Shown: positions 1 to 64,000 of the stretch, one piece after another
How the letters are laid out: every line of letters begins with the position of its first letter
Numbering within the stretch: the stretch's first letter is position 1
Assembly (NCBI GenBank): GCA_045616185.1
Contig: JAZLGG010000003.1
Span: forward strand, 9,083 to 73,082
Direction: 5' to 3'
Length of the DNA stretch: 64,000 nt
From: Paludibacteraceae bacterium
Lineage (GTDB): Bacteria; Bacteroidota; Bacteroidia; Bacteroidales; Paludibacteraceae
Position numbers and translations under genes: made by a program
The notes under the pieces: generated by a model
Seen by the model: only the letters and a program-made list of their open reading frames with translations
What the model was told of the DNA's origin: nothing
Database searches by the model: none

Positions 1-988
1 TGATGCGGAAGATACGCCCGGGGAAATTGTCAGTCAACTGCCCGGAGGTGTACAGGTGCGTGTTTGTGTCCAACTTGGACAGCCCGAACCGTTCACCTGC
101 CAGTTTATAGGCCCCGGCCTTCAATATCGCCGGATGCGGTTCGTAGAGGTACGCCATCGGTTCGGCATAATGCGCTGTAGCGGCTTGTTCCTCCTCGCGG
201 CGGAAAGTGAACTGCATGCCGTTGGCGGTGTCCGTTGCTACAATGTCACCTCGCATCTGTCGGGCGGTATCCTGTATCAGCAGCACCTCCTTGACCTCGT
301 TGGCAGTGGCGACAATATGACAGTCCCACGTGCCTCCAAGGCTCTGCAGGGCGGCAGACAAATCAAGCATCGGGCTGAATTTGAACAATAATAGGCCTGT
401 TCGGGCGCGAAGGGTCGGTAGGAGCCGGAGTACGTCGGGACGGCAATCCTCAATGCGGAAAACTTTGCCCCCGTTCAAATCGCGGCGGGCGGGGTCCAGA
501 TAAATGAGGTCGGCGGCGAAACCGTCCGTTCCGAGCCGCTCTTCCGCCGAGCCGCAGATCACGCGGATGTTCGGTCCGTATAATCCGAAGTTGTGTTCCG
601 CCAGCCGGCACAGTTCGGCATCTTGCTCCACATAGTCCGCGGTGTTGAATAGGCGGCTCATATACAGGCAGTCTATTCCCATTCCGCCGGTAAGGTCGGC
701 CAGATGCCGCATCGGCAGACCGTTCTCCGTGCATAACCGGTGAACGAGACCGGCTTTGTATCGGGCGGTCTGTTCGCCCGAACACTGTTCGCAGGATAGC
801 CGTACAGGATACCACCAGTCCTCCTTTTCTGCTGTTTCGGGCAGTTTGCTGCCGGTGCGTTGGCGGCCTTCTATCTGTTGCAGCAGCCACCGCCATTCGC
901 TGTCGGAGAAGGACGGATAGCGGTTGCGGAGCAGAGCGAGTCGGTTGACATCGTCATTCCGGTGTTCTTTCAGGAAATTGGTCGGCAT
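1..988 (-). CDS. class I SAM-dependent methyltransferase, partial (C-terminus lies beyond the window edge)
   Basis: Hand translation of the minus strand from ATG 988-986 gives an open frame down to base 1: MPTNFLKEHRNDDVNRLALLRNRYPSFSDSEWRWLLQQIEG...DLTGGMGIDCLYM...DLIYLDPARR... It has a GxGxD-type SAM-binding motif. It is absent from the ORF track because no stop lies inside the window. Track ORFs 56..391(+) and 450..896(-) are out-of-frame shadows. Confidence 0.7.
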   Translation of the reverse strand, partial: MPTNFLKEHRNDDVNRLALLRNRYPSFSDSEWRWLLQQIEGRQRTGSKLPETAEKEDWWYPVRLSCEQCSGEQTARYKAGLVHRLCTENGLPMRHLADLTGGMGIDCLYMSRLFNTADYVEQDAELCRLAEHNFGLYGPNIRVICGSAEERLGTDGFAADLIYLDPARRDLNGGKVFRIEDCRPDVLRLLPTLRARTGLLLFKFSPMLDLSAALQSLGGTWDCHIVATANEVKEVLLIQDTARQMRGDIVATDTANGMQFTFRREEEQAATAHYAEPMAYLYEPHPAILKAGAYKLAGERFGLSKLDTNTHLYTSGQLTDNFPGRIFRI

Positions 989-992
989 ACGC

Positions 993-3329
993 TTACAGTT
1001 CCACGATGGTTATGCCGGCACCGCCGCGGTCGGGGTCGCCGTCGTGAAAATCCAGTATCTTTTCGGTAACGGTCTTGTTGCCTTTCTTGCGGCGGTTGAG
1101 TGTGGCGAGGTAGTCGCGTGTCAGTTGCTTGAGGGCCCCTGTGCCTGTGCCGTGCAGGATGCTCACTTTGTCGGCACCGACCATGATGGCATCGTCTATG
1201 TAGGCGGCCAGTATGTCTAACGCCTCGTCCGCACGCAAGCCGCGCAGATCAAGTTCGCGGCTGAAACTCAGTTTCTTGCGTCGCATTTCGTCGGCCACGT
1301 TGGTCGGACGGATAGTGCCTTGGGGCGTCTCTTGCAGCAGATGAGGCGCGTCTTTGGCGATGAACCGCAGTTCCTTGAAGTCGCGTAGCACTTTCTTGCC
1401 GTCGGTCGCGTTGCGGACCGGTTCGGCTGGCCGGGTCGTCGCTTTCATTTTCTCCACACGTTTGCGTGCGCGCTGGGTGACGGCTTTGTCAGCCTTGGCT
1501 TCTTTTATCTCGCGGATGGTGCGCTCGATGGTGGCGTTGGAGCGGCGGAGCAGGTCGGCGGCTTCCTCTTTGGCGGAGTCCAAAATGGTCTTCTTTTGCT
1601 GTTTGAGACCGGCTATCTCGTTTTCATAGTAAGTTATTTTCTCCTCCAGATGTTTTTCCCGCAACCGTATGTTCTGCCGTTTGTTTTCCCAATAGCGTTT
1701 GTCCCGCGCTATGTCTTGCAACTGCTTGTCGTAGTCGATATGCTCCTCGCCGACCAGTTCGGCGGTGTGGGCTATTATGTCCTCGGGCAGTCCTATCTGC
1801 CGCGCTATCTCGATGGCGAAGGACGAACCCGCCTGTCCGATGCTCAGCCGGAACAGCGGCCGCAGGGCTCCGCGGTCGTACAGCATGGCGCCGTTAATCA
1901 TTCCTTCGGTCTTTTCCGCGAGGTGTTTCAGGTTGGTGTAGTGGGTGGTGACGACACCGACGGCGTGCCGTTCATGCAAGGCGCACAGGATGCTTTCGGC
2001 CATCGCGCCGCCTATCGCGGGTTCGGTGCCACTACCCGCCTCGTCTATCAGGAAAAGGGTGTCATTGTCGGCATTGCGCACAAAGGCTTTCATGTTCCTC
2101 AGGTGACTGGAATAGGTGGACAGATCGTCGTTGATGGACTGCTCGTCTCCGATGTCTATCATGATGTGCTTGAACAGGCCCATCGTGCTGCTTTCGTCCA
2201 TCGGCACCAGCAGGCCGCATTGCAGCATGTATTGGGTGAGGGCGACTGTTTTCAGACATACCGACTTGCCGCCGGCGTTCGGACCGGAGATAATCAGTAG
2301 CGTGTTGGGGTCGCCTAATCTCAAATCCAAGGGCACCACCTCTTTTTTCTCCTCTTTGAACCGCAGGTAGAGTACGGCGTGCCGTGCGCTGTGCCAGTCT
2401 ATCATCGGTTGGTCTTCCACGGTGGGCAGGATGGCGTTCAATTCTTTGCCGGACAAGGCCTTGGCCCGCACGAAATCAATGTGTCCGAGCCACGCCTCAG
2501 TGCGGAGGAGGTCCGGCGTGCAGGGGCGCAGCCGTTGCGCCATCGTAGTGAGTATCTTGATGCGCTCGCGTTTCTCCTCGTTTTCGAGACTGCGGATGCG
2601 GTTGTTGGCCTCCACCACCTGTTGCGGTTCGACAAAGACGGTCTTGCCTGTGGCGGACTCGTCGTGGACGATACCGCCTATTTTCTTCTTGTAGGCGGGC
2701 GGCACAGGCAGTACCAGCCGTCCTTCGCGCAGGGTGGGGGCGGTGTCTTTGTCCAGTAATCCGGCGGCTTGCGCCTGCCTCAATACGCTCTGTATAGCCC
2801 GCGACACTGCCCCTTGTGCAAGGGTCAGTTCGTGTCGTATGCGCCCCAGTTCGGGCGAAGCGTTGTCGCGCAGTTGCCCGTAAGGGTCCAATATGGCGTC
2901 TATCGCACGGACGGTCTGCGACAGTAGCCCTCGGTGGTCCGCACTTTCCTCAATGCGCCATCGGCTGATGATAGGGTAGCGTATAGTGTCCAACCCCATG
3001 AAAAACTGTTCCAAACGTGCCGCGTAGTCCAGGGTCTTGCGCAGAGCGAACAGTTCGGCTTCGTCCAGAAAAAGCCCTTCCACGCGAATGCGTGCCAACG
3101 CGCCGCGCAGGTCGCTGATCTCCCCTTGCGGCATTTCGCAGGAGCCGTCTTGCAGGAGCCTTAGCACCTCCCAAGTCTCCGCCAACCGGCTTCGGATGGC
3201 GCGGCTGTCTGACAGGAAAACAATCGCATCCGTCTGTTCGCGCCCCTGTTCGGAGCGGCAGAACTGGCGAACGTGCTGCCGCACGGCGCCGAAGTCGATT
3301 TTCTTCTCTATGTTGTCCGGATAAATCAT
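993..3329 (-). CDS. mutS2: endonuclease MutS2 (MutS domain V ATPase plus C-terminal Smr domain)
   Basis: Track ORF 993..3404(-). Walker A ISGPNAGGKS, FLIDEAGSGTEP, and a C-terminal Smr (LDLRGLRADEALD...LHGTGTGALK). Start moved to ATG 3329 (MIYPDNIEKK), which forms an ATGA overlap with the stop of the upstream gene. Confidence 0.93.
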   Translation of the reverse strand: MIYPDNIEKKIDFGAVRQHVRQFCRSEQGREQTDAIVFLSDSRAIRSRLAETWEVLRLLQDGSCEMPQGEISDLRGALARIRVEGLFLDEAELFALRKTLDYAARLEQFFMGLDTIRYPIISRWRIEESADHRGLLSQTVRAIDAILDPYGQLRDNASPELGRIRHELTLAQGAVSRAIQSVLRQAQAAGLLDKDTAPTLREGRLVLPVPPAYKKKIGGIVHDESATGKTVFVEPQQVVEANNRIRSLENEEKRERIKILTTMAQRLRPCTPDLLRTEAWLGHIDFVRAKALSGKELNAILPTVEDQPMIDWHSARHAVLYLRFKEEKKEVVPLDLRLGDPNTLLIISGPNAGGKSVCLKTVALTQYMLQCGLLVPMDESSTMGLFKHIMIDIGDEQSINDDLSTYSSHLRNMKAFVRNADNDTLFLIDEAGSGTEPAIGGAMAESILCALHERHAVGVVTTHYTNLKHLAEKTEGMINGAMLYDRGALRPLFRLSIGQAGSSFAIEIARQIGLPEDIIAHTAELVGEEHIDYDKQLQDIARDKRYWENKRQNIRLREKHLEEKITYYENEIAGLKQQKKTILDSAKEEAADLLRRSNATIERTIREIKEAKADKAVTQRARKRVEKMKATTRPAEPVRNATDGKKVLRDFKELRFIAKDAPHLLQETPQGTIRPTNVADEMRRKKLSFSRELDLRGLRADEALDILAAYIDDAIMVGADKVSILHGTGTGALKQLTRDYLATLNRRKKGNKTVTEKILDFHDGDPDRGGAGITIVEL

Positions 3330-3607
3330 CCCAAAAGGCGTATGTCGCGGAGGATGTTCCCGCCGACTGTTTCGTTCAGTTTCTTTACCAGTTCGAACCG
3401 GCATTCGAACAGTTGGGCGCGCAGTGCGGCGCTGTGGATGTGGACATACATCACGCCGTCGCGTATCTCCATGTTGCCGGACAACCGTGCGGCCTGTTCG
3501 CCAACAACGGTGGGCCAGGCCTGCAATACATGGCGTTCCATCAGCGTCTTTTCCATTCCGTTTTCGCGGAAATAGGCGGCCAGTATGTCGGTAATCGTTT
3601 CGGCCAT
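3326..3607 (-). CDS. DUF721 (DciA-like) domain protein
   Basis: Track ORF 3326..3715(-). Start taken at MAETITDILAAYF (ATG 3607-3605), which shares one base with the TGA of the upstream gene. Size and sequence (LQAWPTVVGEQAARLS...MYVHIHSAALRAQL) are typical of DUF721. Confidence 0.75.
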   Translation of the reverse strand: MAETITDILAAYFRENGMEKTLMERHVLQAWPTVVGEQAARLSGNMEIRDGVMYVHIHSAALRAQLFECRFELVKKLNETVGGNILRDIRLLG

Positions 3608-4578
3608 CAGCGCAATATCAGTTCCTGCCGTGTTACGAGCGGCGTCCCTTCGGGTATCCCGTTCAGTTGGTAAATGCTCTGCATCTTGATGCCGAATTTC
3701 TGGGCTATCGACCACGCGGTATCTCCTTTGCGGACATAGTAGCGGGCGTGTTGCCGATCGGCGCGGCGGTGTTTGGGGAAGATATAGACGCGGTCGCCTG
3801 CATTCAGTTCGCGTCCGTTTGTGGCATCGTTGTAGCGGCGGAGTGTCTTCTCGGCGATGTTCAGAAAATAGGATAGGGTAGTGAAACTCTCGCCTTCCTG
3901 CGCCACTATGTACCGTACGCCGTTTTGTCGTCCGGAGCGGTGTTCGTGGAACAGTTCGACTTCGTCCATTTTGGCGAGAGTCGTCAGGCTCTCTTTTGTG
4001 ACTATCTCCGCTGTGTCGGCGGCAAAGACGGTATCGGCCGCAAGGGTGTCAGGTGCGATGGCGGGAGCCTGTGCCGTGAGGGCGTCAAGGCGGTAGTCCT
4101 CTATCAGTTTGATGAGTTTGGCGGCGTAGCGGCTGTCGGTAGCGTAGCCGCACTGTTTCAGTCCGTTGGCCCAGCCGCGGTAGTCTGTTATATCAAGGGC
4201 GAACAGGGGTTCGTAGCGTTTGCGCAGCAGGAACTTTGAATGGTCTTCCCACGAATCCTCCGCGCGGCGGTATTTGCGGAAACACTCGTTCTTTTGGTCG
4301 TCATCGTGCCGATAGGTGGCACCGGTCCAGTCGGAGGTGCATTTGATGCCGAAGTGATTGTTGGCTTTCACGGCCAGTTCGCTTTTGCCCGCACCTGATT
4401 CCAGCAGTCCCTGTGCCATCGAAATGGAGGCGGGGATGCGGTATTCGGACTGTTGTGCGACAGCGATGGCGCGATATTGGTCAATGTATTCCAGATAAAC
4501 GGGGTTCAGGCCGGCTGTTTGTCCGCAGCACCACGTGACGGACAAGAGAGCGATGATAGGTACTATACATTTTTTCAT
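3607..4578 (-). CDS. secreted glucosaminidase-domain peptidoglycan hydrolase with two LysM repeats
   Basis: Track ORF 3607..4836(-). Start set at MKKCIVPIIALLSVTWCCGQ (ATG 4578), a signal peptide. Glucosaminidase motif AQGLLESGAGKSELAVKANNHFGIK. LysM-like repeats YIVAQEGESFTTLSYFLNI... and YYVRKGDTAWSIAQKFGIKMQSIYQLN. Confidence 0.85.
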   Translation of the reverse strand: MKKCIVPIIALLSVTWCCGQTAGLNPVYLEYIDQYRAIAVAQQSEYRIPASISMAQGLLESGAGKSELAVKANNHFGIKCTSDWTGATYRHDDDQKNECFRKYRRAEDSWEDHSKFLLRKRYEPLFALDITDYRGWANGLKQCGYATDSRYAAKLIKLIEDYRLDALTAQAPAIAPDTLAADTVFAADTAEIVTKESLTTLAKMDEVELFHEHRSGRQNGVRYIVAQEGESFTTLSYFLNIAEKTLRRYNDATNGRELNAGDRVYIFPKHRRADRQHARYYVRKGDTAWSIAQKFGIKMQSIYQLNGIPEGTPLVTRQELILR

Positions 4579-4582
4579 GCTG

Positions 4583-4590
4583 CAAAGGTA
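4583..4590 (-). promoter_or_regulatory. Bacteroidetes -7 box (TACCTTTG) for the glucosaminidase gene
   Basis: Reverse complement of caaaggta matches TAnnTTTG. Only 4 nt separate it from ATG 4578. Confidence 0.45.
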
Positions 4591-4622
4591 CGATTTTTTT
4601 TGCGTATCTCCAAAAAAAGTTC

Positions 4623-4630
4623 TACCTTTG
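4623..4630 (+). promoter_or_regulatory. -7 box (TACCTTTG) for folK
   Basis: TAnnTTTG match, 8 nt before ATG 4639. Confidence 0.5.
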
Positions 4631-4638
4631 TCCTCGAA

Positions 4639-5037
4639 ATGTTGGTTTATTTGTCTTTGGGTTCGAATGTCGGTGACCGTTCCGCCGTTTTGGATGCTGC
4701 CTGCCGTTTGTTGGCGGAGCGTGTGGGGCCGTTGGTGCGTCGCTCGTCGGTTTACCGCTCTATGCCGTGGGGGTATGTATCCGACCATGAGTATATGAAT
4801 ATCTGTGTCGTGGTGGAGACCGGTTGTACACCGCATGAGGTCTTGTTATTGACGCAGGCGATTGAGCGCGAATTGGGGCGGACGGTCAAGAATTGTTATG
4901 CTGACCGCACGATAGATATTGATTTGCTTTTTTGTGACCCGTCTTGTATTGTTTGCGAGCCGGATTTGATTCTTCCGCATCCCCGCATGTCGCTCCGCGA
5001 CTTCGTGATGATTCCCCTCTCCGAAATCCTTTTCTAA
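4639..5037 (+). CDS. folK: 2-amino-4-hydroxy-6-hydroxymethyldihydropteridine diphosphokinase
   Basis: Track ORF 4453..5037(+). Start at MLVYLSLGSNVGDR (ATG 4639), just downstream of a TAnnTTTG box. HPPK hallmarks: YLSLGSN, DIDLL, LILPHPRM..R.FV..PL.EI. Confidence 0.9.
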   Translation: MLVYLSLGSNVGDRSAVLDAACRLLAERVGPLVRRSSVYRSMPWGYVSDHEYMNICVVVETGCTPHEVLLLTQAIERELGRTVKNCYADRTIDIDLLFCDPSCIVCEPDLILPHPRMSLRDFVMIPLSEILF

Positions 5038-5039
5038 CA

Positions 5040-5250
5040 CTTTCCACTTTCCACCTCGAAAATTCGAAAAATCGAGCATTCGATAACTCGGTCCCTCGAA
5101 ATCTTTCCACTCTAAACTAATTCAACAACACTAAACTCTAAACTATCTTCCGAACGCGAGTTAGGGGACGTCAAGGGGACGTCAAGGGGACGTCAGCATC
5201 TTCTCACCCCCTCGAAAATTCGATCCCTCGATCCCTCGATTTCTCGAAAC
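5040..5250. repeat. mosaic word-repeat block (ctttccac, ctcgaaa/ttcgat, ctaaact, ggggacgtcaa words)
   Basis: The entire spacer between convergent folK and trmN6 is built of short tandem words. It shares ttcgataactcggt and cctcgaaaattcg with the 52911-52986 block. Confidence 0.85.
5164..5196 (+). repeat. tandem 11-mer ggggacgtcaa, three copies, each containing the palindrome GACGTC
   Basis: Read directly from the sequence. Degenerate relatives occur at 31430-31462 and 53171-53192. Confidence 0.9.
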
Positions 5251-5303
5251 ACTGAAGCGTTGCCGGCTTGACAAAAAGTGGCTCAGCCTAAAAAACAGGA
5301 AAC

Positions 5304-6038
5304 TTATAGATAGAAATCTTTGACCAGACGGGCGTAATCGGCACTCTCGGGGGCGTCGGAAGGTTCCAGACACAAAATTGCTGGCGTGTCCGTTTTATGA
5401 GCGGGGAGCGCAGACAGGCGTTGCAACTCTATCAGGATACGTTTGACGGGTTTGTTCATGCGGCTATGTACGCGGCATAGGCGCACAGGGTACAAACCGT
5501 ATGCACCGGCGCGGCGGAGGATGTCGTCTTCCGCCTCGGCAGGCAGAATAAGCGCGAACAGTCCCCCCTCCTGCAGCAGGACGGCGGAACAGCAGAGCAA
5601 ATCGTCAAAAGACAAGCAGTCGGTGTGCCGCGCCGTCCGGCGACCGTCGTCGGGGTTCTTCAGCGCATTGCGGAAATACGGCGGATTGCTGACAATCAGC
5701 CGGTAAGTGCCGTGACGGGCAGTATCGGAAGTCCAGTCCTGCAATGAAGCAGGGTAGGCGTGTAGCCGCTCGCTCCACGGCGATGCCGCAAAATTGTCGC
5801 GTGCCTGTTCGGCAGCGGCACTATCAAGGTCAATGGCGTCCGACTGCCACTCCGGTCCGCTGCGCTGCGCCAGCATCAGCGCTATCAGTCCGCAGCCCGT
5901 TCCAATGTCCAGTATGCGTCCGCCACCCGCCGGTACAGATGCCCAGGCACCTATCAGCACGCCATCGGTACCGACTTTCATGGCGCAACGGTGATGCGCC
6001 ACATAAAACTGCTTGAACTGAAAACCGTTTGGTTTCAC
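5304..6038 (-). CDS. trmN6: tRNA1(Val) (adenine37-N6)-methyltransferase (YfiC/TrmN6 family)
   Basis: Whole track ORF. GTG start at 6038. SAM motif ILDIGTGCGLIALMLAQR and catalytic VSNPPYF (NPPY). Confidence 0.8.
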   Translation of the reverse strand: MKPNGFQFKQFYVAHHRCAMKVGTDGVLIGAWASVPAGGGRILDIGTGCGLIALMLAQRSGPEWQSDAIDLDSAAAEQARDNFAASPWSERLHAYPASLQDWTSDTARHGTYRLIVSNPPYFRNALKNPDDGRRTARHTDCLSFDDLLCCSAVLLQEGGLFALILPAEAEDDILRRAGAYGLYPVRLCRVHSRMNKPVKRILIELQRLSALPAHKTDTPAILCLEPSDAPESADYARLVKDFYL

Positions 6039-6045
6039 GATGATT

Positions 6046-6840
6046 TTAGTGGAAAGTGGAGAGCGGGAAATGGAGAGTGGGGACTTTTCGGGTCGCCAAT
6101 CCGGTGTGCGTTCCGTTGCAAGCCTTCACGTGATGATGGCAATGGTTGTGGCCGTGGCTCTCCAACCCCAAATGGATGCCGAGATACAGGCCGTAACCCA
6201 GGAACAGGACGGCGCAGATATAGCGGAAGCGGTGTTCAAAACGCTGCATCTTCTGCATGAGCGACTGCGCACTGACCATACTGTATGATATGAGCCACGC
6301 TATCAGCAGGATAGGAAGTCCCGTGCCCAGTCCGAACGCCACAGGCATAATCAGCGACTGCGGGAAAGGCATGTCCGATGTAACAGCCGTTTCCACCATT
6401 GTGAAGAAATACATCAGCCGGTGCGGGCAGAAAGCGATGGCGAAAAAGATACCCAGCATAAATGCCCACAACCAACTGGATTTGTCGTCCACAGTCTGGA
6501 GCCACTTGCTCATGCCGTGGTCGTGGTTGTGGTGGTGACGGCCTGCCGCTAACAGGAAAACGCCGCAGACCAACATGAAGACGCACAGCATCGGTTCGCC
6601 CCATTCGTTCAGAAAACGGCGGATGCCGTCCGTCTGTGCCCCTATCATAAAGGGAATGGCCGCCAAGACATAGGTCAGCAGTTTGCCCAAAACAAACATG
6701 AAACCCGTAATCAGCACACGTTTGCGGTTGTTCAGTTCGCGGTCAATATAGCCGACAGCCGCGATGCTGGTGAACAGTGTGCAGGGGTCAAGTATCATCA
6801 AAAAACCCAAAAGGAGTGAGGTGAGGACAGGAAGAATCAT
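6046..6840 (-). CDS. DsbD/CcdA-family (DsbD_2) polytopic membrane protein with His-rich loops; possible metal or thiol transporter
   Basis: Whole track ORF with multiple TM helices. Paired membrane Cys motifs (LDPCTLF and AFCPHRL) typical of CcdA/DsbD_2. His-rich stretches RHHHNHDHG and SHGHNHCHHH. The last ~27 codons are encoded by a dispersed repeat (see findings). Confidence 0.6.
   Translation of the reverse strand: MILPVLTSLLLGFLMILDPCTLFTSIAAVGYIDRELNNRKRVLITGFMFVLGKLLTYVLAAIPFMIGAQTDGIRRFLNEWGEPMLCVFMLVCGVFLLAAGRHHHNHDHGMSKWLQTVDDKSSWLWAFMLGIFFAIAFCPHRLMYFFTMVETAVTSDMPFPQSLIMPVAFGLGTGLPILLIAWLISYSMVSAQSLMQKMQRFEHRFRYICAVLFLGYGLYLGIHLGLESHGHNHCHHHVKACNGTHTGLATRKVPTLHFPLSTFH
6076..6130 (+). 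repeat. dispersed element R1, partial degenerate copy C (inside the 3' end of the minus-strand DsbD_2 gene)
   Basis: agtggggacttttcgggtcgccaatccggtgtgcgttccgttgcaagccttcacg aligns to the right half of copies A and B with a few substitutions. Confidence 0.8.
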
Positions 6841-6926
6841 AATTTTCAGTCAAACGTTAAAAGCCAAAAATTGCGGACGTGCCCGCTAAAAAGACGAAAG
6901 TTTTATTTTTTTTCCAAAATTGTTTG

Positions 6927-6934
6927 CAAAGGTA
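6927..6934 (-). promoter_or_regulatory. -7 box (TACCTTTG) for the DsbD_2-family gene
   Basis: Reverse complement of caaaggta. Back to back with the plus-strand box at 6947. Confidence 0.5.
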
Positions 6935-6946
6935 CATAAAAAATCG

Positions 6947-6954
6947 TAACTTTG
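6947..6954 (+). promoter_or_regulatory. -7 box (TAACTTTG) for the histidine kinase gene
   Basis: TAnnTTTG match, with an upstream TTTG at 6923-6926. Confidence 0.55.
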
Positions 6955-6963
6955 CAAGTGATT

Positions 6964-9171
6964 TTGAAAAAAATAGGGAAAATAGCGGTTTGGTTGGCCG
7001 TTGTGATGGCGGTCGCATGCGGTTTGACGGGGTGCAACAACCTGTCTGTGGAGGGTGCGCGATTGCAAAAAATGCTGTCGGAGCGCATGCGTTACGCTGA
7101 TGCCGTAACGGAGGAAGTGTGCGGGCAGATACAGTCGTCCAGTTTTGATTCGGTCTGGTCGCTCACGCAGATTGATGACAACGTGTTTTTCTATGTGTTT
7201 GACCGCGGCCGGATGGTTTTTTGGTCCGACAATAACCTCACGGCCTCCGACATGTACGTCCGCGAACCCGACAAATGGTTCTATCAACGCATGAACCACG
7301 TCCACTGCGTTGTCCGGTGGACGCAAGCGGACCGCTTGTCGGTGCTGACGGTGGTGCCGGTAAAATACGAATACGCCGTGTCGGGCAGTTTGCTCAAAAA
7401 TCACTTTATTCCGCCGTTCCGCGGCAGGGACAGCCACCGGCTGGTCTATATGCCGGAGCACGGCCACACGCAGCGGGACATCTTCAGTAACGACGGTCGC
7501 TATCTCTTTTCGTTGGACGAAGACGAACCGGATTCGGCTGCCGCGAATGAAAGCGTCGGTTTGGACAGGAGTTTCTCCTACCGCCGCCTATCCAATATGG
7601 ACAATGAGACCGGCACGGGGGAGGGGACTGTTTCCGTGCAGATTTATTATTTGCTGACGCTGGTCCTTTTTGTTGTCGCACTGGCGTTCGGCATATCCGG
7701 TCTGGTGCGCAACCACGGGTTCAAGGAAATGAGATTGCGCACGCGGTTCCTATACCTGATAGTGGCATTGGTGCTGACCAGTTTTATGTGCATCTTTTGG
7801 GTGTCAGTGGCCTATTTGCGCAGGAATTTCGAGGAACGGCAGCGGGCTACGATGGTGGAAAAGTGCCGGTATATCCAGTCGGCGCTGCAAAACCAGTATT
7901 TTCTAAACCTCAACCTGTCCGAGCGGAATACGTCCGGTCTGAATATTGACTTGCGCGATTTGGCTTACACGTTCGGCACGGATATACATGTATATGACCT
8001 GAACGGGCACTTGGTGGGCAGTTCGATACCGCAGTTGTTCACATTAGGAATGCTGTCCGGCTATATCGCGCCCGCAGTCTATTTCTCGCATGAGAGTACG
8101 CTCACGCGATACGAACGGTTGGGCGACCTGCGTTACCTGACGGGCTACACGGATTTTATCAATGGTGCCAACATCCGGTTGGGCTATATCTCGGTGCCGT
8201 CCTTTATCTCCGGTATGGAGGTACGCAAGGAAGTGGACAACTATCTGCGCAACCTGCTGCCTATTTACTTGTTGGTGTTGGTTGTGGCCCTATTGCTGTC
8301 TTTCTACGCTGCGCATATCATCCAGTCTCCGCTGACGGCATTGACGGACAAGATGCGGAACTATCGCTTGGGTAAGCGCGAACATCTCAATTACGACCGC
8401 AACGACGAGTTGGGCGAACTGGTGAAACAGTACAACGATTTGGTGGACGAACTGGAGCGTTCGTCCCGTCGTTTGGCGCAGTCCGAACGTGAAGGGGCGT
8501 GGCGGACGATGGCGCGGCAGATAGCGCACGAAATAAACAACCCGCTGACACCGATGAAACTGACGATACAGCAACTCCAACGGGTGAAAGATACCGAGCG
8601 TTTTGACGAGATGTTCGGGCGTGCGACGAATATGCTGATAGAGCAGATAGACAACCTTAGCCGTATAGCCACCTCGTTCTCCACCTTCGCCAAGATGCCG
8701 CAAGTATCTGTCAGCGAGGTTGATGTGGCGGAAAAACTGACCTCGGCCATCGCGTTGTTCGCCAACAACCCGTGGAGCATCCCCATCCGCTATGTGGGGC
8801 CGGACAGCGGCGTGATGGTCTATGCCGACCGCGAGCAGATACAGCAGGTGTTCTCCAATATCATCAAGAACGCTTTGCAGGCCATCGCGTCCAATACGGC
8901 GGAAGACGGAACGGCGGTGGAAACAGGCGACATCATCGTGATGCTGAAGGACTTGGGGCAGAAAGTGGAAATATCCTTCTCGGACAACGGTCCGGGCATT
9001 CCGCAGGAGGTGGGCAGCAAGATATTTATGCCTAATTTTACCACCAAATCCAACGGTGCGGGACTGGGACTGGCTATCTCGCGGAACATCGTGGAGGGGT
9101 CGGACGGACAAATCACCTTCGATACTTCCGACAAGGGGACCACGTTCTATGTGTATTTGCAAAAAACATAA
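6964..9171 (+). CDS. NtrY-like sensor histidine kinase (periplasmic domain, HAMP, HisKA, HATPase)
   Basis: Track ORF 6952..9171(+). The TTG at 6952 sits inside the -7 promoter box, so I prefer TTG 6964 (MKKIGKIAVWLAVVMAVACGLTGC); the start is uncertain. H-box HEINNPLTPM; N/G boxes NIIKNALQA, DNGPGIP, GAGLGLAI. Confidence 0.85.
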   Translation: MKKIGKIAVWLAVVMAVACGLTGCNNLSVEGARLQKMLSERMRYADAVTEEVCGQIQSSSFDSVWSLTQIDDNVFFYVFDRGRMVFWSDNNLTASDMYVREPDKWFYQRMNHVHCVVRWTQADRLSVLTVVPVKYEYAVSGSLLKNHFIPPFRGRDSHRLVYMPEHGHTQRDIFSNDGRYLFSLDEDEPDSAAANESVGLDRSFSYRRLSNMDNETGTGEGTVSVQIYYLLTLVLFVVALAFGISGLVRNHGFKEMRLRTRFLYLIVALVLTSFMCIFWVSVAYLRRNFEERQRATMVEKCRYIQSALQNQYFLNLNLSERNTSGLNIDLRDLAYTFGTDIHVYDLNGHLVGSSIPQLFTLGMLSGYIAPAVYFSHESTLTRYERLGDLRYLTGYTDFINGANIRLGYISVPSFISGMEVRKEVDNYLRNLLPIYLLVLVVALLLSFYAAHIIQSPLTALTDKMRNYRLGKREHLNYDRNDELGELVKQYNDLVDELERSSRRLAQSEREGAWRTMARQIAHEINNPLTPMKLTIQQLQRVKDTERFDEMFGRATNMLIEQIDNLSRIATSFSTFAKMPQVSVSEVDVAEKLTSAIALFANNPWSIPIRYVGPDSGVMVYADREQIQQVFSNIIKNALQAIASNTAEDGTAVETGDIIVMLKDLGQKVEISFSDNGPGIPQEVGSKIFMPNFTTKSNGAGLGLAISRNIVEGSDGQITFDTSDKGTTFYVYLQKT

Positions 9172-9200
9172 CATAAACATTACAAACATATCAAATTACT

Positions 9201-10544
9201 ATGAAAGCAACTGAAATTATGCAGCAATTGGCTGCCAAACACCCGGGGGAAGCGGAGTACCTGCAGGCGGTTGAAGAAGTGTTGAATTCCATTGAGGAGG
9301 TCTATAACAGCCATCCGGAGTTCGAAAAAGCCAAAATTGTGGAACGCATGGTGGAGCCGGACCGTATCTTCACGTTCCGTGTCACGTGGGTGGACGACAG
9401 CGGGACGGTGCAAACCAACCTCGGTTACCGCGTCCAGTTCAACTCGGCCATCGGCCCGTATAAGGGCGGTTTGCGCTTCCACAAGGCGGTCAATCCGTCT
9501 ATGCTGAAGTTCCTCGGCTTTGAGCAGACCTTCAAGAACGCCTTGACTACGTTACCTATGGGCGGCGCCAAGGGCGGTTCGGATTTTGACCCTGTGGGCA
9601 AGTCCGACGAAGAGATTATGCGTTTCTGCCAGGCTTTCATGCTGGAATTGTGGCGTTGCATCGGCCCCGACCAGGATATACCTGCCGGCGATGTAGGTGT
9701 CGGCGGACGTGAGATAGGCTATTTGAACGGCATGTACCAGAAACTGGCACGCGAGTATCATACAGGCGTGCTGACCGGCAAAGGTATGACGTGGGGCGGC
9801 TCTATCCTCCGTCCGGAGGCGACCGGCTTCGGCGCACTCTATTTCACCCGGCATTTGTTGGAGCGCGCGGGCAAGGATATCAGGGGCAAGCGTATCGCTA
9901 TCTCCGGTTTCGGTAATGTGGCGTGGGGTGCATGCACCAAGGCGACCGAAATGGGAGCCAAAGTGGTGGCTATATCCGGTCCCGACGGCGTGTGCGAAAT
10001 ACCCGATGGTATCACAAAGGAGATGATAGACTACATGCTGGTTATGCGTTCTTCCAATCGCAACAAGGTACAGGATATGGCGGACAAGTTCCCTGCCGCG
10101 ACCCGTTTTACCGCCGGCAAGAAAGCATGGTCTGTACCGTGCGACATTGCTCTGCCGTGCGCTTTCCAGAACGAACTGAGCGAAGACGATGCCCGCGAAC
10201 TGCAGGCTAACGGCTGCTGGTGCTGCTGTGAAGTCAGCAACATGGGATGCCAACCTGCGGCCATCCATTACTTCCAGCACAACGGCATCCTGTTCGCACC
10301 GGGTAAGGCGGTCAATGCCGGCGGTGTGGCCACGTCCGGACTGGAGATGACGCAGAATGCCGAACATATATCTTGGGAGGCGGATGAGGTGGACGAGCGT
10401 CTGCATGCCATCATGCGCTCTATTCACGAACAGTGCGTCCGCTTCGGCGAACAACCCGACGGACACGTTGATTATGTTAAAGGAGCCAATATCGCCGGAT
10501 TTATGAAGGTGGCGCAGGCTATGCTGGAGCAGGGGATTATTTAA
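9201..10544 (+). CDS. gdhA: NADP-specific glutamate dehydrogenase
   Basis: Whole track ORF. GYRVQFNSAIGPYKGGLRFH, catalytic-Lys region PMGGAKGGSDFDP, Rossmann ISGFGNVAWG. Confidence 0.95.
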   Translation: MKATEIMQQLAAKHPGEAEYLQAVEEVLNSIEEVYNSHPEFEKAKIVERMVEPDRIFTFRVTWVDDSGTVQTNLGYRVQFNSAIGPYKGGLRFHKAVNPSMLKFLGFEQTFKNALTTLPMGGAKGGSDFDPVGKSDEEIMRFCQAFMLELWRCIGPDQDIPAGDVGVGGREIGYLNGMYQKLAREYHTGVLTGKGMTWGGSILRPEATGFGALYFTRHLLERAGKDIRGKRIAISGFGNVAWGACTKATEMGAKVVAISGPDGVCEIPDGITKEMIDYMLVMRSSNRNKVQDMADKFPAATRFTAGKKAWSVPCDIALPCAFQNELSEDDARELQANGCWCCCEVSNMGCQPAAIHYFQHNGILFAPGKAVNAGGVATSGLEMTQNAEHISWEADEVDERLHAIMRSIHEQCVRFGEQPDGHVDYVKGANIAGFMKVAQAMLEQGII

Positions 10545-10573
10545 CACCGTGCAACGTGATAACCCATTGAACA

Positions 10574-11764
10574 ATGTATTTAGATTTTCAGCAGTATTTG
10601 CAACGGACGTTGCAAGAGATTAAGGAGGCCGGCCTGTATAAGAACGAGCGGGTGATTGTTACGCCCCAGTCTTCGGCCATACGTGTGGAGAACGGGGCGG
10701 AAGTAATCAATTTCTGCGCCAACAACTCCCTTGGTCTGGCGGACAACCCCGAACTGGCGGAAGCGGCCAAACAGTGTTTGGACAACCGCGGTTACGGCAT
10801 GGCGTCCGTCCGTTTCATCTGCGGCACGCAGGACACGCACAGACGTTTGGAAAAAGCGGTGTCCGACTTCTTCGGCACCGAGGACACTATCCTCTATGCG
10901 GCTTGCTTTGATGCCAACGGCGGTCTTTTCGAACCGTTGCTCACGGCGGATGACGCTATCATATCCGATGCGCTCAACCACGCCTCCATCATTGACGGTG
11001 TCCGTCTGTGCAAGGCGGTGCGCTACCGCTACGCCAACGGGGACACGGAGGATTTGGAGCGCCAGTTGCAGGCGGCGCAGGCGCAGCGTTTTCGCATTAT
11101 CGCCACGGACGGCGTCTTCTCGATGGACGGCAACGTGTGTCCGTTGGACAGGATATACGAACTGGCGGAACGGTACAACGCCATGGTCATGGTGGACGAG
11201 AGCCACTCTGCCGGTGTGGTCGGCAGGACGGGGCACGGCGTGACCGAACTGTATAACCTGCGCGGCAAGATAGAGATTATCACCGGCACGCTGGGCAAGG
11301 CCTTTGGCGGGTCGGTGGGCGGTTTTACCACGGGACGAAAGGAGATAATCGACCTGTTGCGCCAGCGTAGCCGTCCCTATCTGTTCTCCAACTCCCTTCC
11401 GCCCATGATTGCGGCGGCGGGCGTCAAGACCTTTGAACTGCTGACCCGCGACAATACCTTGCAGGACCGTCTGCACGCCAATACCGACTATTTCGTGGCG
11501 AAGATGAAAGAGGCAGGGTTTGACATCAAACCCACCCAGTCGGCTATTTGTGCCGTCATGCTGTATGATGCCCGTTTGAGTCAGGAGTTCGCCGCCGCCT
11601 TGCAGCAGGAGGGCATCTATGTTACGGGCTTCTATTATCCGGTCGTCCCGCAGGGGCAGGCGCGCATCCGCGTGCAGGTAAGCGCAGCGCACACGCGCGA
11701 GCAATTGGATAAAGGGGTCAAGGCGTTTGTCAAGGTCGGCCGCGATTTGGGCGTGTTGCACTGA
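10574..11764 (+). CDS. kbl: glycine C-acetyltransferase (2-amino-3-ketobutyrate CoA ligase)
   Basis: Whole track ORF. Colinear with E. coli Kbl as I recall it: VINFCANN.LGLA, MASVRFICGTQD.H..LE, DALNHASIIDGVRLCKA.RYRYAN, PLP-Lys region ITGTLGKA.GG, RPYLFSNSL, GIYVTGF.YPVVP.GQARIR.Q.SAAHT. Confidence 0.92.
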   Translation: MYLDFQQYLQRTLQEIKEAGLYKNERVIVTPQSSAIRVENGAEVINFCANNSLGLADNPELAEAAKQCLDNRGYGMASVRFICGTQDTHRRLEKAVSDFFGTEDTILYAACFDANGGLFEPLLTADDAIISDALNHASIIDGVRLCKAVRYRYANGDTEDLERQLQAAQAQRFRIIATDGVFSMDGNVCPLDRIYELAERYNAMVMVDESHSAGVVGRTGHGVTELYNLRGKIEIITGTLGKAFGGSVGGFTTGRKEIIDLLRQRSRPYLFSNSLPPMIAAAGVKTFELLTRDNTLQDRLHANTDYFVAKMKEAGFDIKPTQSAICAVMLYDARLSQEFAAALQQEGIYVTGFYYPVVPQGQARIRVQVSAAHTREQLDKGVKAFVKVGRDLGVLH

Positions 11765-11771
11765 CAAACAT

Positions 11772-11809
11772 AAAAAACAACTTCCGGTCGGAAGTTGTTT
11801 TTTTTTTGG
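11772..11809. terminator. bidirectional intrinsic terminator between convergent kbl and GDPD genes
   Basis: A-run, 11-bp perfect stem aaacaacttcc/ggaagttgttt (11775-11785 / 11790-11800) with loop ggtc, then a T-run. Confidence 0.8.
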
Positions 11810-11834
11810 TGGAAAAGCGGCGTATAAGGTCCAA

Positions 11835-13391
11835 CTATTTTTGCTGGCCGGATAAATGGTAGGTACGGTTGTCGCGAAAGATAAGCACCCGACCGTTGCG
11901 GACGATTTTATCCCGGTTGTCAATGTCGGAGAACGGCAGTTCATTCAAGCCGGTGGCTTTGACAACCTGTATGGTATAGGTTTGTTTGATATCATCTACA
12001 GTGGCAGTCAATGTTGCGCCCTTAACAGCCGATTTGGCGATAAGTCGTATTTGTCGTCCCATATCGTCCATCTTTTTCATATTGATGGCTCGGGCTTCCG
12101 ATATACGCCATGAAATAGCGGATGTACAACTGTCGGGCCGGACAAATGCGTCCACAAACAGAGTATCACCTATGTTCATGGTTGTATTTTCATCTATACT
12201 GAGAGTCAGTTCCTCAGCAGGATAAAGGGGGGCTGCGGTAGATATATTCCATCCGTGCAGTAAAGTGGAACCGTCGTATTCATAGACATTAACGGTAGCA
12301 GAATCCAATTGCTCATAGGCAAACAGGATGGTTGTCGCTGCCGTGGTTAAGAAATCGTTTTGTGTATAAACAACGGGGTGCTTGGTAACTTTGATATCCC
12401 GCATCTCCCATGAACCCTTGCGGGTTGTACCTTTTTCGGTAATCTGCATCTCATGTTCTTCCATCGGAAAAGAAAGGGTAGCATTTAGAGGCGATAAGCG
12501 TTCAGGTTGTGGTGACGGATTGCCAAGCGGGGTGACATACAATTTGTCAAAGGACTTGGAAAAAGGACAGATGTTGTCCCAATCCACATCCGGAAGATTT
12601 TTTTGGAGTGCAGGCGTCAAGGAGTCCGTTGTACACATATAACAACCCCATGCACATTCACTATCGTAAACATTAGACCAATCTACGACCCAAATGCCGA
12701 CCTGCAGATCATGGTCATGGCAACGTTTAACCAACTCTTGGCAGATGTTATATTGGCCGCCGCCGGAGTTGCACATGCTCGGGTTGACGCGCCATTGGTC
12801 GCACCATTGAAAAGTGCTTTCGCTCATGTTGTACATCAGCAGTTGGCATTTCACTTGGGGATAATTCGTGCGGATGTATTCCAACGATTTCTGATAGGAA
12901 GTGAGGATGATGGCTTTATCCACGAGATTGTGATTGACCATAGCCTGATATACCTGCGGAAAATTGGACATACCCTCTTGATAGAGACCGGCAGAACCTT
13001 TGATTTCCATGATGGGGAAGATGCCGAGGCTGTCAATCAGTGCGCAGAACTCGTCCACAGTCATGAGTTTACCTGTGTATGTGCGTCCGTAGCGGGTTTG
13101 TGTGAGAGTCAGTTTTTGGAGGTCAGCCAATGTGGTTTTGCTGATTTTGACTCCGGCGTGACCAAAACGATTGAGTTCATCATCGTGACTCATAACCACT
13201 TTTCCGTCAGAAGTGGTCATAAAGTCGGTTTCCACGCCGTCATAGCCATAGTGGTCCTTTGCGTTAATGAAGGCTTCTCGCGTGTTTTCTACACCATAAA
13301 TACAACCGCGATGCCCGACAAACAGGGGTTTCCATGCCATAGCCGGCAGGATAATCAAACACAGGAGAGAGGATAGGAGAAACTTTTTCAT
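11835..13391 (-). CDS. secreted glycerophosphodiester phosphodiesterase-domain protein with C-terminal beta-sandwich (Ig-like) region
   Basis: Track ORF 11835..13493(-). Start at MKKFLLSSLLCLIILPAMA (ATG 13391), downstream of a minus-strand TAnnTTTG box. GDPD motifs FVGHRGC..VENT and GVETDF..TSDGKVVMSHDD. Confidence 0.8.
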   Translation of the reverse strand: MKKFLLSSLLCLIILPAMAWKPLFVGHRGCIYGVENTREAFINAKDHYGYDGVETDFMTTSDGKVVMSHDDELNRFGHAGVKISKTTLADLQKLTLTQTRYGRTYTGKLMTVDEFCALIDSLGIFPIMEIKGSAGLYQEGMSNFPQVYQAMVNHNLVDKAIILTSYQKSLEYIRTNYPQVKCQLLMYNMSESTFQWCDQWRVNPSMCNSGGGQYNICQELVKRCHDHDLQVGIWVVDWSNVYDSECAWGCYMCTTDSLTPALQKNLPDVDWDNICPFSKSFDKLYVTPLGNPSPQPERLSPLNATLSFPMEEHEMQITEKGTTRKGSWEMRDIKVTKHPVVYTQNDFLTTAATTILFAYEQLDSATVNVYEYDGSTLLHGWNISTAAPLYPAEELTLSIDENTTMNIGDTLFVDAFVRPDSCTSAISWRISEARAINMKKMDDMGRQIRLIAKSAVKGATLTATVDDIKQTYTIQVVKATGLNELPFSDIDNRDKIVRNGRVLIFRDNRTYHLSGQQK

Positions 13392-13438
13392 GACATTAAT
13401 AGTAAATTTGTAAGTTTGTGGGGTACTAAAATTTCTTA

Positions 13439-13446
13439 CAAAGATA
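13439..13446 (-). promoter_or_regulatory. -7 box (TATCTTTG) for the GDPD gene
   Basis: Reverse complement of caaagata, 47 nt upstream of ATG 13391. Confidence 0.5.
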
Positions 13447-13472
13447 CAACAAAAATTTGGAGTGCGCAAATT

Positions 13473-13613
13473 TATTGTGCTTTTTGCAGGCAAAAAGGAT
13501 AGATTTATCTATACAAAACGGATTGTATTGTCCGTGTGTTGGGAGTTTACTCACAAAAAGACGGGCAATACAATTGGTTGTACGGCAAAGCCATTTGCCT
13601 GCAAAAGCACAAT
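13473..13613. repeat. nested inverted repeats in the GDPD/NRPS divergent control region
   Basis: Outer arms tattgtgctttttgcagg (13473-13490) and cctgcaaaagcacaat (13598-13613) pair over 16 positions, with one extra unpaired t in the left arm. Inner arms attgtattgtccg (13522-13534) and cgggcaatacaat (13562-13574) give 13 bp with one G-U. Confidence 0.75.
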
Positions 13614-13845
13614 CTTTGCACACTTTAATAAAGATGCGACTGTATTTTCGGGGGAATGCGTGGCGTGGGTATTGTGCGGCTTAGCAGGCGGCGTCCGAAG
13701 GTATAATAAAAATTTGGAATACGCAAATAAATTGCGCATTTTAATAAAGATGCGATTGTGTCGGGATTTTTTTCGCAGGTTGAACGAAGTGTGCAGGTGG
13801 TCCCGAGATGAACACGATGCGGACTCGTGCCCGGTTTGTTTTTTT

Positions 13846-13905
13846 TAGTGGAAAGTATTCTTGGAGTAGTGTGTAGTGGAGTAGTGGAAAGTGTCGCGTT
13901 CGGTA
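13846..13905. repeat. word-repeat block (gtggaaagt, gtagtg/ggagtag words) abutting R1 copy A
   Basis: tagtggaaagtattcttggagtagtgtgtagtggagtagtggaaagtgtcgcgttcggta. The same words occur at 6047-6075 next to R1 copy C. Confidence 0.8.
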
Positions 13906-14066
13906 ATTGGGTGGCTGTCGCCGGCGTGACCGCGATCAAACACCCCACTCGACAAGTCTCGTCGGGGGCCCCGTAGGTCGCGCTATTCTATGCGGGCGAC
14001 TGTTTCATCAAAGTGGGGACTTTTCGGGTCGCCCACTCGGCGTGCGTTCCGTCGCACGCCTTCACG
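13906..14066 (+). repeat. dispersed structured element R1, copy A (upstream of the NRPS promoter)
   Basis: Aligns with 54846-54998: attgggYggctgtcgccggcgtgaccgcga ... ggtcgcRctattctatgYgggYgactgtttcMtcaaagtggggac.t.tcgggtcgcccactcggcgtgcgttccgtcgcacgccttcacg. Contains the hairpin ggcgtgcg-ttccgt-cgcacgcc (14039-14060) and the stem gggcgac/gtcgccc (13994-14000 / 14028-14034). It has ~40 extra nt relative to copy B. Confidence 0.85.
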
Positions 14067-14107
14067 AGAAACTTAACTTAAAATTTGCGTATGCGAATTT
14101 TATTTAT

Positions 14108-14115
14108 TAACTTTG
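14108..14115 (+). promoter_or_regulatory. -7 box (TAACTTTG) for the NRPS gene
   Basis: TAnnTTTG match, 23 nt before ATG 14139. The same aaatttgcgtat...ttattaaYtttgcac module sits upstream of secA. Confidence 0.6.
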
Positions 14116-14138
14116 CACACTTTTACAAACCAGCAGTT

Positions 14139-17100
14139 ATGACATACCCGATAAATCAAAGCCAATTGGGCGTGTACTACGCCTGCCAATCGGACGGCAT
14201 AGGCGATTACGTCATCTACCGTCTGTTCCGTCTGGGCAAAGAGGTTGATAAAGACCGCCTGAGTCGCGCCATTGGACAAGCCGTGCATAACCATCCACAC
14301 CTCTTTGACACCATCGTTACCGACGAAGCCGGAGAGCCGGTTTGGAAGGTAGCGGAAAGTGCGAACGCGTTCGTTCAAAAAGAGTGGAAAGTGGAGGAAG
14401 TGAACAGCAGGGAGGCGTTGGAAAAAGATTGGGAGGAGAAAATGCCGATGGGATGCCGGCTGTTCAATATTCGGCTGATGGACACCGGCGAGGCGTTGCT
14501 GTGCCGCATTGCCATCCACCACATACTGGCCGACGGCATGTCATTCGGTATCCTATGCGACGACATCAGCCGCGCCTATAACGGCGAGCCGCTCGTTCCC
14601 GAATCGGTTGATGCACGCGCCCTGAACGTTGCGGAGGAAAAGAAACGGCAAAGTAAGGTCTATGCCGAAGAGAAAGCGTGGTACGAACAGACCTTCGGCG
14701 GGGTGGAGAGTGTGTCGCTGCCGTTGCGGGACTTGTATGCGGAAGGTGAGGAACATTACCAAACGGTATGGCGGGAAATGAGTGTCCGCCGCGAAGAAAT
14801 AAAAGAACTGTGCGCCGCTACGCAGACGGGTACGAGTATCCCGTTCACCGCCGCCTTTGCCCTGATGCTGCACGCTTTCACGGGTGACGAGCAGGTGTCG
14901 TACGCGTCGTTCTACCACGGGCGCGGAACAGGGTGTAAAGGAGTGGAGAACACAGTGACGATGGCGGTGCGGACGCTGCCGATGCTGAACGATTTGGTAC
15001 AAGTAAGGACTGTCGGGGAAATGATGCAGCAAACGGCACAAATAGTCAAGACCTTGCGCGAGAAAGACAGTGTCGGTTTTGGCGAGGTATGCGCCCTGAG
15101 CGGCATGAACAGCGAAGTGTCGTTCATTTATCAAGGCAGTATCATTGATTACACGCTGCATCTGGACGGCAAGGACTACCCGATGGAGGACATACGCAAG
15201 AACCGGCCCGGACTGAAGATAAGTGCCCAGATGATGGAGCATGACGGCGCATACAGGTTGCGTTTTGAATACCCCGCACACGAGTACAGCGAGTGCATGG
15301 TGAACGAGATGTTGGACACATACGACGAAGTACTGCGGCAGATGACAGGACGAGGTGCCGACCTTGCGCTGGCAGACCTGCACTATTGCACCGAACGGCA
15401 GACGGCCGAACTGGACGCATTCAACCGCCACGAAGACGACACCTTTGCCGAATGGGAGGGTGAGACGGTGCTGAGCCGGTTCCGACAGATAGTTGCACGT
15501 TACCCCAATCAGATAGCCGCCGTGTTCGGGGACAAAAAATTTACCTACCGTGAACTGGACCAATTGACTGACCGGATGGCGGAGAAAATAGTGGAGAGTG
15601 CGAACGCGTTCGTTCAAAAAGAGTGGAAAACGGAAAGCGGCAAGTTGCCGGTGGTGAGTATATTGATTCCGCGATGCGAACAGATGTTCATCGCGCCGCT
15701 TGCGGCGATGAAAACCGGATGCACCTATCAGCCGCTTGACCCGAGTTATCCGAAAGAGAGACTGAATTTCATGGTCAAAGACGCAGCGTGCCGGTTGCTG
15801 ATTACCACGGATGAACTGAGCGGACTGATAGACGAACCGGTGAAGAGGCTGGTGTATGATGGAACGTGGAGCGAAGGGAATAGCGGAATAGTGTGTGGAG
15901 GAATAAAGGCGGAAGATACAATGATTTTGTTGTACACGTCCGGTTCAACGGGCGTGCCCAAGGGGGTGATGCTCAGCCACAGAAACATACTGGCCTATAT
16001 TCATTGGTATATCAAACATTACAGCCTGAACAGCGAATCGCGCATAGCAGCCTACGCCAGTTTCGGCTTTGACGCCAACATGATGGACATGTATTCGGCG
16101 CTGCTGTCGGGCGGCACGCTGTACGTTATCCCTGAGGAGATACGGCTTGACCTGATGGCTTTAGGCGATTTCTTTGACCGCAACGGCATTACCTGTGCCT
16201 TCATGACAACGCAAGTGGGGCAGCAGATGATGGGCAACTACGACTCGCTCAAGACCTTGCAGCATTTGTCTATCGGCGGCGAAAAGATGATGTCTATGCC
16301 GTTGCCGACCGGTTACACGATGCACAATATATACGGTCCGACCGAATGTTCGGTGGCTATCACGGAAAAGACCGTGATCGAGAACGAGCCGAATATACCG
16401 ATAGGATGTCCGACAGAGACCACGCGGTTATATGTCGTTGACAGGTACCTGCACCGTTTGCCTATCGGTGCAGCCGGCGAACTGATAGCCTCGGGGCCGC
16501 AGGTGGGGCAGGGTTACCTCAACCGCCCCGACAAGACGGCAGAGGCGTTCATCCGCATAACGGTCAACGGCCAAGAGGAACGGTGTTACCGCACGGGTGA
16601 CATCGTGCGGTATCGCCCTAACGGAGACATCGAGTTCGTCGGACGAAAAGACGGCCAAGTCAAAATACGCGGTTTCCGCATCGAACTGAAAGAAGTGGAG
16701 GCGGTAATACGCGAATACGAGGGCATCAAAGATGTGACAGTGCAAGCCTTCGACTACCCCGACGGTGGCAAATATATCGCTGCATACATCGTGAGCGACA
16801 CAAAAACGGACATTTCGTCCCTAAACGATTTCATATTGGACCGCAAACCGCCGTATATGGTGCCGGCGGTAACGATGCAACTGGAGCACATCCCGCTGAA
16901 CGTCAATCAGAAAGTGGACAAGAAAGCATTACCCAAACCGCAGGTAGAAAGTAGTGCGTCCACCACGCCGTGTACGTTGCCGATGAACACTTTGGAGAAA
17001 AAACTGCACGAAATGATAGCCGGCATTGTCAAGAACGGAGATTTCGGTCTGGCCGACGTATTGGCGTTCTACGGATTGACTTCCATCTCGTGCATCAAAC

Positions 17101-20100
17101 TGGCGACCTTGCTGTACAAACAGTACGGTGTGATGATAGACGCCAAGACTTTTGTCAAGACGGGAACGCTGCGCGATATTGAGGAGGCGATATTGGAGAA
17201 ATGGATGGCAGGTGAGCCCGCTGCAACTGTCTCAGAAACGGAGCAGGCTGACGGACAAACCGGCGTGTGCGCACTGAGCAACGCGCAATTGGGCGTGTGC
17301 TACGAATGTATGAAGGACGAATCGGCTACGACATACAACGTGCCGATGGAGATTGTTTTTCCGGACTCGGTCCGTGCGGAAGATATCAAGAAAGCGGTGG
17401 AGCAGGCCGTTGTTCTGCATCCGTTATTACGAGCGCACTTGTGTCATGACGGCGGCGACATCGGTTTGACGACCGACACCGGACTGACAATTACATGCGA
17501 CATCGTACAGGAGCCGGTGGAGGAACTGAAGAAAACTTTTGTCCGTCCGTTCCGCCTGTTTGACGGTCCGTTGGTGCGTGCCGCCGTAACGGGGCATACG
17601 CTACTGTTGGATGCCCACCATTTGGTGATGGACGGCGGCTCGTTAAGTGTACTGATGCACGATGTATGCGATATACTGAACGGTCAACCGGTACAGCGCG
17701 AGGACTATGATTTCTTCCGCTATGTGCGTGACGAACAGCAGGCTGACACGACAGGACAAGAAGCATATTTTGAAAGCCAACTGAAGACAGTGGACGACTC
17801 GTCGTCTCTGCCGGAAGACCTGATGGGCAAAGAGCAGGAAGGTGTGATAGGCATCGTTTGGCAACCGCTTCCGATGGCGGAGATAGAGGCCTTCTGCCGT
17901 ACGCAAGGCATCACGCCGGCGGTGTTCTTCCTTGCCGCCACGGAGTATATGATAGCCCGCTACACCAATAGCCGCGACGTTCAACTGTGCACCATCTCTT
18001 CGGGGCGCAGCAACGTCAAGATAGCCAATACGGTGGGTATGTTCGTAAATACGCTGCCGCTGGTGGGGCATATAGACGACATCCGTGTGGCTGAGTTCCT
18101 GCAACGGGTAGGGGACAATTTCACCCGCACGCTGCAAAACGAGAACTATCCGTTTGCCAAGATAGCCGCCAAATACGGTACCCGTGCGGATATCGTGTAT
18201 GAATACCAAGTGGGCGTTGTGGACCGCTTTGAGGTGAGCGGCGCACCGGTAAGCGTGGACAGTTTCGGACTGGAGATTGCCAAGTTCAAGGCGGCGGTCA
18301 AGATTCAAGAACATGAAGGGCAAGTGTGCATCAAGATGCAATACAACGACGCCCTTTATTCGCGCGACTATATGGAGCGTTTTGCGGACTCGATGAAGGC
18401 CGTGTGTCTGCGTTTCATGGCTTCGCCGGACCAGCCGTTACGCAAGGTGTCCATTATGAGCCAAAAACAACAGGAGGAAGTGGCCAAACTGCACACGGTG
18501 GCTCAAGCGGATATACCCGTCCAGATTGTCTATCAGCCGCTGGAACGCTGGGCGGTGGAAACGCCGGACAAGACCGCTCTGATAGCAGTGGACGGCACCT
18601 ACACCTACCGCGAACTGAATGCACGTATCAACCGCATCGCGCATACACTGATAGCCAAGGGTGTCCGTCGTGGCGACCGCGTGGTGGTTCTGTTGCCGAG
18701 AACGAGTGCGGTGATATGTTGTCTCTACGGAGTAAGCAAGACGGGGGCTGCCTATATACCGTGCGACCCCGCCTATCCTGCCGACCGAATCAAACTGATT
18801 ACAGAGGATTCGGGTGCCAAATACGTCATTACCACGCAAGACAAAGCTGCCGAATACGGTGAGAAAGCCATTATAGCGGACGAACTGATGAACAACACGG
18901 CGGCGGATACCAATCCGAACACGGATGTCCAACCCGACGACACCGTCTATATGATATACACATCCGGCTCGACCGGACGGCCGAAAGGGGTTATTCTGCG
19001 TCACAAGGGCATTTGCAACCACAATACGGCTCACCCGTGCAACCGGCATATCTATACGGCGGCCACGGAGGGACACACGTTCCTTGCCGTGACGACCTTG
19101 TCGTTTGACATGTCGCTGAAGGAATACAGTGCGACGCTGTTCAACGGGCAGACGCTGGTGCTGGCCGGTGACGACCAGAGCAACAACCCGTTGGAACTGG
19201 CCAAACTGTTCCTTGCGACCGGTGCGGACGTGTTCAACGCGACGCCGTCGCGCCTGCTCAACTATATGGAGTCGGAAGATTTTTGTGAGGGGTTGCGCCG
19301 CTGTAAAGCCATCTATTCGGGTGGCGAACCTTATTCGGACCGTCTGTTGGACCGTCTGCACGGACTGACCAAAGCGCGTATCTTCAATACTTATGGCCCG
19401 ACGGAGACGACAGTGTCATGCAACGTAGCCGAACTGACGCATACCGACCGCATCTCTATCGGCGAGCCGCTGCTGAACGTCACAGAGTTTATCGTGGATA
19501 TTGACGGCAACGAACAGCCTGTGGGCGTCGTTGGCGAACTGTATATTGGCGGCGAAGGCGTCGGCAAGGGTTACAATAACCTGCCGGAACAGACGGCCGC
19601 ACGCTTTATCGAGTACCGCGGCATGCGCGTTTACCGTTCGGGCGACTATGCACGTTGGTTACCGGACGGCAAGGTGGTGACCCTGGGTCGCATGGACAAC
19701 CAAATCAAATTGCGCGGACTGCGTATCGAGTTGGGCGAGGTGGAAGCCGCGGTCAGCCGCTACCCGGGCATCAAACAGGTGACGGTGATGGTGCGGACGC
19801 TGAACGGCAAGGAGCATTTGGCGGCCTATTTTACTGCCGACCGCCCAATAGACGTTAACGAACTGAAGACCGAGGCAGGCAAGACCCTGACACCGTATAT
19901 GGTGCCGACCGCTTACCTGCAACTGGATGCGTTCCCCCTGACACCGAACGGCAAGACGGATATCAAACACCTGCCTGAACCGGTGATTGTGCAGACGTCC
20001 GGCGAATATGTGGCTCCTGCCAATCAGGCGGAAAAGGATTTCTGCGACATCTTCAAGAACGTGTTAGAACTGGACAAGGTGAGTGCCACGGAGTCGTTCT

Positions 20101-21506
20101 TTGAACTGGGCGGTACATCGTTGGTGGCAACGCGTGTGCTGATAGAGGCTACGCGGTTGGGCTATGCGTTGGCGTATGCGGACATCTTCAGTCATCCGTC
20201 GCCAAGGGAGTTGGCTATAGCGGCCGGCGGGGACACCCCACAACCGGCTGTGAATGATGCGGCAAGCGTAAAAAATGACGAGGGCAGTATCGTGAATCCA
20301 AAGAATGACGATGCCGTCAATAACTACGATTACACCGCCATCAACGACCTGCTGCAAAAGAACACGTTAGACTCGTTCCGCCAAGGCGAGTGTTTGCCCT
20401 TGGGCGATGTGCTGCTGACAGGTGCGACCGGTTATCTGGGAATACATATCTTCCGCGAACTGATGGAACATTATCCCGATACGAAGATACACTGTCTGTT
20501 GCGCCCCAAACGCGGTATATCCGCCGCAGAACGGTTGCGTCAGATGCTGTATTATTATTTTGAGACGAACTACGCCGAAGCGTTCGGCAGCCGCGTCTTT
20601 GTATATGAAGGCGACGTGACCGCCCCGATAAATGTGGATGTCCCTGTAGATACAGTCATCAACTGTGCCGCTATCGTCAAACATTTCAGTGAAGGCACGG
20701 AGATAGAGGATATCAATATCGGCGGAGTGAAGAACTGTATCGACTACTGCCTCAAGACGGGTGCGCGGTTCATTCAGACCAGTACCTGTTCCACGGGCGG
20801 TACCAGTATCAACGGATTCCCCGACCCGTCCATGCATTACAGTGAGCAGACCCATTACATGGGGCAGTGCCTGACGGGTAGCAAGTATGTCTATTCCAAG
20901 TTCCTGGCCGAGCGGATGACGTTGGAGGCTGTTATAGAGAAAGGGTTGGTAGCGAAGGTAGTCCGTTTGGGCAACTTGGCGGCACGTGCGCAGGACGGCG
21001 AGTTCCAAATCAATTTCCGCACCAACAGCGCGATGGGCAGGCTGCATATCTTCCAGATGTTAGGCCGGTGTGGCTATACACAGATGGCATCGCAGATGGA
21101 GTTCTCGCCGATAGACGAGGTGGCGCGCGCGGTAGTGCTGCTGGCTACCGCACCGAAGGAGTGCGTCATCTTCCATCCGTTCAACAACCACATAGTGCTG
21201 TTGGGCGATGTGATACAGGAGATGGCGAAAACACTGCATTCGCCGGTGGATTTTGTGGAAGACAATGTTTTCCAAGAGACACTGATGCAGGCCGGACAGG
21301 ACCCCGAAAAAGCCAAGATACTGCAATCGATGTTGGCGTACAAGGCAGCCGGCAAGGACGTTGTAGTTCCTTATACGAAATACAACCCCTACACTATACA
21401 GGTACTGGCGCGGCTCGGTTTCCGCTGGAACATGACATCGTGGGACTATGTGCAACGGTTTATCCGCGCTATATCGTCGTTGGACTTTTTCCAAGACCAT
21501 AGGTAA
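14139..21506 (+). CDS. bimodular non-ribosomal peptide synthetase with terminal thioester reductase (C-A-T-C-A-T-R)
   Basis: Track ORF 14085..21506(+). Start moved to ATG 14139 (MTYPINQSQLGVYY), 23 nt after a TAACTTTG box. Approximate domains: C1 14139-15420 (HHILADG 14517-14537); A1 15466-16940 (LLYTSGSTGVPKG 15927-15965, GRKDGQVKIRGFRIEL 16641-16688); T1 16975-17200 (Ser 17082-17084); C2 17271-18480 (HHLVMDG 17616-17636); A2 18520-19985 (MIYTSGSTGRPKG 18951-18989); T2 20000-20225 (GGTS, Ser 20118-20120); R 20400-21503 (GATGYLG 20421-20441, YVYSK 20886-20900). Confidence 0.95.
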   Translation: MTYPINQSQLGVYYACQSDGIGDYVIYRLFRLGKEVDKDRLSRAIGQAVHNHPHLFDTIVTDEAGEPVWKVAESANAFVQKEWKVEEVNSREALEKDWEEKMPMGCRLFNIRLMDTGEALLCRIAIHHILADGMSFGILCDDISRAYNGEPLVPESVDARALNVAEEKKRQSKVYAEEKAWYEQTFGGVESVSLPLRDLYAEGEEHYQTVWREMSVRREEIKELCAATQTGTSIPFTAAFALMLHAFTGDEQVSYASFYHGRGTGCKGVENTVTMAVRTLPMLNDLVQVRTVGEMMQQTAQIVKTLREKDSVGFGEVCALSGMNSEVSFIYQGSIIDYTLHLDGKDYPMEDIRKNRPGLKISAQMMEHDGAYRLRFEYPAHEYSECMVNEMLDTYDEVLRQMTGRGADLALADLHYCTERQTAELDAFNRHEDDTFAEWEGETVLSRFRQIVARYPNQIAAVFGDKKFTYRELDQLTDRMAEKIVESANAFVQKEWKTESGKLPVVSILIPRCEQMFIAPLAAMKTGCTYQPLDPSYPKERLNFMVKDAACRLLITTDELSGLIDEPVKRLVYDGTWSEGNSGIVCGGIKAEDTMILLYTSGSTGVPKGVMLSHRNILAYIHWYIKHYSLNSESRIAAYASFGFDANMMDMYSALLSGGTLYVIPEEIRLDLMALGDFFDRNGITCAFMTTQVGQQMMGNYDSLKTLQHLSIGGEKMMSMPLPTGYTMHNIYGPTECSVAITEKTVIENEPNIPIGCPTETTRLYVVDRYLHRLPIGAAGELIASGPQVGQGYLNRPDKTAEAFIRITVNGQEERCYRTGDIVRYRPNGDIEFVGRKDGQVKIRGFRIELKEVEAVIREYEGIKDVTVQAFDYPDGGKYIAAYIVSDTKTDISSLNDFILDRKPPYMVPAVTMQLEHIPLNVNQKVDKKALPKPQVESSASTTPCTLPMNTLEKKLHEMIAGIVKNGDFGLADVLAFYGLTSISCIKLATLLYKQYGVMIDAKTFVKTGTLRDIEEAILEKWMAGEPAATVSETEQADGQTGVCALSNAQLGVCYECMKDESATTYNVPMEIVFPDSVRAEDIKKAVEQAVVLHPLLRAHLCHDGGDIGLTTDTGLTITCDIVQEPVEELKKTFVRPFRLFDGPLVRAAVTGHTLLLDAHHLVMDGGSLSVLMHDVCDILNGQPVQREDYDFFRYVRDEQQADTTGQEAYFESQLKTVDDSSSLPEDLMGKEQEGVIGIVWQPLPMAEIEAFCRTQGITPAVFFLAATEYMIARYTNSRDVQLCTISSGRSNVKIANTVGMFVNTLPLVGHIDDIRVAEFLQRVGDNFTRTLQNENYPFAKIAAKYGTRADIVYEYQVGVVDRFEVSGAPVSVDSFGLEIAKFKAAVKIQEHEGQVCIKMQYNDALYSRDYMERFADSMKAVCLRFMASPDQPLRKVSIMSQKQQEEVAKLHTVAQADIPVQIVYQPLERWAVETPDKTALIAVDGTYTYRELNARINRIAHTLIAKGVRRGDRVVVLLPRTSAVICCLYGVSKTGAAYIPCDPAYPADRIKLITEDSGAKYVITTQDKAAEYGEKAIIADELMNNTAADTNPNTDVQPDDTVYMIYTSGSTGRPKGVILRHKGICNHNTAHPCNRHIYTAATEGHTFLAVTTLSFDMSLKEYSATLFNGQTLVLAGDDQSNNPLELAKLFLATGADVFNATPSRLLNYMESEDFCEGLRRCKAIYSGGEPYSDRLLDRLHGLTKARIFNTYGPTETTVSCNVAELTHTDRISIGEPLLNVTEFIVDIDGNEQPVGVVGELYIGGEGVGKGYNNLPEQTAARFIEYRGMRVYRSGDYARWLPDGKVVTLGRMDNQIKLRGLRIELGEVEAAVSRYPGIKQVTVMVRTLNGKEHLAAYFTADRPIDVNELKTEAGKTLTPYMVPTAYLQLDAFPLTPNGKTDIKHLPEPVIVQTSGEYVAPANQAEKDFCDIFKNVLELDKVSATESFFELGGTSLVATRVLIEATRLGYALAYADIFSHPSPRELAIAAGGDTPQPAVNDAASVKNDEGSIVNPKNDDAVNNYDYTAINDLLQKNTLDSFRQGECLPLGDVLLTGATGYLGIHIFRELMEHYPDTKIHCLLRPKRGISAAERLRQMLYYYFETNYAEAFGSRVFVYEGDVTAPINVDVPVDTVINCAAIVKHFSEGTEIEDINIGGVKNCIDYCLKTGARFIQTSTCSTGGTSINGFPDPSMHYSEQTHYMGQCLTGSKYVYSKFLAERMTLEAVIEKGLVAKVVRLGNLAARAQDGEFQINFRTNSAMGRLHIFQMLGRCGYTQMASQMEFSPIDEVARAVVLLATAPKECVIFHPFNNHIVLLGDVIQEMAKTLHSPVDFVEDNVFQETLMQAGQDPEKAKILQSMLAYKAAGKDVVVPYTKYNPYTIQVLARLGFRWNMTSWDYVQRFIRAISSLDFFQDHR
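14358..14390 (+). repeat. 33-nt exact intragenic repeat, copy 1 (in frame, encodes SANAFVQKEWK in NRPS domain C1)
   Basis: agtgcgaacgcgttcgttcaaaaagagtggaaa is identical to 15597-15629. Confidence 0.95.
15597..15629 (+). repeat. 33-nt exact intragenic repeat, copy 2 (in frame, between A1 core motifs A1 and A2)
   Basis: Identical to 14358-14390. The offset is 1239 nt (413 codons). Confidence 0.95.
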
Positions 21507-22222
21507 TGTATTTATTCTATACGCCTGACATACAGACTTGCCGGTGCTTGAGCGAAGAGGAATCGGGGCACTGCATACGCGTACTTCGCTACACACGCGG
21601 GGACGAAATCCTGCTGACGGACGGTCGTGGCGTGACCTACACGGCACGCATTACCAACCCGCACCCCAAACACTGCGAGTTTGAGGTGATAGCGTCCGAA
21701 CAACAGGTCCGCAATCGTTCGTTCCGTCTGCATCTGGCCGTGGCACCCCCCAAGAATATTGAACGGTTCGAATGGATGGTGGAGAAATGTACGGAAATAG
21801 GAGTAGATGAGATAACTCCGCTACTGTGCCGTTTTTCAGAGCGCAAACAACTGCGCACCGACCGGTTGGAGAAGATTATCCTCTCTGCCGCCAAACAGAG
21901 CCTGACGGCCTATTTGCCAAAATTGAACGAACTGACGGATTTTGACACGCTGGTACGCAACGCCGTGGAACAGGACAAGTTCATTGCGCATTGCTACAAG
22001 GAAGACAAACGGGTGTTGCGGGACGAGATAAGAACCGGGCACGACACGCTTATCCTTATCGGTCCCGAAGGCGATTTCAGCGAACAGGAGGTGCAGAATG
22101 CCCTGTCCGCCGGTTTTGTGCCGGTGTCGTTGGGAGATTCGCGATTGCGGACGGAAACAGCCGGCGTGGTGGCATGTCATACAGCGGTGCTGATGCAGTA
22201 TATAACGGAAAAAGGAGAATGA
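21506..22222 (+). CDS. rsmE: 16S rRNA (uracil1498-N3)-methyltransferase
   Basis: Whole track ORF. The ATG shares one base with the NRPS stop (TAATG). RsmE hallmarks: H..RVLR...GD, KCTEIGV, LILIGPEGDFS..E, LG.SRLRTETAG. Confidence 0.9.
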   Translation: MYLFYTPDIQTCRCLSEEESGHCIRVLRYTRGDEILLTDGRGVTYTARITNPHPKHCEFEVIASEQQVRNRSFRLHLAVAPPKNIERFEWMVEKCTEIGVDEITPLLCRFSERKQLRTDRLEKIILSAAKQSLTAYLPKLNELTDFDTLVRNAVEQDKFIAHCYKEDKRVLRDEIRTGHDTLILIGPEGDFSEQEVQNALSAGFVPVSLGDSRLRTETAGVVACHTAVLMQYITEKGE

Positions 22223-22932
22223 TGGACGAACTGATTACTTTGGACCAACAGTGGCTGCTGGCTGTCAACGGGTGGCATGCGCCGTGGGCAGACAGTCTGA
22301 TGTGGATTATATCCGGCAAGGCGACTTGGCTGCCGTTGTACGCGTTGTTAGCAGTGTTGTTAGTGTGGCGGTTTCACGGACAAATGCGGGGAGTGTGCCG
22401 GCGTGCTTGTTCCAAGAGAGCGGAGAGTTGTGAATGGCTGTGGGTGCTGTTGGCTGTGGGTGCTGCGGCGGGATTGAGCGACTGGGTGTCCTCCGGTCTC
22501 ATCAAACATTGGGTCTGCCGTCCGAGGCCGACCCACGAACCGGCATTGGAAGGACTGGTGCATATTGTGAACGGCTATACGGGCGGACAATACGGCTTCG
22601 TCAGTTCGCATGCGGCGGACACAATGGCATGCGCGTTGCTGTTTGCATTGGTTTATACACGGCGTTTACGCGCACTCGGCGTCAACCGTTGCGCGTTGCG
22701 GGTAGGATGCGTGTGGGGAGGATTGATGTTGTGGGTTGCGATGAACTGCTACAGCCGGATGTATTTAGGGGTTCATTACCCTGGCGACATTTTGGGCGGC
22801 CTTACGGTCGGCTCTCTGGTAGCGGTGGCGGTGTACCTTGGTCTTCGGGCCTTGGCGGCATGTTGCGGTAGTGCGGCGGGGCCGGCGGCATTGCGCCCAA
22901 AGGCTGCTGCGGGCGATGCGGTTCGGAACTGA
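22219..22932 (+). CDS. PAP2-superfamily membrane phosphatase
   Basis: Track ORF 21991..22932(+). Start at MMDELITLD (ATG 22219), an ATGA overlap with the rsmE stop. PAP2 motifs KHWVCRPRP, SSHAAD, SRMYLGVHYPGD. Confidence 0.8.
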   Translation: MMDELITLDQQWLLAVNGWHAPWADSLMWIISGKATWLPLYALLAVLLVWRFHGQMRGVCRRACSKRAESCEWLWVLLAVGAAAGLSDWVSSGLIKHWVCRPRPTHEPALEGLVHIVNGYTGGQYGFVSSHAADTMACALLFALVYTRRLRALGVNRCALRVGCVWGGLMLWVAMNCYSRMYLGVHYPGDILGGLTVGSLVAVAVYLGLRALAACCGSAAGPAALRPKAAAGDAVRN

Positions 22933-23245
22933 TTTGTTTGTTCATGAACCGGTTGTACTGCTCCGGCGTGAGAATACCTTGTAACTCCTCCACGATGGCG
23001 TTCATGCGCTGCAACTCCTCCAATCGGGTGTTGCTTTGCAGGCGCTGGCGGGCGTATTTGAGGTGCATGCGGTAGAGAGTGTCCCTGACGGTTTCATTGG
23101 TAATGCCGATCTCGCGGACAATTCGCTCCGTTTGTTTGAGGGCTTCCTCTTCGGGAGTGCGTTGCGGAGAAGACGAAGGATGCTGGGCATATAAACAGCA
23201 GCAGGACAAAAGGAAGAGAAAAAAGAGTGGGGAACGTAATGACAT
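22802..23245 (-). CDS. secreted periplasmic protein with LTxxQ (Spy/CpxP-like) motif and Pro-rich tail
   Basis: Whole track ORF. Signal peptide MSLRSPLFFLFLLSCCCLYAQ; ILTPEQYNRF motif. The 3' 131 nt overlap the convergent PAP2 gene, so one of the two tails may be over-called. Confidence 0.55.
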   Translation of the reverse strand: MSLRSPLFFLFLLSCCCLYAQHPSSSPQRTPEEEALKQTERIVREIGITNETVRDTLYRMHLKYARQRLQSNTRLEELQRMNAIVEELQGILTPEQYNRFMNKQISSEPHRPQQPLGAMPPAPPHYRNMPPRPEDQGTPPPLPESRP

Positions 23246-23289
23246 ATTCAGTTATGAATTTTGAATCCATAAAATAAGCAACAAAAAAT

Positions 23290-24537
23290 ATGCCAATCAG
23301 AACAGAAACCTTTATGGCACAGCGACTTTATTTTGCACAACAGGGTGCGAGACGGTCTTCGCGTCCTGCGGTGCGGGTTGCTTTGGCGGGAATCATCATA
23401 GGTATGACCGTAATGGTAGTAACCGTTTGTGTCGTTATCGGTTTCAAACGGACGGTTACCGACAAAATAGCGGGATTCGGGGCGCATGTACAGGTTGTCA
23501 ACTTCGACAACAACAATACCTACGAGATGAAGCCGGTGGCCGTTTCGGATTCGATGCTGACGGCAATACGCGCCTTGCCAAATGTCAAATCGGCGCACGC
23601 GTTCTGGACCAAACCGGGTATCATCAAGACCGATGACGCATTTCACGGCATCGTGCTGAAGGGGACCGGCTATTGGGACTATTTCCGCGATAATCTGGTG
23701 GCAGGCAACCTGCCGGAGAAACCGAACGAGGTATTGCTGTCCGAATTGCAGGCCAAGAAAATGAAAATTGAACTGCCGCAGGACAGCACGATGCAGCCGG
23801 CGTATATATTGTGCTATTTTGTGGGTGATGACATCCGCGTGCGCAAATTCCGCGTGACGGGTATCTACAACACCTGTTTGGGGGAGTTTGACGATTTGTT
23901 TGTCATCGGTTTCGGCGATGCGATACGACGGCTGAACGGTTGGAATGACAACCAGGCCTCCGGAGTGGAAGTGCTGGTGAAAGATTTGGCGGGTCTGGAC
24001 GACGCGGCTGACAATATCTATTTTATGACGGCCAACCGGCTGGACGCAGACGGCAATGCCTACTATACGCAGACGGTGAAGCAACTTAATCCGCAAATCT
24101 TCGCTTGGCTTGATTTGTTGGATATGAATGTGGTGATTATCATTGTGCTGATGTTGTGCGTGTCCTGCTTCAACATTGTTTCGGGGTTGATAATCCTGAT
24201 ATTGGACAGCGTACGGCTGATTGGTACGCTGAAAGCCTTGGGTGCGGACAATATGTTTGTGCGCCGTATTTTCGTGACGCAGGCGGCTATGTTGATAGGC
24301 AAGGGGATGCTTTGGGGGAATGCGGTCGGCCTGGTATTGTGCGCTGTGCAGTATTTTACGCACCTTATTCCGCTGGAGGCTTCTTCCTATTACGTCAGTT
24401 ATGTGCCGATGGCGTTCCCGTGGGGCTGGCTGATACTGCTCAACGTGGGGGTAGTGTTGCTATCGTTGGCGGTGCTGTTGGCGCCTTCGGCGATTGTTAC
24501 CAAGATTTCGCCTGCCCAAGTTATGCACTTTGAATAA
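23290..24537 (+). CDS. FtsX-family ABC transporter permease (LolC/LolE-like)
   Basis: Whole track ORF. N-terminal TM, large periplasmic MacB-like domain, and a C-terminal FtsX four-helix region (IGTLKALGADN..VRRIF). The antisense ORF 23248..24363 is a shadow. Confidence 0.85.
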   Translation: MPIRTETFMAQRLYFAQQGARRSSRPAVRVALAGIIIGMTVMVVTVCVVIGFKRTVTDKIAGFGAHVQVVNFDNNNTYEMKPVAVSDSMLTAIRALPNVKSAHAFWTKPGIIKTDDAFHGIVLKGTGYWDYFRDNLVAGNLPEKPNEVLLSELQAKKMKIELPQDSTMQPAYILCYFVGDDIRVRKFRVTGIYNTCLGEFDDLFVIGFGDAIRRLNGWNDNQASGVEVLVKDLAGLDDAADNIYFMTANRLDADGNAYYTQTVKQLNPQIFAWLDLLDMNVVIIIVLMLCVSCFNIVSGLIILILDSVRLIGTLKALGADNMFVRRIFVTQAAMLIGKGMLWGNAVGLVLCAVQYFTHLIPLEASSYYVSYVPMAFPWGWLILLNVGVVLLSLAVLLAPSAIVTKISPAQVMHFE

Positions 24538-24538
24538 A

Positions 24539-25351
24539 ATGAACTTACAGACCAAAATAGAGATTGCGCCTTCGGCGTGGAAGATAGCCTATCCGGACCG
24601 GATAGTCATGCTTGGTTCGTGTTTTTCGGACAACCTTGCCCGTAAGATGCAGGAGTATTATTTTCAAGTGGTTGGCAATCCGTTCGGCACGTTGTACAAC
24701 CCTGTTTCCATTGTCCGACACATTCAAGACGATGAGGCACGGAAGGCGGATGTGGTGACCGTGACATTCGGTACCGCTTGGGTGTATGCGGATAGGAAAC
24801 GGTGCGTTTCCGACTGGATGGAGGCGGTGGTGGACAACTGCCTGAAGCGGCCGGCGGCTGATTTTGAGCGCCGGCGGCTGACGGTGGACGAGATAATCCG
24901 CCTGTGGCAACCGGTCCTTGCCGAGAACGCAGGCAAGCGTTTCGTGTTCACCGTTTCGCCTATCCGCCACGTGAAGGACGGACTTCACGAAAACAATGTG
25001 AGCAAGGCTATCCTGCTGCAGGCCGTGGACGAACTGGTGCGGAATGCTCCTTGCGGAAGCCGCGCGGCCTATTTTCCGAGTTACGAGATTATGCTGGACG
25101 AATTGCGGGACTACCGTTTCTATGCCGACGATATGATGCACCCGAGCACTCTGGCGGTGCAGTACATCTGGGAACGCTTTGCCGATACCTATTTCGATGC
25201 CGGCACACGGAACGAGATGCAGGTGTTGCATCAATTGTTTTTGGACAGAAACCACCGGCCGCTTAAACCGGACAGCGACGATTATCGGCTGTTCTGCCAA
25301 CGCACCCAAGCCGAATACGACGAACTGAAAAAACATTATCCTTGGATATGA
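24539..25351 (+). CDS. GSCFA domain protein
   Basis: Track ORF 24494..25351(+). Start at MNLQTKIEI (ATG 24539), 1 nt after the upstream stop. GSCF motif (MLGSCFSDNL); TFGTAWVY; FTVSPIRH; HPS. Confidence 0.85.
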   Translation: MNLQTKIEIAPSAWKIAYPDRIVMLGSCFSDNLARKMQEYYFQVVGNPFGTLYNPVSIVRHIQDDEARKADVVTVTFGTAWVYADRKRCVSDWMEAVVDNCLKRPAADFERRRLTVDEIIRLWQPVLAENAGKRFVFTVSPIRHVKDGLHENNVSKAILLQAVDELVRNAPCGSRAAYFPSYEIMLDELRDYRFYADDMMHPSTLAVQYIWERFADTYFDAGTRNEMQVLHQLFLDRNHRPLKPDSDDYRLFCQRTQAEYDELKKHYPWI

Positions 25352-26028
25352 ACGTTCTATACGAAGACAATCATCTGATAGCGGTCAACAAAACCTGTAA
25401 CGAGATTGTACAGGGCGACAAAACCGGCGATACGCCGTTGAGCGAGACGGTCAAACAATATATCAAAACCAAATACGACAAGCCCGGGGAGGTCTTTTTG
25501 GGTGTGACGCACCGTTTGGACCGGCCGACCAGCGGGGTGGTGCTTTTTGCCCGCACGTCCAAGGCGCTGGTGCGGCTGAACGACATGTTCCGGTCACATT
25601 CGCAAATAGAAAAGACCTATTGGGCAATTACCGCCAACGCGCCAGCCGAACCTGAAGGGCGATTGGAACACTGGCTGACGCGCAACGAGCAGCAGAATAA
25701 ATCCTATGTGAGTAAAAGCGGTAGTGCAGGGGCTAAACAGGCGGTGCTAACCTATCGCGTGATAGCCCATTCCGACCGCTATCACTTGCTGGAAATCAAA
25801 TTGGAAACAGGGCGGCATCACCAGATACGCTGCCAGTTGGCGGCAATCGGTTGTCCGATTAAAGGCGATTTGAAATATGGTGCCAAACGGAGCAACCCGG
25901 ACGGAGGCATTTCGCTCCACGCCCGTCAGATACGTTTTGTCCACCCTGTCAGCCACGAGGAAATATGTATCACGGCACCGGTGCCGGATGACAACCTGTG
26001 GAAGGCGTTGGAACAGACGGCGGATTAG
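25348..26028 (+). CDS. RluA-family pseudouridine synthase
   Basis: Track ORF 25342..26028(+) starts at TTG. ATG 25348 (MNVLYEDNHLIAVNK) is preferred. Catalytic HRLDRPTSGVVLFA; GR.HQIR. Confidence 0.88.
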   Translation: MNVLYEDNHLIAVNKTCNEIVQGDKTGDTPLSETVKQYIKTKYDKPGEVFLGVTHRLDRPTSGVVLFARTSKALVRLNDMFRSHSQIEKTYWAITANAPAEPEGRLEHWLTRNEQQNKSYVSKSGSAGAKQAVLTYRVIAHSDRYHLLEIKLETGRHHQIRCQLAAIGCPIKGDLKYGAKRSNPDGGISLHARQIRFVHPVSHEEICITAPVPDDNLWKALEQTAD

Positions 26029-26969
26029 CGGCGATAGCGGTAGAAACGCAAGGGTTTGTAAATCTGTTTATAGTCTGTGTGCTGGAAGGCGTAATAGAAG
26101 CGTACGCCGAAATTCAGATAGAGCATGCGTGACATAGCCGCCTCATGGAGCGGCTGACAGGAAACGCGAGCGGGTGGGGTATAGGTCTCTGTACTCGGTG
26201 CAAAGTCAATCAGGATGAAATGTTGTTCGTCTCGGTTCGGGGTATAACTGCTCCACGGCGCGAAATCAATGAAACCGCCCAATCCGATGAGACGGTTGTT
26301 TCTCAGTTTCCATTCGTACCCTATATCAAAAGCGAAAAGCACGTTAAAACGCGGTGCGCAGTTCCTGCCGCTAAGTCCTTTGACATCGTCCGTCATTTTG
26401 CCGGTAGCGAGTTCATCGGTTACCGTGACGCCGAACTGGCGGATATCGGCCGTGATGTGCGTGTCAGCCGCATTGATTCGTGTTTGGTATTCACTCCATA
26501 CGGGTACCATCAGTTTGGCACCGATGCCCATGGTCAGATGTTTTTTGCGCAAGACGAACATCAGCGGCACCTCTACTTGCAGTTGCTGCATCATTTCGTC
26601 GCCGCGTGTCTGTGTAGTGTAGTAAATGTCGGAGACGACCGTCTTTTTTTCCGCAACGACATAGAACGGGATATCATTCTTGACGAAATCGTCACGAATG
26701 ATGCCGGTGCGATTGTTTGTGGCTGCAAAACCGATATTGATGCCGGTGCGGATGCCAAAACCGTCGTGTTGGTTAACGGTACACCACAGTTTAGTGAAAT
26801 TGATGTCCAGCATTCCCGCTCCGCCCGGCAAGTTTAGGGTGGAAGCGTTGAAATCAACATAGCATGCTCCGCCTCCGCGCACGCCGACAGACAGTATAGA
26901 GTGGTCCGCCCGCACCGCGATAACGGTCAGCAGGCAGGCTACGAGAAATATGAGTCTTCTGTACATCAT
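26025..26969 (-). CDS. outer-membrane beta-barrel protein, family unknown
   Basis: Whole track ORF. Signal peptide MMYRRLIFLVACLLTVIAVRA. Alternating hydrophobic beta-strand pattern throughout. ATGA overlap with the upstream gene. Confidence 0.6.
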   Translation of the reverse strand: MMYRRLIFLVACLLTVIAVRADHSILSVGVRGGGACYVDFNASTLNLPGGAGMLDINFTKLWCTVNQHDGFGIRTGINIGFAATNNRTGIIRDDFVKNDIPFYVVAEKKTVVSDIYYTTQTRGDEMMQQLQVEVPLMFVLRKKHLTMGIGAKLMVPVWSEYQTRINAADTHITADIRQFGVTVTDELATGKMTDDVKGLSGRNCAPRFNVLFAFDIGYEWKLRNNRLIGLGGFIDFAPWSSYTPNRDEQHFILIDFAPSTETYTPPARVSCQPLHEAAMSRMLYLNFGVRFYYAFQHTDYKQIYKPLRFYRYRR

Positions 26970-27832
26970 TGATTAACTACGATATAGCGCAAGGTGTCGT
27001 CGCCTTCTTCAGAGTGGACATACACCATATAACATCCGGCCCTCCGTGCGGCGGTCATCCGGTAGGTCTCTTCTCCTGTGGAAGTGTTCACAGAGATGAG
27101 TTGTCCGGTCGGCGAATAGACGGTAATCGTTGTTTCGGTGTTCGGGTTAAGTCCCATCAACCGCATGGGTTGGGTCGGCAGAACGAGGTTCGGCATCAGG
27201 GCCACTTCCTGTTTGGGCATATCCGTGGAGATATAGTGTACTACGACGCTTCGCATGACATCCTGACAGAGCATGCCGGTAGAGGTGGCGGCTATGTTTA
27301 CCTCGGCGTAGTAATTGCCCGTTCCTTGGAAATTACGGTCAAGCGTCAGGTAATATCCTGTCCCGACGGGGATGTCGTCTTTGACAAGTGCATAAGCGGA
27401 ATCCACCTCGCCTACGGCTTTGAACCAAGTGACATCGGATTCGGAAAAAAGATAACCTTTTTTGTTTTGTATTGTATTGACATCCAGCATCACCAGCCAG
27501 TCGTACAATGCTACCACGGGCCAGTTGGCGTAGTCCGCACAGTTAGCGGCGAAATAAGCGATGTAAGTGAATACGTGACCGTCTTCATAGATTGTTTTTC
27601 CGTCATCGCTGATGCCGTTCAGTACCACGGTACGCGGATTGTCCGTATTGTCATCAGACCAACGGTCAAAATGGTAATCGGTATCGGGCACGGCGGTTAG
27701 CGTCAGTTCTGTCCCGCATAGTACGGAAACCGTGGCTGCAGTATCCCTATGCAGTGTCTGACCGGACGCACTCATTGCGAGTGCGCCGGTCAAAACCGCA
27801 CAAAGGATAATTAGACAGAACTGTCGGAACAT
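26966..27832 (-). CDS. secreted B-repeat-like protein with T9SS C-terminal sorting domain
   Basis: Whole track ORF with a signal peptide. N-terminal module LTAVPDTDYHFDRWSDD resembles Listeria-Bacteroides/InlB B-repeats. C-terminal ~70 aa (ITVYSPTGQLISV...AGCYMVYVHSEEGDDTLRYIVV) fit the type A Por/T9SS sorting domain. Confidence 0.7.
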   Translation of the reverse strand: MFRQFCLIILCAVLTGALAMSASGQTLHRDTAATVSVLCGTELTLTAVPDTDYHFDRWSDDNTDNPRTVVLNGISDDGKTIYEDGHVFTYIAYFAANCADYANWPVVALYDWLVMLDVNTIQNKKGYLFSESDVTWFKAVGEVDSAYALVKDDIPVGTGYYLTLDRNFQGTGNYYAEVNIAATSTGMLCQDVMRSVVVHYISTDMPKQEVALMPNLVLPTQPMRLMGLNPNTETTITVYSPTGQLISVNTSTGEETYRMTAARRAGCYMVYVHSEEGDDTLRYIVVNQ

Positions 27833-27841
27833 TGAATGAAG

Positions 27842-28678
27842 TTATTCTGTAATTTTTGTAATAGTAGCAGTATGGGATGTGCCGGAGGTATTATCAGCAC
27901 TTGCCTTTACTTTGAATTCTTTGTTATCATATTTTGCTGTCAATACAATATAGGATTGTTCGGGATACTTGTGATTCGGGTCTTGTAGATTGAACCCACC
28001 TTTAATGATGTATTGATAGTTTCCGGATTCGCCTGTCATTTCTTTACCATCGGAATCTTTTCTTATTTCAAATAAATCATCGAAAGTAGTACTACCCTCT
28101 GCTTGCATTGTCCATCCTAATTCTGTTATTTCGTTAGTTAAATTTGCATCTGAATATACTTTTATTTCCCAACCTACAAATTTATAACATGGTAGAGGTG
28201 CAACCGCAATTTCGGGTTTTTCTGAGGATTTGACAGATTTTTTGTCATATTGATCATCTGTTGCAATTTCGCCATTATCACCTGCTTTTACCGTAATATA
28301 TACACCATTCTCTTCGCATATAGCGACTATGTGATATATGTCTGTTTGGGCTATGAATGGGATATTTTCACCTGTAATTTTCTCAATAACACCACCTTTA
28401 AAATCGATTGTTTCTGTATTGAGGTTAGTAGCAGAAGCGTCGTCTTGCTGTTTTGCAATCAGTGTAAGCAGTGAAATACCTGTTGAGTTCAATTTAGTGC
28501 CGTCTTCTTTTTCAAGAAAGAGTTGCCATTCTTTAGTATGGTAACCACTTTGGGGCGTACATTGAAGTTGAATTTGATCACCACATTGAACGGTAATCGG
28601 TTCCACTGTTACATCTTGTGCATTGGCGGCGGTGATGGTGGCAAAGGCCATCAGGAAAAATAAACTTAATTTTTTCAT
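27842..28678 (-). CDS. secreted hypothetical protein with B-repeat-like modules (low-GC gene)
   Basis: Whole track ORF. Signal peptide MKKLSLFFLMAFATITAANAQ. Modules CTPQSGYHTKEWQ and PLPCYKFVGWE. One sampled 60-nt line is about 28% GC. Confidence 0.6.
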   Translation of the reverse strand: MKKLSLFFLMAFATITAANAQDVTVEPITVQCGDQIQLQCTPQSGYHTKEWQLFLEKEDGTKLNSTGISLLTLIAKQQDDASATNLNTETIDFKGGVIEKITGENIPFIAQTDIYHIVAICEENGVYITVKAGDNGEIATDDQYDKKSVKSSEKPEIAVAPLPCYKFVGWEIKVYSDANLTNEITELGWTMQAEGSTTFDDLFEIRKDSDGKEMTGESGNYQYIIKGGFNLQDPNHKYPEQSYIVLTAKYDNKEFKVKASADNTSGTSHTATITKITE

Positions 28679-28763
28679 AACTTTAATAATTTAAGTTAGT
28701 TAAACAATAAAGATTGATTTGTTTTTTGTTAATTTCTTTTAGATTGTTTGTATATGGTGAGCC

Positions 28764-30974
28764 TTAAGGCTCTGTATTATCGTCCGTATCTCGAGGGACT
28801 TTGGTAATGTTTGCCTCGCCATGATAAATAGGGTTGCCACTGCTATCTGTTTTTGGTTTGCCTTCGCTGTCCAACTCCGGCTGTACGGATACTGTGGCAG
28901 TAAAGGTCTTGTGGATGACGTCAAGATAAACGGTAATGGATTGTTGTAGTTCGGCAGGAATAGTTATTTTATTTTCACTGTCTGCTCCGGTAATGATACC
29001 TTCTGGTTCAACACGCCATTGGTAAAATGTAAAACAAGGGTCTTTAATATAATCTGTAGGTTTCAATGTGTATTCTTGGCCACAATTATAATCAAATTGA
29101 ATTTGTTCTTTTTTATCCTCATCTAATGTTACCAAATAAAGTTTAATACCAATAGGTTGAAAATGTGCAATGTATGTAGCATCTTCTGCATCTATTTCCA
29201 AAGGATTATCACTGTCTTTGAATTCGGAATCATTTCCTTTTGTCCATTCTACAAATTCATAACAAGTCTCGGGTGTTGCCGTAAGGGTTACTTCCGAACC
29301 ACAGAAAATAGTTGTTGGGCTTGTAAGTGTTTCGTTACCTTGTTTTATTTTTACAGAACCATGAGACTCTCCTTCTTCGTCCGGTTCAATCGTGGCGGAA
29401 ATAGTATGTTGTTTTTGGGTTACATAGGCGGTAAAAATAGCATCATAGACTAAGCCATTGGGCAATGTTAAGGTGTTATTTGTTTCATTTATCGGAAGAT
29501 TGGTAGAATTAAATCGACCAGTCTCATCATCGTGTGTATAAGTTGAATAAGTATTTTCCCATGATATAAAATTATAACAATCATCTTCAAATGTATATTC
29601 TTTGCTGCTACAATCGTATTCTATTGTGTCAATTTTAAGTATGTTGTGAGAAATGTTGTCTTTAAATTGTACCAAGTATCGTATAGGAGAAATATAACAA
29701 GTATAGGTAGTTCCAGATTGATTTTCTTTATCAGGAAATCCTATCTCAGTATATTCTTCGTCTGAGAATAAATATATATTTGATATGTAATAGGTGTCCT
29801 TAGTGCTTTCTTTTTGCAAACTATCTATTTTATATGAAGATTTATCAGGACAGATGGGTATTATATGTTCACTAATCCAAAAAGAACCAGTTCCTTCTGT
29901 CAAACTATATAGCCCTTCTTCCTCTGATTCTTTATATTCTTTTATGGGCAATTTTTCTGTATTATCAATAAAGCGGAGTGTGTGTAATTTGCCTTCTTGA
30001 AAATTTGCGGTATATGTAGTATTTTGTGTGGGCAGGGTAATAGATTGTGATTTCTTCCATTCCGGATTGGAGGACCAAGATACAAAAGACCAACCAGGAG
30101 AAGGATCTGCTTTTATGTGCACTTTTTTTCCGGGGCAATCTGTGCGGCTTGTAGATCCATCTTCAAAGGTTGCAGTTCCTCCTTCGTCTGGATATGTATT
30201 TAAGGTAATTGTTACTGGAGAAACATATTGTGCCGTATAAGATGTTGTATTGGAGGTTACTTTGAATTTTCGGGATTGTGTCTTAGTGCCGTCACTCCAT
30301 TGGGAGAAACAATAGTCATCTATATCTTCGGCTGTGATTGTTACTGTTGATCCTTCGCAAGCAGATATTGTTTGTTGTGAGGTCTCCTGTTGATTATTAA
30401 TTTTTTGTTTAATCGTAATTGTCACATCTGGTTTTTTTGTGACTTTGAGATTTGAGAATATGGCAGCAAAGTTACCTTTGTAGGATAATTTAATATAACG
30501 GGTGTCGCTCTTTAGTGATATATTATTGTTTGTACAAACGGTTTCACTTTGTTTTTTGTCTTCGCTCCATACAGCGTCTGTTCCAAAGTCATTTGTGGCG
30601 CTTTCAAATATAGCATATATTGGAGGTGCAGTCCTGTCTTCTGAGGTTGGCCGGTTTGCCGTGTTGGACACAGAAAAGTACAACTTATCAGGTGCGCAAT
30701 CGTCCTCCAATGCGATAATAACATATTTCTCATTCCAATTATATGCGGGTAGTTGAGCTCCTATTGGAAGCCAATCTGTGGAAGTGCCACCAAGACAAAC
30801 GCCTCCGTTATGCCATGAATGGCCACCCTGTCCCTTGTCCCATTCTATAAAAATGCTTGTATCAGTGAGGTCTGTTTCCTGTACGACATGGTTATACGGC
30901 AATTGGGCTGTGACCGAGAGGGCACAGAGAAAGAACAACAATATGATCCCAAGACGCTTCAAAGCAGATAACAA
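28764..30974 (-). CDS. large secreted protein with multiple divergent InlB B-repeat-like modules (low-GC gene)
   Basis: Whole track ORF. No ATG is available; the start is TTG 30974 or TTG 30962 (MKRLGIILLFFLCALSVTAQ). Repeated aromatic-x-F-x-x-W modules: DDYCFSQWSDG, SPGWSFVSWSSN, DDCYNFISWEN, ETCYEFVEWTKGN, DPCFTFYQWRVE. Confidence 0.7.
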   Translation of the reverse strand: MLSALKRLGIILLFFLCALSVTAQLPYNHVVQETDLTDTSIFIEWDKGQGGHSWHNGGVCLGGTSTDWLPIGAQLPAYNWNEKYVIIALEDDCAPDKLYFSVSNTANRPTSEDRTAPPIYAIFESATNDFGTDAVWSEDKKQSETVCTNNNISLKSDTRYIKLSYKGNFAAIFSNLKVTKKPDVTITIKQKINNQQETSQQTISACEGSTVTITAEDIDDYCFSQWSDGTKTQSRKFKVTSNTTSYTAQYVSPVTITLNTYPDEGGTATFEDGSTSRTDCPGKKVHIKADPSPGWSFVSWSSNPEWKKSQSITLPTQNTTYTANFQEGKLHTLRFIDNTEKLPIKEYKESEEEGLYSLTEGTGSFWISEHIIPICPDKSSYKIDSLQKESTKDTYYISNIYLFSDEEYTEIGFPDKENQSGTTYTCYISPIRYLVQFKDNISHNILKIDTIEYDCSSKEYTFEDDCYNFISWENTYSTYTHDDETGRFNSTNLPINETNNTLTLPNGLVYDAIFTAYVTQKQHTISATIEPDEEGESHGSVKIKQGNETLTSPTTIFCGSEVTLTATPETCYEFVEWTKGNDSEFKDSDNPLEIDAEDATYIAHFQPIGIKLYLVTLDEDKKEQIQFDYNCGQEYTLKPTDYIKDPCFTFYQWRVEPEGIITGADSENKITIPAELQQSITVYLDVIHKTFTATVSVQPELDSEGKPKTDSSGNPIYHGEANITKVPRDTDDNTEP

Positions 30975-31004
30975 ATTTTGTCCACTTATGCAAATTAAAA
31001 CTTA

Positions 31005-31012
31005 CAAAGTTA
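31005..31012 (-). promoter_or_regulatory. -7 box (TAACTTTG) for the B-repeat/T9SS/beta-barrel operon
   Basis: Reverse complement of caaagtta, 30-42 nt upstream of the TTG start candidates. Confidence 0.5.
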
Positions 31013-31288
31013 AGATATTTTCCATACATATACAAAAAAAGTACCTTTTTTCCAAAGATAGGGTAGCGGAATATTAAAAAAATGGCTATTTCTATCGTAA
31101 TAATATGCAATATTTTATGAAAAATATTAAAATGGTGCTATTTTGAGATTGCTGATATATAAGGTATGTTTTGTGATTTTGGATTACTATTTCTCAGCCG
31201 AATTAATCCGGTGCCAAAATTATTTCGACCAAATTATTTATAGGAGAGCAATCCGATAGGTGCCGTAACCTTCGAACAAAGGTCTTTA

Positions 31289-31380
31289 ATCACACCTTAA
31301 TCTCACCTTAACGACACCTTAATCACACCTTAAGTACCCGATGAAAACAGAACAGAAGAGTAGAGAAGAGTAGAGAAACG
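31289..31380. repeat. word-repeat block: four copies of ~11-mer (t)cacaccttaa, then two copies of aagagtagag
   Basis: Read directly from the sequence. The reverse complement of the caccttaa array occurs at 52824-52857. Confidence 0.85.
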
Positions 31381-31570
31381 CCTTATGTTTTACCAAAAAC
31401 ATTTTTTCATCCTACGCACCTCCTTTTTTGGGGACATGAAGGGGAGGTGACGGGGACGTGACTATCCCTGAAAAAGGGGTTCAATCTCTCAAAAATAGTT
31501 CTTTGAGAAAATTTTGATGCGGTTGCCCTGTCAAAACATGATTTAATTTGTGTATGCCAAAAAAATATTA

Positions 31571-31578
31571 TACCTTTG
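31571..31578 (+). promoter_or_regulatory. -7 box (TACCTTTG) for the DUF2520 gene
   Basis: TAnnTTTG match, 65 nt upstream of ATG 31644. Confidence 0.5.
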
Positions 31579-31643
31579 CGCAGTATAAGGATTTGGTTCA
31601 TTACGAACAAAGACGTTACTCCTTATCGCAAAGACAATCGGAT

Positions 31644-32366
31644 ATGAAGATAATCATTATCGGGCAAGGGAATGTGGCATGCAATCTGTTGCACGCTTTC
31701 CGGCAAAAAAACATCGATGTCACCATAGTATCCAGCCGCGAAGGACTGGACCAAATACCGCAAAACGCGGATGTGTATCTATATGCCGTACGCGATTCGG
31801 CATTGGCTGAAGTAATCAGCAAAGTACGCGTCCAAACACGCGCCCTGCACCTGCACACCAGCGGCACCATGCCACTGACGGTCTTCGGCGAGGACAAGCC
31901 CCATTGTGGCATCTTCTATGCTTTCCAGACCTTCAGCAAGGAACATATATTGTCCGATTTCTCGGTCGTGCCTGTCTTCTTTGAAGCCAAAGGGATAGAC
32001 GACATCAGTGCCGTCTATTCGCTGGCTCTGACCATCACGCCACATGTCTATGAAGCCAATCAGAAAGACCGCGAAAGGCTGCATGTTGCCGGCGTATTGG
32101 TGAACAATTTCCCCAATCTGCTGTACGGTCTTGCCGCCGACCTGCTGCGCGGCACACACATACCGTTCGAGAGCCTGCTGCCCCTGATAGACGAGACGGC
32201 CGCCAAAGTGCACAGTCTGCCGCCCGACGAGGCGCAGACGGGACCCGCGCGTCGGCATGACCGCAGTGTGATGGACAAACATATCAGCTTGCTGCCGACT
32301 GAGGACGCCAAGGAAGTGTACCGACTACTGTCCCGTATGATAGAAAACAAATATCCGGAAGCGTAA
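31644..32366 (+). CDS. Rossmann-like plus DUF2520 domain protein (putative oxidoreductase)
   Basis: Track ORF 31548..32366(+). The upstream extension contains the promoter box, so the start is set at MKIIIIGQGNVACNL (ATG 31644). C-terminal TGPARRHD motif typical of DUF2520. Confidence 0.8.
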   Translation: MKIIIIGQGNVACNLLHAFRQKNIDVTIVSSREGLDQIPQNADVYLYAVRDSALAEVISKVRVQTRALHLHTSGTMPLTVFGEDKPHCGIFYAFQTFSKEHILSDFSVVPVFFEAKGIDDISAVYSLALTITPHVYEANQKDRERLHVAGVLVNNFPNLLYGLAADLLRGTHIPFESLLPLIDETAAKVHSLPPDEAQTGPARRHDRSVMDKHISLLPTEDAKEVYRLLSRMIENKYPEA

Positions 32367-32382
32367 CCATTAGAACCTATCA

Positions 32383-32416
32383 TAAAAAAAAGTGCCCCAT
32401 CGGGCACTTTTTTTAG
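32383..32416. terminator. bidirectional intrinsic terminator between the DUF2520 gene and yidC
   Basis: A8 run, stem aagtgccc/gggcactt (32390-32397 / 32402-32409) with loop catc, then a T-run. Confidence 0.8.
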
Positions 32417-32422
32417 TGGGTT

Positions 32423-34339
32423 TTAACGATAGCGTTTCTGTTGCGCTTTGGCCTGTTCGCGGGCCATGCGGCGTTGCTCCTGCTGCATCTTTTCCAGCCG
32501 TTCCATAAAACGGCTCTTTTTGGGATTGGCAGCCCGTTTCTTGGCATTTGCCTCCATCTGGGCAAGAATCTTCTTGTCATCCGTACACCAGCGGAAAATC
32601 ATGGTCTGCAGGATGGTGAAGAACAGGCTGAGCAGGTAATAGTAACTCAAACCGGCGGCATAATCGTTGAAGATAAACAGGAACATGAGCGGCATGAGAT
32701 ACATCATGTATTTCATGAATTTCATGTTCGGGTCGGTGGCCTGCTGTTGCATGGTAATGAAGGTGTAGCCGAAGTTGGCCACGGTCATCAACAGGCAGAA
32801 CAGGCTGAGGTGGTCGCCGAACAGCGGAACGGAATGCCCCCAAGAGAGAATGGCGTCATAGGCCGACAGATCGTCCGCCCAAAGGAAAGACCGGCCGCGC
32901 AGTTCGATGGCCGTCGGGAAAAACCAGAACATGGCCATCAAAATAGGCATTTGGAAAAGCATCGGCAGACAGCCGGACATAGGATTGACGCCTGCCCGTT
33001 GGTACAAAGCCATGGTGGCCTGCTGGCGTTCCTGCATCTTTTCGGGGGGATACTTGGCGTTGATTTCGTCCATCTGCGGACGGAGGACGCGCATCTTGGC
33101 CGATGACTTATAGGAAGCGAAAACGAAAGGCAGAATGATAAGTTTGATAATCAGCGTCATCAGCAGGATAACCCAACCGATATGCAAGCCCGAACGCATA
33201 ATCCAATCAAAGACGGGGAAAGTGAAAATCTGGTTAATCCAGATGATGATACGCCAACCCTGCAACACCAACTCCTTCATATTGAGCCGGTCCGCGGATT
33301 CCAGGCCGTCGTCATAGGATTTGAGCAGGTTGTAATTGTTCGGCCCCATGAAGAAACGGAAGGAGGTGGCGGTCTTGCCGGTCAGGTCAAAAGCGACGCT
33401 GGTCTTGGTGCGATATTCCTTGATGTAGCGCGAGAGTTGGTCCTGCGGCGTTGATTCGAATTCGGAAGACGAGAACGCATCGTCCGCAATCATGACCGTT
33501 GAGAAGAACTGGTCCTTGTAGCCAATCCAGCGGATACGGGCGGATTCGCGCTTGGTGTCGTGTTTCTGCTCGCTCATGCGCTCTTGGTCGCCGCCAATCA
33601 GCATGTATTGCAGGTGGGCGTACCGTTCTTCGAACTTGCGGCCGCGCTCCTGCTGGGGGATAAGTTGCATCCACTGCATCTCCAAGGAATTGACATTCTG
33701 CGCCATCACGTTCTGTACATGGTGCGGCTGAATGCTGAAGCCGACCATATAGTCGTTCTCGTGCAGCGTATAGACAAAGTCGATATAACTATCCTCTACG
33801 TCCGTCTTGAGGCGCATGATTACATTCTGCGGATTGGGTTGTATCGGCTCAAAATACAGGTTGCGGGTGGAAAGAATGCGGTTGTTGGCCGTAACGAGGG
33901 TGAAGGCCATAGAACTCTCGTCCTCGCGGAAGAGACGCAGGTTGTTGACGGTGTCGCCGTAGGCTCTGTATTCCTTCATTTCCGCTTCGCGGATAGTGCC
34001 GCCTTTGGCTCCGATATGCAGGCGGAGTTTGTTGTTTTCAAGGATAATCTCCTGCCAATCGTCACCGGTAGCGGCCGGTGCGAAAGGACCGTAAATATCC
34101 GCTATTTGGCGTTGCAGCAATGTCTCGTCCACAACGCTATCCTCTTTTTCTTCCGCCAAATCAGCGGTAATCTGTGCGCTGATGCGCTCCGCCTCTTCTT
34201 CCATCTGATGCACCATAGCGATGCTGTCGTTCTTCCGTTGACGCTCAGCCAACTCTTCTTTGGAAGGCCGGTTGAGCATAGAAAAGCCTACGATAATGGC
34301 GGCTATAAGCAAAAATCCAATCCAAGTGTTTTTATCCAT
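32423..34339 (-). CDS. yidC: membrane protein insertase YidC
   Basis: Whole track ORF. N-terminal TM, large periplasmic P1 domain, and a conserved C-terminal 60-kDa IMP core (GCLPMLFQMPILMAMF). Confidence 0.95.
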   Translation of the reverse strand: MDKNTWIGFLLIAAIIVGFSMLNRPSKEELAERQRKNDSIAMVHQMEEEAERISAQITADLAEEKEDSVVDETLLQRQIADIYGPFAPAATGDDWQEIILENNKLRLHIGAKGGTIREAEMKEYRAYGDTVNNLRLFREDESSMAFTLVTANNRILSTRNLYFEPIQPNPQNVIMRLKTDVEDSYIDFVYTLHENDYMVGFSIQPHHVQNVMAQNVNSLEMQWMQLIPQQERGRKFEERYAHLQYMLIGGDQERMSEQKHDTKRESARIRWIGYKDQFFSTVMIADDAFSSSEFESTPQDQLSRYIKEYRTKTSVAFDLTGKTATSFRFFMGPNNYNLLKSYDDGLESADRLNMKELVLQGWRIIIWINQIFTFPVFDWIMRSGLHIGWVILLMTLIIKLIILPFVFASYKSSAKMRVLRPQMDEINAKYPPEKMQERQQATMALYQRAGVNPMSGCLPMLFQMPILMAMFWFFPTAIELRGRSFLWADDLSAYDAILSWGHSVPLFGDHLSLFCLLMTVANFGYTFITMQQQATDPNMKFMKYMMYLMPLMFLFIFNDYAAGLSYYYLLSLFFTILQTMIFRWCTDDKKILAQMEANAKKRAANPKKSRFMERLEKMQQEQRRMAREQAKAQQKRYR

Positions 34340-34347
34340 TCTGTCAG

Positions 34348-34851
34348 TTATTTTTTTCTATTATATATATTAAAGGTGTAATCGTACGGGTTGTTTTCGT
34401 CCGCCGTGTGCAGTTCTTCTTCCGTCAGTTCCCATTCATCGGGGCGTATTTCCGGAAAGAACGTGTCGGCATCCGGCCACGCGTGCCGTATATGCGTGAT
34501 ATACAACCGGTCCGCCAACGGCATGAATTGGCGATAGACCATGCCTCCGCCGATAATGAAGTATTCGGTATCGGACGTACCGTCCCGACGGACAATATCC
34601 ATGATTTCGGAGATAGAGTAGGCGGCTTCGGCTCCGTCAAAAGTCTTGCCGGCTTGGTCCGTCAGCACGATGTTCCGGCGGTTGGGTAGCGGGTGACGCG
34701 GCAAAGAGAAGAAAGTGCGTTCCCCCATGATGACGGTTCGGCCTTGGGTGACGGCCTTAAAATGGCGCAAATCGGCCGGAAGGTGGCACAAAAGGCCTCC
34801 TGCTTTTCCGATGGCGTTGTTTTCGGCTATGGCGACAATGATAGACAACAT
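34348..34851 (-). CDS. folA: dihydrofolate reductase
   Basis: Whole track ORF. IVAIAENNAIG, LPADLRHFK..T.G..VIMG..TF.SL, IIGGG.VY. Confidence 0.93.
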   Translation of the reverse strand: MLSIIVAIAENNAIGKAGGLLCHLPADLRHFKAVTQGRTVIMGERTFFSLPRHPLPNRRNIVLTDQAGKTFDGAEAAYSISEIMDIVRRDGTSDTEYFIIGGGMVYRQFMPLADRLYITHIRHAWPDADTFFPEIRPDEWELTEEELHTADENNPYDYTFNIYNRKK

Positions 34852-34873
34852 GCGGTTGTGCGTTATTTAAGCG

Positions 34874-35668
34874 TTAAACACTGACTTGGCCCGCGATATG
34901 AGGATGCGGGTCGTAGTTCTCCAAAGTGAAATCCTCGTAACGGAAGGAAAAAATGTCCTTGACGTCCGGATTGATTTTCATGACAGGCAGCGGCCGCGGT
35001 TCGCGGGTCAGTTGCAACTGCACTTGTTCAAGGTGGTTCAAATAGATGTGCGCGTCACCGAGTGTGTGGACAAAATCACCTGCCTTGAGTCCGGTAACCT
35101 GCGCCATCATCTGCAAGAGCAGCGCGTAACTGGCGATATTGAACGGCACGCCGAGAAAGATGTCTGCGCTGCGCTGGTAGAGTTGCAGGCTGAGCCGTCC
35201 GTCTGCGACATAGAACTGGAAGAGCGAGTGGCACGGCGGCAAAGCCATATTGTCCACCTCCGCCACATTCCATGCACTGACAATCATGCGGCGTGAATCG
35301 GGTGTGTTTTTGATTTGGTTGACCACATTCGTAATCTGGTCAATTGTTCCGCCATGATAGTCCGGCCAACTGCGCCACTGGTGGCCGTACACGGGGCCGA
35401 GTTCGCCGTCGGCGTCTGCCCATTCGTTCCAGATACGCACACCGTGTTCCTGCAGATAGCGGACATTGGTGTCGCCATTCAGGAACCAAAGAAGTTCGTA
35501 AATGATGGATTTAAGGTGCAGTTTCTTGGTAGTAAGCAGCGGGAAACCGTCTTCCATGCGGAAACGCATCTGGTGTCCGAACACGCTGACGGTGCCTGTG
35601 CCGGTACGGTCCTGTTTCCGTGCGCCCTCCTCAAGAACGCGTCTGCATAAGTCCAAATATTGTTTCAT
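34874..35668 (-). CDS. thyA: thymidylate synthase
   Basis: Whole track ORF. DRTGTGT.S.FG, active-site [21 protein letters not shown]. Confidence 0.97.
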
Positions 35669-37776
35669 CAGTATAGTTTATATGTCGTTTTAAGTACCCG
35701 AAATTCCGTACGCCGGTTAATCTGGTTGCATATATCCTGCTGGTCCCTGGGCAGAGACAGGATAAAGGCCTCGTCCAACACTTGGTCTTGCGGAATGAAC
35801 GGATATTTGCCGTGCAACACCTTGTCCGCCACCACGGGTTTGGTTTCACCGTAACCGACCGGCGTCAGACGTTCCTGTTCAATGCCTGCTTTAATCAGGT
35901 AATTGACAACGGACTGCGCGCGTTTCTCGGACAGGACGGTGTTGGATTTGTCGTCACCTACCATGTCGGTGTGGGCGGATAGTTCGATGGTGATGTTCGG
36001 GTTGTCGTTCAGCAGTTTGACCAGTTGTTGCAAACCGTTTTCGGACTCCGGCGTCAGATCCCATTTGCCGAACTCATAGAATATATTTTCCATTGTGACA
36101 GGCTTGGAGATGAGCGGCAGAACGAAATTCAGCGTATAGGTGCGGCTGTCGTTCAGGTTGAGCGTATTGAACTCGTTTTTTTGATTCAGGTACCCGCGCG
36201 AAGAAGCCAACATGACATAGTGCGCGTCTTTTTGGACTTTCAGGCGGTAGGTGCCGTCGTGACGAATCTGAATCTTTTGGTTGGTGCCGTTGTCGCCTAC
36301 CAAACGCAGGGTTCCGTCCGAAACAGGTTCGCCCTGAGGGTCGGTAACGGTACCCTCCACAAGGAAAATCATTTCCGGCAAATAGAAACTGTATATCTGG
36401 TCTATACCCTTTTTCTGTCCGCGGTTGGAAGAGAAGAAACCGTTTTCGGTATTGCCGGCAAAGGTAATGCCGAAATCGTCCCCGTTGCTGTTGAAGGGCG
36501 TTGCCATATTGAACAAATCCCACAACATCAGTCCGTTACTGTCCGTTCTGTTTTGCGGAACGGCTTTGAATATATCCAACCCGCCGTAACCAGGATGCCC
36601 GTTGGAAGAGAAATACAGCGTTCCGTCCGTACGGATGCAGGGGAACAGTTCGTCGCCGGATGTATTGATTTGCGGTCCGAGGTTTTGGGCGTTTATCCAT
36701 TTGTCCCCTTCCAGTTCCGCCATCCAGATGTCTTTTCCGCCATAGCCGTCCGGGGCGTCCGAAGCGAAATAGAGGGTGTCGCCCGTAGCATTGATGGCCG
36801 GATGGCCGACGGTGATGCTACTGTCCGTGAACAGTTTGACTTCACGCGCCTCGCCCCATTCGCCGCCGGCACGATCGGAGCGGTAAATCTTGGTTCCCAA
36901 ATCCTGTCCGTTGACGGGGAGGGAGTAGGTGAAATACATTGTCTTGCCGTCAGCGGTAAACGAGCATACTCCTGTTTCCATCGTCCCTGTCTTGTCGGTA
37001 TCGGTACTGTCGCCGGCTTGCTGGCCGTTATCTTCTCCGTTGTACAGACCTTCCGCCAAAGCGATATCCAACCACTTGCCGTTAGCGTCCATGCGGCTGG
37101 AAAAGAGATTGAACGTTTGGGCACCTGTAACGGGGCTGTTACGTTTGACTTTCTTGGTCTTGCTGACTTGGCGGTTGCTGGTGAACATGACGGCGTCCGC
37201 GTCCGAACCGATATAGGCCGGAGCGAAATTGGAGGTGCGTTGCTGGTTAAATTCCTTGGCAAGGCTGACTTTGTAGCGGCTGGGTTGTTTTTTCCATTCC
37301 GCTATCTGCCGGCAGGCATATAGCCCTCCTTGGGCTACATAATCGTCCGGATGGGCCTGCAAATAGAGCGTGTAGTTCTTTTCCGCATCTTTGTATTTGC
37401 CTTGGTACTGCTGCACTTGGGCCAAACGCAGGTAAACGATATCGTCCGGATAACGGTACCGGACGGCGTTTTGGTACGCGCTGGCGGCGCGGCTGTGATT
37501 AAGGATGCGATAACACTCGCCTTGGTTGAAGGCGATGCGGGCTTTGAGCGGCTTGTCTTTTTTGGGGCTGATGCGCGAATAGACCGATTTGTAGATGTCT
37601 GCGGCATCGTAGTATTCGCCGATAGCGAACTTCTTGTCCGCCCGTTTGATTTTGGTATTGATGCCGCAAGCACTCAGTCCGGACAGGACAAGTGCCAACA
37701 CTGTCAGTATGTAGAGTCTGTGTTTCACACTACGTTTTATTGAGGGTCTTCCGAGAGGCCCGGTTGTGGGTTGCAC
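35668..37776 (-). CDS. OmpA-family lipoprotein with TPR and TolB-like beta-propeller regions
   Basis: Whole track ORF. Start is GTG 37776 or GTG 37728 ([21 protein letters not shown], lipobox). C-terminal OmpA domain ([11 protein letters not shown]...[25 protein letters not shown]). Confidence 0.85.
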
Positions 37777-37785
37777 GGACAGGTT

Positions 37786-39030
37786 TTATTCCAGTTCGTG
37801 GATAACCAGTCCGGACCGCAGTTTGGGTTCGAACCAAGTGGTCTTAGGCGGCATGATGTTGCCCGAATCGGCAATATCGATAATCTGCTGCATAGTAACG
37901 GGGTAGAGGGCCAGGGCTATCTTCATCTCGCCGGAATCGACACGGCGTTTTAGTTCACCTAAACCGCGTATTCCCCCAACGAAATCAATGCGTTTGTCCG
38001 AGCGCAGGTCCTTGATGCCGAGTATCTTGTCCAGAATAAGGTTGCTGGAAATCGTAACGTCCAATACGCCGATGGGGTCGTTGTCGTCGTATCTCCCCGT
38101 TCGGGCAGTAAGGCTGTACCATTCGCCGCTGAGATAGAGGCTGAAATTGTGCAATGCGGCAGGGCGGTAAATGTCCGTACCTTTCTTCTCTACGATGAAG
38201 TCTTGACTCAACGCGTTTAGAAACTCGCCTTCGCTTAATCCGTTCAAGTCCTTGACTACACGGTTGTAATCAATGATATTCAACTGATTGTCAGGGAAAC
38301 ATACGGCCAAGAAATAGTTGTATTCCTCATTGCCTGTATGTTGCGGATTCTGCAGTTTCTTTTCGTTACCGACCAACGCAGCGGCGGCGGAACGGTGGTG
38401 TCCGTCGGCAATGTACATCGCCGGTATTTCGGCCATGATGCGCGTAATGTCGGCAATCATGGCATCGTCGTCAATGACCCAGAACCGGTGACCGAAACCG
38501 TCAATCTGCGCCGTGAAATCGTATTCGGGCTCGCGGGCGGTGACTTGGGCGATGATAGCGTCCAAATCGTCTCGGTGGCGGTACGCAAAGAATACGGGTT
38601 CGATGTTGGCGTTGTTGACACGCACATGCTTCATACGGTCTTCCTCCTTGTCGCGGCGTGTCAGTTCATGTTTTTTGATGCGCCCTTCCATATAGTCCTC
38701 CACCCATGCTGCCACGACCAGACCGTATTGGGTGCGGCCGTTCATGGTTTGGGCATAGACATAGTACTGCTCCTTGTCGTCCTGACGGAGCCATCCGTTT
38801 TGGCGGAAGAGGTCGAATTGTTGACGTGCGCAAGGATAGACGCGTTCGTCATGCTCGTCAGTACCGGCCTCGAAGTTGATTTCGGGTTTAATGATATGGT
38901 ATAGCGACATCGGGTTGCCCTCCGCCTCGCGGCGGGCTTCATCGCTGTTCAGGACATCATACGGACGGCTATTGACTCGCTCCACCAACTCCTTGGGCGG
39001 GCGGATGCCTCTAAACGGTTTTACTCTCAT
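37786..39030 (-). CDS. DUF1015 domain protein
   Basis: Whole track ORF. MRVKPFRGIRP N-terminus and IADGHHRSAAA motif characteristic of DUF1015. Confidence 0.85.
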   Translation of the reverse strand: MRVKPFRGIRPPKELVERVNSRPYDVLNSDEARREAEGNPMSLYHIIKPEINFEAGTDEHDERVYPCARQQFDLFRQNGWLRQDDKEQYYVYAQTMNGRTQYGLVVAAWVEDYMEGRIKKHELTRRDKEEDRMKHVRVNNANIEPVFFAYRHRDDLDAIIAQVTAREPEYDFTAQIDGFGHRFWVIDDDAMIADITRIMAEIPAMYIADGHHRSAAAALVGNEKKLQNPQHTGNEEYNYFLAVCFPDNQLNIIDYNRVVKDLNGLSEGEFLNALSQDFIVEKKGTDIYRPAALHNFSLYLSGEWYSLTARTGRYDDNDPIGVLDVTISSNLILDKILGIKDLRSDKRIDFVGGIRGLGELKRRVDSGEMKIALALYPVTMQQIIDIADSGNIMPPKTTWFEPKLRSGLVIHELE

Positions 39031-39404
39031 GACTGTTTCTTGGCGTTTTGGGGTGCGACGGTTTCTTTGCTCATGGAGCAGGTACCGTTGAATAGGGCAT
39101 TGGGCTCGACAATCAGTGTCTGGGTAATTACATCGCCTTTAATATGGCCTGTGGCGCGGAGTGCCAGGGTCTGCTGAACCGTAATCTTACCGTCCACATT
39201 GCCCAATATCTCTGCATTTTGGCATTGGATAGTTCCTTTCAGCATTCCTTTTTCCCCGATGACCGTCTTGCCGGCGCATTGCAGGTCGCCCTCAACGGTA
39301 CCGTCTATGCGGATATCGGAGTCGGCGATAATGGTGCCGATAATCTTGCTGCCGGCTGTCAAAGCATTGTACAATGTGCCGGACTGTTGTTGTGTAGTTG
39401 CCAT
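39027..39404 (-). CDS. bactofilin (polymer-forming cytoskeletal protein)
   Basis: Track ORF 39027..39482(-). Start at MATTQQQSG (ATG 39404). Beta-helical repeat pattern I.G.I....D..I.G.VEG.L typical of DUF583. ATGA overlap with the downstream gene. Confidence 0.85.
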   Translation of the reverse strand: MATTQQQSGTLYNALTAGSKIIGTIIADSDIRIDGTVEGDLQCAGKTVIGEKGMLKGTIQCQNAEILGNVDGKITVQQTLALRATGHIKGDVITQTLIVEPNALFNGTCSMSKETVAPQNAKKQS

Positions 39405-39443
39405 AATTTTGTATGTAAAAAGATTAAACGCAAAATTAACGTG

Positions 39444-39451
39444 CAAAGATA
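39444..39451 (-). promoter_or_regulatory. -7 box (TATCTTTG) for the bactofilin-DUF1015 operon
   Basis: Reverse complement of caaagata, 39 nt upstream of ATG 39404. Confidence 0.5.
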
Positions 39452-39534
39452 CATTTTTTTCTTCACATGTGCAAGCGCGCAAACTTTTTTATGAAAATAT
39501 ATAGGAAAAATTTGCAAGGTTGATAATTTTTCTG

Positions 39535-39542
39535 TATCTTTG
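39535..39542 (+). promoter_or_regulatory. -7 box (TATCTTTG) for the small ORF and ompH
   Basis: TAnnTTTG match, 19 nt before ATG 39562. Confidence 0.5.
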
Positions 39543-39561
39543 CAAACCATAATTGTACAAA

Positions 39562-39771
39562 ATGGAAAAACTTTTGATTGTCATAGGATTGGTTGCTTGT
39601 GCGGTGGCGTTACTCTGTGTCCGCATCATTTTGTGCAAGGACGGACGCTTTTCCAGCCAGCATATATCGCAGAACCGGTTGATGCGCAGGCGGGGTATCC
39701 ATTGTGCCGTGTCGCAGGACAGGGAGGCGCGTGGTGAGACTAAAAAACATTTGGATGTCAATAAATTATAA
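39562..39771 (+). CDS. small hypothetical membrane protein (69 aa)
   Basis: Track ORF 39553..39771(+). ATG 39562 (MEKLLIVIGLVACAVALLCV) lies 19 nt after a TATCTTTG box. One N-terminal TM helix. No family recognised. Confidence 0.4.
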   Translation: MEKLLIVIGLVACAVALLCVRIILCKDGRFSSQHISQNRLMRRRGIHCAVSQDREARGETKKHLDVNKL

Positions 39772-39792
39772 TAATCTTTAATCATTTTTTTT

Positions 39793-40392
39793 ATGAACAA
39801 AATTCAAATTATTCTCAATGTCGTTTTCGCGGCCGCTTTGGTTGCTTTGTTTGTTGTCGTTTATGGCATCAAGACGAAACCTTGTTGTAATCATGGTGCT
39901 GCCGGTACGGCCGTTGTAGCGGAAGGCAACATGCCGATTGCTTACCTGAATGTGGACAGCCTGTTGGTTAACTATGTGTTCGCACAAGAGGCGCAAGACA
40001 AACTGTACAACAAACAGGAGGACGCTACAGTCAAACTGAACACCAAGGCCCGCACCTTGCAAAATGAAATGGCTGATTTCCAGAAGAAATTGGATAACAA
40101 CGCTTTCTTGAGTCAAGAACGTGCCCAAAGCGAATACCAGCGCCTGCAGAAGAAGGAACAGGAACTGAACGAACTCCGTGACAAACTGGCGCAGGATATT
40201 ATGGCGGAGAACCAGCAACTGAACATGCAGTTGGCGGACTCGCTGAACGCTTTCCTTGCGGAGTTCAACGCTGACGGCCGTTTCCAAATTATTATGAGCA
40301 ATACCGCCCATGACAATATTTTGATGGCTGCCGACGGTTATGACGTAACCGATGCGGTTATCAGCGGTATGAACGCCCGCCTGAAGAAATAA
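39793..40392 (+). CDS. OmpH/Skp-family periplasmic chaperone
   Basis: Whole track ORF. N-terminal TM/signal segment, then a coiled-coil region rich in Q/E/K/L (LQNEMADFQKKLDNNAFLSQERAQSEYQRLQKKEQEL). Confidence 0.88.
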   Translation: MNKIQIILNVVFAAALVALFVVVYGIKTKPCCNHGAAGTAVVAEGNMPIAYLNVDSLLVNYVFAQEAQDKLYNKQEDATVKLNTKARTLQNEMADFQKKLDNNAFLSQERAQSEYQRLQKKEQELNELRDKLAQDIMAENQQLNMQLADSLNAFLAEFNADGRFQIIMSNTAHDNILMAADGYDVTDAVISGMNARLKK

Positions 40393-40415
40393 TCGGATTT
40401 TTGCTTGCGGATATC

Positions 40416-42209
40416 ATGTTGCGTAAGTGTAACTTAATAACCTGTCTGTTGTGTTGCGCGTGGATGATTCCATGCGCAACTGCTCAAAATATACCGGTCA
40501 GTCTGTCCTACACCCGAATCTATGATTTTTTGGATGAACTGACCACGGACGGCGTTATCCAACTCAATGAGGCAGTCCGCCCCTATACGCGCCGTCAGAT
40601 TGCGGGGATGTTGTTGCAGGCGCAACAGGGCGACACCTTGTTGAATGGCCGCCAAAAGGCGGATTTGGCTTTTTTCCTAAACGAATATGCCATGGAGCGC
40701 GATACGATGAGGAACGGCTTTGTGCAATATACGGACCATAGAACGTATAATCTCAGTCTGGCCGACCCGCAGTTCTCGTACATGACGGCGAACAAGATGT
40801 TCAAAATGCAGATTCGTCCCATCCTCGGTATGGATGTGATTGCGTCCCAAAAGGGGGCTATCATCAAACGCTGGTGGGGTGCTGAACTGCAAATGGATAT
40901 TGCTCACCATGTGAGTATATGGGGTTCACTCCGCGACATATCGTGGAACGGAAAAGTCGGGTTGAGCGACAAGTATTTTCCGGACATTTATGCCAAAATC
41001 GATGGGGCTAAACTGACCAAAGGTCCCTATCTGAACAACTTGAGCGGTGTGCAGTACAAGGAGGCCAATTACGGCGGCGATTTTTCGGACTCGAAAGGCG
41101 GTATCAATCTCTATGCGTGGTGGGGTAGCATAGGCATCCAGCGGGAAAATATCCGTTGGGGTGACGCTTACCATTGTTCCAATATCCTGTCCGGACGCAA
41201 TCCGGCTGTCCCGATGGTTACTTTGCAACTGACGCCGGTCAAATGGTTTCAGTTCGATTACTTTCACGCTTGGCTGATTAGCAATGTGTTGGATTATGAC
41301 CGCTACTATGTTGAAAATACAGTGGATAGGTTCAATAAACGGATTGAGACTTTGGAGTACCGGCCGCACAATAAGTTTATGGCGGCTAACATGTTCACTT
41401 TCATGCCGATTAAGTACATCCATTTTTCGTTCGGCAATTCAATTGTCTATGCGGAAAACAATGTGCAGGCGGCCTATTTTATTCCGTTTGCTTTCTATAA
41501 GTCGTTGGACCATCTGCTGACCAAAGGCACATTGAAGCAGAACCAAAATTCACAGGCGTTCTTCTCGCTGACGGTCCGTCCTACCGACCATCTTAAATTG
41601 TACGGTTCGTTCTATATTGACGAGATAAAGTGGGAACGCTTCAAATCATCCAATCCGCAATACAACCCGATATCATATCTGGTGGGTTTTGACTGGAGCG
41701 GCTGGCCGCTGAAGGGATTGAGCCTCAAAGGAGAGTTCATGCGCTCGTATGTCGCCTGCTATACGCATTCAATCGAAGTACTGACCTATGCGTCCAACAG
41801 TTACAACATGGGGCATTATATGGGGGACAATGCGCAGAGTATATTTGTGGAACTCAGTTACCGTCCTATAAGAGGGATGCAGATAGGGCTCAGCTACACA
41901 AATGACACGAAATACAATATGTACGAATATATCCGCGGCGATGTGGGAGACATTATTTCGCAAAAGCCGTTCGACAAGAAGATATTTCATAATGACGAGG
42001 TCAAATTGGATTTTACCTACGAGGTACATCCCAATATGTATCTGGTCGCCAATGTAATGTACAATAATGCGGTGACGTATGACAACCCGACAGGAACATG
42101 CACCAGCGAAATAACGGGTACTGCGGAGGAGTATTTGAACAGTCTGTATCCTAAATTTTATCAGGGTAAGAATATAACCGCCACAGTCGGTTTCTCATTT
42201 GGATTTTAA
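40416..42209 (+). CDS. Wzi-like outer-membrane beta-barrel protein (capsule assembly Wzi family, tentative)
   Basis: Track ORF 40401..42209(+) starts at TTG; ATG 40416 is preferred. N-terminal helical motif YDFLDELTTDGVI......PYTRRQIAGML resembles Wzi. The rest has a beta-strand pattern and ends in F. Confidence 0.6.
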   Translation: MLRKCNLITCLLCCAWMIPCATAQNIPVSLSYTRIYDFLDELTTDGVIQLNEAVRPYTRRQIAGMLLQAQQGDTLLNGRQKADLAFFLNEYAMERDTMRNGFVQYTDHRTYNLSLADPQFSYMTANKMFKMQIRPILGMDVIASQKGAIIKRWWGAELQMDIAHHVSIWGSLRDISWNGKVGLSDKYFPDIYAKIDGAKLTKGPYLNNLSGVQYKEANYGGDFSDSKGGINLYAWWGSIGIQRENIRWGDAYHCSNILSGRNPAVPMVTLQLTPVKWFQFDYFHAWLISNVLDYDRYYVENTVDRFNKRIETLEYRPHNKFMAANMFTFMPIKYIHFSFGNSIVYAENNVQAAYFIPFAFYKSLDHLLTKGTLKQNQNSQAFFSLTVRPTDHLKLYGSFYIDEIKWERFKSSNPQYNPISYLVGFDWSGWPLKGLSLKGEFMRSYVACYTHSIEVLTYASNSYNMGHYMGDNAQSIFVELSYRPIRGMQIGLSYTNDTKYNMYEYIRGDVGDIISQKPFDKKIFHNDEVKLDFTYEVHPNMYLVANVMYNNAVTYDNPTGTCTSEITGTAEEYLNSLYPKFYQGKNITATVGFSFGF

Positions 42210-42224
42210 TAAATATGGAGTGAT

Positions 42225-42998
42225 ATGAAACATATTTTTACAATTTTTGTTTTGTTTTGTGCTTGCAGTGCTGCCTATGCGTGGGATGCTACAGGACATC
42301 GCATTGTGGCGGCGGTAGCCTATCAGTATTTAACGCCTCATGCGAAAAAACAAGTGGACCGTGTTTTGGGCAAACGAGGCATCATCTATTATGCCGCTTG
42401 GGCGGACGAAATCCGTTCGGACACCATTTATCCGGATAGTCCCGACTGGCATTATCAGGATTTGGATGTCGGTTTGGGTGACTCTGTTTTGGTGGCTACA
42501 CTGACCGATTATCCCAAAGAGGGTGGACGGTTGTGGCGCAAGACGGACAGCCTGACAGCGGCTTTACGTGCGGACAAAATGAATCCCGATTTGTTGAAGT
42601 TTGTCGTACATTTGACAGCAGACCGTTTCTGCCCGATGCATATGGGACGGGTGGAAGACAAAGGTGGCAATGCGGTCAAAATCAAATGGTTCGGTGCGCC
42701 TGCCAACCTGCATTCTTTGTGGGACGGATTGATAATAGCCTCGTATAATTACTCTTTCCCGGAATATACGACTTTCCTGATAGACACTTATGGCGACCGC
42801 AAAAAAGACTTGGAGCAACTTTCCCGTGCGGATGAGTTGCGTCACAATTACGATATGACGCAGCGTATCTATAACTATACGGCTACATGGCAGGGGAATT
42901 GCTATAAATACATCTATGATTGGAAGGACGAAATGAACCTGCAACTCTATACGGCCGGTGTCAAATTGGCGCGGTTGTTGAATGAAATATACCGATGA
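42225..42998 (+). CDS. S1/P1 nuclease family protein
   Basis: Whole track ORF. Signal peptide followed by AWDATGHRIVA; WADEIR; DWHY; HL.AD...PMH. Confidence 0.88.
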   Translation: MKHIFTIFVLFCACSAAYAWDATGHRIVAAVAYQYLTPHAKKQVDRVLGKRGIIYYAAWADEIRSDTIYPDSPDWHYQDLDVGLGDSVLVATLTDYPKEGGRLWRKTDSLTAALRADKMNPDLLKFVVHLTADRFCPMHMGRVEDKGGNAVKIKWFGAPANLHSLWDGLIIASYNYSFPEYTTFLIDTYGDRKKDLEQLSRADELRHNYDMTQRIYNYTATWQGNCYKYIYDWKDEMNLQLYTAGVKLARLLNEIYR

Positions 42999-43795
42999 AA
43001 GATTTTACATTGGGCAAATATCGTGAATTATTGGTCGCTTTGAAGCGGTCGGGTCGGTCTTTCCTTGCTTTTGAAGACTATTGCGATGCGCGACAGAACA
43101 ATACATTGCCGGCAAACTTCGCGATTTTGCGCCACGATGTTGATCTAAAGGCGGCTAACAGCCTCCGTACAGCGCAGATAGAATATGAATTGGGTATTCG
43201 TGCCGGTTACTATTTCCGCATCGTTCCTCAGAGCAATTGTCCGGACATTATCCGTCAAATAGCGTCTTTGGGACATGAAATCGGTTATCATTATGAGGAC
43301 ATGTCCCTTACGGGTGGCAATGTGGAAAAGGCGATAGAGCATTTTGGCCGTCAATTGGACTATTTCCGTCAATACTACCCCGTGCGCACGATATGTATGC
43401 ACGGTGCTCCGGCCAGCCGGTATGACGGACGCGACCTGTGGAAGAAATACAATTACCGCGATTTCGGCATTATAGGAGAACCGTATTTCGATGCGGATTT
43501 TTCATCCATGCTTTATTTGACGGATACGGGGCGTTGTTGGGACGGATACAAGGTCAGTGTCAGAGACAAGGTCGCCATGCAGGACGAATGGGTGCGCCGC
43601 GGGCTTGTGTTCCATTCTACGGATGACATCATTCATCGGTTGGAGCAGGACGAAGATAATGCCTTGGGGGCGATTATGTTTACCACGCATCCACAGCGGT
43701 GGACCGATAGCCCGACGGCGTGGATGAAGGAAAGGATAATGCAGAGCATTAAGAATAGAATCAAACGGATTATTGTATGGTTAAAAGAGTCATAA
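42995..43795 (+). CDS. divergent polysaccharide deacetylase (CE4/NodB-like) protein
   Basis: Whole track ORF. ATGA overlap with the upstream stop. LRHDVD in place of the NodB TFDDG motif, plus GHEIGYHYE (H-x-x-x-H). The call is tentative. Confidence 0.6.
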   Translation: MKDFTLGKYRELLVALKRSGRSFLAFEDYCDARQNNTLPANFAILRHDVDLKAANSLRTAQIEYELGIRAGYYFRIVPQSNCPDIIRQIASLGHEIGYHYEDMSLTGGNVEKAIEHFGRQLDYFRQYYPVRTICMHGAPASRYDGRDLWKKYNYRDFGIIGEPYFDADFSSMLYLTDTGRCWDGYKVSVRDKVAMQDEWVRRGLVFHSTDDIIHRLEQDEDNALGAIMFTTHPQRWTDSPTAWMKERIMQSIKNRIKRIIVWLKES

Positions 43796-45279
43796 ACGAT
43801 ATAGTCATTTGGGTGATTTCCGGTACCTTCTACATTCTTTGGCGCTTGACGGCGCATAAGAGTACGGTACTTGGGTATATGTCTTTGTTTGCCGTGATGA
43901 TGGCGGCGTGGATTGTGTTGGCGTTCATTTTTCTGAAATATCGCCGTTCGTATAAGGAGAATTGGTATTGGCAGGAAATGCTTTCCATGCTGTTGACGGG
44001 GGGCTCTTTGATGCTTGTCACTTACCATGTCTTGCCTTTGTTGCCGTATGGTTTTTCAATGACGGTCGCTTTGTGGATAACGGGGATAGTGATGATTGTC
44101 CAATCGGTGGCTATCTTGTGCCGCCATTATTGGAAGTTTGCTTTGAATATGACCGTTCCTGCGATGGAGATTGAGCAACGTGCCAACGCCTCGGTGCGCG
44201 GCAAGGATGAACTCCGTACACCGGAATCTGTCGAAAATGTACATCAGGCTGTTTTGTCGCTGACAACGGAGGACGATTTTCGGATGCTGTTGGACAAAGC
44301 CCGCTTGGACAGCCGTTTGACCAAGGTCGTGGCGAATAGAGACCGTTTCTCTTTCTTACAGTTGCCTGATTATCAGTACAGCACATTGGTTGACCTGACG
44401 CTACTCAATGATGCTAAAGGCATTAACCGCCGTTTTTGTATCGTCAATCAGAAACTGCCGGACAACGGGCGCTATGTCTGTTGCTATCGTCCGCAGGAGT
44501 ATATTCAACAAAAATTATTGTCGTCCTATCCGTGGGGTATCAATTACATCGTATGGTTCTTTTGGTTTATGTACCGCCGTGTTTTCCCGCGTCTGGTCTT
44601 GACTTCGCGCATGCATTATGATATCACGCGCGGGCGCAAGCGTGTGTTGTCCAAAACCGAGGTGTTGGGCAGGCTCTATTATTGCGGTTTTGAGGTGGAA
44701 GACATTGTACCGATGGGACATATCGAATATGTCTTTGCCCGTCGTTGTTCGCAGCCTTATCCGCAGGAACAATTGAAAGTCTACGGCCCGCTGATTAAAC
44801 TGCCGCGTGTCTGCAAAAACAAAGAGATTGTCTGGTTTTATAAGTTCAGGACGATGCATCCCTATTCGGAGTACATCCAAAAATATGTCTTTGACCGTCG
44901 TGGGGGAATGAATATCGCCGACAAGTCCGATGATGATTTTCGCATTACGGGCTGGGGGCGTCTGATGCGCAAGTACTGGCTGGACGAACTGCCGATGCTC
45001 TACAACTGGGTGCGCGGTGATGTCAAGTTGGTCGGCGTGCGTCCTTTGTCGCGGACGATGTTTGACACTTATCCGAAGGACTTGCAGGACAAACGCACTC
45101 GTTGCAAACCCGGCTTGATTCCGCCTTTCTATGTGGACCATCCCGACGATTTTGATGCCTTGTTTGCGTCGGAGAACAAGTATCTGGACGAATATTTTGA
45201 GCATCCGTTCCGTACGGATGTCCGTTATTTCTTCTTGACCTTGCGCTCTATTTTGTTTAAAAAGATGCATAGTGCCTGA
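43777..45279 (+). CDS. membrane sugar transferase (polyprenyl-phosphate glycosyl-phosphotransferase family)
   Basis: Whole track ORF. Four or five N-terminal TM helices. C-terminal bacterial sugar transferase domain (FRTM......ITGWGRLMRKYWLDELPMLYNWVRGDVKLVGVRPL). Confidence 0.85.
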   Translation: MVKRVINDIVIWVISGTFYILWRLTAHKSTVLGYMSLFAVMMAAWIVLAFIFLKYRRSYKENWYWQEMLSMLLTGGSLMLVTYHVLPLLPYGFSMTVALWITGIVMIVQSVAILCRHYWKFALNMTVPAMEIEQRANASVRGKDELRTPESVENVHQAVLSLTTEDDFRMLLDKARLDSRLTKVVANRDRFSFLQLPDYQYSTLVDLTLLNDAKGINRRFCIVNQKLPDNGRYVCCYRPQEYIQQKLLSSYPWGINYIVWFFWFMYRRVFPRLVLTSRMHYDITRGRKRVLSKTEVLGRLYYCGFEVEDIVPMGHIEYVFARRCSQPYPQEQLKVYGPLIKLPRVCKNKEIVWFYKFRTMHPYSEYIQKYVFDRRGGMNIADKSDDDFRITGWGRLMRKYWLDELPMLYNWVRGDVKLVGVRPLSRTMFDTYPKDLQDKRTRCKPGLIPPFYVDHPDDFDALFASENKYLDEYFEHPFRTDVRYFFLTLRSILFKKMHSA

Positions 45280-48215
45280 TGGAGATTTTTACCGACTCGT
45301 TGCACCGTATCGCTTACGCGACGGACGCTTCCGCTTATCGTGAGATGCCTCTCGGAGTTGCTTATCCGCGTACCGAGGAGGATGTCCGTTGGCTGATGGC
45401 TGAGGCACGCAGGCGGCGTACCTGCCTTATCCCGCGTGCCGGCGGCACAAGCATAGCCGGACAAGTGGTCGGAAATGGTATCGTGGTGGATGTTAGCCGG
45501 TATATGAACCGCATCTTGGAGATTAACGCTGAGGAGCGGTGGGTGCGTGTCCAGCCCGGCGTGGTGCGTGATGAACTGAACAAGGCCCTGTTGCCTTACG
45601 GTTTGTTCTTTTCGCCGGAGACTTCCACTTCCAATCGTTGCTGCATAGGCGGCATGGTGGGCAACAACAGTTGCGGCACCCATTCATTGGTTTATGGCAG
45701 TACGCGCCATCATGTTTTGTCGGTTCGCGCCTTGTTGAGCGACGGAACAGTCATGGGGGAGGGCAGTCCGTTGGACCGGACCGTCCATGAACAGTTGGAA
45801 CACTGGCGGAATGACTCCGGACTGCGCCGTTTGTTGGCTGAACATTTTCCGGACAAGGCCTTGAAACGCCGCAGTTGCGGTTATGCCTTGGACGAGTGCC
45901 TTGAGGCTTTGGACGGGGACTCTGACAGTGCCCGCCATTTGGCGGACAGCCTCCTGCTGACCGGCAGCGAGGGCACGTTGGCTTTCGTTACGGAGATAAC
46001 CCTGTCTTTGGACTCTCTCCCGCCGAAGGAAATGATGGTGGTCTGCCTCCATCTCAACGACTTGAACGAGGCATGGCACGCCAATCTGGTTGCTTTGCGT
46101 TGTCATCCGACGGCGATCGAACTGATGGACGGCAAAATATTGGAGTTATGCAAAGGCAATATCGAGGCGCAGAAAAACCGTTTCTTCGTACAGGGTGACC
46201 CTGCTGCATTGCTTATCGTCGAGTTCCGTGCCGATACGCGGGCGGAGTTGGATGCGCAGGCACAACATTTCGTACAGGAATATGCCGGGTCCGTATCGGG
46301 TGATTATCGGGTGATTAACGGACGATTAACGGTTGATTCCTATGACGTGCAGCCGCTTTGTTCGTATGTTTACGGGAATGATGTGCAGCGTGTCTGGGCG
46401 TTACGCAAGGCCGGATTAGGGGTCCTTACATCCGGCGACAGGGACGCCAAACCGGTGGGTGTCATTGAGGATACTGCGGTTGCACCCGAACGGATGGAGG
46501 TGTATATGGCCGATTTTCAGGCGATGATGAAGCGCTTGGATTTGGATTGCGTCTATTACGGGCATATTTCCACGGGCGAGTTGCACCTGCGTCCCGTTTT
46601 GAATTTGAAAGATGCGAAGGATCTCCGCAAGTTCCGTGAGGTGGCTACCGAGACGGCTCGCTTGGTCAAGAAACATAAAGGGAGCCTCTCCGGCGAGCAT
46701 GGCGACGGCCGTCTGCGCGGGGAGTTCATTCCATTGATGTACGGAGAGGAGGTTTATGATTTGTTCTGCCGCCTGAAACGCCTGTGGGATCCGGACGGTA
46801 TTCTCAATGTCGGCAAGATTGTCAATACGCCGCCGATGGACGCTTTTATGCGTTACGGGGTGGGGCAGTCGTATGCTGTCGCGGCTGACAGTAAGGTGAT
46901 GCCGGATGTCTGCGGTTTGATGCGCCGTATTGAGCGGTGCAACGGTGCGGGCGACTGCCGTAAATCGACCTTGATGGGCGGAACAATGTGTCCGGCGTTT
47001 AAAGCCAGCGGGGACGAACTCAAAACGACGAGGGCGCGGGCGAATGTACTGCGTGAGAAACTGACGCGCGACCCTAAGGGTCTCTTGTCGCCCGAGGTGG
47101 CCGAGGTGTTGGATTCTTGCCTTGCTTGTAAGGGTTGTCGCCGCGAATGCCCAAGCGATGTGGATATGACAAGCATTCGCTCGGAAGTATTGCAGGCCAA
47201 ATTCGATTTGACGCATACACCTTTGCGCACGTGGATGGTAGCTCGTATGGCACGGGTGGAACGGTTTGGCTCGCTTGTGCCGACGGTGTACAACTGGTTT
47301 GCGGCCAATCGTTGGACGGCCGGACTGATAAAGAAAACGGTGCGTTTCTCCGTACGCCGGAATATTCCTGCGCTCAGCCGTCATACGATGCGTTGGTGTA
47401 TCCGTCATGATGCTGTCTGCCGTTCGGAAGGCACAACCAAAGGCAAGGTTTATTTGTTTGCGGACGAGTTTACCGATTATCAGGAGGCGGAACTGGGGCT
47501 GACTTTTGCCCGTTTGGTGCGCAGGTTAGGTTATGAGGTAGTTGTTCCGAAGCATGTGGAGTCGGGTAGGGCGGCTATTTCCAAAGGTTGTTTGCATTTG
47601 GCGGCCAAGTACGCGGCCAAGAATGTGTCGCTACTGGGCGGTCTGGTGTCAGACGATACACCGTTAATCGGCATTGAGCCGTCGTGTATCTTATCGTTCC
47701 GTGACGAGTATCCGCGTTTGGTGCCGTTAGGGCAACGCGAGACGGCTATCGCCTTGGCCAAGAATTGTTTGTTGTATGACGAGTGGTTGATGCGCGAGGT
47801 GGCTAAAGGGAATATCACATCGGATTTGTTCCGTGAACTGTCGGCGGACATCTGGCTGCACGGCCATTGCCATCAGAAGGCGTTGGTTGGAGTGGAGAAG
47901 ACGGCGGAAGCCTTACGGTTGATTCCGGGTGTGACGGTGCATGTCATTCCGTCGGGTTGTTGCGGTATGGCCGGCAGTTTCGGCTATGAGGAAGAACATT
48001 ACGAAACATCGATGGCTATTGGTGAAACAGTCCTGTTCCCTGCTATCCGTCAAGCCGTAGCCTCCTCCACCTCGTCCGCAGGCCTCAAAGCGGACAAGTC
48101 CGCACTTTCCACTATCATCTGTGCTCCGGGTACTTCCTGTCGCCAACAGATAATGGATGGCACCGGCATTACTGCCCGCCATCCTCTTGAAATATTGTAC
48201 GCTGCGTTAAAATGA
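45279..48215 (+). CDS. FAD-binding oxidase fused to an (Fe-S)-binding and CCG-domain region (GlcD/GlcF-like)
   Basis: Whole track ORF. The ATG shares one base with the upstream TGA. FAD PCMH domain (PRAGGTSIAGQ); cluster motif CLACKGCRRECP; C-terminal Cys-rich CCG repeats (PSGCCGMAGSFG). Confidence 0.88.
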   Translation: MEIFTDSLHRIAYATDASAYREMPLGVAYPRTEEDVRWLMAEARRRRTCLIPRAGGTSIAGQVVGNGIVVDVSRYMNRILEINAEERWVRVQPGVVRDELNKALLPYGLFFSPETSTSNRCCIGGMVGNNSCGTHSLVYGSTRHHVLSVRALLSDGTVMGEGSPLDRTVHEQLEHWRNDSGLRRLLAEHFPDKALKRRSCGYALDECLEALDGDSDSARHLADSLLLTGSEGTLAFVTEITLSLDSLPPKEMMVVCLHLNDLNEAWHANLVALRCHPTAIELMDGKILELCKGNIEAQKNRFFVQGDPAALLIVEFRADTRAELDAQAQHFVQEYAGSVSGDYRVINGRLTVDSYDVQPLCSYVYGNDVQRVWALRKAGLGVLTSGDRDAKPVGVIEDTAVAPERMEVYMADFQAMMKRLDLDCVYYGHISTGELHLRPVLNLKDAKDLRKFREVATETARLVKKHKGSLSGEHGDGRLRGEFIPLMYGEEVYDLFCRLKRLWDPDGILNVGKIVNTPPMDAFMRYGVGQSYAVAADSKVMPDVCGLMRRIERCNGAGDCRKSTLMGGTMCPAFKASGDELKTTRARANVLREKLTRDPKGLLSPEVAEVLDSCLACKGCRRECPSDVDMTSIRSEVLQAKFDLTHTPLRTWMVARMARVERFGSLVPTVYNWFAANRWTAGLIKKTVRFSVRRNIPALSRHTMRWCIRHDAVCRSEGTTKGKVYLFADEFTDYQEAELGLTFARLVRRLGYEVVVPKHVESGRAAISKGCLHLAAKYAAKNVSLLGGLVSDDTPLIGIEPSCILSFRDEYPRLVPLGQRETAIALAKNCLLYDEWLMREVAKGNITSDLFRELSADIWLHGHCHQKALVGVEKTAEALRLIPGVTVHVIPSGCCGMAGSFGYEEEHYETSMAIGETVLFPAIRQAVASSTSSAGLKADKSALSTIICAPGTSCRQQIMDGTGITARHPLEILYAALK

Positions 48216-48247
48216 ACGGTAGTTCGTAATTTTTAACGTTTAATTCT

Positions 48248-48964
48248 TTATTCGCCGCCCCATATTTGTTTTACAAACGCTTCGGCGTAGTGGCATTGGA
48301 ACTCCAGTCCGCGCATGCCTTCCATCGTGTCGTGAAATTTTTGGATGTTGCCGTCGGTATTTTGACTGACGTGGCACAAATAAGCCTCTAATTTCTTGTC
48401 GCGGGTGCTGTCAATGTTGACGTACGAAGTTGGGGTGAAATTTTGGGTTTGCAGACCGGTCATCACTTCGGTATAGTAGAGGTCGAAACTGTGTCCCGTC
48501 ATCCGCCATGCGTCATAAACGAGCAGTGAGCAGTTGCGGTGGTCTCGGTGAGAATCAATAGGCCAGTGGGTGATGACCATTTCGGGCCGTTCGGCTTCTA
48601 TTAAGGCCTTCATTTCGGCATAGCGTGCTTTGTTTATTTCGCTGTTGCCGTCTATTTGGGTCATGAAAACAGGCCGTACATCCAGTACACGGCAGGCTTG
48701 CAGTGCTTCGGCACGGCGTATGCGTGCGGTCTCTTCTTGTGACTTGCCGGGTATGCCCCCTTCGCCGGAGGTAAAATAGACGCAGACCACTTCGCAGCCT
48801 GCTTCGCGCAGTTTGGCCATTGTGCCGCCGCACATCGATTCGGGGTCGTCCGGATGGGCACCGATAACCATTACTTTTTTATAGCCGGCTTTCATGATGT
48901 CCTGTGCTGCCGTCGTGCCGGCAAAAGCCACGGCCAAACAGAGTGCAATTACAATACGTCTCAT
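48248..48964 (-). CDS. PIG-L (LmbE) family deacetylase
   Basis: Whole track ORF. Signal peptide, then VIGAHPDDPE and HRDH motifs. Confidence 0.85.
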   Translation of the reverse strand: MRRIVIALCLAVAFAGTTAAQDIMKAGYKKVMVIGAHPDDPESMCGGTMAKLREAGCEVVCVYFTSGEGGIPGKSQEETARIRRAEALQACRVLDVRPVFMTQIDGNSEINKARYAEMKALIEAERPEMVITHWPIDSHRDHRNCSLLVYDAWRMTGHSFDLYYTEVMTGLQTQNFTPTSYVNIDSTRDKKLEAYLCHVSQNTDGNIQKFHDTMEGMRGLEFQCHYAEAFVKQIWGGE

Positions 48965-48984
48965 ACTATATTATCATTAATATA

Positions 48985-49016
48985 CCACTTTCCACCTTCC
49001 ACTTTTCACTTTCCAC
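48985..49016. repeat. word-repeat block (ccactttccaccttccacttttcactttccac)
   Basis: Lies between the esterase stop and the PIG-L start. Same ctttccac word as at 5041-5056 and 52803-52816. Confidence 0.8.
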
Positions 49017-51223
49017 TAAAATAATCTCGGCAAGAACAGTTTGAGGTAATCCATCCAGTTCTTCCAACTGTGTCCGCCTTCCGATTCGTGGTATTCGTAC
49101 TTGTAGCCGTGTTCGTCCAAATAGTGGCGATAGGTCACGTTGGTGCCGTGCAAACGGTCTTTTTCGCCCATGGCTATCCAATAGAGGCGCGGAGCGTGGG
49201 CGAATTGTGCGGCCAATTCTTCTTCCGTATGGGCATAGTAGGGGATAGTAGAATCGGGTTCACGGAGAGCGGCTGAGAACAGTCCTACATAGTTGAAGCA
49301 GTTCAGTTTGTGCGCAATGTGCATTGAGTGAAATCCGCCCATTGACAGTCCTGCAATAGCGCGGTGCTGTTTGTCGGCGGCGATGCGGTAGTTCTGCTCG
49401 GTCCACGCGATAAGGCGCGGGAAGGATGATTCAAACTTGCCATCACGCCAGATGCGTTCTTGGTCGCCTTGTTTGTCGCCTTCGGGTTTCATTTGGTCGA
49501 TTGTTTTCAGGAAACCGTTGGGCATGATAACTACCATCGGTTTGCATAGCCCTTTGCCTATCATGTTGTCCAGTATCTCTTTGGCATGGCCGAGTCGGTT
49601 CCATCCTTCTTCGTCGTCACCGCTACCGTGCAGCAGGTACAGAACAGGGTAGGCGATGTTACTGTCGTCGTAGCCGGCGGGTAAATAGACGCAAACACCC
49701 GCGTCACCGTTTTCGGCAGGGAAGACGGTGGTGATGAACCGGCTGGGTGAGGAAACTTCCGTGGGGCGTGCCGGCATCTTGTCGGTGCGGAAAGGTACCA
49801 CGGGCATATAGCGCAGGTTGGCGGCGTTGCCGAGAAGGAAATTGCGGAAACAGTAGCGTGCCGCTACGGGGTGTTCCACTTCGGGTGATGATACAATCAG
49901 CCCGTTTATCAGGCTTGGATGCGCTTTGGCCTGCGCCGGAACGAATACGCCATCGGCACCGGCAACCTCAAACCCGCGTAGTCCGTGGTAGTTGGCGAGG
50001 CCGGAGCGGCAGTTGGTGAAGAACAGATGTATTTCACTGCCGTGTATCTCGTAGCCGTCCAGTTGCGGGCTGTAGCAGTGCACACCGTACATGCCGTAAT
50101 CGCGGTGGAGTGCCAGAAAAGCGAGGCGTTTGCCCACATCCTGTTTGTTGGCAGGGTGGATATTGTCTATTTCGTAGTCGTAGGTAATGTCATTGGTGGA
50201 TACGCCGGCGCAGTTGGGCACCATCTTTTCCACTTGCCATTGGGCTTCGCGCAGTTCGGCGGCGTTGATGTCGTTGGGGTCATTATATTGGAAGGGCGCT
50301 ATCTCCACGAAATAGAACGGCAGATTGCCTTGTCCGAACAGTTGGCGCCAGTTGGTTATCATATCGGCGCTGCGTTGGGCATAGGTATCGGCGTGCCCCA
50401 CGTTGGAGCAACCTTGGTACCACAGAAAGCCTTTTATCGTGTAGTTGTGTAGCGGATAGAGCATCGAGTTGTACATCACCATCGGTTTGGTGCAGTCAAT
50501 ACGGAGCGAGTTGATATGTTCCTCGCTGAGGTTAACGTCGGGGTAGGTGGCCAGTATCTCGCGGGGCAGCCAGGATTCAATGTGTGTCCCTCCCCATGAG
50601 CAGTTGATGATGCCGACGGGCACATCCAGAGCCTGTTGCAGCGTCTCGGCAAAGAAATAGGCGGCTGCGCCGAAAGCGGCGGCGTTGGCGGCCGTGCAGT
50701 CCTTCCAGTGCCCTGGCGCGTCTTGTTCGGGCGTGAAGGACATCTTGCGGCGGATAGTGGCGTAGCGTATTTTGTCTTTGTGCTGCCCTGCGGCGGCAAT
50801 CACGGCGTTGGCGTCACGGATCGGGCATTTCCAGAACCCTTCCATCGGCATCTCCATGTTGCTTTGTCCGCCTCCCAGCCATACTTCGCCGATAAGGACG
50901 CTGTCAAGGGTCAGACTATGTGAGGGGCGTATCTTGCATCCTACGGGTATTTCATTGAATTGGATGCGGTGCATCGTGTACGATGCGGCGGGGGTGTTGA
51001 CGGAAACTATCCATTGTCCGCGCCCGTTGGCGGTCGTTTCGGCTTGGGCACCCCACGAGGCATCAATCAGTACGCGGCTGTATGGTGCTGCGGTACCCCA
51101 CAGGTTTACTTGGGCTTGTTGTTGCAGAACAGGTTTGTAGGCTAACATTTCGGGCAACTCGATGGCTGCTTGCATGCCTGTTGCCGCTATCAGCACCAGA
51201 CAAAAAAGAATCGCTTTTTTCAT
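49016..51223 (-). CDS. sialate O-acetylesterase (SASA/SGNH) domain fused to an alpha/beta-hydrolase esterase domain
   Basis: Whole track ORF with a signal peptide. GEVWLGGGQSNMEMPMEG and WYQG.SN in the N-terminal two thirds. C-terminal putative-esterase fold (LYLLHGSGDDEEGW, GLSMGGFHS). Confidence 0.8.
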   Translation of the reverse strand: MKKAILFCLVLIAATGMQAAIELPEMLAYKPVLQQQAQVNLWGTAAPYSRVLIDASWGAQAETTANGRGQWIVSVNTPAASYTMHRIQFNEIPVGCKIRPSHSLTLDSVLIGEVWLGGGQSNMEMPMEGFWKCPIRDANAVIAAAGQHKDKIRYATIRRKMSFTPEQDAPGHWKDCTAANAAAFGAAAYFFAETLQQALDVPVGIINCSWGGTHIESWLPREILATYPDVNLSEEHINSLRIDCTKPMVMYNSMLYPLHNYTIKGFLWYQGCSNVGHADTYAQRSADMITNWRQLFGQGNLPFYFVEIAPFQYNDPNDINAAELREAQWQVEKMVPNCAGVSTNDITYDYEIDNIHPANKQDVGKRLAFLALHRDYGMYGVHCYSPQLDGYEIHGSEIHLFFTNCRSGLANYHGLRGFEVAGADGVFVPAQAKAHPSLINGLIVSSPEVEHPVAARYCFRNFLLGNAANLRYMPVVPFRTDKMPARPTEVSSPSRFITTVFPAENGDAGVCVYLPAGYDDSNIAYPVLYLLHGSGDDEEGWNRLGHAKEILDNMIGKGLCKPMVVIMPNGFLKTIDQMKPEGDKQGDQERIWRDGKFESSFPRLIAWTEQNYRIAADKQHRAIAGLSMGGFHSMHIAHKLNCFNYVGLFSAALREPDSTIPYYAHTEEELAAQFAHAPRLYWIAMGEKDRLHGTNVTYRHYLDEHGYKYEYHESEGGHSWKNWMDYLKLFLPRLF

Positions 51224-51243
51224 GGTATAGTAATATTTTTGTG

Positions 51244-51251
51244 CAAAGTTA
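51244..51251 (-). promoter_or_regulatory. -7 box (TAACTTTG) for the esterase gene
   Basis: Reverse complement of caaagtta, 20 nt upstream of ATG 51223. Confidence 0.5.
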
Positions 51252-51346
51252 GTAAAAAAAATTTGATTGCCAAATTTTTGGATGGTAAATTTAGAGTTTA
51301 ATGTGGTATGTGAAACGTTTTCAGTAGCGCAGCGTTTAGTAGGTCT

Positions 51347-52714
51347 CTACTCTCTATTCAGTACCGTTGCTTTTTCCGTAGCCCGTGTCAATGCGGTGTA
51401 CAGCCATCGGGTGTCTTCGATGGTGGCGGTGCCGTCCGTCGGTACCCGTTCGGGGTCAATAAAGACATGCCGCCATTGGCCGCCCTGTGCCTTGTGGCAG
51501 GTAACCGCGTAGGCAAAGCGTATCTGCAGGGCGTTGAAATAGGGGGACTCTTTGATGCGCTCTATCTTGTCTCTTTGTCGGGTCAGTTCGGGATAATCCT
51601 CCGCAATGCGTTCAAAGAGCGTGCGTTGCATTGCGTAGTGGTCGTCAGGTGTGGCGGTGGTCAGCGTGTCCAGCCACAATAGGGCGTCTATCTCGTGCCC
51701 GTAATCCACAGACAGTAGTGTCGCATCGGCAAAACGGAAACCGTACATCTCCCGTACGTTGCGCAGGCGCATCACGGTAAACATGTCCCCGTTGGCGATG
51801 AAAGGCAGGTCGTCGTAGTCGCGGCTTTGGAAATAGTTGTTCCGGCAGACCATGATGCGGTCTCCTGTGGTGATGTCTTCTTCGCGGTACAGGATGCGGG
51901 CGCGTACCCCTTGATTATACAGGTTGGTGCGGTAGTTGCTGCGGGTTATTATCAGTGTCTCCTCTTCGCCAACGGTGCGGTAACTGTTCTCTATGGCTTC
52001 CACCATCGCTTGCGGAGCAAGCATTTGCATATCCTCCGCCGGTGTCAAGACGGGGGTGGGGTATCCTTGTGTGAGGTAGTCTCGCAGCCGTGTGGCGTTG
52101 GACAGAATACCGCTGTCCAGCGCTTGGCGGGCTACTTCGGTAAGGCATGCAGACGACAGGTCCACGCCGTAACCGGCCAGAAAGTCAGGGTCTAAGGCAC
52201 ATGACATAGACGATTCGACGGGTGGCAACTGGGCGTCATCGCCGAGCAGCAGCAGTTTGCATCCTGCGCCTTGATAGACATAGCACATCAGGTCGTCTAA
52301 TAGTTCGCGGCTTATCATGCCGGCTTCATCCGCAATGAACAGCGTGTGGGTGTGTTTGTTTTCTTGGAGAGCGAAAGGGGTGCGGCTGTCGTTGCCGGGC
52401 AGGAGAGTCCCGCCGCGATAGATGCACTTGTGGATAGTGAAGGCGTTTTGTCCGGCGTAGTGACCGAGGACTTTGGCAGCACGGCCGGTGGGTGCCAACA
52501 GCACATGCCGCATCTCCGCTTTTTCCATCACTTTGACAAGTGCGGCCATAAGGGAGGTTTTGCCTGTTCCGGCATAGCCGCGGAGCAGGAAGCATGGTTT
52601 GTCGTTTGGCGACAATAGGAAGGCGGCCAACAGACCGATAGCCTTTTTTTGGCCTTCGTTGGGCGAAAACGACAACTCGGCCGTTATCTGCGATATAAGG
52701 AACGCATCAAGCAT
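51347..52714 (-). CDS. RecD/Dda-like SF1 DNA helicase
   Basis: Track ORF 51347..52810(-). Start at MLDAFLISQI (ATG 52714), since the longer extension runs across the promoter box. Walker A GYAGTGKTSL, Walker B LFIADEAGM, C-terminal AYAVTCHKAQGGQW. Confidence 0.85.
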   Translation of the reverse strand: MLDAFLISQITAELSFSPNEGQKKAIGLLAAFLLSPNDKPCFLLRGYAGTGKTSLMAALVKVMEKAEMRHVLLAPTGRAAKVLGHYAGQNAFTIHKCIYRGGTLLPGNDSRTPFALQENKHTHTLFIADEAGMISRELLDDLMCYVYQGAGCKLLLLGDDAQLPPVESSMSCALDPDFLAGYGVDLSSACLTEVARQALDSGILSNATRLRDYLTQGYPTPVLTPAEDMQMLAPQAMVEAIENSYRTVGEEETLIITRSNYRTNLYNQGVRARILYREEDITTGDRIMVCRNNYFQSRDYDDLPFIANGDMFTVMRLRNVREMYGFRFADATLLSVDYGHEIDALLWLDTLTTATPDDHYAMQRTLFERIAEDYPELTRQRDKIERIKESPYFNALQIRFAYAVTCHKAQGGQWRHVFIDPERVPTDGTATIEDTRWLYTALTRATEKATVLNRE

Positions 52715-52721
52715 CACCGCA

Positions 52722-52729
52722 CAAAGGTA
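52722..52729 (-). promoter_or_regulatory. -7 box (TACCTTTG) for the helicase gene
   Basis: Reverse complement of caaaggta, 7 nt from ATG 52714. Confidence 0.45.
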
Positions 52730-52773
52730 GTGTTTTTTTTCCGAATGTGCAAATTTTTTAGTCATTTTCTCGG

Positions 52774-52798
52774 GTGTCGGTCGAGAGTTGACCGACAC
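52774..52798. repeat. perfect 9-bp inverted repeat gtgtcggtc-gagagtt-gaccgacac upstream of the helicase promoter
   Basis: Read directly from the sequence, 45-70 nt upstream of the minus-strand -7 box at 52722-52729. Confidence 0.7.
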
Positions 52799-52800
52799 TT

Positions 52801-53260
52801 GACTTTCCACCTTCCATCGGGTGCTTAAGGTGTTGTTAAGGTGTGATTAAGGTGTTATTCGGGGCATTCGGTCAACAGAATATTGTGCCGTACCCATTTT
52901 TTTGAACACTCAATTCTTCGATTTCTCGAAACTTCGATAACTCGGTTTCTCGAAAACTCGATCCCTCAATTCCTCGAAAATTCGGCACCCCCCCTTTAGG
53001 GGGTCTGGGGGGGGGGTAACTCAACAAAAACCGTGTAACAATTTTTGTTAAAAAGCGATGGGCGTTTCGTAGCATAAGCGTTGTAGCACTGCAGGCGTTT
53101 AGTAGAAATATTATATAACCTTATGGTCGAACGCGAGGTCTAGAGTACTCTCTAAAATTATACCTTTTTTCGGGGACGTCACGGTGACGTTACACCTTCA
53201 AAAAACGCAGTTTTGACTTCGCAATCTCTACTCCACTACTATTCTACTCTTAGAATCACG
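52801..53260. repeat. composite word-repeat region (ctttccac, ttaaggtg x3, ctcgaaa/ttcgat array, C7/G5/G10 tracts, gggacgtca, ctctac words)
   Basis: Read directly from the sequence. Blocks match those at 5040-5250 and 31289-31462. Confidence 0.8.
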
Positions 53261-53330
53261 ACACACTAATTTCATATACGGCTTTTTCGAAAAAGATAAC
53301 ATTTTATTTGCTACTTTCGAATTTTCTTTG

Positions 53331-53338
53331 TAATTTTG
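53331..53338 (+). promoter_or_regulatory. -7 box (TAATTTTG) upstream of the candidate RNA/GT2 leader
   Basis: TAnnTTTG match preceded by TTTG motifs (53307-53310, 53327-53330). A perfect palindrome follows at 53341. Confidence 0.45.
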
Positions 53339-53340
53339 CA

Positions 53341-53360
53341 GTGCAATTACCAAATTGCAC
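53341..53360. promoter_or_regulatory. perfect 8-4-8 palindrome GTGCAATT-acca-AATTGCAC at the predicted transcription start (possible operator)
   Basis: Read directly from the sequence. It starts 2 nt after the -7 box. Confidence 0.4.
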
Positions 53361-53522
53361 ATCGCTCACGAGATGTAAAACCGCGAGAATATAACGAAAT
53401 CCACGCAGGGAGAGTGGGAGGGAGATGTCCTTCTCGTGAACCTCGCCATGCGTGATTTCGGGACATATTACGCGAGGCGTGCATGGCACGAATCGCAACG
53501 GCGTTTACTAACGCTTGTTTTT
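53341..53522 (+). ncRNA. candidate structured RNA or long 5' leader, class unknown
   Basis: Promoter box at 53331. Stems: tcacgaga/tctcgtga (53366-53373 / 53432-53439) and gccatgc/gcatggc (53445-53451 / 53481-53487). The second competes with cctcgc/gcgagg (53441-53446 / 53472-53477). A weak terminator-like gcgtt-tact-aacgc plus T-run lies at 53501-53522. No credible ORF on either strand. Confidence 0.3.
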
Positions 53523-53720
53523 GACTCATTGAAACCTGAGAAATTTCAAATATAGTTTTCGGAAACAAGTAGGTAGTAGATGTCCATGGGTGTATTTTGA
53601 ACTTATACTTTATGTATGGGTTAGTATACACGGCGTGGATTTCTGCATGCTTATTCGAAACTATAGGCTTTCTCAGGGCCTCAATGAGCGAATAGGTTAA
53701 ACAAAAATCCGCGTTTTTTT

Positions 53721-54872
53721 ATGGAAAAATTATTATCAATCATTATTCCTTGTTACAATGTAGAGAACTTTATCCTTTCGTGTTTTGAGCATTTGAAGAA
53801 GATCCCGCTTCAGCCAAATGAATATGAGATTATCTGTTATAACGATTGCTCTACTGATAACACGTTAAATATCATTGAAGAGGCTGCTCAAATTATATTC
53901 AATATTAGAGTTATTCAAGGAACTATTAATATAGGTCCCGGTGGTGGCAGAAATGTAGCTTTAAAGAATGCTTTTGGAAAATATGTGTGGTTCGTTGACG
54001 CCGATGATATTGTGCTTCCAGAGATTATTTCTGCCATGTTAGGGCTTATTAAGAAAGATTGTTTGGATGTCATTCCGTTTAATTACAAGGATATTGACGC
54101 GTCTGGTAATGTAATCGCAGAGCCGATTGTATTTAAGGATACTGCAATAATGAATGGTCTTGAATTTGTTGAGTACGTATTTCAAGAAAGCATCATATAT
54201 CACATGGGATATCCTTGGCACTTTTTAGTACGAAGAGAGTACTTGATTCAAAATGATTTGTTCTTTCCAGAAAATATCCGTTATGGAGAAGATACCGTCT
54301 GGATGCCGCAGATTTTGCTTTTGGCCTCTAAGGTAGCTAGTACTTCTACGTTTGGTTATATGTATCGTCATCATAGTCAAAGTACGTGCGGAATGTTTGA
54401 CAAATCTTATCCGGGAAGAACTATATATGAACGTTGCTTTGTAGCAAGTGAGTTGTTGATTTCATTTGCAAACAATTTAGAAGAGACTATCCACGACGAC
54501 CGCATCAATAAATATGTTCAAGCGTTTCGTAAATCAGCCAGCCATTATTATTTGGGGAAACTCCCGATATACCTTAGCAGAACTTCGATAGAACAACGGC
54601 AAGTATTTTTTAGTTATCTGAAGGAACATAAGTATAATAAAACTCATTGTCCCTTATATCCCATTCCTATCAAGAGTGATTATTTGCCCTATTATCGGAC
54701 GTATAATGGCAAATGGGCTTGCCTTCATGTACAAACTCAAGCATTAATTCTAACAAAAAAACGTACCTTTCGAACGTCGCCTTTCAGTAATTTGGATTCC
54801 AAAGTTCTTTCTTTTAGTGCGCCCTCTCGCTACCCTGTACGCTCGATTGGGCGGCGGCTGTCGCCGGCGTGA
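53721..54872 (+). CDS. family 2 glycosyltransferase (low-GC gene)
   Basis: Whole track ORF. LSIIIPCYNVENF, NDCSTDNT, FVDADD (DxD). One sampled line is about 40% GC, against about 57% in neighbouring secA. The last 8 codons lie in dispersed repeat copy B. Confidence 0.85.
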   Translation: MEKLLSIIIPCYNVENFILSCFEHLKKIPLQPNEYEIICYNDCSTDNTLNIIEEAAQIIFNIRVIQGTINIGPGGGRNVALKNAFGKYVWFVDADDIVLPEIISAMLGLIKKDCLDVIPFNYKDIDASGNVIAEPIVFKDTAIMNGLEFVEYVFQESIIYHMGYPWHFLVRREYLIQNDLFFPENIRYGEDTVWMPQILLLASKVASTSTFGYMYRHHSQSTCGMFDKSYPGRTIYERCFVASELLISFANNLEETIHDDRINKYVQAFRKSASHYYLGKLPIYLSRTSIEQRQVFFSYLKEHKYNKTHCPLYPIPIKSDYLPYYRTYNGKWACLHVQTQALILTKKRTFRTSPFSNLDSKVLSFSAPSRYPVRSIGRRLSPA

Positions 54873-54998
54873 CCGCGAGGGTCGCACTATTCTATGTGGG
54901 TGACTGTTTCCTCAAAGTGGGGACCTGTCGGGTCGCCCACTCGGCGTGCGTTCCGTCGCACGCCTTCACGGTCTTTCCGTCGCACGCCTTCACGGTCT
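54846..54998 (+). repeat. dispersed structured element R1, copy B (3' end of GT2, upstream of the secA promoter)
   Basis: Same element as 13906-14066. Carries an exact 24-nt tandem duplication, ttccgtcgcacgccttcacggtct (54951-54974 and 54975-54998). Confidence 0.85.
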
Positions 54999-55045
54999 TT
55001 CCCTGCCAAAACACAAATAAATTTGCGTATATCATTTTTTTTTAT

Positions 55046-55053
55046 TAATTTTG
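55046..55053 (+). promoter_or_regulatory. -7 box (TAATTTTG) for secA
   Basis: TAnnTTTG match, 62 nt before ATG 55116. Confidence 0.55.
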
Positions 55054-55115
55054 CACGCTATATATGGAAAATGGCGTAGTAGCCTCAAAAGAAATCTTTA
55101 AGTACTACAATTATT

Positions 55116-58100
55116 ATGAATTTTATAGAATTGATAACGAAACTGTTCGGCAACAAAGCGCAAAAAGACATGCGCGAGATTATGCCGTTTGTGGAACGAA
55201 TCAACGCCGTCTATGGCGAAATAGACGCATTGGACAACGACGCCCTTCGCCAACGCAGTGCCGCTTTGATGCAGAAAATAAACGAAGCGGTGGCTCCAGA
55301 CAAAACACGCATTGCCGAACTGAAAAACGGCATCGAGGAATTGGAAATAGACAAACGTGAAAAAGTCTATGGCGAAATAGACAAGCTGGAAAAGGATATC
55401 AAGGAGACCTATAAACAGGTGCTGGAAGACATCCTTCCGGAAACCTTTGCCATCGTCAAATCTACCGCCCGCCGTTTTGCACAAAGTGAACGCATTGAGG
55501 TGACTGCCACACAGATGGACCGCGACCTGGCGGCCGATACGCGCTTTGACTTCGTGGAGATAGAGGGGGACAAAGCCGTCTATTTCAATCATTGGACCGC
55601 TGGCGGCAACGAGGTGACCTGGGATATGGTGCATTATGACGTACAGTTAATCGGCGGTGTGGTACTGCATCAGGGCAAGATAGCCGAAATGGCTACCGGT
55701 GAAGGTAAAACCCTGGTAGCGACACTGCCGGTCTTCCTGAACGCAATGACGCACGAAGGCGTGCATGTGGTCACCGTGAACGATTACCTTGCCAAACGTG
55801 ACTCCGAATGGATGGGGCCGTTGTACATGTTCCACGGACTGACGGTTGATTGTATTGACAAACATAAACCCAACAGCGACGAGCGCCGCAAGGCATACGC
55901 CTGCGACATCACCTTCGGCACAAACAATGAGTTCGGTTTCGACTACCTGCGCGACAATATGGCGACCAGCCCGCTGGACCTTGTGCAGCGCGGACATAAC
56001 TTCGCCATCGTGGACGAGGTGGACTCCGTATTGATAGACGATGCACGTACCCCGTTGATTATCAGCGGACCTATCCCCAAGGGCGAGGACCAGATGTTTG
56101 ACGAATATAAACACCGCGTTGAACTGTTGGTCCGCACCCAGACGACCTTGACCACCAAACTGCTGGCGGAAGCGAAAGCCAAAATGCCCTCGTCCGACGA
56201 AAAAGAACGCGAGGCCGGCGAACTGGCCCTGTTCCGCGCCTTCAAGGGTATGCCTAAATCCAAGGCGCTTATCAAATATCTGAGCGAAACGGGAGTGAAA
56301 GTGCGGCTGCAGAAAACGGAAGAGTTTTACCTGCAAGAGAACGAGAAAAACATGCACATCGCTACCGACGAACTCTATTTCGTTATTGACGAGAAAAACA
56401 AGTCCATCGAACTGACCGACAAGGGTATAGATACTTTGACAGGCAATACGGACGACCCCGAATTCTTTGTTCTTCCCGATGTCGGCAGCGAGATAGCCGA
56501 ACTGGAGAAACAGACGCTTACTGCCGAGGAGAAACAGCAGCGTAAAGACGAGATATACGCCAACTATAGTGTCAAGAGCGAGCGCGTCCATACTGTAAAC
56601 CAGTTGCTGAAAGCCTACACGTTGTTCGAGAAAGATGTCGATTACATCATTGACAACAACGAAGTCAAGATAGTTGATGAGCAGACAGGCCGTGTGATGG
56701 AGGGCCGTCGTTGGAGTGACGGACTGCATCAGGCGGTGGAAGCCAAGGAGAATGTCAAGGTGGAAGGCGCAACACAGACCTTTGCAACCATTACGCTCCA
56801 GAACTACTTCCGTATGTACAATAAACTGAGCGGCATGACCGGTACAGCCGAAACGGAAGCGGGCGAGTTTTGGAACATCTATAAACTGGACGTGGTGGTC
56901 ATTCCTACCAACAAACCCATCGCGCGTATAGACATGAACGACCGGATTTACCGCACCAAGCGCGAGAAATACAATGCGGTCATTCAGGAGATAGTCAATC
57001 TGGTGGAGGCGGGCCGTCCTGTCTTGGTCGGCACAACGAGCGTCGAGATAAGCGAACTGCTGAGCAAGATGCTCACGATGCGCAAGATACAGCACAACGT
57101 ATTGAACGCCAAACTGCACCAGCACGAGGCAGAAGTTGTAGCACAGGCCGGTAGGCGCGGCGTGGTTACCATCGCCACGAACATGGCGGGTCGCGGTACC
57201 GATATCAAACTGACACCCGAAGTGAAAAAGGCGGGCGGACTGGCCATTATCGGCACCGAACGCCACGAAAGCCGTCGTGTGGACCGTCAGTTGCGCGGAC
57301 GTTCCGGACGTCAGGGCGACCCGGGAAGCAGCGTGTTCTTTGTCAGCCTTGAAGACGACCTGATGCGTATGTTCGGCTCCGAGCGCATCGCCGGCATCAT
57401 GGATAAGATGGGCTTTGAAGAAGGGGAGATGATTGAACACTCCATGATATCCAAGAACATCGAGAAAGCGCAGAAAAAAGTGGAGGAGAACAACTTCGGC
57501 ATCCGTAAGCGCTTGATTGAATACGACGATGTCATGAACCAGCAGCGTAACGTCATCTACGCCAAACGTCACCACGCCTTGATGGGCGAGCGCATCGGCG
57601 TGGACATCACTAATATGGTTTACGACACCGCGGAGAGCATTATAGCCGATGCACGCGGTGCGATGGATTACGAGTCGCTGCAATACAACGTGATGCAAGT
57701 GTTCGCGATGGAAGTGCCGTTTGACGAGGATACTTTCCGTGGCTCGCGCGAGGAGAAACTGTCGGAAGAACTGGCGGTGGCGGCTATTGAGACCTTCAAA
57801 CGCCGTATGGATAAACTGATGCAGACTGCCGACCCCGTCATCCAGAAAGTGTACGAGGAGAAAGGCTCGATGTACGAAAACATCTTGATTCCTATCTCGG
57901 ACGGCAAGCGGGTCTATAATATTGCGGTCAATCTCCGCAAAGCATCGGAAACGAACAGCCGCGAAGTGGTCAAGGAGTTTGAGAAACGCATGCTGCTGTT
58001 TGTTATTGACGATGAGTGGAAAGAGCATCTGCGCCAGTTGGACGAACTCAAACACAGTGTACAAAACGCCAGTTACGAACAGAAAGATCCGTTGTTGATT

Positions 58101-58442
58101 TATAAACTTGAGTCGTTTAATATCTTCCGCCGCATGCTGGATACATTCAACCGCCGTGCGATTGCTATCCTGCTCCGTGGACAGATACCCGTTCAGGCAC
58201 CGCAGAACGTACAGCAGGCGCGTGCGCCCCAACGCACCGATTATAGCCGTTATCGTAGCCAGAAGGATGCAGTGCAGCGCGCGGCGCAGGCCAGCGGGCA
58301 GGCAGCGGCTGCCGGACGCGACACACGGGAGATGCAGCGCCCCGAACCTATTCGTGTGGAGAAGAAACCTCGCCCCAATGACCCCTGCCCGTGCGGTAGC
58401 GGCAAGAAATACAAGCAATGTCACGGAAAGATGTCATTATAA
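55116..58442 (+). CDS. secA: preprotein translocase ATPase SecA
   Basis: Whole track [45 protein letters not shown], and a C-terminal zinc finger [14 protein letters not shown]. Confidence 0.98.
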
Positions 58443-58448
58443 ACCGGT

Positions 58449-59360
58449 ATGCTTGAATTCGTCACTTGGAACGTGGATCCCGTCTTGTTGCACATCGGCA
58501 ACGGGGGTATCCGTTGGTATGGTCTGCTGTGGGCCGTGGGACTTTATCTGTGCTATTTGGTGCAGGTCAAACTGTATAAGAACGAAAATTGCCCTGCCGA
58601 TTGGGCGGACAAGATTTTCATGTGGATGACGCTCGGCGTTATCATCGGCGCACGGTTGGGGCATTGCTGGTTCTATGAGTGGTACGATGTCACCGATCCT
58701 GCCTTGGCGGGGTATTGCCGCGCGATGGACATATCCACCGAACCGACCCAATTTTTTGCATGGGCGATTAACTACCGCAATCCCTACATTGAGCATCCGT
58801 TGTGGTTGCTCAAGATTTGGGAAGGCGGCTTGAGTAGTCACGGCGGCGCATTGGGGCTGATTGTGGCGGCGTGGGGGTTGAACAGAAAACATTTTTCCAA
58901 GAAACCGGAATATCATACTTCGCTGATTTGGATTTTCGACCGTTTGGTTATCGGCGTGTGCATCACGGCTACACTCATCCGTTTGGGCAATTTGATGAAC
59001 AGCGAGATTTATGGTGGACCGACCGGTCTTCCGTGGGGTTTCGTTTTCGTGCGCGACGGGCAGACCGAACCGCATCATCCCACGCAGATATACGAGATGC
59101 TCTATTGCATCGTGGCGTTCGTAGTGACGTGGACAATGTATTGGAAGGGAAAATGTTACCGCCGCAAGGGGCTGATTTTCGGTGTCTTTCTGGAAATCAT
59201 CTTTGTGACTCGTTTCGTGCTGGAGTTCATCAAACTGGACCAAAACGGTTTTGAGTCCGGCATGCTCCTAAATATGGGGCAGTGGCTGAGTATTCCGTTT
59301 ATCGTTTGGGGCGTTTATCTTATTGTACGCGCATATAAGAGGGAGGCATTGTGCGGCTGA
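58449..59360 (+). CDS. lgt: prolipoprotein diacylglyceryl transferase
   Basis: Whole track ORF. IRWYGLLWAVG, GARLGH, IWEGGLSSHGG, and the signature HPTQIYE. Confidence 0.93.
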   Translation: MLEFVTWNVDPVLLHIGNGGIRWYGLLWAVGLYLCYLVQVKLYKNENCPADWADKIFMWMTLGVIIGARLGHCWFYEWYDVTDPALAGYCRAMDISTEPTQFFAWAINYRNPYIEHPLWLLKIWEGGLSSHGGALGLIVAAWGLNRKHFSKKPEYHTSLIWIFDRLVIGVCITATLIRLGNLMNSEIYGGPTGLPWGFVFVRDGQTEPHHPTQIYEMLYCIVAFVVTWTMYWKGKCYRRKGLIFGVFLEIIFVTRFVLEFIKLDQNGFESGMLLNMGQWLSIPFIVWGVYLIVRAYKREALCG

Positions 59361-60643
59361 TTCGTGCGGCCATAGTGATTGCAATGTCGGCAGGTCCGTT
59401 GTTCGCTCTTGCGCAAGATACCGTTCCGGCTATATCTCCCGTGGATTCCGTGGTGGTGCATACGGATACGATGAGTTGGGACAATCGCGCCGAAGTCGTG
59501 TCGGAAGATATGTTGCTGCTTCAAATGGTAGCCGCCCAAAGTCGGGACATCTTTGTCCGTGATTCGTTGAAGAAAGATTCGCTGCTGGCGGGCTTGTATT
59601 TGCGTGACTCGTTGCTGAAAGCGGAACTGGCGGTTATCAAGGATTCCATTATGTTGTTGCGCAGGGACGAACTGGCACGACAGGCCTATGAGGACTCGCT
59701 GGCTCGTGTGGCGCAACAGTCGGATTCCATCTCTTCGCTGATGGCGAATATAGGGGATATAAAAGGTTTGGATGCCGTGCCGCCGGCGTTAATCAAGGAC
59801 CCCGAGGCCGATTTGGAAGACTTGGCCTATTTTTTTCGCAGTACCCTCAGTCCGTGGAAAAAAGAGGCGAATGTTAATATCCACTTCACACAAAACTATA
59901 TATCAGGGAACTGGTACAAAGGCGGTACCAGCAATTTCTCCATTATCAGTCTGGCTAAAGGGAGCATCAATTACAGTAAGGACAATTTGTTGTGGGAGAA
60001 CACGGGCGAATGGCGATTGGGGGTTGCTACCACGCCCAACGACACTCTTCGTAAGCACAACATTACCGATGACTTGTTCCGTTTGTACTCCAAGGTCGGT
60101 TACCAAGTGATTAAGAAACTATATATCTCGTCTTCTGCGGAGTTCCAGACTACTTTGTGGAACGCATGGAACGAGAATGCGCAGACAGTCAAAACGGCTT
60201 TCCTCACCCCGATACGCTATAACATGACGCTCGGTGTGGACTACAAACCGCTGAAAGACATGAGTATATTGGTTTCGCCGCTGGCTTATAAGATGATTTA
60301 CTCTTTTTATGGAGATGACGGCGGAAAAGTCAATGTCAACAACTACGGTATAGAGGCCGGTAAACATATTATTAACGAACTTGGTAGCAGTTTGCGTTTT
60401 CATTGGAAATACAAGCCGGTGCGCGAGGTGTCGTTGGAAACGGAGTTGTATTTTTATACGAACTACAAGCGGGTGGAGTTCGATTGGGAAATAGATTGTG
60501 ATTTTATTATCAACCGCTTCTTGTCCGTTCGTTTGGAACTGCATCCGCGTTACGACAACACGGTCATTATGGCAGGTGACGAACGCGCTAAAATGCAGTT
60601 CAAGGAACTCCTCTCTTTCGGCTTCGCCCATAAATTCAGATAA
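59351..60643 (+). CDS. DUF3078 domain outer-membrane protein
   Basis: Whole track ORF. GTG start overlaps the lgt end by 10 nt. Signal peptide MRLIRAAIVIAMSAGPLFALAQ. NYISGNWYKGG motif and a beta-barrel-like C-terminal half. Confidence 0.8.
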   Translation: MRLIRAAIVIAMSAGPLFALAQDTVPAISPVDSVVVHTDTMSWDNRAEVVSEDMLLLQMVAAQSRDIFVRDSLKKDSLLAGLYLRDSLLKAELAVIKDSIMLLRRDELARQAYEDSLARVAQQSDSISSLMANIGDIKGLDAVPPALIKDPEADLEDLAYFFRSTLSPWKKEANVNIHFTQNYISGNWYKGGTSNFSIISLAKGSINYSKDNLLWENTGEWRLGVATTPNDTLRKHNITDDLFRLYSKVGYQVIKKLYISSSAEFQTTLWNAWNENAQTVKTAFLTPIRYNMTLGVDYKPLKDMSILVSPLAYKMIYSFYGDDGGKVNVNNYGIEAGKHIINELGSSLRFHWKYKPVREVSLETELYFYTNYKRVEFDWEIDCDFIINRFLSVRLELHPRYDNTVIMAGDERAKMQFKELLSFGFAHKFR

Positions 60644-60646
60644 TAA

Positions 60647-61474
60647 ATGAAAAAGTTGTTTTTGTTTGCGTTTTTGTTTTATGCGATGGCCTTGTCTGCC
60701 GCACGTCCCGGACATTTTTCTGTGGCTGACGGTCGCCAAGTCGAATTTGCTTCCGGTAACTTGCAATATTGTCCGGCGACGGGTGTCTTCCGTTTTGCCA
60801 AACATCAGGAGGACGTACTGGGATTGGCTAACGAACAGGTAGGTCCGCAATATGCGGGCTGGATAGACTTGTTCGGTTGGGCTACGTCCGGTTACGACAA
60901 CCGTGCGAACGACCCTGACGTCATATATTGCCACCCTTGGGATTGGATGTGCCGTTTGGAGCATTCGGGCAATCCGCATAACCCGTTCGGCTACGGCCCT
61001 TCCGCTACACAGTCGGAAACATCGTTGGTTGGTGCGTCTGCCGACTATGACTGGGGCGTCTATAACGCTATTTCCAACGGCGGCAACAAAGCCGGATTGT
61101 GGCGCACGCTGACTCGCGACGAGTGGACATATTTGCTTTTCGGCCGTCCCGATGCCCGTCGGTTGCATCGGTTGTACGATGTCAACGGCATACACGGCCT
61201 GTTGCTGTTGCCGGACGGGTTTAAGGAGAAAAAAAACATGACATACCGTCAGTTGCTGAATGCGGGGGCTGTCTTTCTGCCTTGCGGCGGGGTGCGGTAT
61301 CACCGCGTCGTAGATGCTCCAATGCAGATGGGAACCTATTGGTCGGCTTCGGCGGCGGGAAACGATGCCGCCTATTTCCTTGGCATTTATGCCGGTTACG
61401 CGGCTATGTCATCCGAACTGTATGGCCGTAATGCAGGCCGCAGTGTCCGTCTGGTGCGTGACGTGTTGAAGTAA
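60647..61474 (+). CDS. secreted protein with Fib_succ_major/DUF1566-like C-terminal signature
   Basis: Whole track ORF. Signal peptide MKKLFLFAFLFYAMALSAA. WR.LT.DEW, YWSAS, and a terminal GRSVRLVRD motif resembling the FISUMP family ending. Confidence 0.55.
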   Translation: MKKLFLFAFLFYAMALSAARPGHFSVADGRQVEFASGNLQYCPATGVFRFAKHQEDVLGLANEQVGPQYAGWIDLFGWATSGYDNRANDPDVIYCHPWDWMCRLEHSGNPHNPFGYGPSATQSETSLVGASADYDWGVYNAISNGGNKAGLWRTLTRDEWTYLLFGRPDARRLHRLYDVNGIHGLLLLPDGFKEKKNMTYRQLLNAGAVFLPCGGVRYHRVVDAPMQMGTYWSASAAGNDAAYFLGIYAGYAAMSSELYGRNAGRSVRLVRDVLK

Positions 61475-61477
61475 GGA

Positions 61478-62026
61478 TTATTCGCCGAACAATCGGCACA
61501 TCTCTTCCCAACGCACGATGGCGTCGTAGCCGTAACGCCATATCATTTGGCGGACCTTGTTGGGAGCCGTCTCTTCGCCGAGGTGGCTCTTCGAATAGAA
61601 TTTGTCCGCATAGCAGATGATTTTCTCTTCCAGTGTTTCGGGGCAGTAGTCCTGTTCAGGAATGGGCAGTTCTTCGCGCAGTACCTGTTCCGTGGTGATG
61701 CCGCTACCGGTGTGCCTTTCGGCTACACGGGCGTGACGGGGCAACCCTTCTTTGCGCAGCAGTTCGGCGCCGAGATAGCCGTGTTCAATGTACTGGTGTG
61801 ACCCGAAACAGTGGATGCGCGGGGCATCGCAGAAGATGATGCCTATGTCGTGCAACATGGCCGCTTCTTCCACAAACAGACGGTTTACCTGTCCTGTTTC
61901 CGTCCATTTGGGGTGGTTGTCCACGATACGCAACGCGCGATCGCGTACTTGTTCCGAGTGCCGGATGAGCAGTTGCTTGAGTTCCGGTTGTTCGTTGTAA
62001 TATTTGTCAATGATTTCGTAAACCAT
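61478..62026 (-). CDS. HD-domain phosphohydrolase
   Basis: Whole track ORF. H...V and MLHDIG (HD dyad), ERHTGSG. Confidence 0.8.
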   Translation of the reverse strand: MVYEIIDKYYNEQPELKQLLIRHSEQVRDRALRIVDNHPKWTETGQVNRLFVEEAAMLHDIGIIFCDAPRIHCFGSHQYIEHGYLGAELLRKEGLPRHARVAERHTGSGITTEQVLREELPIPEQDYCPETLEEKIICYADKFYSKSHLGEETAPNKVRQMIWRYGYDAIVRWEEMCRLFGE

Positions 62027-62933
62027 TTAACAAGGCTTTGGCATCCATTCTTTTTTTGCCGGGCAGTTGCAGTTCCGTCAATTCGATATGCCCGTCTGCA
62101 CAAGGCATAATGATGCGTCCGTCGGCGTGAGGAATGTCGGAAGGCCGCGCCCGATACACCTTGACGTTCTCGTACCGTTGCCCTTGTATGTCCAAGTCAC
62201 ACCAGGCAGCGGGGTAGGGGCTTAACCCGCGGATGTGGTTGTAAACCTCGCGCACACGCTTGCCGAAGTCGATGCGGCAGTCTTCTTTGAATATCTTCGG
62301 TGCGGGTTTCAGTTCGCCGTCCGTCATCGTGTCTTGCTCTTTCATCGGTAGGGGTAACCCTTTCTCGTCGCATGCGGTAATCAACTCAACCGTTCGGAGG
62401 GTGATGCCCGCACTTAACGCCATTAGGCGGTCGTGTACCGAGCCTACGTCTTCATCCTCGCCAATGGCGATGCGTTCTTGCAGCAGGATATTGCCGGTAT
62501 CTATTTCCTGTTTCAGCATAAACGAGGTCAATCCCGTTTCTGTCTCGCCGTTCATGACGGCGCGGTTGATGGGTGCTGCTCCGCGGTATTGGGGCAGGAG
62601 GGACCCGTGTACGTTGAACGTGCCCAATCTGGGCATCTGCCATACCGCTTCCGGCAGCATGCGGAAGGCGGTCACTATCTGCAGGTCGGCGTGATAGGAG
62701 CGCAACTGTTCCAGAAACGCCGGGTCTTTCAGTTTTTCGGGTTGCAGAATGTCCAGTCCGTGCTGTAAGGCGTATTGCTTGACGGCGGAGTATTGTATCT
62801 GGTACCCTCGTCCGGCAGGTTTGTCCGGCATAGTCACTACGGCCACCACTTGGTATCCGTTCTCCACCAGTGCTTGCAGCCCGGCTACGGCAAACTCCGG
62901 CGTTCCCATATAGATGATGCGTACCGGTTTCAT
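62007..62933 (-). CDS. fmt: methionyl-tRNA formyltransferase
   Basis: Whole track ORF. IIYMGTPEFAV, FNVHGSLLPQYRGAAPI, and a C-terminal Fmt domain. Confidence 0.95.
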   Translation of the reverse strand: MKPVRIIYMGTPEFAVAGLQALVENGYQVVAVVTMPDKPAGRGYQIQYSAVKQYALQHGLDILQPEKLKDPAFLEQLRSYHADLQIVTAFRMLPEAVWQMPRLGTFNVHGSLLPQYRGAAPINRAVMNGETETGLTSFMLKQEIDTGNILLQERIAIGEDEDVGSVHDRLMALSAGITLRTVELITACDEKGLPLPMKEQDTMTDGELKPAPKIFKEDCRIDFGKRVREVYNHIRGLSPYPAAWCDLDIQGQRYENVKVYRARPSDIPHADGRIIMPCADGHIELTELQLPGKKRMDAKALLNGLRNH

Positions 62934-63790
62934 TTCTCTCCCCAGTGCATTTTGTTCTTCAGCGATCGGATAAACGAGTTGTCGTCTATCTGTACCAGTT
63001 TGATAGTGTGCGGGGCTTTCTCGATATGCAGGGTAATGTCCTCTCCCATTGTGTGTCCGCGGCCGTCCACGCTGACCATATAGGTCGTTCCCGCACGGCT
63101 GGTGGTGTGTATGTCTATCGTTTTGTTGTCGGCTATTACCAAGGGTCTGACCGTCAGACTGTGGGAGGCCAGCGGGGTCAGTACGATGCCGTTCACATCG
63201 GGCATCATGATGGGGCCGCCTATACTCAAGTTGTAGGCAGTACTGCCTGTGGCGGTGGATATAATCAGTCCGTCGGCGTTGTAGGTGTGCAGGTATTCGC
63301 CGTTAAGCAGCACCTCGATGAATAGCATGCTACTCGGTCCGTTGTGTTGGATGGCCACTTCGTTCAGAGCGTAGGGAGAAGCCAAATAGCCGCCTTCGGA
63401 GCAGGTAACGTGCAGTAACGACCGTTCTTCCAATGTGTATTTGCCTTGAATGAGCAGGTCAAGGATATAGTCCATGTCGCGGGTCTGTACGTTGGTCAGG
63501 AATCCGAGATGTCCGCAGTTGATGCCGAGGATGGGAATATCGCTGTCGCCCACGGCGGAGGCGGTAGTTAAGAAAGTGCCGTCACCGCCGATGGACAGGA
63601 CAAAATCGACATTTTGTTCTCTTTGTCCGTTCTCGTGGATGAAAGGCTGGAACTGGCGCAGGCTCATTTCGCTCCTTAGTTCTTGGGACAACACGATATC
63701 AATGCCCCGTAGTTGCAGGAACTCAATCAGATGTGCCAAATCTTCCTTGATGGCGGCCTTCATCGAATTGCCGAAGATTGCTATTTTCAT
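62930..63790 (-). CDS. nadK: NAD kinase
   Basis: Whole track ORF. SIGGDGTFL, GINCGHLGFL, NADGLIISTATGSTAYNLS.GGP. Confidence 0.93.
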   Translation of the reverse strand: MKIAIFGNSMKAAIKEDLAHLIEFLQLRGIDIVLSQELRSEMSLRQFQPFIHENGQREQNVDFVLSIGGDGTFLTTASAVGDSDIPILGINCGHLGFLTNVQTRDMDYILDLLIQGKYTLEERSLLHVTCSEGGYLASPYALNEVAIQHNGPSSMLFIEVLLNGEYLHTYNADGLIISTATGSTAYNLSIGGPIMMPDVNGIVLTPLASHSLTVRPLVIADNKTIDIHTTSRAGTTYMVSVDGRGHTMGEDITLHIEKAPHTIKLVQIDDNSFIRSLKNKMHWGEK

Positions 63791-63808
63791 GGTGTTATAT
63801 TTGATTTT

Positions 63809-63836
63809 CTAAACTCTAAACTCTAAACTCTAAACT
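63809..63836 (+). repeat. perfect tandem heptamer ctaaact, four copies
   Basis: Read directly from the sequence. Lies between the nadK start and the panB stop; the last unit contains the panB stop codon. The same word occurs at 5111-5145. Confidence 0.9.
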
Positions 63837-64000
63837 AATAACTCTCCTCTGCATTTGGAAATGTCCCCTCCTTTACGGCTTGCACATAGTCTCCCACGGC
63901 ATTTTTCACGGCCTCGCCCAATTGTCCGAACTGCCGTAGGAACTTCGGTTTGAAGCCTTGGTTCATGCCTAACATGTCGTGCAGAACCAGTACTTGTCCG
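63835..64000 (-). CDS. panB: 3-methyl-2-oxobutanoate hydroxymethyltransferase, C-terminal fragment (N-terminus beyond the window end)
   Basis: Hand translation of the minus strand from 63999: [54 protein letters not shown], then TAG (63837-63835). This is typical of the PanB C-terminus. Confidence 0.85.

Follow-up and report, generated by a model that had tools for sequence, protein, structure and literature searches.

A divergent, rup-like bimodular NRPS beside rsmE in an uncultured Bacteroidales bacterium, a probable synthetase of an N-acyl dipeptide aldehyde

Peptide aldehydes made by the non-ribosomal peptide synthetases (NRPSs) of gut bacteria inhibit host and microbial proteases, and work on these enzymes has so far dealt mostly with Clostridia. 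A gut-microbiome family of NRPSs ending in a reductase (R) domain, for example that of the Clostridium cluster BGC0001686, was reportedly described by Guo et al. in Cell in 2017, and Schneider and Balskus are said to have described the rup (ruminopeptin) NRPS of Ruminococcus bromii in 2018. According to PMC8518294, with PMC12327764 as a further, secondary source on the family's products, the BGC0001686 cluster yields N-octanoyl-Met-Phe-H, the Ruminococcus ruminopeptin is an N-acylated Leu-Glu aldehyde, and E. coli makes N-acyl dipeptide aldehydes when it expresses a bimodular member of the family by itself. Two other systems are also close in part. AusA, the aureusimine (phevalin) synthetase of S. 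aureus, is an NRPS of two modules that ends in an R domain releasing an aldehyde; its order is A-T-C-A-T-R, with no N-terminal condensation (C) domain, and its products are pyrazinones. Mru_0351 is an NRPS of an archaeal host, Methanobrevibacter ruminantium M1, of which only a PCP-R fragment has been solved, the motif GGTS being the modified site in the crystal structure of its Ppant-bearing PCP (PMC8024701).

Here we describe an NRPS gene in a 64-kb stretch of DNA (the window) from an uncultured Bacteroidales bacterium. The gene and its domains are as follows:

14139..21506, plus strand: NRPS gene, 2455 aa, C-A-T-C-A-T-R (ORF list and Pfam; identical to database protein P0239, from an NCBI source, on a 116-kb contig)
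14142..15413, plus strand: C1 condensation domain, aa 2-425 (Pfam Condensation, 128 bits)
15480..16913, plus strand: A1 adenylation domain, aa 448-925, code DAMFSGIVAK (Pfam and family alignment)
17001..17192, plus strand: T1 carrier domain, aa 955-1018 (Pfam PP-binding; motif conserved in the family)
17262..18479, plus strand: C2 condensation domain, aa 1042-1447 (Pfam)
18540..19955, plus strand: A2 adenylation domain, aa 1468-1939, code DMKNYGTVSK (Pfam and family alignment)
20040..20216, plus strand: T2 carrier domain, aa 1968-2026 (Pfam and structure alignment)
20409..21503, plus strand: SDR-type thioester reductase (R) domain, aa 2091-2455 (Pfam NAD_binding_4)

The first-pass annotation of this DNA had proposed a two-module C-A-T-C-A-T-R assembly line in one ORF, and this was borne out: the single 2455-aa ORF is intact, and its Pfam matches (two Condensation, two AMP-binding with AMP-binding_C, two PP-binding, and NAD_binding_4/Epimerase) fall in that order, the PP-binding match of T1 being marginal (21.5 bits against a cut-off of 20.8). 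The frame is uninterrupted and is listed as an ORF from a TTG at 14085 to 21506; however, as homologues align from M1 of the shorter protein and DNA homology to the sister contigs begins only at 14102, we place the start at the ATG at 14139. Every NRPS motif quoted in that annotation lies exactly where it had been placed: the His motifs HHILADG of C1 (14517-14537) and HHLVMDG of C2 (17616-17636), LLYTSGSTGVPKG (15927-15965) and GRKDGQVKIRGFRIEL (16641-16688) in A1, MIYTSGSTGRPKG (18951-18989) in A2, the Ppant serines Ser982 of T1 (GLTS, 17082-17084) and Ser1994 of T2 (GGTS, 20118-20120), and, in the R domain, GATGYLG (20421-20441, within TGATGYLG) and YVYSK (20886-20900). The R domain also carries an STCS motif.

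The NRPS has full-length homology (100% query coverage, 35–55% identity) to ~190 NRPSs of gut and rumen Bacteroidales and Clostridia MAGs, which were recovered from rumen and from the gut of horse, mouse, and human. No relative beyond its own lineage exceeds 55% identity; when metagenomes were scanned for closer relatives with longer upstream sequence, none above 54% came up, and the lineage itself is very rare, with three sequences in a collection of ~15 billion. Samples carrying it are ERZ27247095, ERZ27247115, and ERR6929675. In an assembly index, the NRPS, rsmE, and kbl proteins had no exact match, although the NRPS is in the protein collection as P0239. On a neighbor-joining tree the nearest relatives (50–55% identity) form a Bacteroidales clade, to which the window lineage is a long sister branch; its members belong to Prevotellaceae (L001), Muribaculaceae (L003 and L027), Bacteroidales (L004), Ca. 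Physcousia equi (L005), Bacteroidaceae (L002), and Alistipes (L006), and they have the same R and T motifs. The gdhA product encoded in the window shares a ≥90%-identity cluster with proteins from MAGs of Bacteroidales, Muribaculaceae, and Prevotella. Domain order, full-length homology, and the catalytic, carrier, and specificity signatures all agree with the gut/rumen R-terminated family, and on these sequence grounds the window NRPS is a divergent further member of it; the enzyme class and the family link suggested in the first pass were thus correct. With the family of Guo et al. and the rup NRPS it has in common the domain order, carrier motifs, A codes, MbtH independence, and type of R domain, but it differs from them in its level of identity, in a Tyr at code position 299 of A2, in lineage-specific in-frame inserts in C1 and A1, and in lacking the family-typical gene neighborhood: STAS, SpoIIE phosphatase, MatE::HATPase_c_2, PPTase, and outer-membrane barrel neighbors are missing, and the gene sits instead in a probable rsmE-PAP2 housekeeping operon.

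Specificity codes were taken both by hand (GrsA numbering) and from a 42-sequence MAFFT alignment, and both routes reproduced the codes that had been read by eye, DAMFSGIVAK for module 1 and DMKNYGTVSK for module 2. These codes, not recognized in the first pass, are the family's commonest, that of A1 being identical in L003 and L005 of the Bacteroidales clade and that of A2 one residue off. The A2 code is DMKNLGTVSK with a single Leu→Tyr change, DMKNLGTVSK being the commonest A2 code of the family (14 of 40 aligned relatives) and common to a Ruminococcus/Acutalibacteraceae clade. Position 299 is Tyr in the window lineage versus Leu, Trp, or Met in relatives, and this lineage-specific Tyr may alter the specificity of A2. 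A Lys at position 239 typifies the Glu code DAKDLGVVDK, and six of the ten positions of that code are the same in DMKNLGTVSK; assigning Glu to the latter presumes that our Ruminococcus clade corresponds to the rup cluster of the literature. In homology searches and cluster names, the labels of that clade read only "Ruminococcus sp." and "Acutalibacteraceae". Two further features had been called unusual, the TS of the carrier motifs and the N-terminal C domain, and both proved to be ordinary: in the family alignment T1 reads G-L/M-T/N/S-S and T2 reads GG-T/S/N-S, and every bimodular relative aligned has such a C domain with HHxxxDG intact. Across 41 aligned sequences the conserved elements are the two HHxxxDG motifs, GLTS, GGTS, DAMFSG..xK, DMKNxGTVSK, TGAxGxLG, and YxxSK.

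The R domain (Pfam NAD_binding_4, 99 bits) can be aligned along its whole length both to 6VTJ, the PCP-R structure of Mru_0351, and to the R domain of AusA (4F6L/4F6C). The match of T2-R to 6VTJ extends over 496 residues (E-value 1e-85), GGTS, TGATGxLG, STxS, and YVxSK being common to both, and AusA is the second-closest solved structure (7e-39). The Thr/Ser-Tyr-Lys triad is present, with TGATGYLG, STCS, and Y2250-xxx-K2254 aligning with the 6VTJ motifs. Over the whole protein the best NCBIfam model is the AusA equivalog NF047350; however, the score of 968 is far under the cut-off of 2500, which places the NRPS outside AusA proper, and the window NRPS has the additional N-terminal C domain.

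The surroundings of the gene include the following features, two of them in-frame repeats within it:

11765..14101, no strand: window-lineage-specific segment upstream of the NRPS (no homology in sister contigs L081, L082, and L084)
14083..14114, plus strand: candidate Bacteroidetes-type promoter, read from the sequence
14345..14395, plus strand: in-frame repeat copy 1, in C1, encoding ESANAFVQKEWK and containing the palindrome CGAACGCGTTCG
15584..15634, plus strand: in-frame repeat copy 2, in A1, with the same 32-nt core; a lineage-specific insertion of ~8 aa
21506..22222, plus strand: rsmE, its ATG overlapping the NRPS stop (TAATG); PAP2 then follows

The neighbors are those named in the first pass (gdhA, a kbl-like gene, GDPD, and rsmE), together with a histidine kinase gene and PAP2, and the claim that the NRPS stands alone holds for the whole 64-kb window, from which PPTase, MbtH, thioesterase, acyl ligase, MATE, and ABC-ATPase genes are absent. 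Searches of the window by tblastn, Pfam, and motif identified no STAS, SpoIIE phosphatase, MatE::HATPase, or PPTase gene, and neither another NRPS gene nor a carrier gene occurs in it. As no PPTase, exporter, or acyl-donor gene lies within these 64 kb, activity of the NRPS depends on genes outside the window. Among 49 relatives with adequate flanks, STAS, SpoIIE phosphatase and/or MatE::HATPase exporter fusion genes adjoin the NRPS in 46, and a PPTase gene does so as well in 10 (an accessory gene was counted within 8 kb, an empirical criterion of this analysis rather than a published one). Loci of the Bacteroidales clade read STAS-NRPS-(OMP)-MatE::HATPase-PPTase-SpoIIE, whereas the window lineage has none of those genes. 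That the gene stands alone was rightly considered unusual, but not the lack of MbtH, which is missing family-wide (its motif occurs in 0 of 158 related loci). Given that nearly all relatives keep the conserved accessory set beside the NRPS, the stand-alone context is a real oddity of this gene, and a greater one than could be told in the first pass. In some relatives there is an additional A-T-TE protein or a third module. An FtsX/MacB-type permease gene at 23290-24537 was considered as a dedicated exporter and rejected; a partner ATPase is missing, the gene lies in a syntenic housekeeping block, and it is not a family-conserved neighbor.

Based on the TAATG stop/start overlap, the NRPS and rsmE genes are probably co-transcribed, and their junction is identical in L081 and L084. 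In the candidate promoter, a TTTG lies ~20 nt upstream of TAACTTTG, a TAnnTTTG -7 box located 25 nt before the ATG; TAnnTTTG is the consensus of Bacteroides promoters, and a sigma-70 scan gave nothing at 14083..14114. The lineage-specific segment consists of the GDPD gene, which is low in GC (11835-13493, minus strand; GC3 0.50), and a 645-bp repeat-rich intergenic region. An Rfam search of the window matched no RNA family. We rejected the 51-nt in-frame repeat as a dispersed palindromic mobile element, as the window has only two copies of it and no excess of 12-nt palindromes (13 observed vs. ~16 in shuffles). The native composition noted earlier was upheld (GC3 of 0.675 for the NRPS vs. 0.63–0.75 in surrounding genes). 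Nor is the gene decaying, based on a dN/dS of 0.068 at a dS of 0.44 against the 94%-identical orthologue L081; all domains are under strong purifying selection, with per-domain values that range from 0.036 to 0.115, that of C1 being the highest among the catalytic domains. The 7.4-kb ORF is intact, with no frameshift or stop and with the same rsmE junction, in three independent assemblies.

Taken together, these matches suggest that the gene is probably a functional chromosomal, rup-like bimodular NRPS making an N-acyl dipeptide aldehyde. It would most likely release an N-acyl (aliphatic)-(Glu-like) aldehyde, not a pyrazinone, with specificities assigned by analogy. A PPTase encoded elsewhere in the genome would convert Ser982 and Ser1994 to the holo form; A1 would load a Leu/Ile/Val-like amino acid, aliphatic and hydrophobic, and C1, as in characterized family members, would acylate the amine of this residue, primary metabolism supplying the acyl group as acyl-CoA or acyl-ACP. 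A2, with its Lys239, is predicted to load a Glu-like acidic residue, C2 would make the peptide bond, and the SDR-type R domain would release the N-acyl dipeptide with the help of NAD(P)H, its C terminus reduced to an aldehyde. The aldehyde may then act as a reversible covalent protease inhibitor. The gene would be fused into an rsmE-PAP2 housekeeping operon, with no dedicated regulator, exporter, or PPTase genes alongside. As a capped amine prevents the aldehyde from cyclizing, the pyrazinone that had been offered as an alternative product is unlikely if C1 is active.

The role of C1 is where other readings arise. In a search of the PDB with a C1 family profile, which gave stronger matches than a search with the single sequence, elongation-type C domains (BacC, TycC6, PvdL, and LgrA) scored 184–216 bits and starter (Cs) domains scored lower (SrfAA-Cs 105, RzmA-Cs 72, and CDA-C1 69 bits), although the LCL domain SrfA-C also reached only 101 bits. 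This preference for elongation-type over Cs domains makes an acyl-capping role of C1 a putative one, and would be expected if C1 were of the elongation type and accepted a protein-bound donor in trans (a fatty-acid-synthesis acyl-ACP, or a T-bound amino acid or peptide from a synthetase at another locus), leading to a lipopeptide or tripeptide aldehyde instead of a dipeptide capped simply from acyl-CoA. PvdL, one of the better matches, has a C domain that we take to accept a T-bound fatty acyl donor, and the extra A-T-TE protein or third module of some relatives is in keeping with such a donor. However, we regard a donor in trans as unlikely: the near-equal scores of SrfA-C and SrfAA-Cs indicate that the ranking may reflect lineage rather than subtype, the window holds no second NRPS or carrier gene to supply the donor, and bimodular family members make N-acyl dipeptide aldehydes when expressed alone in E. 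coli (PMC8518294). It is more doubtful still that C1 is bypassed or inactive, so that a free-amine dipeptide aldehyde would cyclize to a dihydropyrazinone or pyrazinone as with AusA. While AusA provides both the best NCBIfam model and the second-closest R-domain structure, and no catalytic domain has a higher dN/dS than C1, such a value still means strong constraint, the match to the AusA model falls well short of its cut-off, and AusA itself lacks an N-terminal C domain. Moreover, HHILADG of C1 is intact, with a His motif that does not vary among 27 aligned family sequences, and C1 keeps the remaining residues that are invariant in the family.

The lack of the STAS, SpoIIE, MatE::HATPase, and PPTase genes, the rearranged upstream flank, and the rarity of the lineage would all suit a silent orphan, left behind from a cluster of horizontal origin, which can no longer be activated, regulated, or exported and has no product. 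We think this very improbable in view of the low dN/dS, the absence of frameshifts and stops over 7.4 kb in three assemblies, the native codon usage, and the translational coupling of the NRPS to rsmE. Finally, as two- and four-electron R domains are not told apart by sequence (PMC8024701), the R domain could in principle carry out a four-electron reduction to an N-acyl dipeptide alcohol; this is hardly to be expected, as characterized family members and AusA release aldehydes (PMC8024701 and PMC8518294).

Returning to a functional N-acyl dipeptide aldehyde synthetase as the preferred reading, the gene would add a divergent Bacteroidales member to the peptide-aldehyde family, and its strong purifying selection despite the loss of every cluster-linked accessory gene offers a natural test of the accessory functions that the family cannot do without. 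We tentatively raise, as a rather unlikely history, that the NRPS was "domesticated" in an ancestor of this Bacteroidales lineage, which lost the dedicated partner-switching regulators, the MATE exporter, and the PPTase and brought the synthetase into the rsmE-PAP2 operon. Were this so, the peptide aldehyde would be produced constitutively, with a function intrinsic to the cell or associated with its envelope, rather than as a regulated, exported effector, and Tyr299 in A2 might also bring a new second residue. Outside the window, the family is tied to a regulatory layer in which STAS/PP2C partner-switching genes are joined by a MATE exporter that bears a fused anti-sigma-type kinase domain; this layer may be a more interesting lead than the window gene itself.

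The NRPS was recovered in the ORF listing of the window as a single long frame on the + strand, running from a TTG at 14085 to 21506; its true start is ATG 14139, since homologs align from that Met and DNA similarity to two sister contigs (L081 and L084, carrying 94%-identical orthologs) starts no earlier than 14102, 37 nt ahead of this ATG. In the 2455-aa product, Pfam searches identified two Condensation, two AMP-binding (each with AMP-binding_C) and two PP-binding domains followed by a terminal NAD_binding_4/Epimerase domain, which upheld the two-module C-A-T-C-A-T-R order proposed in the first-pass annotation:

Domains of the NRPS (Pfam; residue positions)
Module 1, + strand: C, aa 2-425; A, aa 448-794 (+852-925); T, aa 955-1018
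Module 2, + strand: C, aa 1042-1447; A, aa 1468-1812 (+1867-1939); T, aa 1968-2026
R domain, + strand: aa 2091 to C-terminus

Each motif quoted in that annotation was found at its exact coordinates. Pfam and a family alignment showed the catalytic His motifs (including that of C1, the degeneracy of which would have counted against the annotation), the A-domain core motifs and the two Ppant serines to be intact, and alignment to solved R domains located a Rossmann motif and the Ser/Thr-Tyr-Lys triad. A frameshift had also been named as a possible flaw; the 7.4-kb frame is unbroken in three independent assemblies. Comparison with the L081 ortholog gave dS 0.44 and dN 0.030 (dN/dS 0.068), with every domain constrained, from 0.036 (A2 and R) to 0.115 (C1). 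Together, the intact frame and these low ratios argue strongly against a gene in decay and against an artefactual frameshift.

An identical protein is already deposited (P0239, from a 116-kb contig of an NCBI assembly), and only two other close relatives were identified, both at 94% identity and from two ENA assemblies, the next matches being at ≤55%; a metagenome scan found no closer relative. When one genome per GTDB species was scanned, 193 relatives were recovered, all matching over the full length of the NRPS; these came from the rumen and from horse, rabbit, mouse and human gut. The nearest (50–55% identity) were in MAGs of Prevotellaceae, Muribaculaceae, Bacteroidaceae, Alistipes and "Ca. 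Physcousia equi", followed by Paludibacteraceae and other Bacteroidales (40–48%) and by Ruminococcus/Acutalibacteraceae, Lachnospiraceae and other Clostridia (35–42%). In a neighbor-joining tree the window NRPS and its L081 ortholog grouped on a long branch, as the sister of the main Bacteroidales clade. Based on these matches we assign the NRPS to the R-terminated NRPS family that is widely distributed among gut bacteria, and within it to the subfamily resembling the ruminopeptin (rup) synthetase. A Clostridium member (BGC0001686) expressed in E. coli produced N-octanoyl-Met-Phe-H (PMC8518294). Among the sequences searched there was no near-identical characterized ortholog. The S. aureus aureusimine synthetase AusA was ruled out, as the NRPS scored 968 on the AusA equivalog model (cut-off 2500) and differs from AusA by its extra N-terminal C domain. 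The closest solved relative of the T2-R region (window 20001-21503) was the PCP-R of Methanobrevibacter ruminantium Mru_0351 (6VTJ; E 1e-85); as this structure is archaeal, the match is consistent with movement of the family between bacteria and a rumen methanogen. Several relatives are larger, with three or more modules (3000–4100 aa; loci L015, L030, L040, L042, L059 and L077), or adjoin a stand-alone A-T-TE protein (L015, L024, L040, L042, L047 and L048), and so likely make longer or differently primed peptide aldehydes.

The enzyme class, its chemistry and even its occurrence among gut Bacteroidales MAGs are all unsurprising, and most features first described as unusual proved ordinary when diagnostic columns were read in an alignment of 41 bimodular relatives. 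The N-terminal C domain is instead the family norm, since the C1 HHxxxDG motif is intact in all aligned relatives except that of L050 (HHIIIDA). The TS preceding each Ppant serine is likewise a family trait, as T1 reads G-L/M/V-T/S/N-S and T2 GG-T/S/N-S throughout, and the Ppant site in the crystal structure of modified Mru_0351 PCP-R (6VTJ) is GGTS (PMC8024701). The specificity codes had been extracted correctly by eye, but are not novel within the family: the A1 code DAMFSGIVAK is shared with L003 and L005 and lies one or two positions from the DAMFSGLVAK or DAMFSGLVCK of many other relatives, and the A2 code DMKNYGTVSK is the commonest module-2 code, DMKNLGTVSK (14/40 aligned relatives, in both the Bacteroidales and Ruminococcus clades), with Leu→Tyr at position 299, where two relatives have Trp and one has Met. 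An MbtH-like motif is indeed absent from the window, but also from all 158 related loci. The native composition noted earlier was borne out (GC3 0.675, surrounding genes 0.63–0.75).

What is genuinely unusual is the lack of accessory genes. We grouped flanking ORFs from 81 related loci into clusters and annotated these by Pfam, which identified the following:

Accessory genes in related loci
STAS protein, anti-sigma-antagonist-like, ~100 aa (conserved)
Membrane or Cache-sensor SpoIIE/PP2C phosphatase, in some cases carrying an HATPase_c_2 domain itself (conserved)
MatE exporter, ~580 aa, with a C-terminal fusion to an anti-sigma-kinase-type (RsbW/SpoIIAB-type) HATPase_c_2 (conserved)
Sfp-type PPTase (some loci)
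Outer-membrane beta-barrel protein (closest Bacteroidales loci)

Where at least 4 kb was available on both flanks, 46 of 49 loci had at least one of STAS, SpoIIE or MatE::HATPase within 8 kb, and three were bare. This neighborhood is the one definable empirical trait of the family, and the window NRPS lacks it: tblastn with family representatives, Pfam searches of all large ORFs and a motif search found no STAS, SpoIIE, MatE::HATPase, PPTase or outer-membrane barrel across the 64 kb, extending the earlier observation that no PPTase or exporter lies nearby. The orphan context is therefore atypical for a family whose enzyme type is already known. As the NRPS is under constraint even so, we infer that it relies on a PPTase gene at another locus, and perhaps also on export functions encoded elsewhere. 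This constrained yet stripped-down context is a useful natural experiment. The STAS/SpoIIE/MatE::HATPase trio itself flanks nearly all relatives in Bacteroidales and Clostridia (e.g., L001:214-13602, L004:9474-23518, L019, L047 and L048) and suggests a partner-switching control of export or synthesis that has no obvious sigma factor. Our literature search found no description of this arrangement, and the family-wide set with its MATE::kinase-domain fusion is the most notable by-product of the analysis, although it lies outside the window.

By analogy with family chemistry, C1 would N-acylate the first residue, the R domain would release the product as an aldehyde by two-electron reduction, and the capped amine would block pyrazinone formation. 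From the codes, A1 is predicted to take an aliphatic hydrophobic residue and A2 a Glu-like one; the Stachelhaus Glu code is DAKDLGVVDK, with which the A2 Lys at position 239 agrees. The Ruminococcus clade with DMKNLGTVSK is plausibly the Leu-Glu ruminopeptin synthetase, and the lineage-specific Tyr299 may shift A2 specificity. That C1 instead uses a carrier-bound donor supplied in trans is a live rival, based on the scores of a C1 profile (27 sequences), which were higher on the elongation-type domains BacC, TycC6, PvdL and LgrA (184–216 bits) than on the canonical starter domains SrfAA-Cs, RzmA-Cs and CDA-C1 (69–105 bits); however, the LCL domain SrfA-C also scored just 101 bits.

The neighbors named in the first-pass annotation (gdhA, kbl, GDPD and rsmE) were all present:

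Genes around the NRPS (annotation of window ORFs)
Before: histidine kinase, gdhA, kbl-like aminotransferase, GDPD (minus strand)
After: rsmE, PAP2, FtsX/MacB-type permease, GSCFA, RluA-type synthase

The host is a member of the Bacteroidales: the window gdhA falls in a 90%-identity cluster with proteins of Bacteroidales, Muribaculaceae and Prevotella MAGs, and the window also encodes Bacteroidales-type MutS2, YidC, ThyA, SecA, Lgt and Fmt. The NRPS stop overlaps the rsmE start (TAATG); this junction recurs in both sister contigs, which also have the downstream order rsmE, PAP2, FtsX, GSCFA, RluA. The upstream flank appears rearranged. In a sister-lineage contig (L082) kbl is followed by Polysacc_deac/ROK/MFS/SIS genes, with no GDPD and NRPS there, and that lineage has no counterpart of positions 11765-14101, which hold the GDPD gene and 645 bp of intergenic DNA ahead of the NRPS. 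The GDPD gene is compositionally foreign (GC 0.46, GC3 0.50), and this low GC, together with the missing counterpart, suggests that the upstream boundary of the NRPS recently underwent an insertion or rearrangement.

Some 200 nt ahead of the NRPS, both sister contigs terminate in an AATTATG/AATTAAG tandem repeat (L081:1-215 and L084:1-157), which probably accounts for the shared breakpoint of two independent assemblies. Three direct 28-nt repeats of the form TTGCACACTTTAATAAAGATGCGA lie at 13616-13643, 13732-13759 and 14113-14140, with the NRPS start codon reached by the third; they may serve as promoter or operator elements, or mark where tiny ORFs begin. Homology to L081 is interrupted inside 26966-31000, a low-GC region (0.35–0.40) where three minus-strand genes in a row encode proteins with divergent InlB B-repeat (Flg_new_2) domains, and probably a variable surface-protein island. 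Within the NRPS, an identical 32 nt occurs twice in frame (14345-14395 in C1 and 15584-15634 in A1), each copy encoding ESANAFVQKEWK and containing the perfect 12-nt palindrome CGAACGCGTTCG; nothing pointed to a dispersed element, the window having only these two copies. At the homologous positions L081 and L084 keep the A1 copy, and their C1 copy has another perfect palindrome, CGGATGCATCCG, with two compensatory pairs changed. Both inserts are absent from other family members, and the pattern suggests that an old intragenic duplication was recently altered by gene conversion or quasi-palindrome template switching.

What the first reader, a model, noticed from the sequence alone, without database searches (positions are those of the whole stretch)
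14358..15629. Exact 33-nt sequence inserted in frame at two unrelated positions of the NRPS, built from the genome's intergenic repeat words
agtgcgaacgcgttcgttcaaaaagagtggaaa occurs identically at 14358-14390 and 15597-15629, 413 codons apart. Both copies are in frame and encode SANAFVQKEWK, with similar flanks (V-A-E / I-V-E before).

Copy 1 lies in the N-terminal lobe of condensation domain C1. Copy 2 lies in the loop between adenylation core motifs A1 (FTYRELD) and A2. The host domains are non-homologous, so this is not domain duplication.

Compare module 1 (RMAEKI-VESANAFVQKEWKTES-GKLPVVSILIPR) with module 2 (RIAHTLIAKGVRRGDRVVVLLPR). Module 1 carries roughly 12-15 extra residues exactly there.

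The insert shares words with the intergenic mosaic repeats. agtggaaagtggag occurs at 6048-6061, and ggaaagtg(t)cgcgttcgg at 13886-13904.

This resembles the in-frame insertion of Rickettsia palindromic elements into protein genes. I am not aware of that being described for Bacteroidales or for NRPS genes.
Basis: partly seen in the sequence, partly recalled or inferred. Interest (0 to 1): 0.65.

Follow-up and report, generated by a model that had tools for sequence, protein, structure and literature searches.

The report
Self-copied 33-base patch inside NRPS gene
An 11-codon piece of a gut-bacterial peptide-synthetase gene was copied once, in frame, into a tolerant surface loop 1.2 kb further along the same gene; it is a local copying accident, not a mobile repeat element, and is of modest interest.

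Summary
The 33-mer AGTGCGAACGCGTTCGTTCAAAAAGAGTGGAAA occurs exactly twice in the window, at 14358-14390 and 15597-15629. Both copies are in frame in one C-A-T-C-A-T-R NRPS gene of a Bacteroidales genome.

The mobile-element reading does not hold.
- Site 1 (C1 domain, between motifs C2 and C3) is not an insertion. All 138 homologues have residues there.
- Site 2 (A1-A2 loop) is a true insertion of exactly 11 codons. The loop is 22 aa here against a family mode of 11.
- No third copy exists in the window, in the two public contig collections scanned, in 154 homologous loci, or in contigs of the four runs whose matching pieces were listed in full.
- Similarity to intergenic repeats is within chance.

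Contigs about 90% identical, from ten other runs, all carry the exact 33-mer at site 2. The nine whose site 1 was recovered have a diverged site 1 (21/33 identical in the one reconstructed).

So the insertion is old. The perfect identity here is best explained by a later short-patch copy from site 2 back onto site 1, by ectopic conversion or template switching. A 12-14 bp perfect palindrome is kept in both versions through paired changes, and GYGGRR words abut the junctions. Both fit template-switch mutagenesis. The element is real but ordinary in kind.

The parts
14139..21506 (+). NRPS gene, C-A-T-C-A-T-R (terminal reductase), 2455 aa, host of both copies
   Evidence: ORF. Pfam finds Condensation x2, AMP-binding x2, PP-binding and NAD_binding_4. 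Homologues at 32-42% aa identity occur in gut and rumen MAGs.
14358..14390 (+). Copy 1 (site 1): 11 codons SANAFVQKEWK, aa 74-84, in the C1 N-lobe between motifs C2 and C3. This is a native position and probably the converted recipient in this lineage.
   Evidence: homologues fill the same columns; the nine more distant relatives whose site 1 was recovered have a diverged version here (21/33 identical in the reconstructed X2 allele); pLDDT is below 50 over aa 74-106.
15597..15629 (+). Copy 2 (site 2): the same 11 codons, aa 487-497, inserted in the loop between the A1 helix and the strand before A2
   Evidence: the loop is 22 aa against a modal 11 aa (96 of 139 sequences); the 33-mer is exact in eight of the nine runs examined directly and has one change (15607 C>T) in X1. 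In X4, one search shows only its first 18 nt; coil 489-504, pLDDT below 50 at 492-501.
14362..14373 (.). 12-bp perfect palindrome CGAACGCGTTCG inside copy 1. The relatives have ACGGATGCATCCGT at the same place.
   Evidence: The changes are paired: 14364/14371 A-T to G-C, and 14366/14369 C-G to T-A. Simulation gives P of about 0.003-0.018.
15601..15612 (.). The same 12-bp palindrome inside copy 2
14352..14357 (+). GCGGAA, a GYGGRR word abutting the left end of copy 1
   Evidence: GYGGRR occurs 33 times in the 7.4-kb gene, about 1 per 223 nt.
14391..14396 (+). GTGGAG, a GYGGRR word abutting the right end of copy 1
15591..15596 (+). GTGGAG, abutting the left end of copy 2 (GTGGGG or GTGGTG in relatives)
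15630..15635 (+). ACGGAA, abutting the right end of copy 2 (GCGGAA in all relatives)

Best explanation
The 33-mer is a piece of the gene itself, not an element from outside.

Step 1 (inferred). In an ancestor of this clade, the 11 codons of the C1 domain between motifs C2 and C3 were copied once, in frame, into the helix-to-strand loop between A1 and A2 of the next domain, 1239 nt downstream. This was a non-tandem templated insertion. It arose by template switching or microhomology-guided repair, with breakpoints at GYGGRR words.

Step 2 (shown). The loop tolerates length changes, and the insertion was inherited by all sampled relatives.

Step 3 (shown for the relatives). The source stretch at site 1 then diverged to 21/33 identity.

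Step 4 (inferred). In the lineage of this genome and its closest relative X1, a second short-patch copy event overwrote about 33 nt of site 1 with the site-2 sequence. This ectopic gene conversion or template switch restored perfect identity.

The short perfect palindrome in the patch probably helps stall and misalign replication. It is itself kept perfect by intrastrand template switching.

No function for the repeat is required. The protein simply tolerates it in two poorly ordered surface segments.
For: - Only two copies exist, both in this gene.
- The degenerate and exact pattern found nothing in genome contigs or metagenome contigs, nor in 154 homologous loci.
- In runs X1, X2, X6 and X7, the only contigs matching the 33-mer are the two NRPS sites.
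- Site 1 columns are filled in all homologues. The window is only 3 residues longer between the GE and LF anchors (my count).
- The site 2 loop is 22 aa against a modal 11 aa, a gain of exactly 11 codons.
- Orthologue contigs about 90% identical were seen in ten further runs (X2-X11). Site 2 carries the 33-mer in the nine covered there (X4 partial; X5 not recovered). Site 1 is diverged in the nine covered there (X9 not covered).
- Site 1 was reconstructed in full for X2 only. Its allele, TGTACGGATGCATCCGTTCAGGAGACGTGGCAA, is 21/33 identical and in the same frame.
- Differences between the window and X2 cluster in the patch. There are 13 in 34 nt against 9.6% gene-wide (P = 8e-6).
- X1 has the 33-mer at site 1 except for C at 14388, the state of the diverged allele.
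- The palindrome is kept through paired changes.
- The AF2 model puts both copies in segments with pLDDT below 50, and site 2 in coil.
- Template switching at quasipalindromes that makes them perfect is established in E. coli (PMC7202029).
Against: - No relative with an empty site 2 was found. The nearest outgroups are only about 42% identical, so neither the insertion step nor its direction was observed.
- If the site-1 patch is wholly unconstrained and neutral divergence is about 0.25-0.3 per site, 13 differences in 34 nt is not extreme (P = 0.06-0.19). The cluster alone therefore does not prove conversion.
- The aromatic F conserved in homologues is present in the 33-mer but not in the diverged allele.
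- Conversion between 64%-identical 33-nt stretches with unrelated flanks cannot be ordinary RecA recombination.
- The junction microhomology is short, and its geometry does not fit a simple one-switch model.
- The rest of this genome, and its own reads, could not be examined.
Confidence: 0.55

Rival explanations
1. There was a single recent duplication. Site 1 of a window-like strain was copied into site 2 only recently, which explains the 33/33 identity. The insertion then spread to the other lineages by homologous recombination. The diverged site 1 of the relatives is simply a fast-evolving orthologous loop.
For: - The exact repeat equals the inserted length.
- Divergence around site 2 is low, at 8 in 201 nt, against about 10% gene-wide.
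- Site 1 lies in a variable segment with low pLDDT.
- 13 differences in 34 nt is compatible with full neutrality.
- The window keeps the family's conserved F.
Against: - The insertion would have had to sweep across lineages about 10% diverged, in samples from at least five studies, with no evident benefit.
- The bases immediately flanking the insert (15595, 15630) differ between the window and every relative. That is not expected for a recently imported tract.
- X1 carries C at 14388, like the diverged allele, but A at site 2.
Confidence: 0.15
2. The duplication is ancient and the sequence is kept identical by selection on the nucleotide sequence itself. The 33-mer, with its palindrome, would be a functional DNA or RNA site, such as a protein-binding site, pause site or hairpin. 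It would be needed at both places, and the relatives would have lost it at site 1.
For: - Site 2 shows no change within the 33 nt in the eight runs covering it in full, apart from X1's single 15607 change, while the bases just outside vary with three alleles at 15595.
- The palindrome is retained through compensatory changes at site 1.
Against: - The predicted hairpins are weak and no better than shuffles (-4.3 and -6.0 kcal/mol, z about 0.2-0.5).
- Covariation argues against a base-specific protein site.
- Distant homologues have no palindrome there (2 of 138 against a 5% background).
- No further copy of the palindrome occurs in promoters of the window.
- Zero changes in 33 nt is unremarkable at the local 3-4% divergence (P = 0.26-0.37).
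Confidence: 0.12
3. A small palindromic mobile repeat, RPE- or MITE-like and related to the genome's intergenic repeats, inserted in frame at both sites.
For: - It is in frame at both sites and contains a palindrome.
- GYGGRR words flank it, and the related word GTGGAAAGTG is 8 times over-represented in intergenic tracts of the window.
- Site 2 is a true insertion.
Against: - Site 1 is not an insertion.
- There are only two copies anywhere examined.
- Similarity to the intergenic repeats is at chance level.
- The GTGGAAAGTG at 14384 is a junction by-product that relatives lack.
- There are no terminal inverted repeats and no target-site duplication.
- It is 33 nt long, against about 150 bp for RPEs (PMC10969869).
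Confidence: 0.04
4. The repeat is an assembly artefact or a chance match.
For: The window's own reads could not be inspected. No run holds more than 37% of its words.
Against: - A chance 33-nt exact match is excluded (0 in 100 shuffles).
- Independent contigs from run X1 carry both copies at 32/33 each, with window-type flanks.
- Nine more runs carry the 33-mer at site 2.
- The gene is collinear with its homologues.
Confidence: 0.02

Closest known systems
Short templated insertions and ectopic short-patch gene conversion by replication template switching, including quasipalindrome-associated template-switch mutation (Ripley model; E. coli work of the Lovett laboratory, PMC7202029, PMC6357072)
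   Same: - The donor is identifiable in cis about 1.2 kb away.
- The length gained equals the copied tract.
- Base differences from the orthologue are clustered.
- A perfect palindrome evolves by paired changes.
- Only short purine-rich microhomologies lie at the junctions.
   Different: - The event was not observed, only inferred from comparison.
- It is a direct, non-tandem copy between two non-homologous protein domains that stays in frame.
- The junction words are arranged in a way a single switch does not explain.
Rickettsia palindromic elements (RPEs) and other intragenic MITEs (PMC10969869)
   Same: A short palindrome-containing sequence is found in frame inside a protein gene, at a place the fold tolerates.
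   Different: - RPEs are about 150 bp, belong to families with tens of copies in unrelated genes, and are absent from orthologues at each site.
- Here the sequence is 33 nt with two copies in one gene.
- One of the two sites is native sequence.
Concerted evolution and gene conversion between modules of NRPS/PKS genes (PMC4256081)
   Same: Intragenic copying homogenises stretches within one megasynthase gene. An example seen here is L017, where a 43-nt exact stretch is shared by the equivalent A-domain loops of modules 1 and 2.
   Different: The known cases involve homologous domains recombining over long identical tracts. Here a C-domain stretch and an A-domain loop share nothing but the patch.
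Gut-microbiome C-A-T-C-A-T-R NRPS family making dipeptide aldehydes and pyrazinones (Guo et al. 2017, as cited in PMC8210680)
   Same: - The host gene has the same domain order with a terminal reductase.
- Its homologues are in gut and rumen Bacteroidales and Clostridia.
   Different: - Membership is judged by architecture and 32-42% identity only.
- The product was not determined.
- This concerns the host gene, not the repeat.

Membership tests
RPE / intragenic MITE-like repeat | Many dispersed copies in unrelated genes or intergenic DNA of the genome | tested here: not met
   There are two copies, both in one gene. None is elsewhere in the 64-kb window, in the contigs of runs X1, X2, X6 and X7, in the GTDB species genomes or JGI metagenomes, or in 154 homologous loci. 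Caveat: the rest of this genome was not available.
RPE / intragenic MITE-like repeat | Each occupied site is empty in orthologues or homologues (true insertion) | tested here: not met
   This is met at site 2 (+11 aa against the modal loop). It is not met at site 1, where all homologues have residues in the same columns.
RPE / intragenic MITE-like repeat | Length about 100-150 bp, with extended palindromic structure or terminal inverted repeats and a target-site duplication | tested here: not met
   The element is 33 nt, with only a 12-bp central palindrome. The fold is weak, with z about 0.2-0.5. The flanks GTGGAG and ACGGAA are not a duplication.
Templated insertion / ectopic short-patch conversion (template switching) | A donor sequence is identifiable nearby on the same molecule | tested here: met
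   The 33/33 match lies 1239 nt away in the same gene. The relatives' site 1 is still 21/33 identical, in frame.
Templated insertion / ectopic short-patch conversion (template switching) | The length gain at the recipient equals the copied tract | tested here: met
   The loop is 22 aa against a modal 11 aa (96 of 139 sequences). The exact repeat is 11 codons.
Templated insertion / ectopic short-patch conversion (template switching) | A cluster of differences from the orthologue is confined to the tract | tested here: met
   There are 13 differences in 14357-14390 against 9.6% gene-wide (P = 8e-6). The test is weaker if the patch is fully neutral (P = 0.06-0.19).
Templated insertion / ectopic short-patch conversion (template switching) | Microhomology at the junctions | tested here: inconclusive
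   GYGGRR words abut all four junctions, at a frequency of 1 per 223 nt in the gene. The 5' flanks are 9/15 identical (P = 0.015). The motif was defined after seeing the data, and the geometry is not that of a simple switch.
Diversity-generating retroelement (template and variable repeat) | Differences between the repeats fall at adenines of the invariant copy | tested here: not met
   Of the 12 differences between the 33-mer and the diverged site 1, 5 are at non-adenine positions (my count on the sequences). The repeat is also far shorter than known template repeats.
Diversity-generating retroelement (template and variable repeat) | A reverse transcriptase gene lies next to the repeats | not tested
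   Only the immediate neighbours were scanned: GDPD, RsmE-like methyltransferase, PAP2, FtsX permease, aminotransferase, GDH and histidine kinase. None is a reverse transcriptase.
Gut dipeptide-aldehyde NRPS family (host gene) | Two modules ending in a reductase: C-A-T-C-A-T-R | tested here: met
   Pfam domains in order. Homologues are of similar length in gut and rumen MAGs.
Gut dipeptide-aldehyde NRPS family (host gene) | The product is a dipeptide aldehyde or pyrazinone | not testable with these tools
   This needs expression and chemistry.

The most novel reading that the evidence does not exclude
GYGGRR words (GTGGAA, GTGGAG, GCGGAA) may be preferred breakpoints for template switching or recombination in this Bacteroidales lineage. 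The same words build the intergenic GTGGAAAGTG tracts. On this reading the palindrome-bearing 33-mer is a recurrently self-copying patch. It would be a small-scale mechanism that seeds new loop sequence in proteins and keeps the copies in step. Alternatively, the invariant 33-mer is a functional nucleotide-level site kept at two places in the gene.
Probability: 0.1. Interest if true: 0.6.

Novelty: new member of a known kind. Interest (0 to 1): 0.3.

Why it matters
This is a clean natural example of how a protein loop can acquire new residues. An in-frame ectopic copy of 11 codons came from another, non-homologous domain of the same gene, and the copies were apparently re-homogenised later.

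For NRPS engineering, it marks the A1-A2 loop as a site that accepts at least 11 extra residues. Several family members carry independent length changes there.

For genome scanning, it is a caution. An exact in-frame repeat with a palindrome can look like an RPE-type mobile element but turn out to be a one-off local copying event.

It does not open a new class of element.

Tried and rejected
- **Close orthologues in the protein collections.** The word-indexed search gave nothing above 30% identity. The exhaustive representative search was swamped by multi-module NRPSs and showed no close relative. The window's own NRPS and GDH proteins are not on record.
- **Intermediate relatives.** The genome and metagenome contig scans returned nothing above 42% identity over the near-full-length query, although short partial matches reached 45-54%. 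No empty site 2 in a near relative could be found.
- **Shared origin with intergenic repeats.** Rejected by the shuffled-query alignment test.
- **Functional RNA hairpin.** The fold is weak and not better than shuffles.
- **Conserved palindrome across the family.** Absent.
- **Donor for the relatives' diverged site-1 patch elsewhere in the window.** None found.
- **DGR-type mutagenesis.** The differences are not adenine-specific.
- **Site 1 of run X3.** The aligner preferred the site-2 piece. The alignment breaks at 14356 in X3, X4, X5 and X8. X5 and X8 then read the diverged sequence, and the same state is inferred for X3 and X4.
- **One-switch model.** I tried to fit one to the junction words and could not. 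The words flanking the source and the target are in crossed order.

Full report
**Observation**

The 33-mer AGTGCGAACGCGTTCGTTCAAAAAGAGTGGAAA is present exactly at 14358-14390 and 15597-15629 on the + strand. It occurs nowhere else in the window, even with three mismatches, and no shuffle gave a match. The copies are 1239 nt (413 codons) apart. Both read SANAFVQKEWK in one ORF, 14139-21506. Ungapped similarity runs over 51 nt at 88%. The patch contains the 12-bp perfect palindrome CGAACGCGTTCG.

**Host gene and organism**

- The ORF is an NRPS with the order C-A-T-C-A-T-reductase. It sits alone among housekeeping genes.
- A neighbouring glutamate dehydrogenase is at best 88% identical to proteins of Bacteroidales, Muribaculaceae and Paludibacteraceae MAGs. 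The genome is therefore Bacteroidales, without a close sequenced relative.
- The window's own proteins are not in the protein collection.
- Full-length assembled homologues of the NRPS are only 32-42% identical. They come from gut and rumen Bacteroidales, Clostridia and others. By architecture this is the family reported to make dipeptide aldehydes and pyrazinones (Guo et al. 2017, as cited in PMC8210680).

**The two sites against 138 homologues**

- Site 1 lies between C-domain motifs C2 and C3. Every homologue has residues in the same columns: window SANAFVQKEWKVEEV against, for example, L001 TADEFHTPVIEVNDI.
- Between the conserved GE and LF anchors, the window is only 3 residues longer. 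Site 1 is therefore native sequence, not an insertion.
- Site 2 lies between A1 (FTYRELD) and A2. The stretch from the helix end to PVVS is 22 aa here and 11 aa in 96 of 139 sequences. The gain is exactly the 11 codons of the repeat.
- Other family members have independent length changes in this loop, so it tolerates indels.

**Close relatives from public runs**

- Thirteen runs hold words of this gene. One, X1, is a metatranscriptome with 37% of the words. The others, from four further studies, hold 6-8%.
- Contigs about 90% identical (216 substitutions and 2 gaps in 2164 nt) span both sites without large indels.
- At site 2, eight of the nine runs examined directly (X1-X3, X6, X7, X9-X11) have the 33-mer unchanged. 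X1 has one change, 15607 C>T. In X4, only its first 18 nt were seen.
- The adjoining bases vary. Position 15595 is A, G or T. Position 15630 is A in the window and G elsewhere.
- At site 1, nine of the ten X2-type runs (all but X9, where site 1 was not covered) carry, or break into, a different sequence. Reconstructed from X2, it reads TGTACGGATGCATCCGTTCAGGAGACGTGGCAA (CTDASVQETWQ), which is 21/33 identical to the 33-mer and in the same frame.
- X1 has the 33-mer at site 1, except that 14388 is C, as in the diverged allele.
- Differences between the window and X2 are concentrated in the patch. There are 13 in 34 nt against 9.6% elsewhere (P = 8e-6). If the patch were fully neutral at 0.25-0.3 per site, this falls to P = 0.06-0.19.

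**Is it a dispersed element?**

No evidence supports this.
- A degenerate pattern covering the exact 33-mer and all synonymous forms of ANAFVQKEWK found nothing in 185,579 species genomes or in the JGI metagenome contigs.
- The core is absent from the 154 fetched loci.
- In runs X1, X2, X6 and X7, the only contigs matching it are the two NRPS sites.

The words shared with intergenic DNA are real. The word GTGGAAAGTG is strongly over-represented in short intergenic tracts, 8 occurrences against 0.14 expected. However, the best local alignments of either 56-nt unit to the rest of the window score 28 and 25. These fall inside the range of shuffled queries, 21-31. The GTGGAAAGTG at 14384 straddles the end of the patch and the native flank. 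It depends on A at 14388, which X1 and the X2-type strains lack, so it is a by-product.

**Palindrome**

Where the window has CGAACGCGTTCG, the diverged allele has the 14-bp perfect palindrome ACGGATGCATCCGT. Two arm positions changed on both sides: A-T to G-C and C-G to T-A. Simulation gives P of about 0.003-0.018 for keeping a perfect palindrome after 12 random changes.

The RNA hairpins are weak and no better than shuffles. Distant homologues show no palindrome there. I read this as a mutational signature rather than a selected structure. The likely process is intrastrand template switching at quasipalindromes, which makes them perfect (PMC7202029). This is an inference.

**Structure**

An AlphaFold2 model of residues 1-854 has mean pLDDT 80.8 and pTM 0.80. 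It has pLDDT below 50 at 74-106, which contains copy 1 (74-84), and at 492-501, inside copy 2 (487-497). Copy 2 lies in coil 489-504, between helix 470-488 and strand 505-509. Both sites are plausibly tolerant surface segments.

**Interpretation**

What is shown:
- Two copies only.
- One native site and one true 11-codon insertion.
- The insertion is shared by every relative covered at site 2.
- The native site is diverged in most relatives, but identical to the insert here.

What is inferred is an old templated insertion from site 1 into site 2, followed in this lineage by a short-patch copy from site 2 back onto site 1.

Three rivals remain:
- A single recent duplication that then spread by recombination. 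The different bases directly flanking the insert in every relative argue against this, as does the need to cross lineages about 10% diverged.
- Nucleotide-level selection keeping an ancient pair identical. There is no structural or regulatory evidence for this.
- A mobile element. This is largely refuted.

GYGGRR words abut all four junctions, at 1 per 223 nt in the gene. They may have supplied microhomology, but I could not fit their crossed arrangement to a one-switch model. This remains unexplained.

**Limits**

- The relatives' sequences were reconstructed from difference tables of Logan contigs, not read directly.
- No outgroup lies between 42% and 90% identity, so the order of events is inferred.

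Noticed in passing
window 13895-14067, 54842-54972, 6046-6130: This is an intergenic repeat family of about 85-170 nt with three copies. The shared core is GTGGGGAC(T/C)T(T/G)TCGGGTCGCC...GGCGTGCGTTCCGTCGCACGCCTTCACG. One copy lies just upstream of the NRPS start and another just upstream of the ORF starting at 55116. It may be a shared leader or promoter-proximal element.
   Followed up: partly
window 5038-5054 (-), 6049, 13884, 48103 (-), 48986-49016 (-): Short tracts are built from GTGGAAA-like heptamers. The word GTGGAAAGTG occurs 8 times against 0.14 expected, mostly at gene ends. GYGGRR hexamers are also strand-biased in the window, with 219 on + and 123 on -.
   Followed up: partly
window ~5163-5196: A tandem triplet of GGGGACGTCAA lies in an intergenic region.
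   Followed up: no
window 13441-13485, 13698-13742, 14081-14118: A 45-nt direct repeat (80% identical) lies 257 nt apart in the region upstream of the NRPS. An inverted partner overlaps the start of the ORF (D6, I1, I2).
   Followed up: no
L017 (Prevotella sp. RUG126), about 2130 and 5213: This homologue's unusually long A1-A2 loop in module 1 shares a 43-nt exact stretch with the equivalent loop of its module 2. This is conversion between homologous domains at the same loop.
   Followed up: partly
L080 (JASGVX010000089.1): A 33%-identical homologue of this NRPS sits on a contig of a MAG labelled Methanobacteriota archaeon. This is either cross-domain transfer or a binning error.
   Followed up: no
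window 15594-15596 and 15630-15632: The codons directly flanking the site-2 insert are polymorphic among strains: GAG/GGG/GTG and ACG/GCG. The 33 nt between them are invariant except for X1's single 15607 change.
   Followed up: partly
run X1 over window 14317-16199: Contigs of a metatranscriptomic run cover much of the 5' third of the NRPS. This suggests the gene is expressed in that community, although DNA carry-over cannot be excluded.
   Followed up: no
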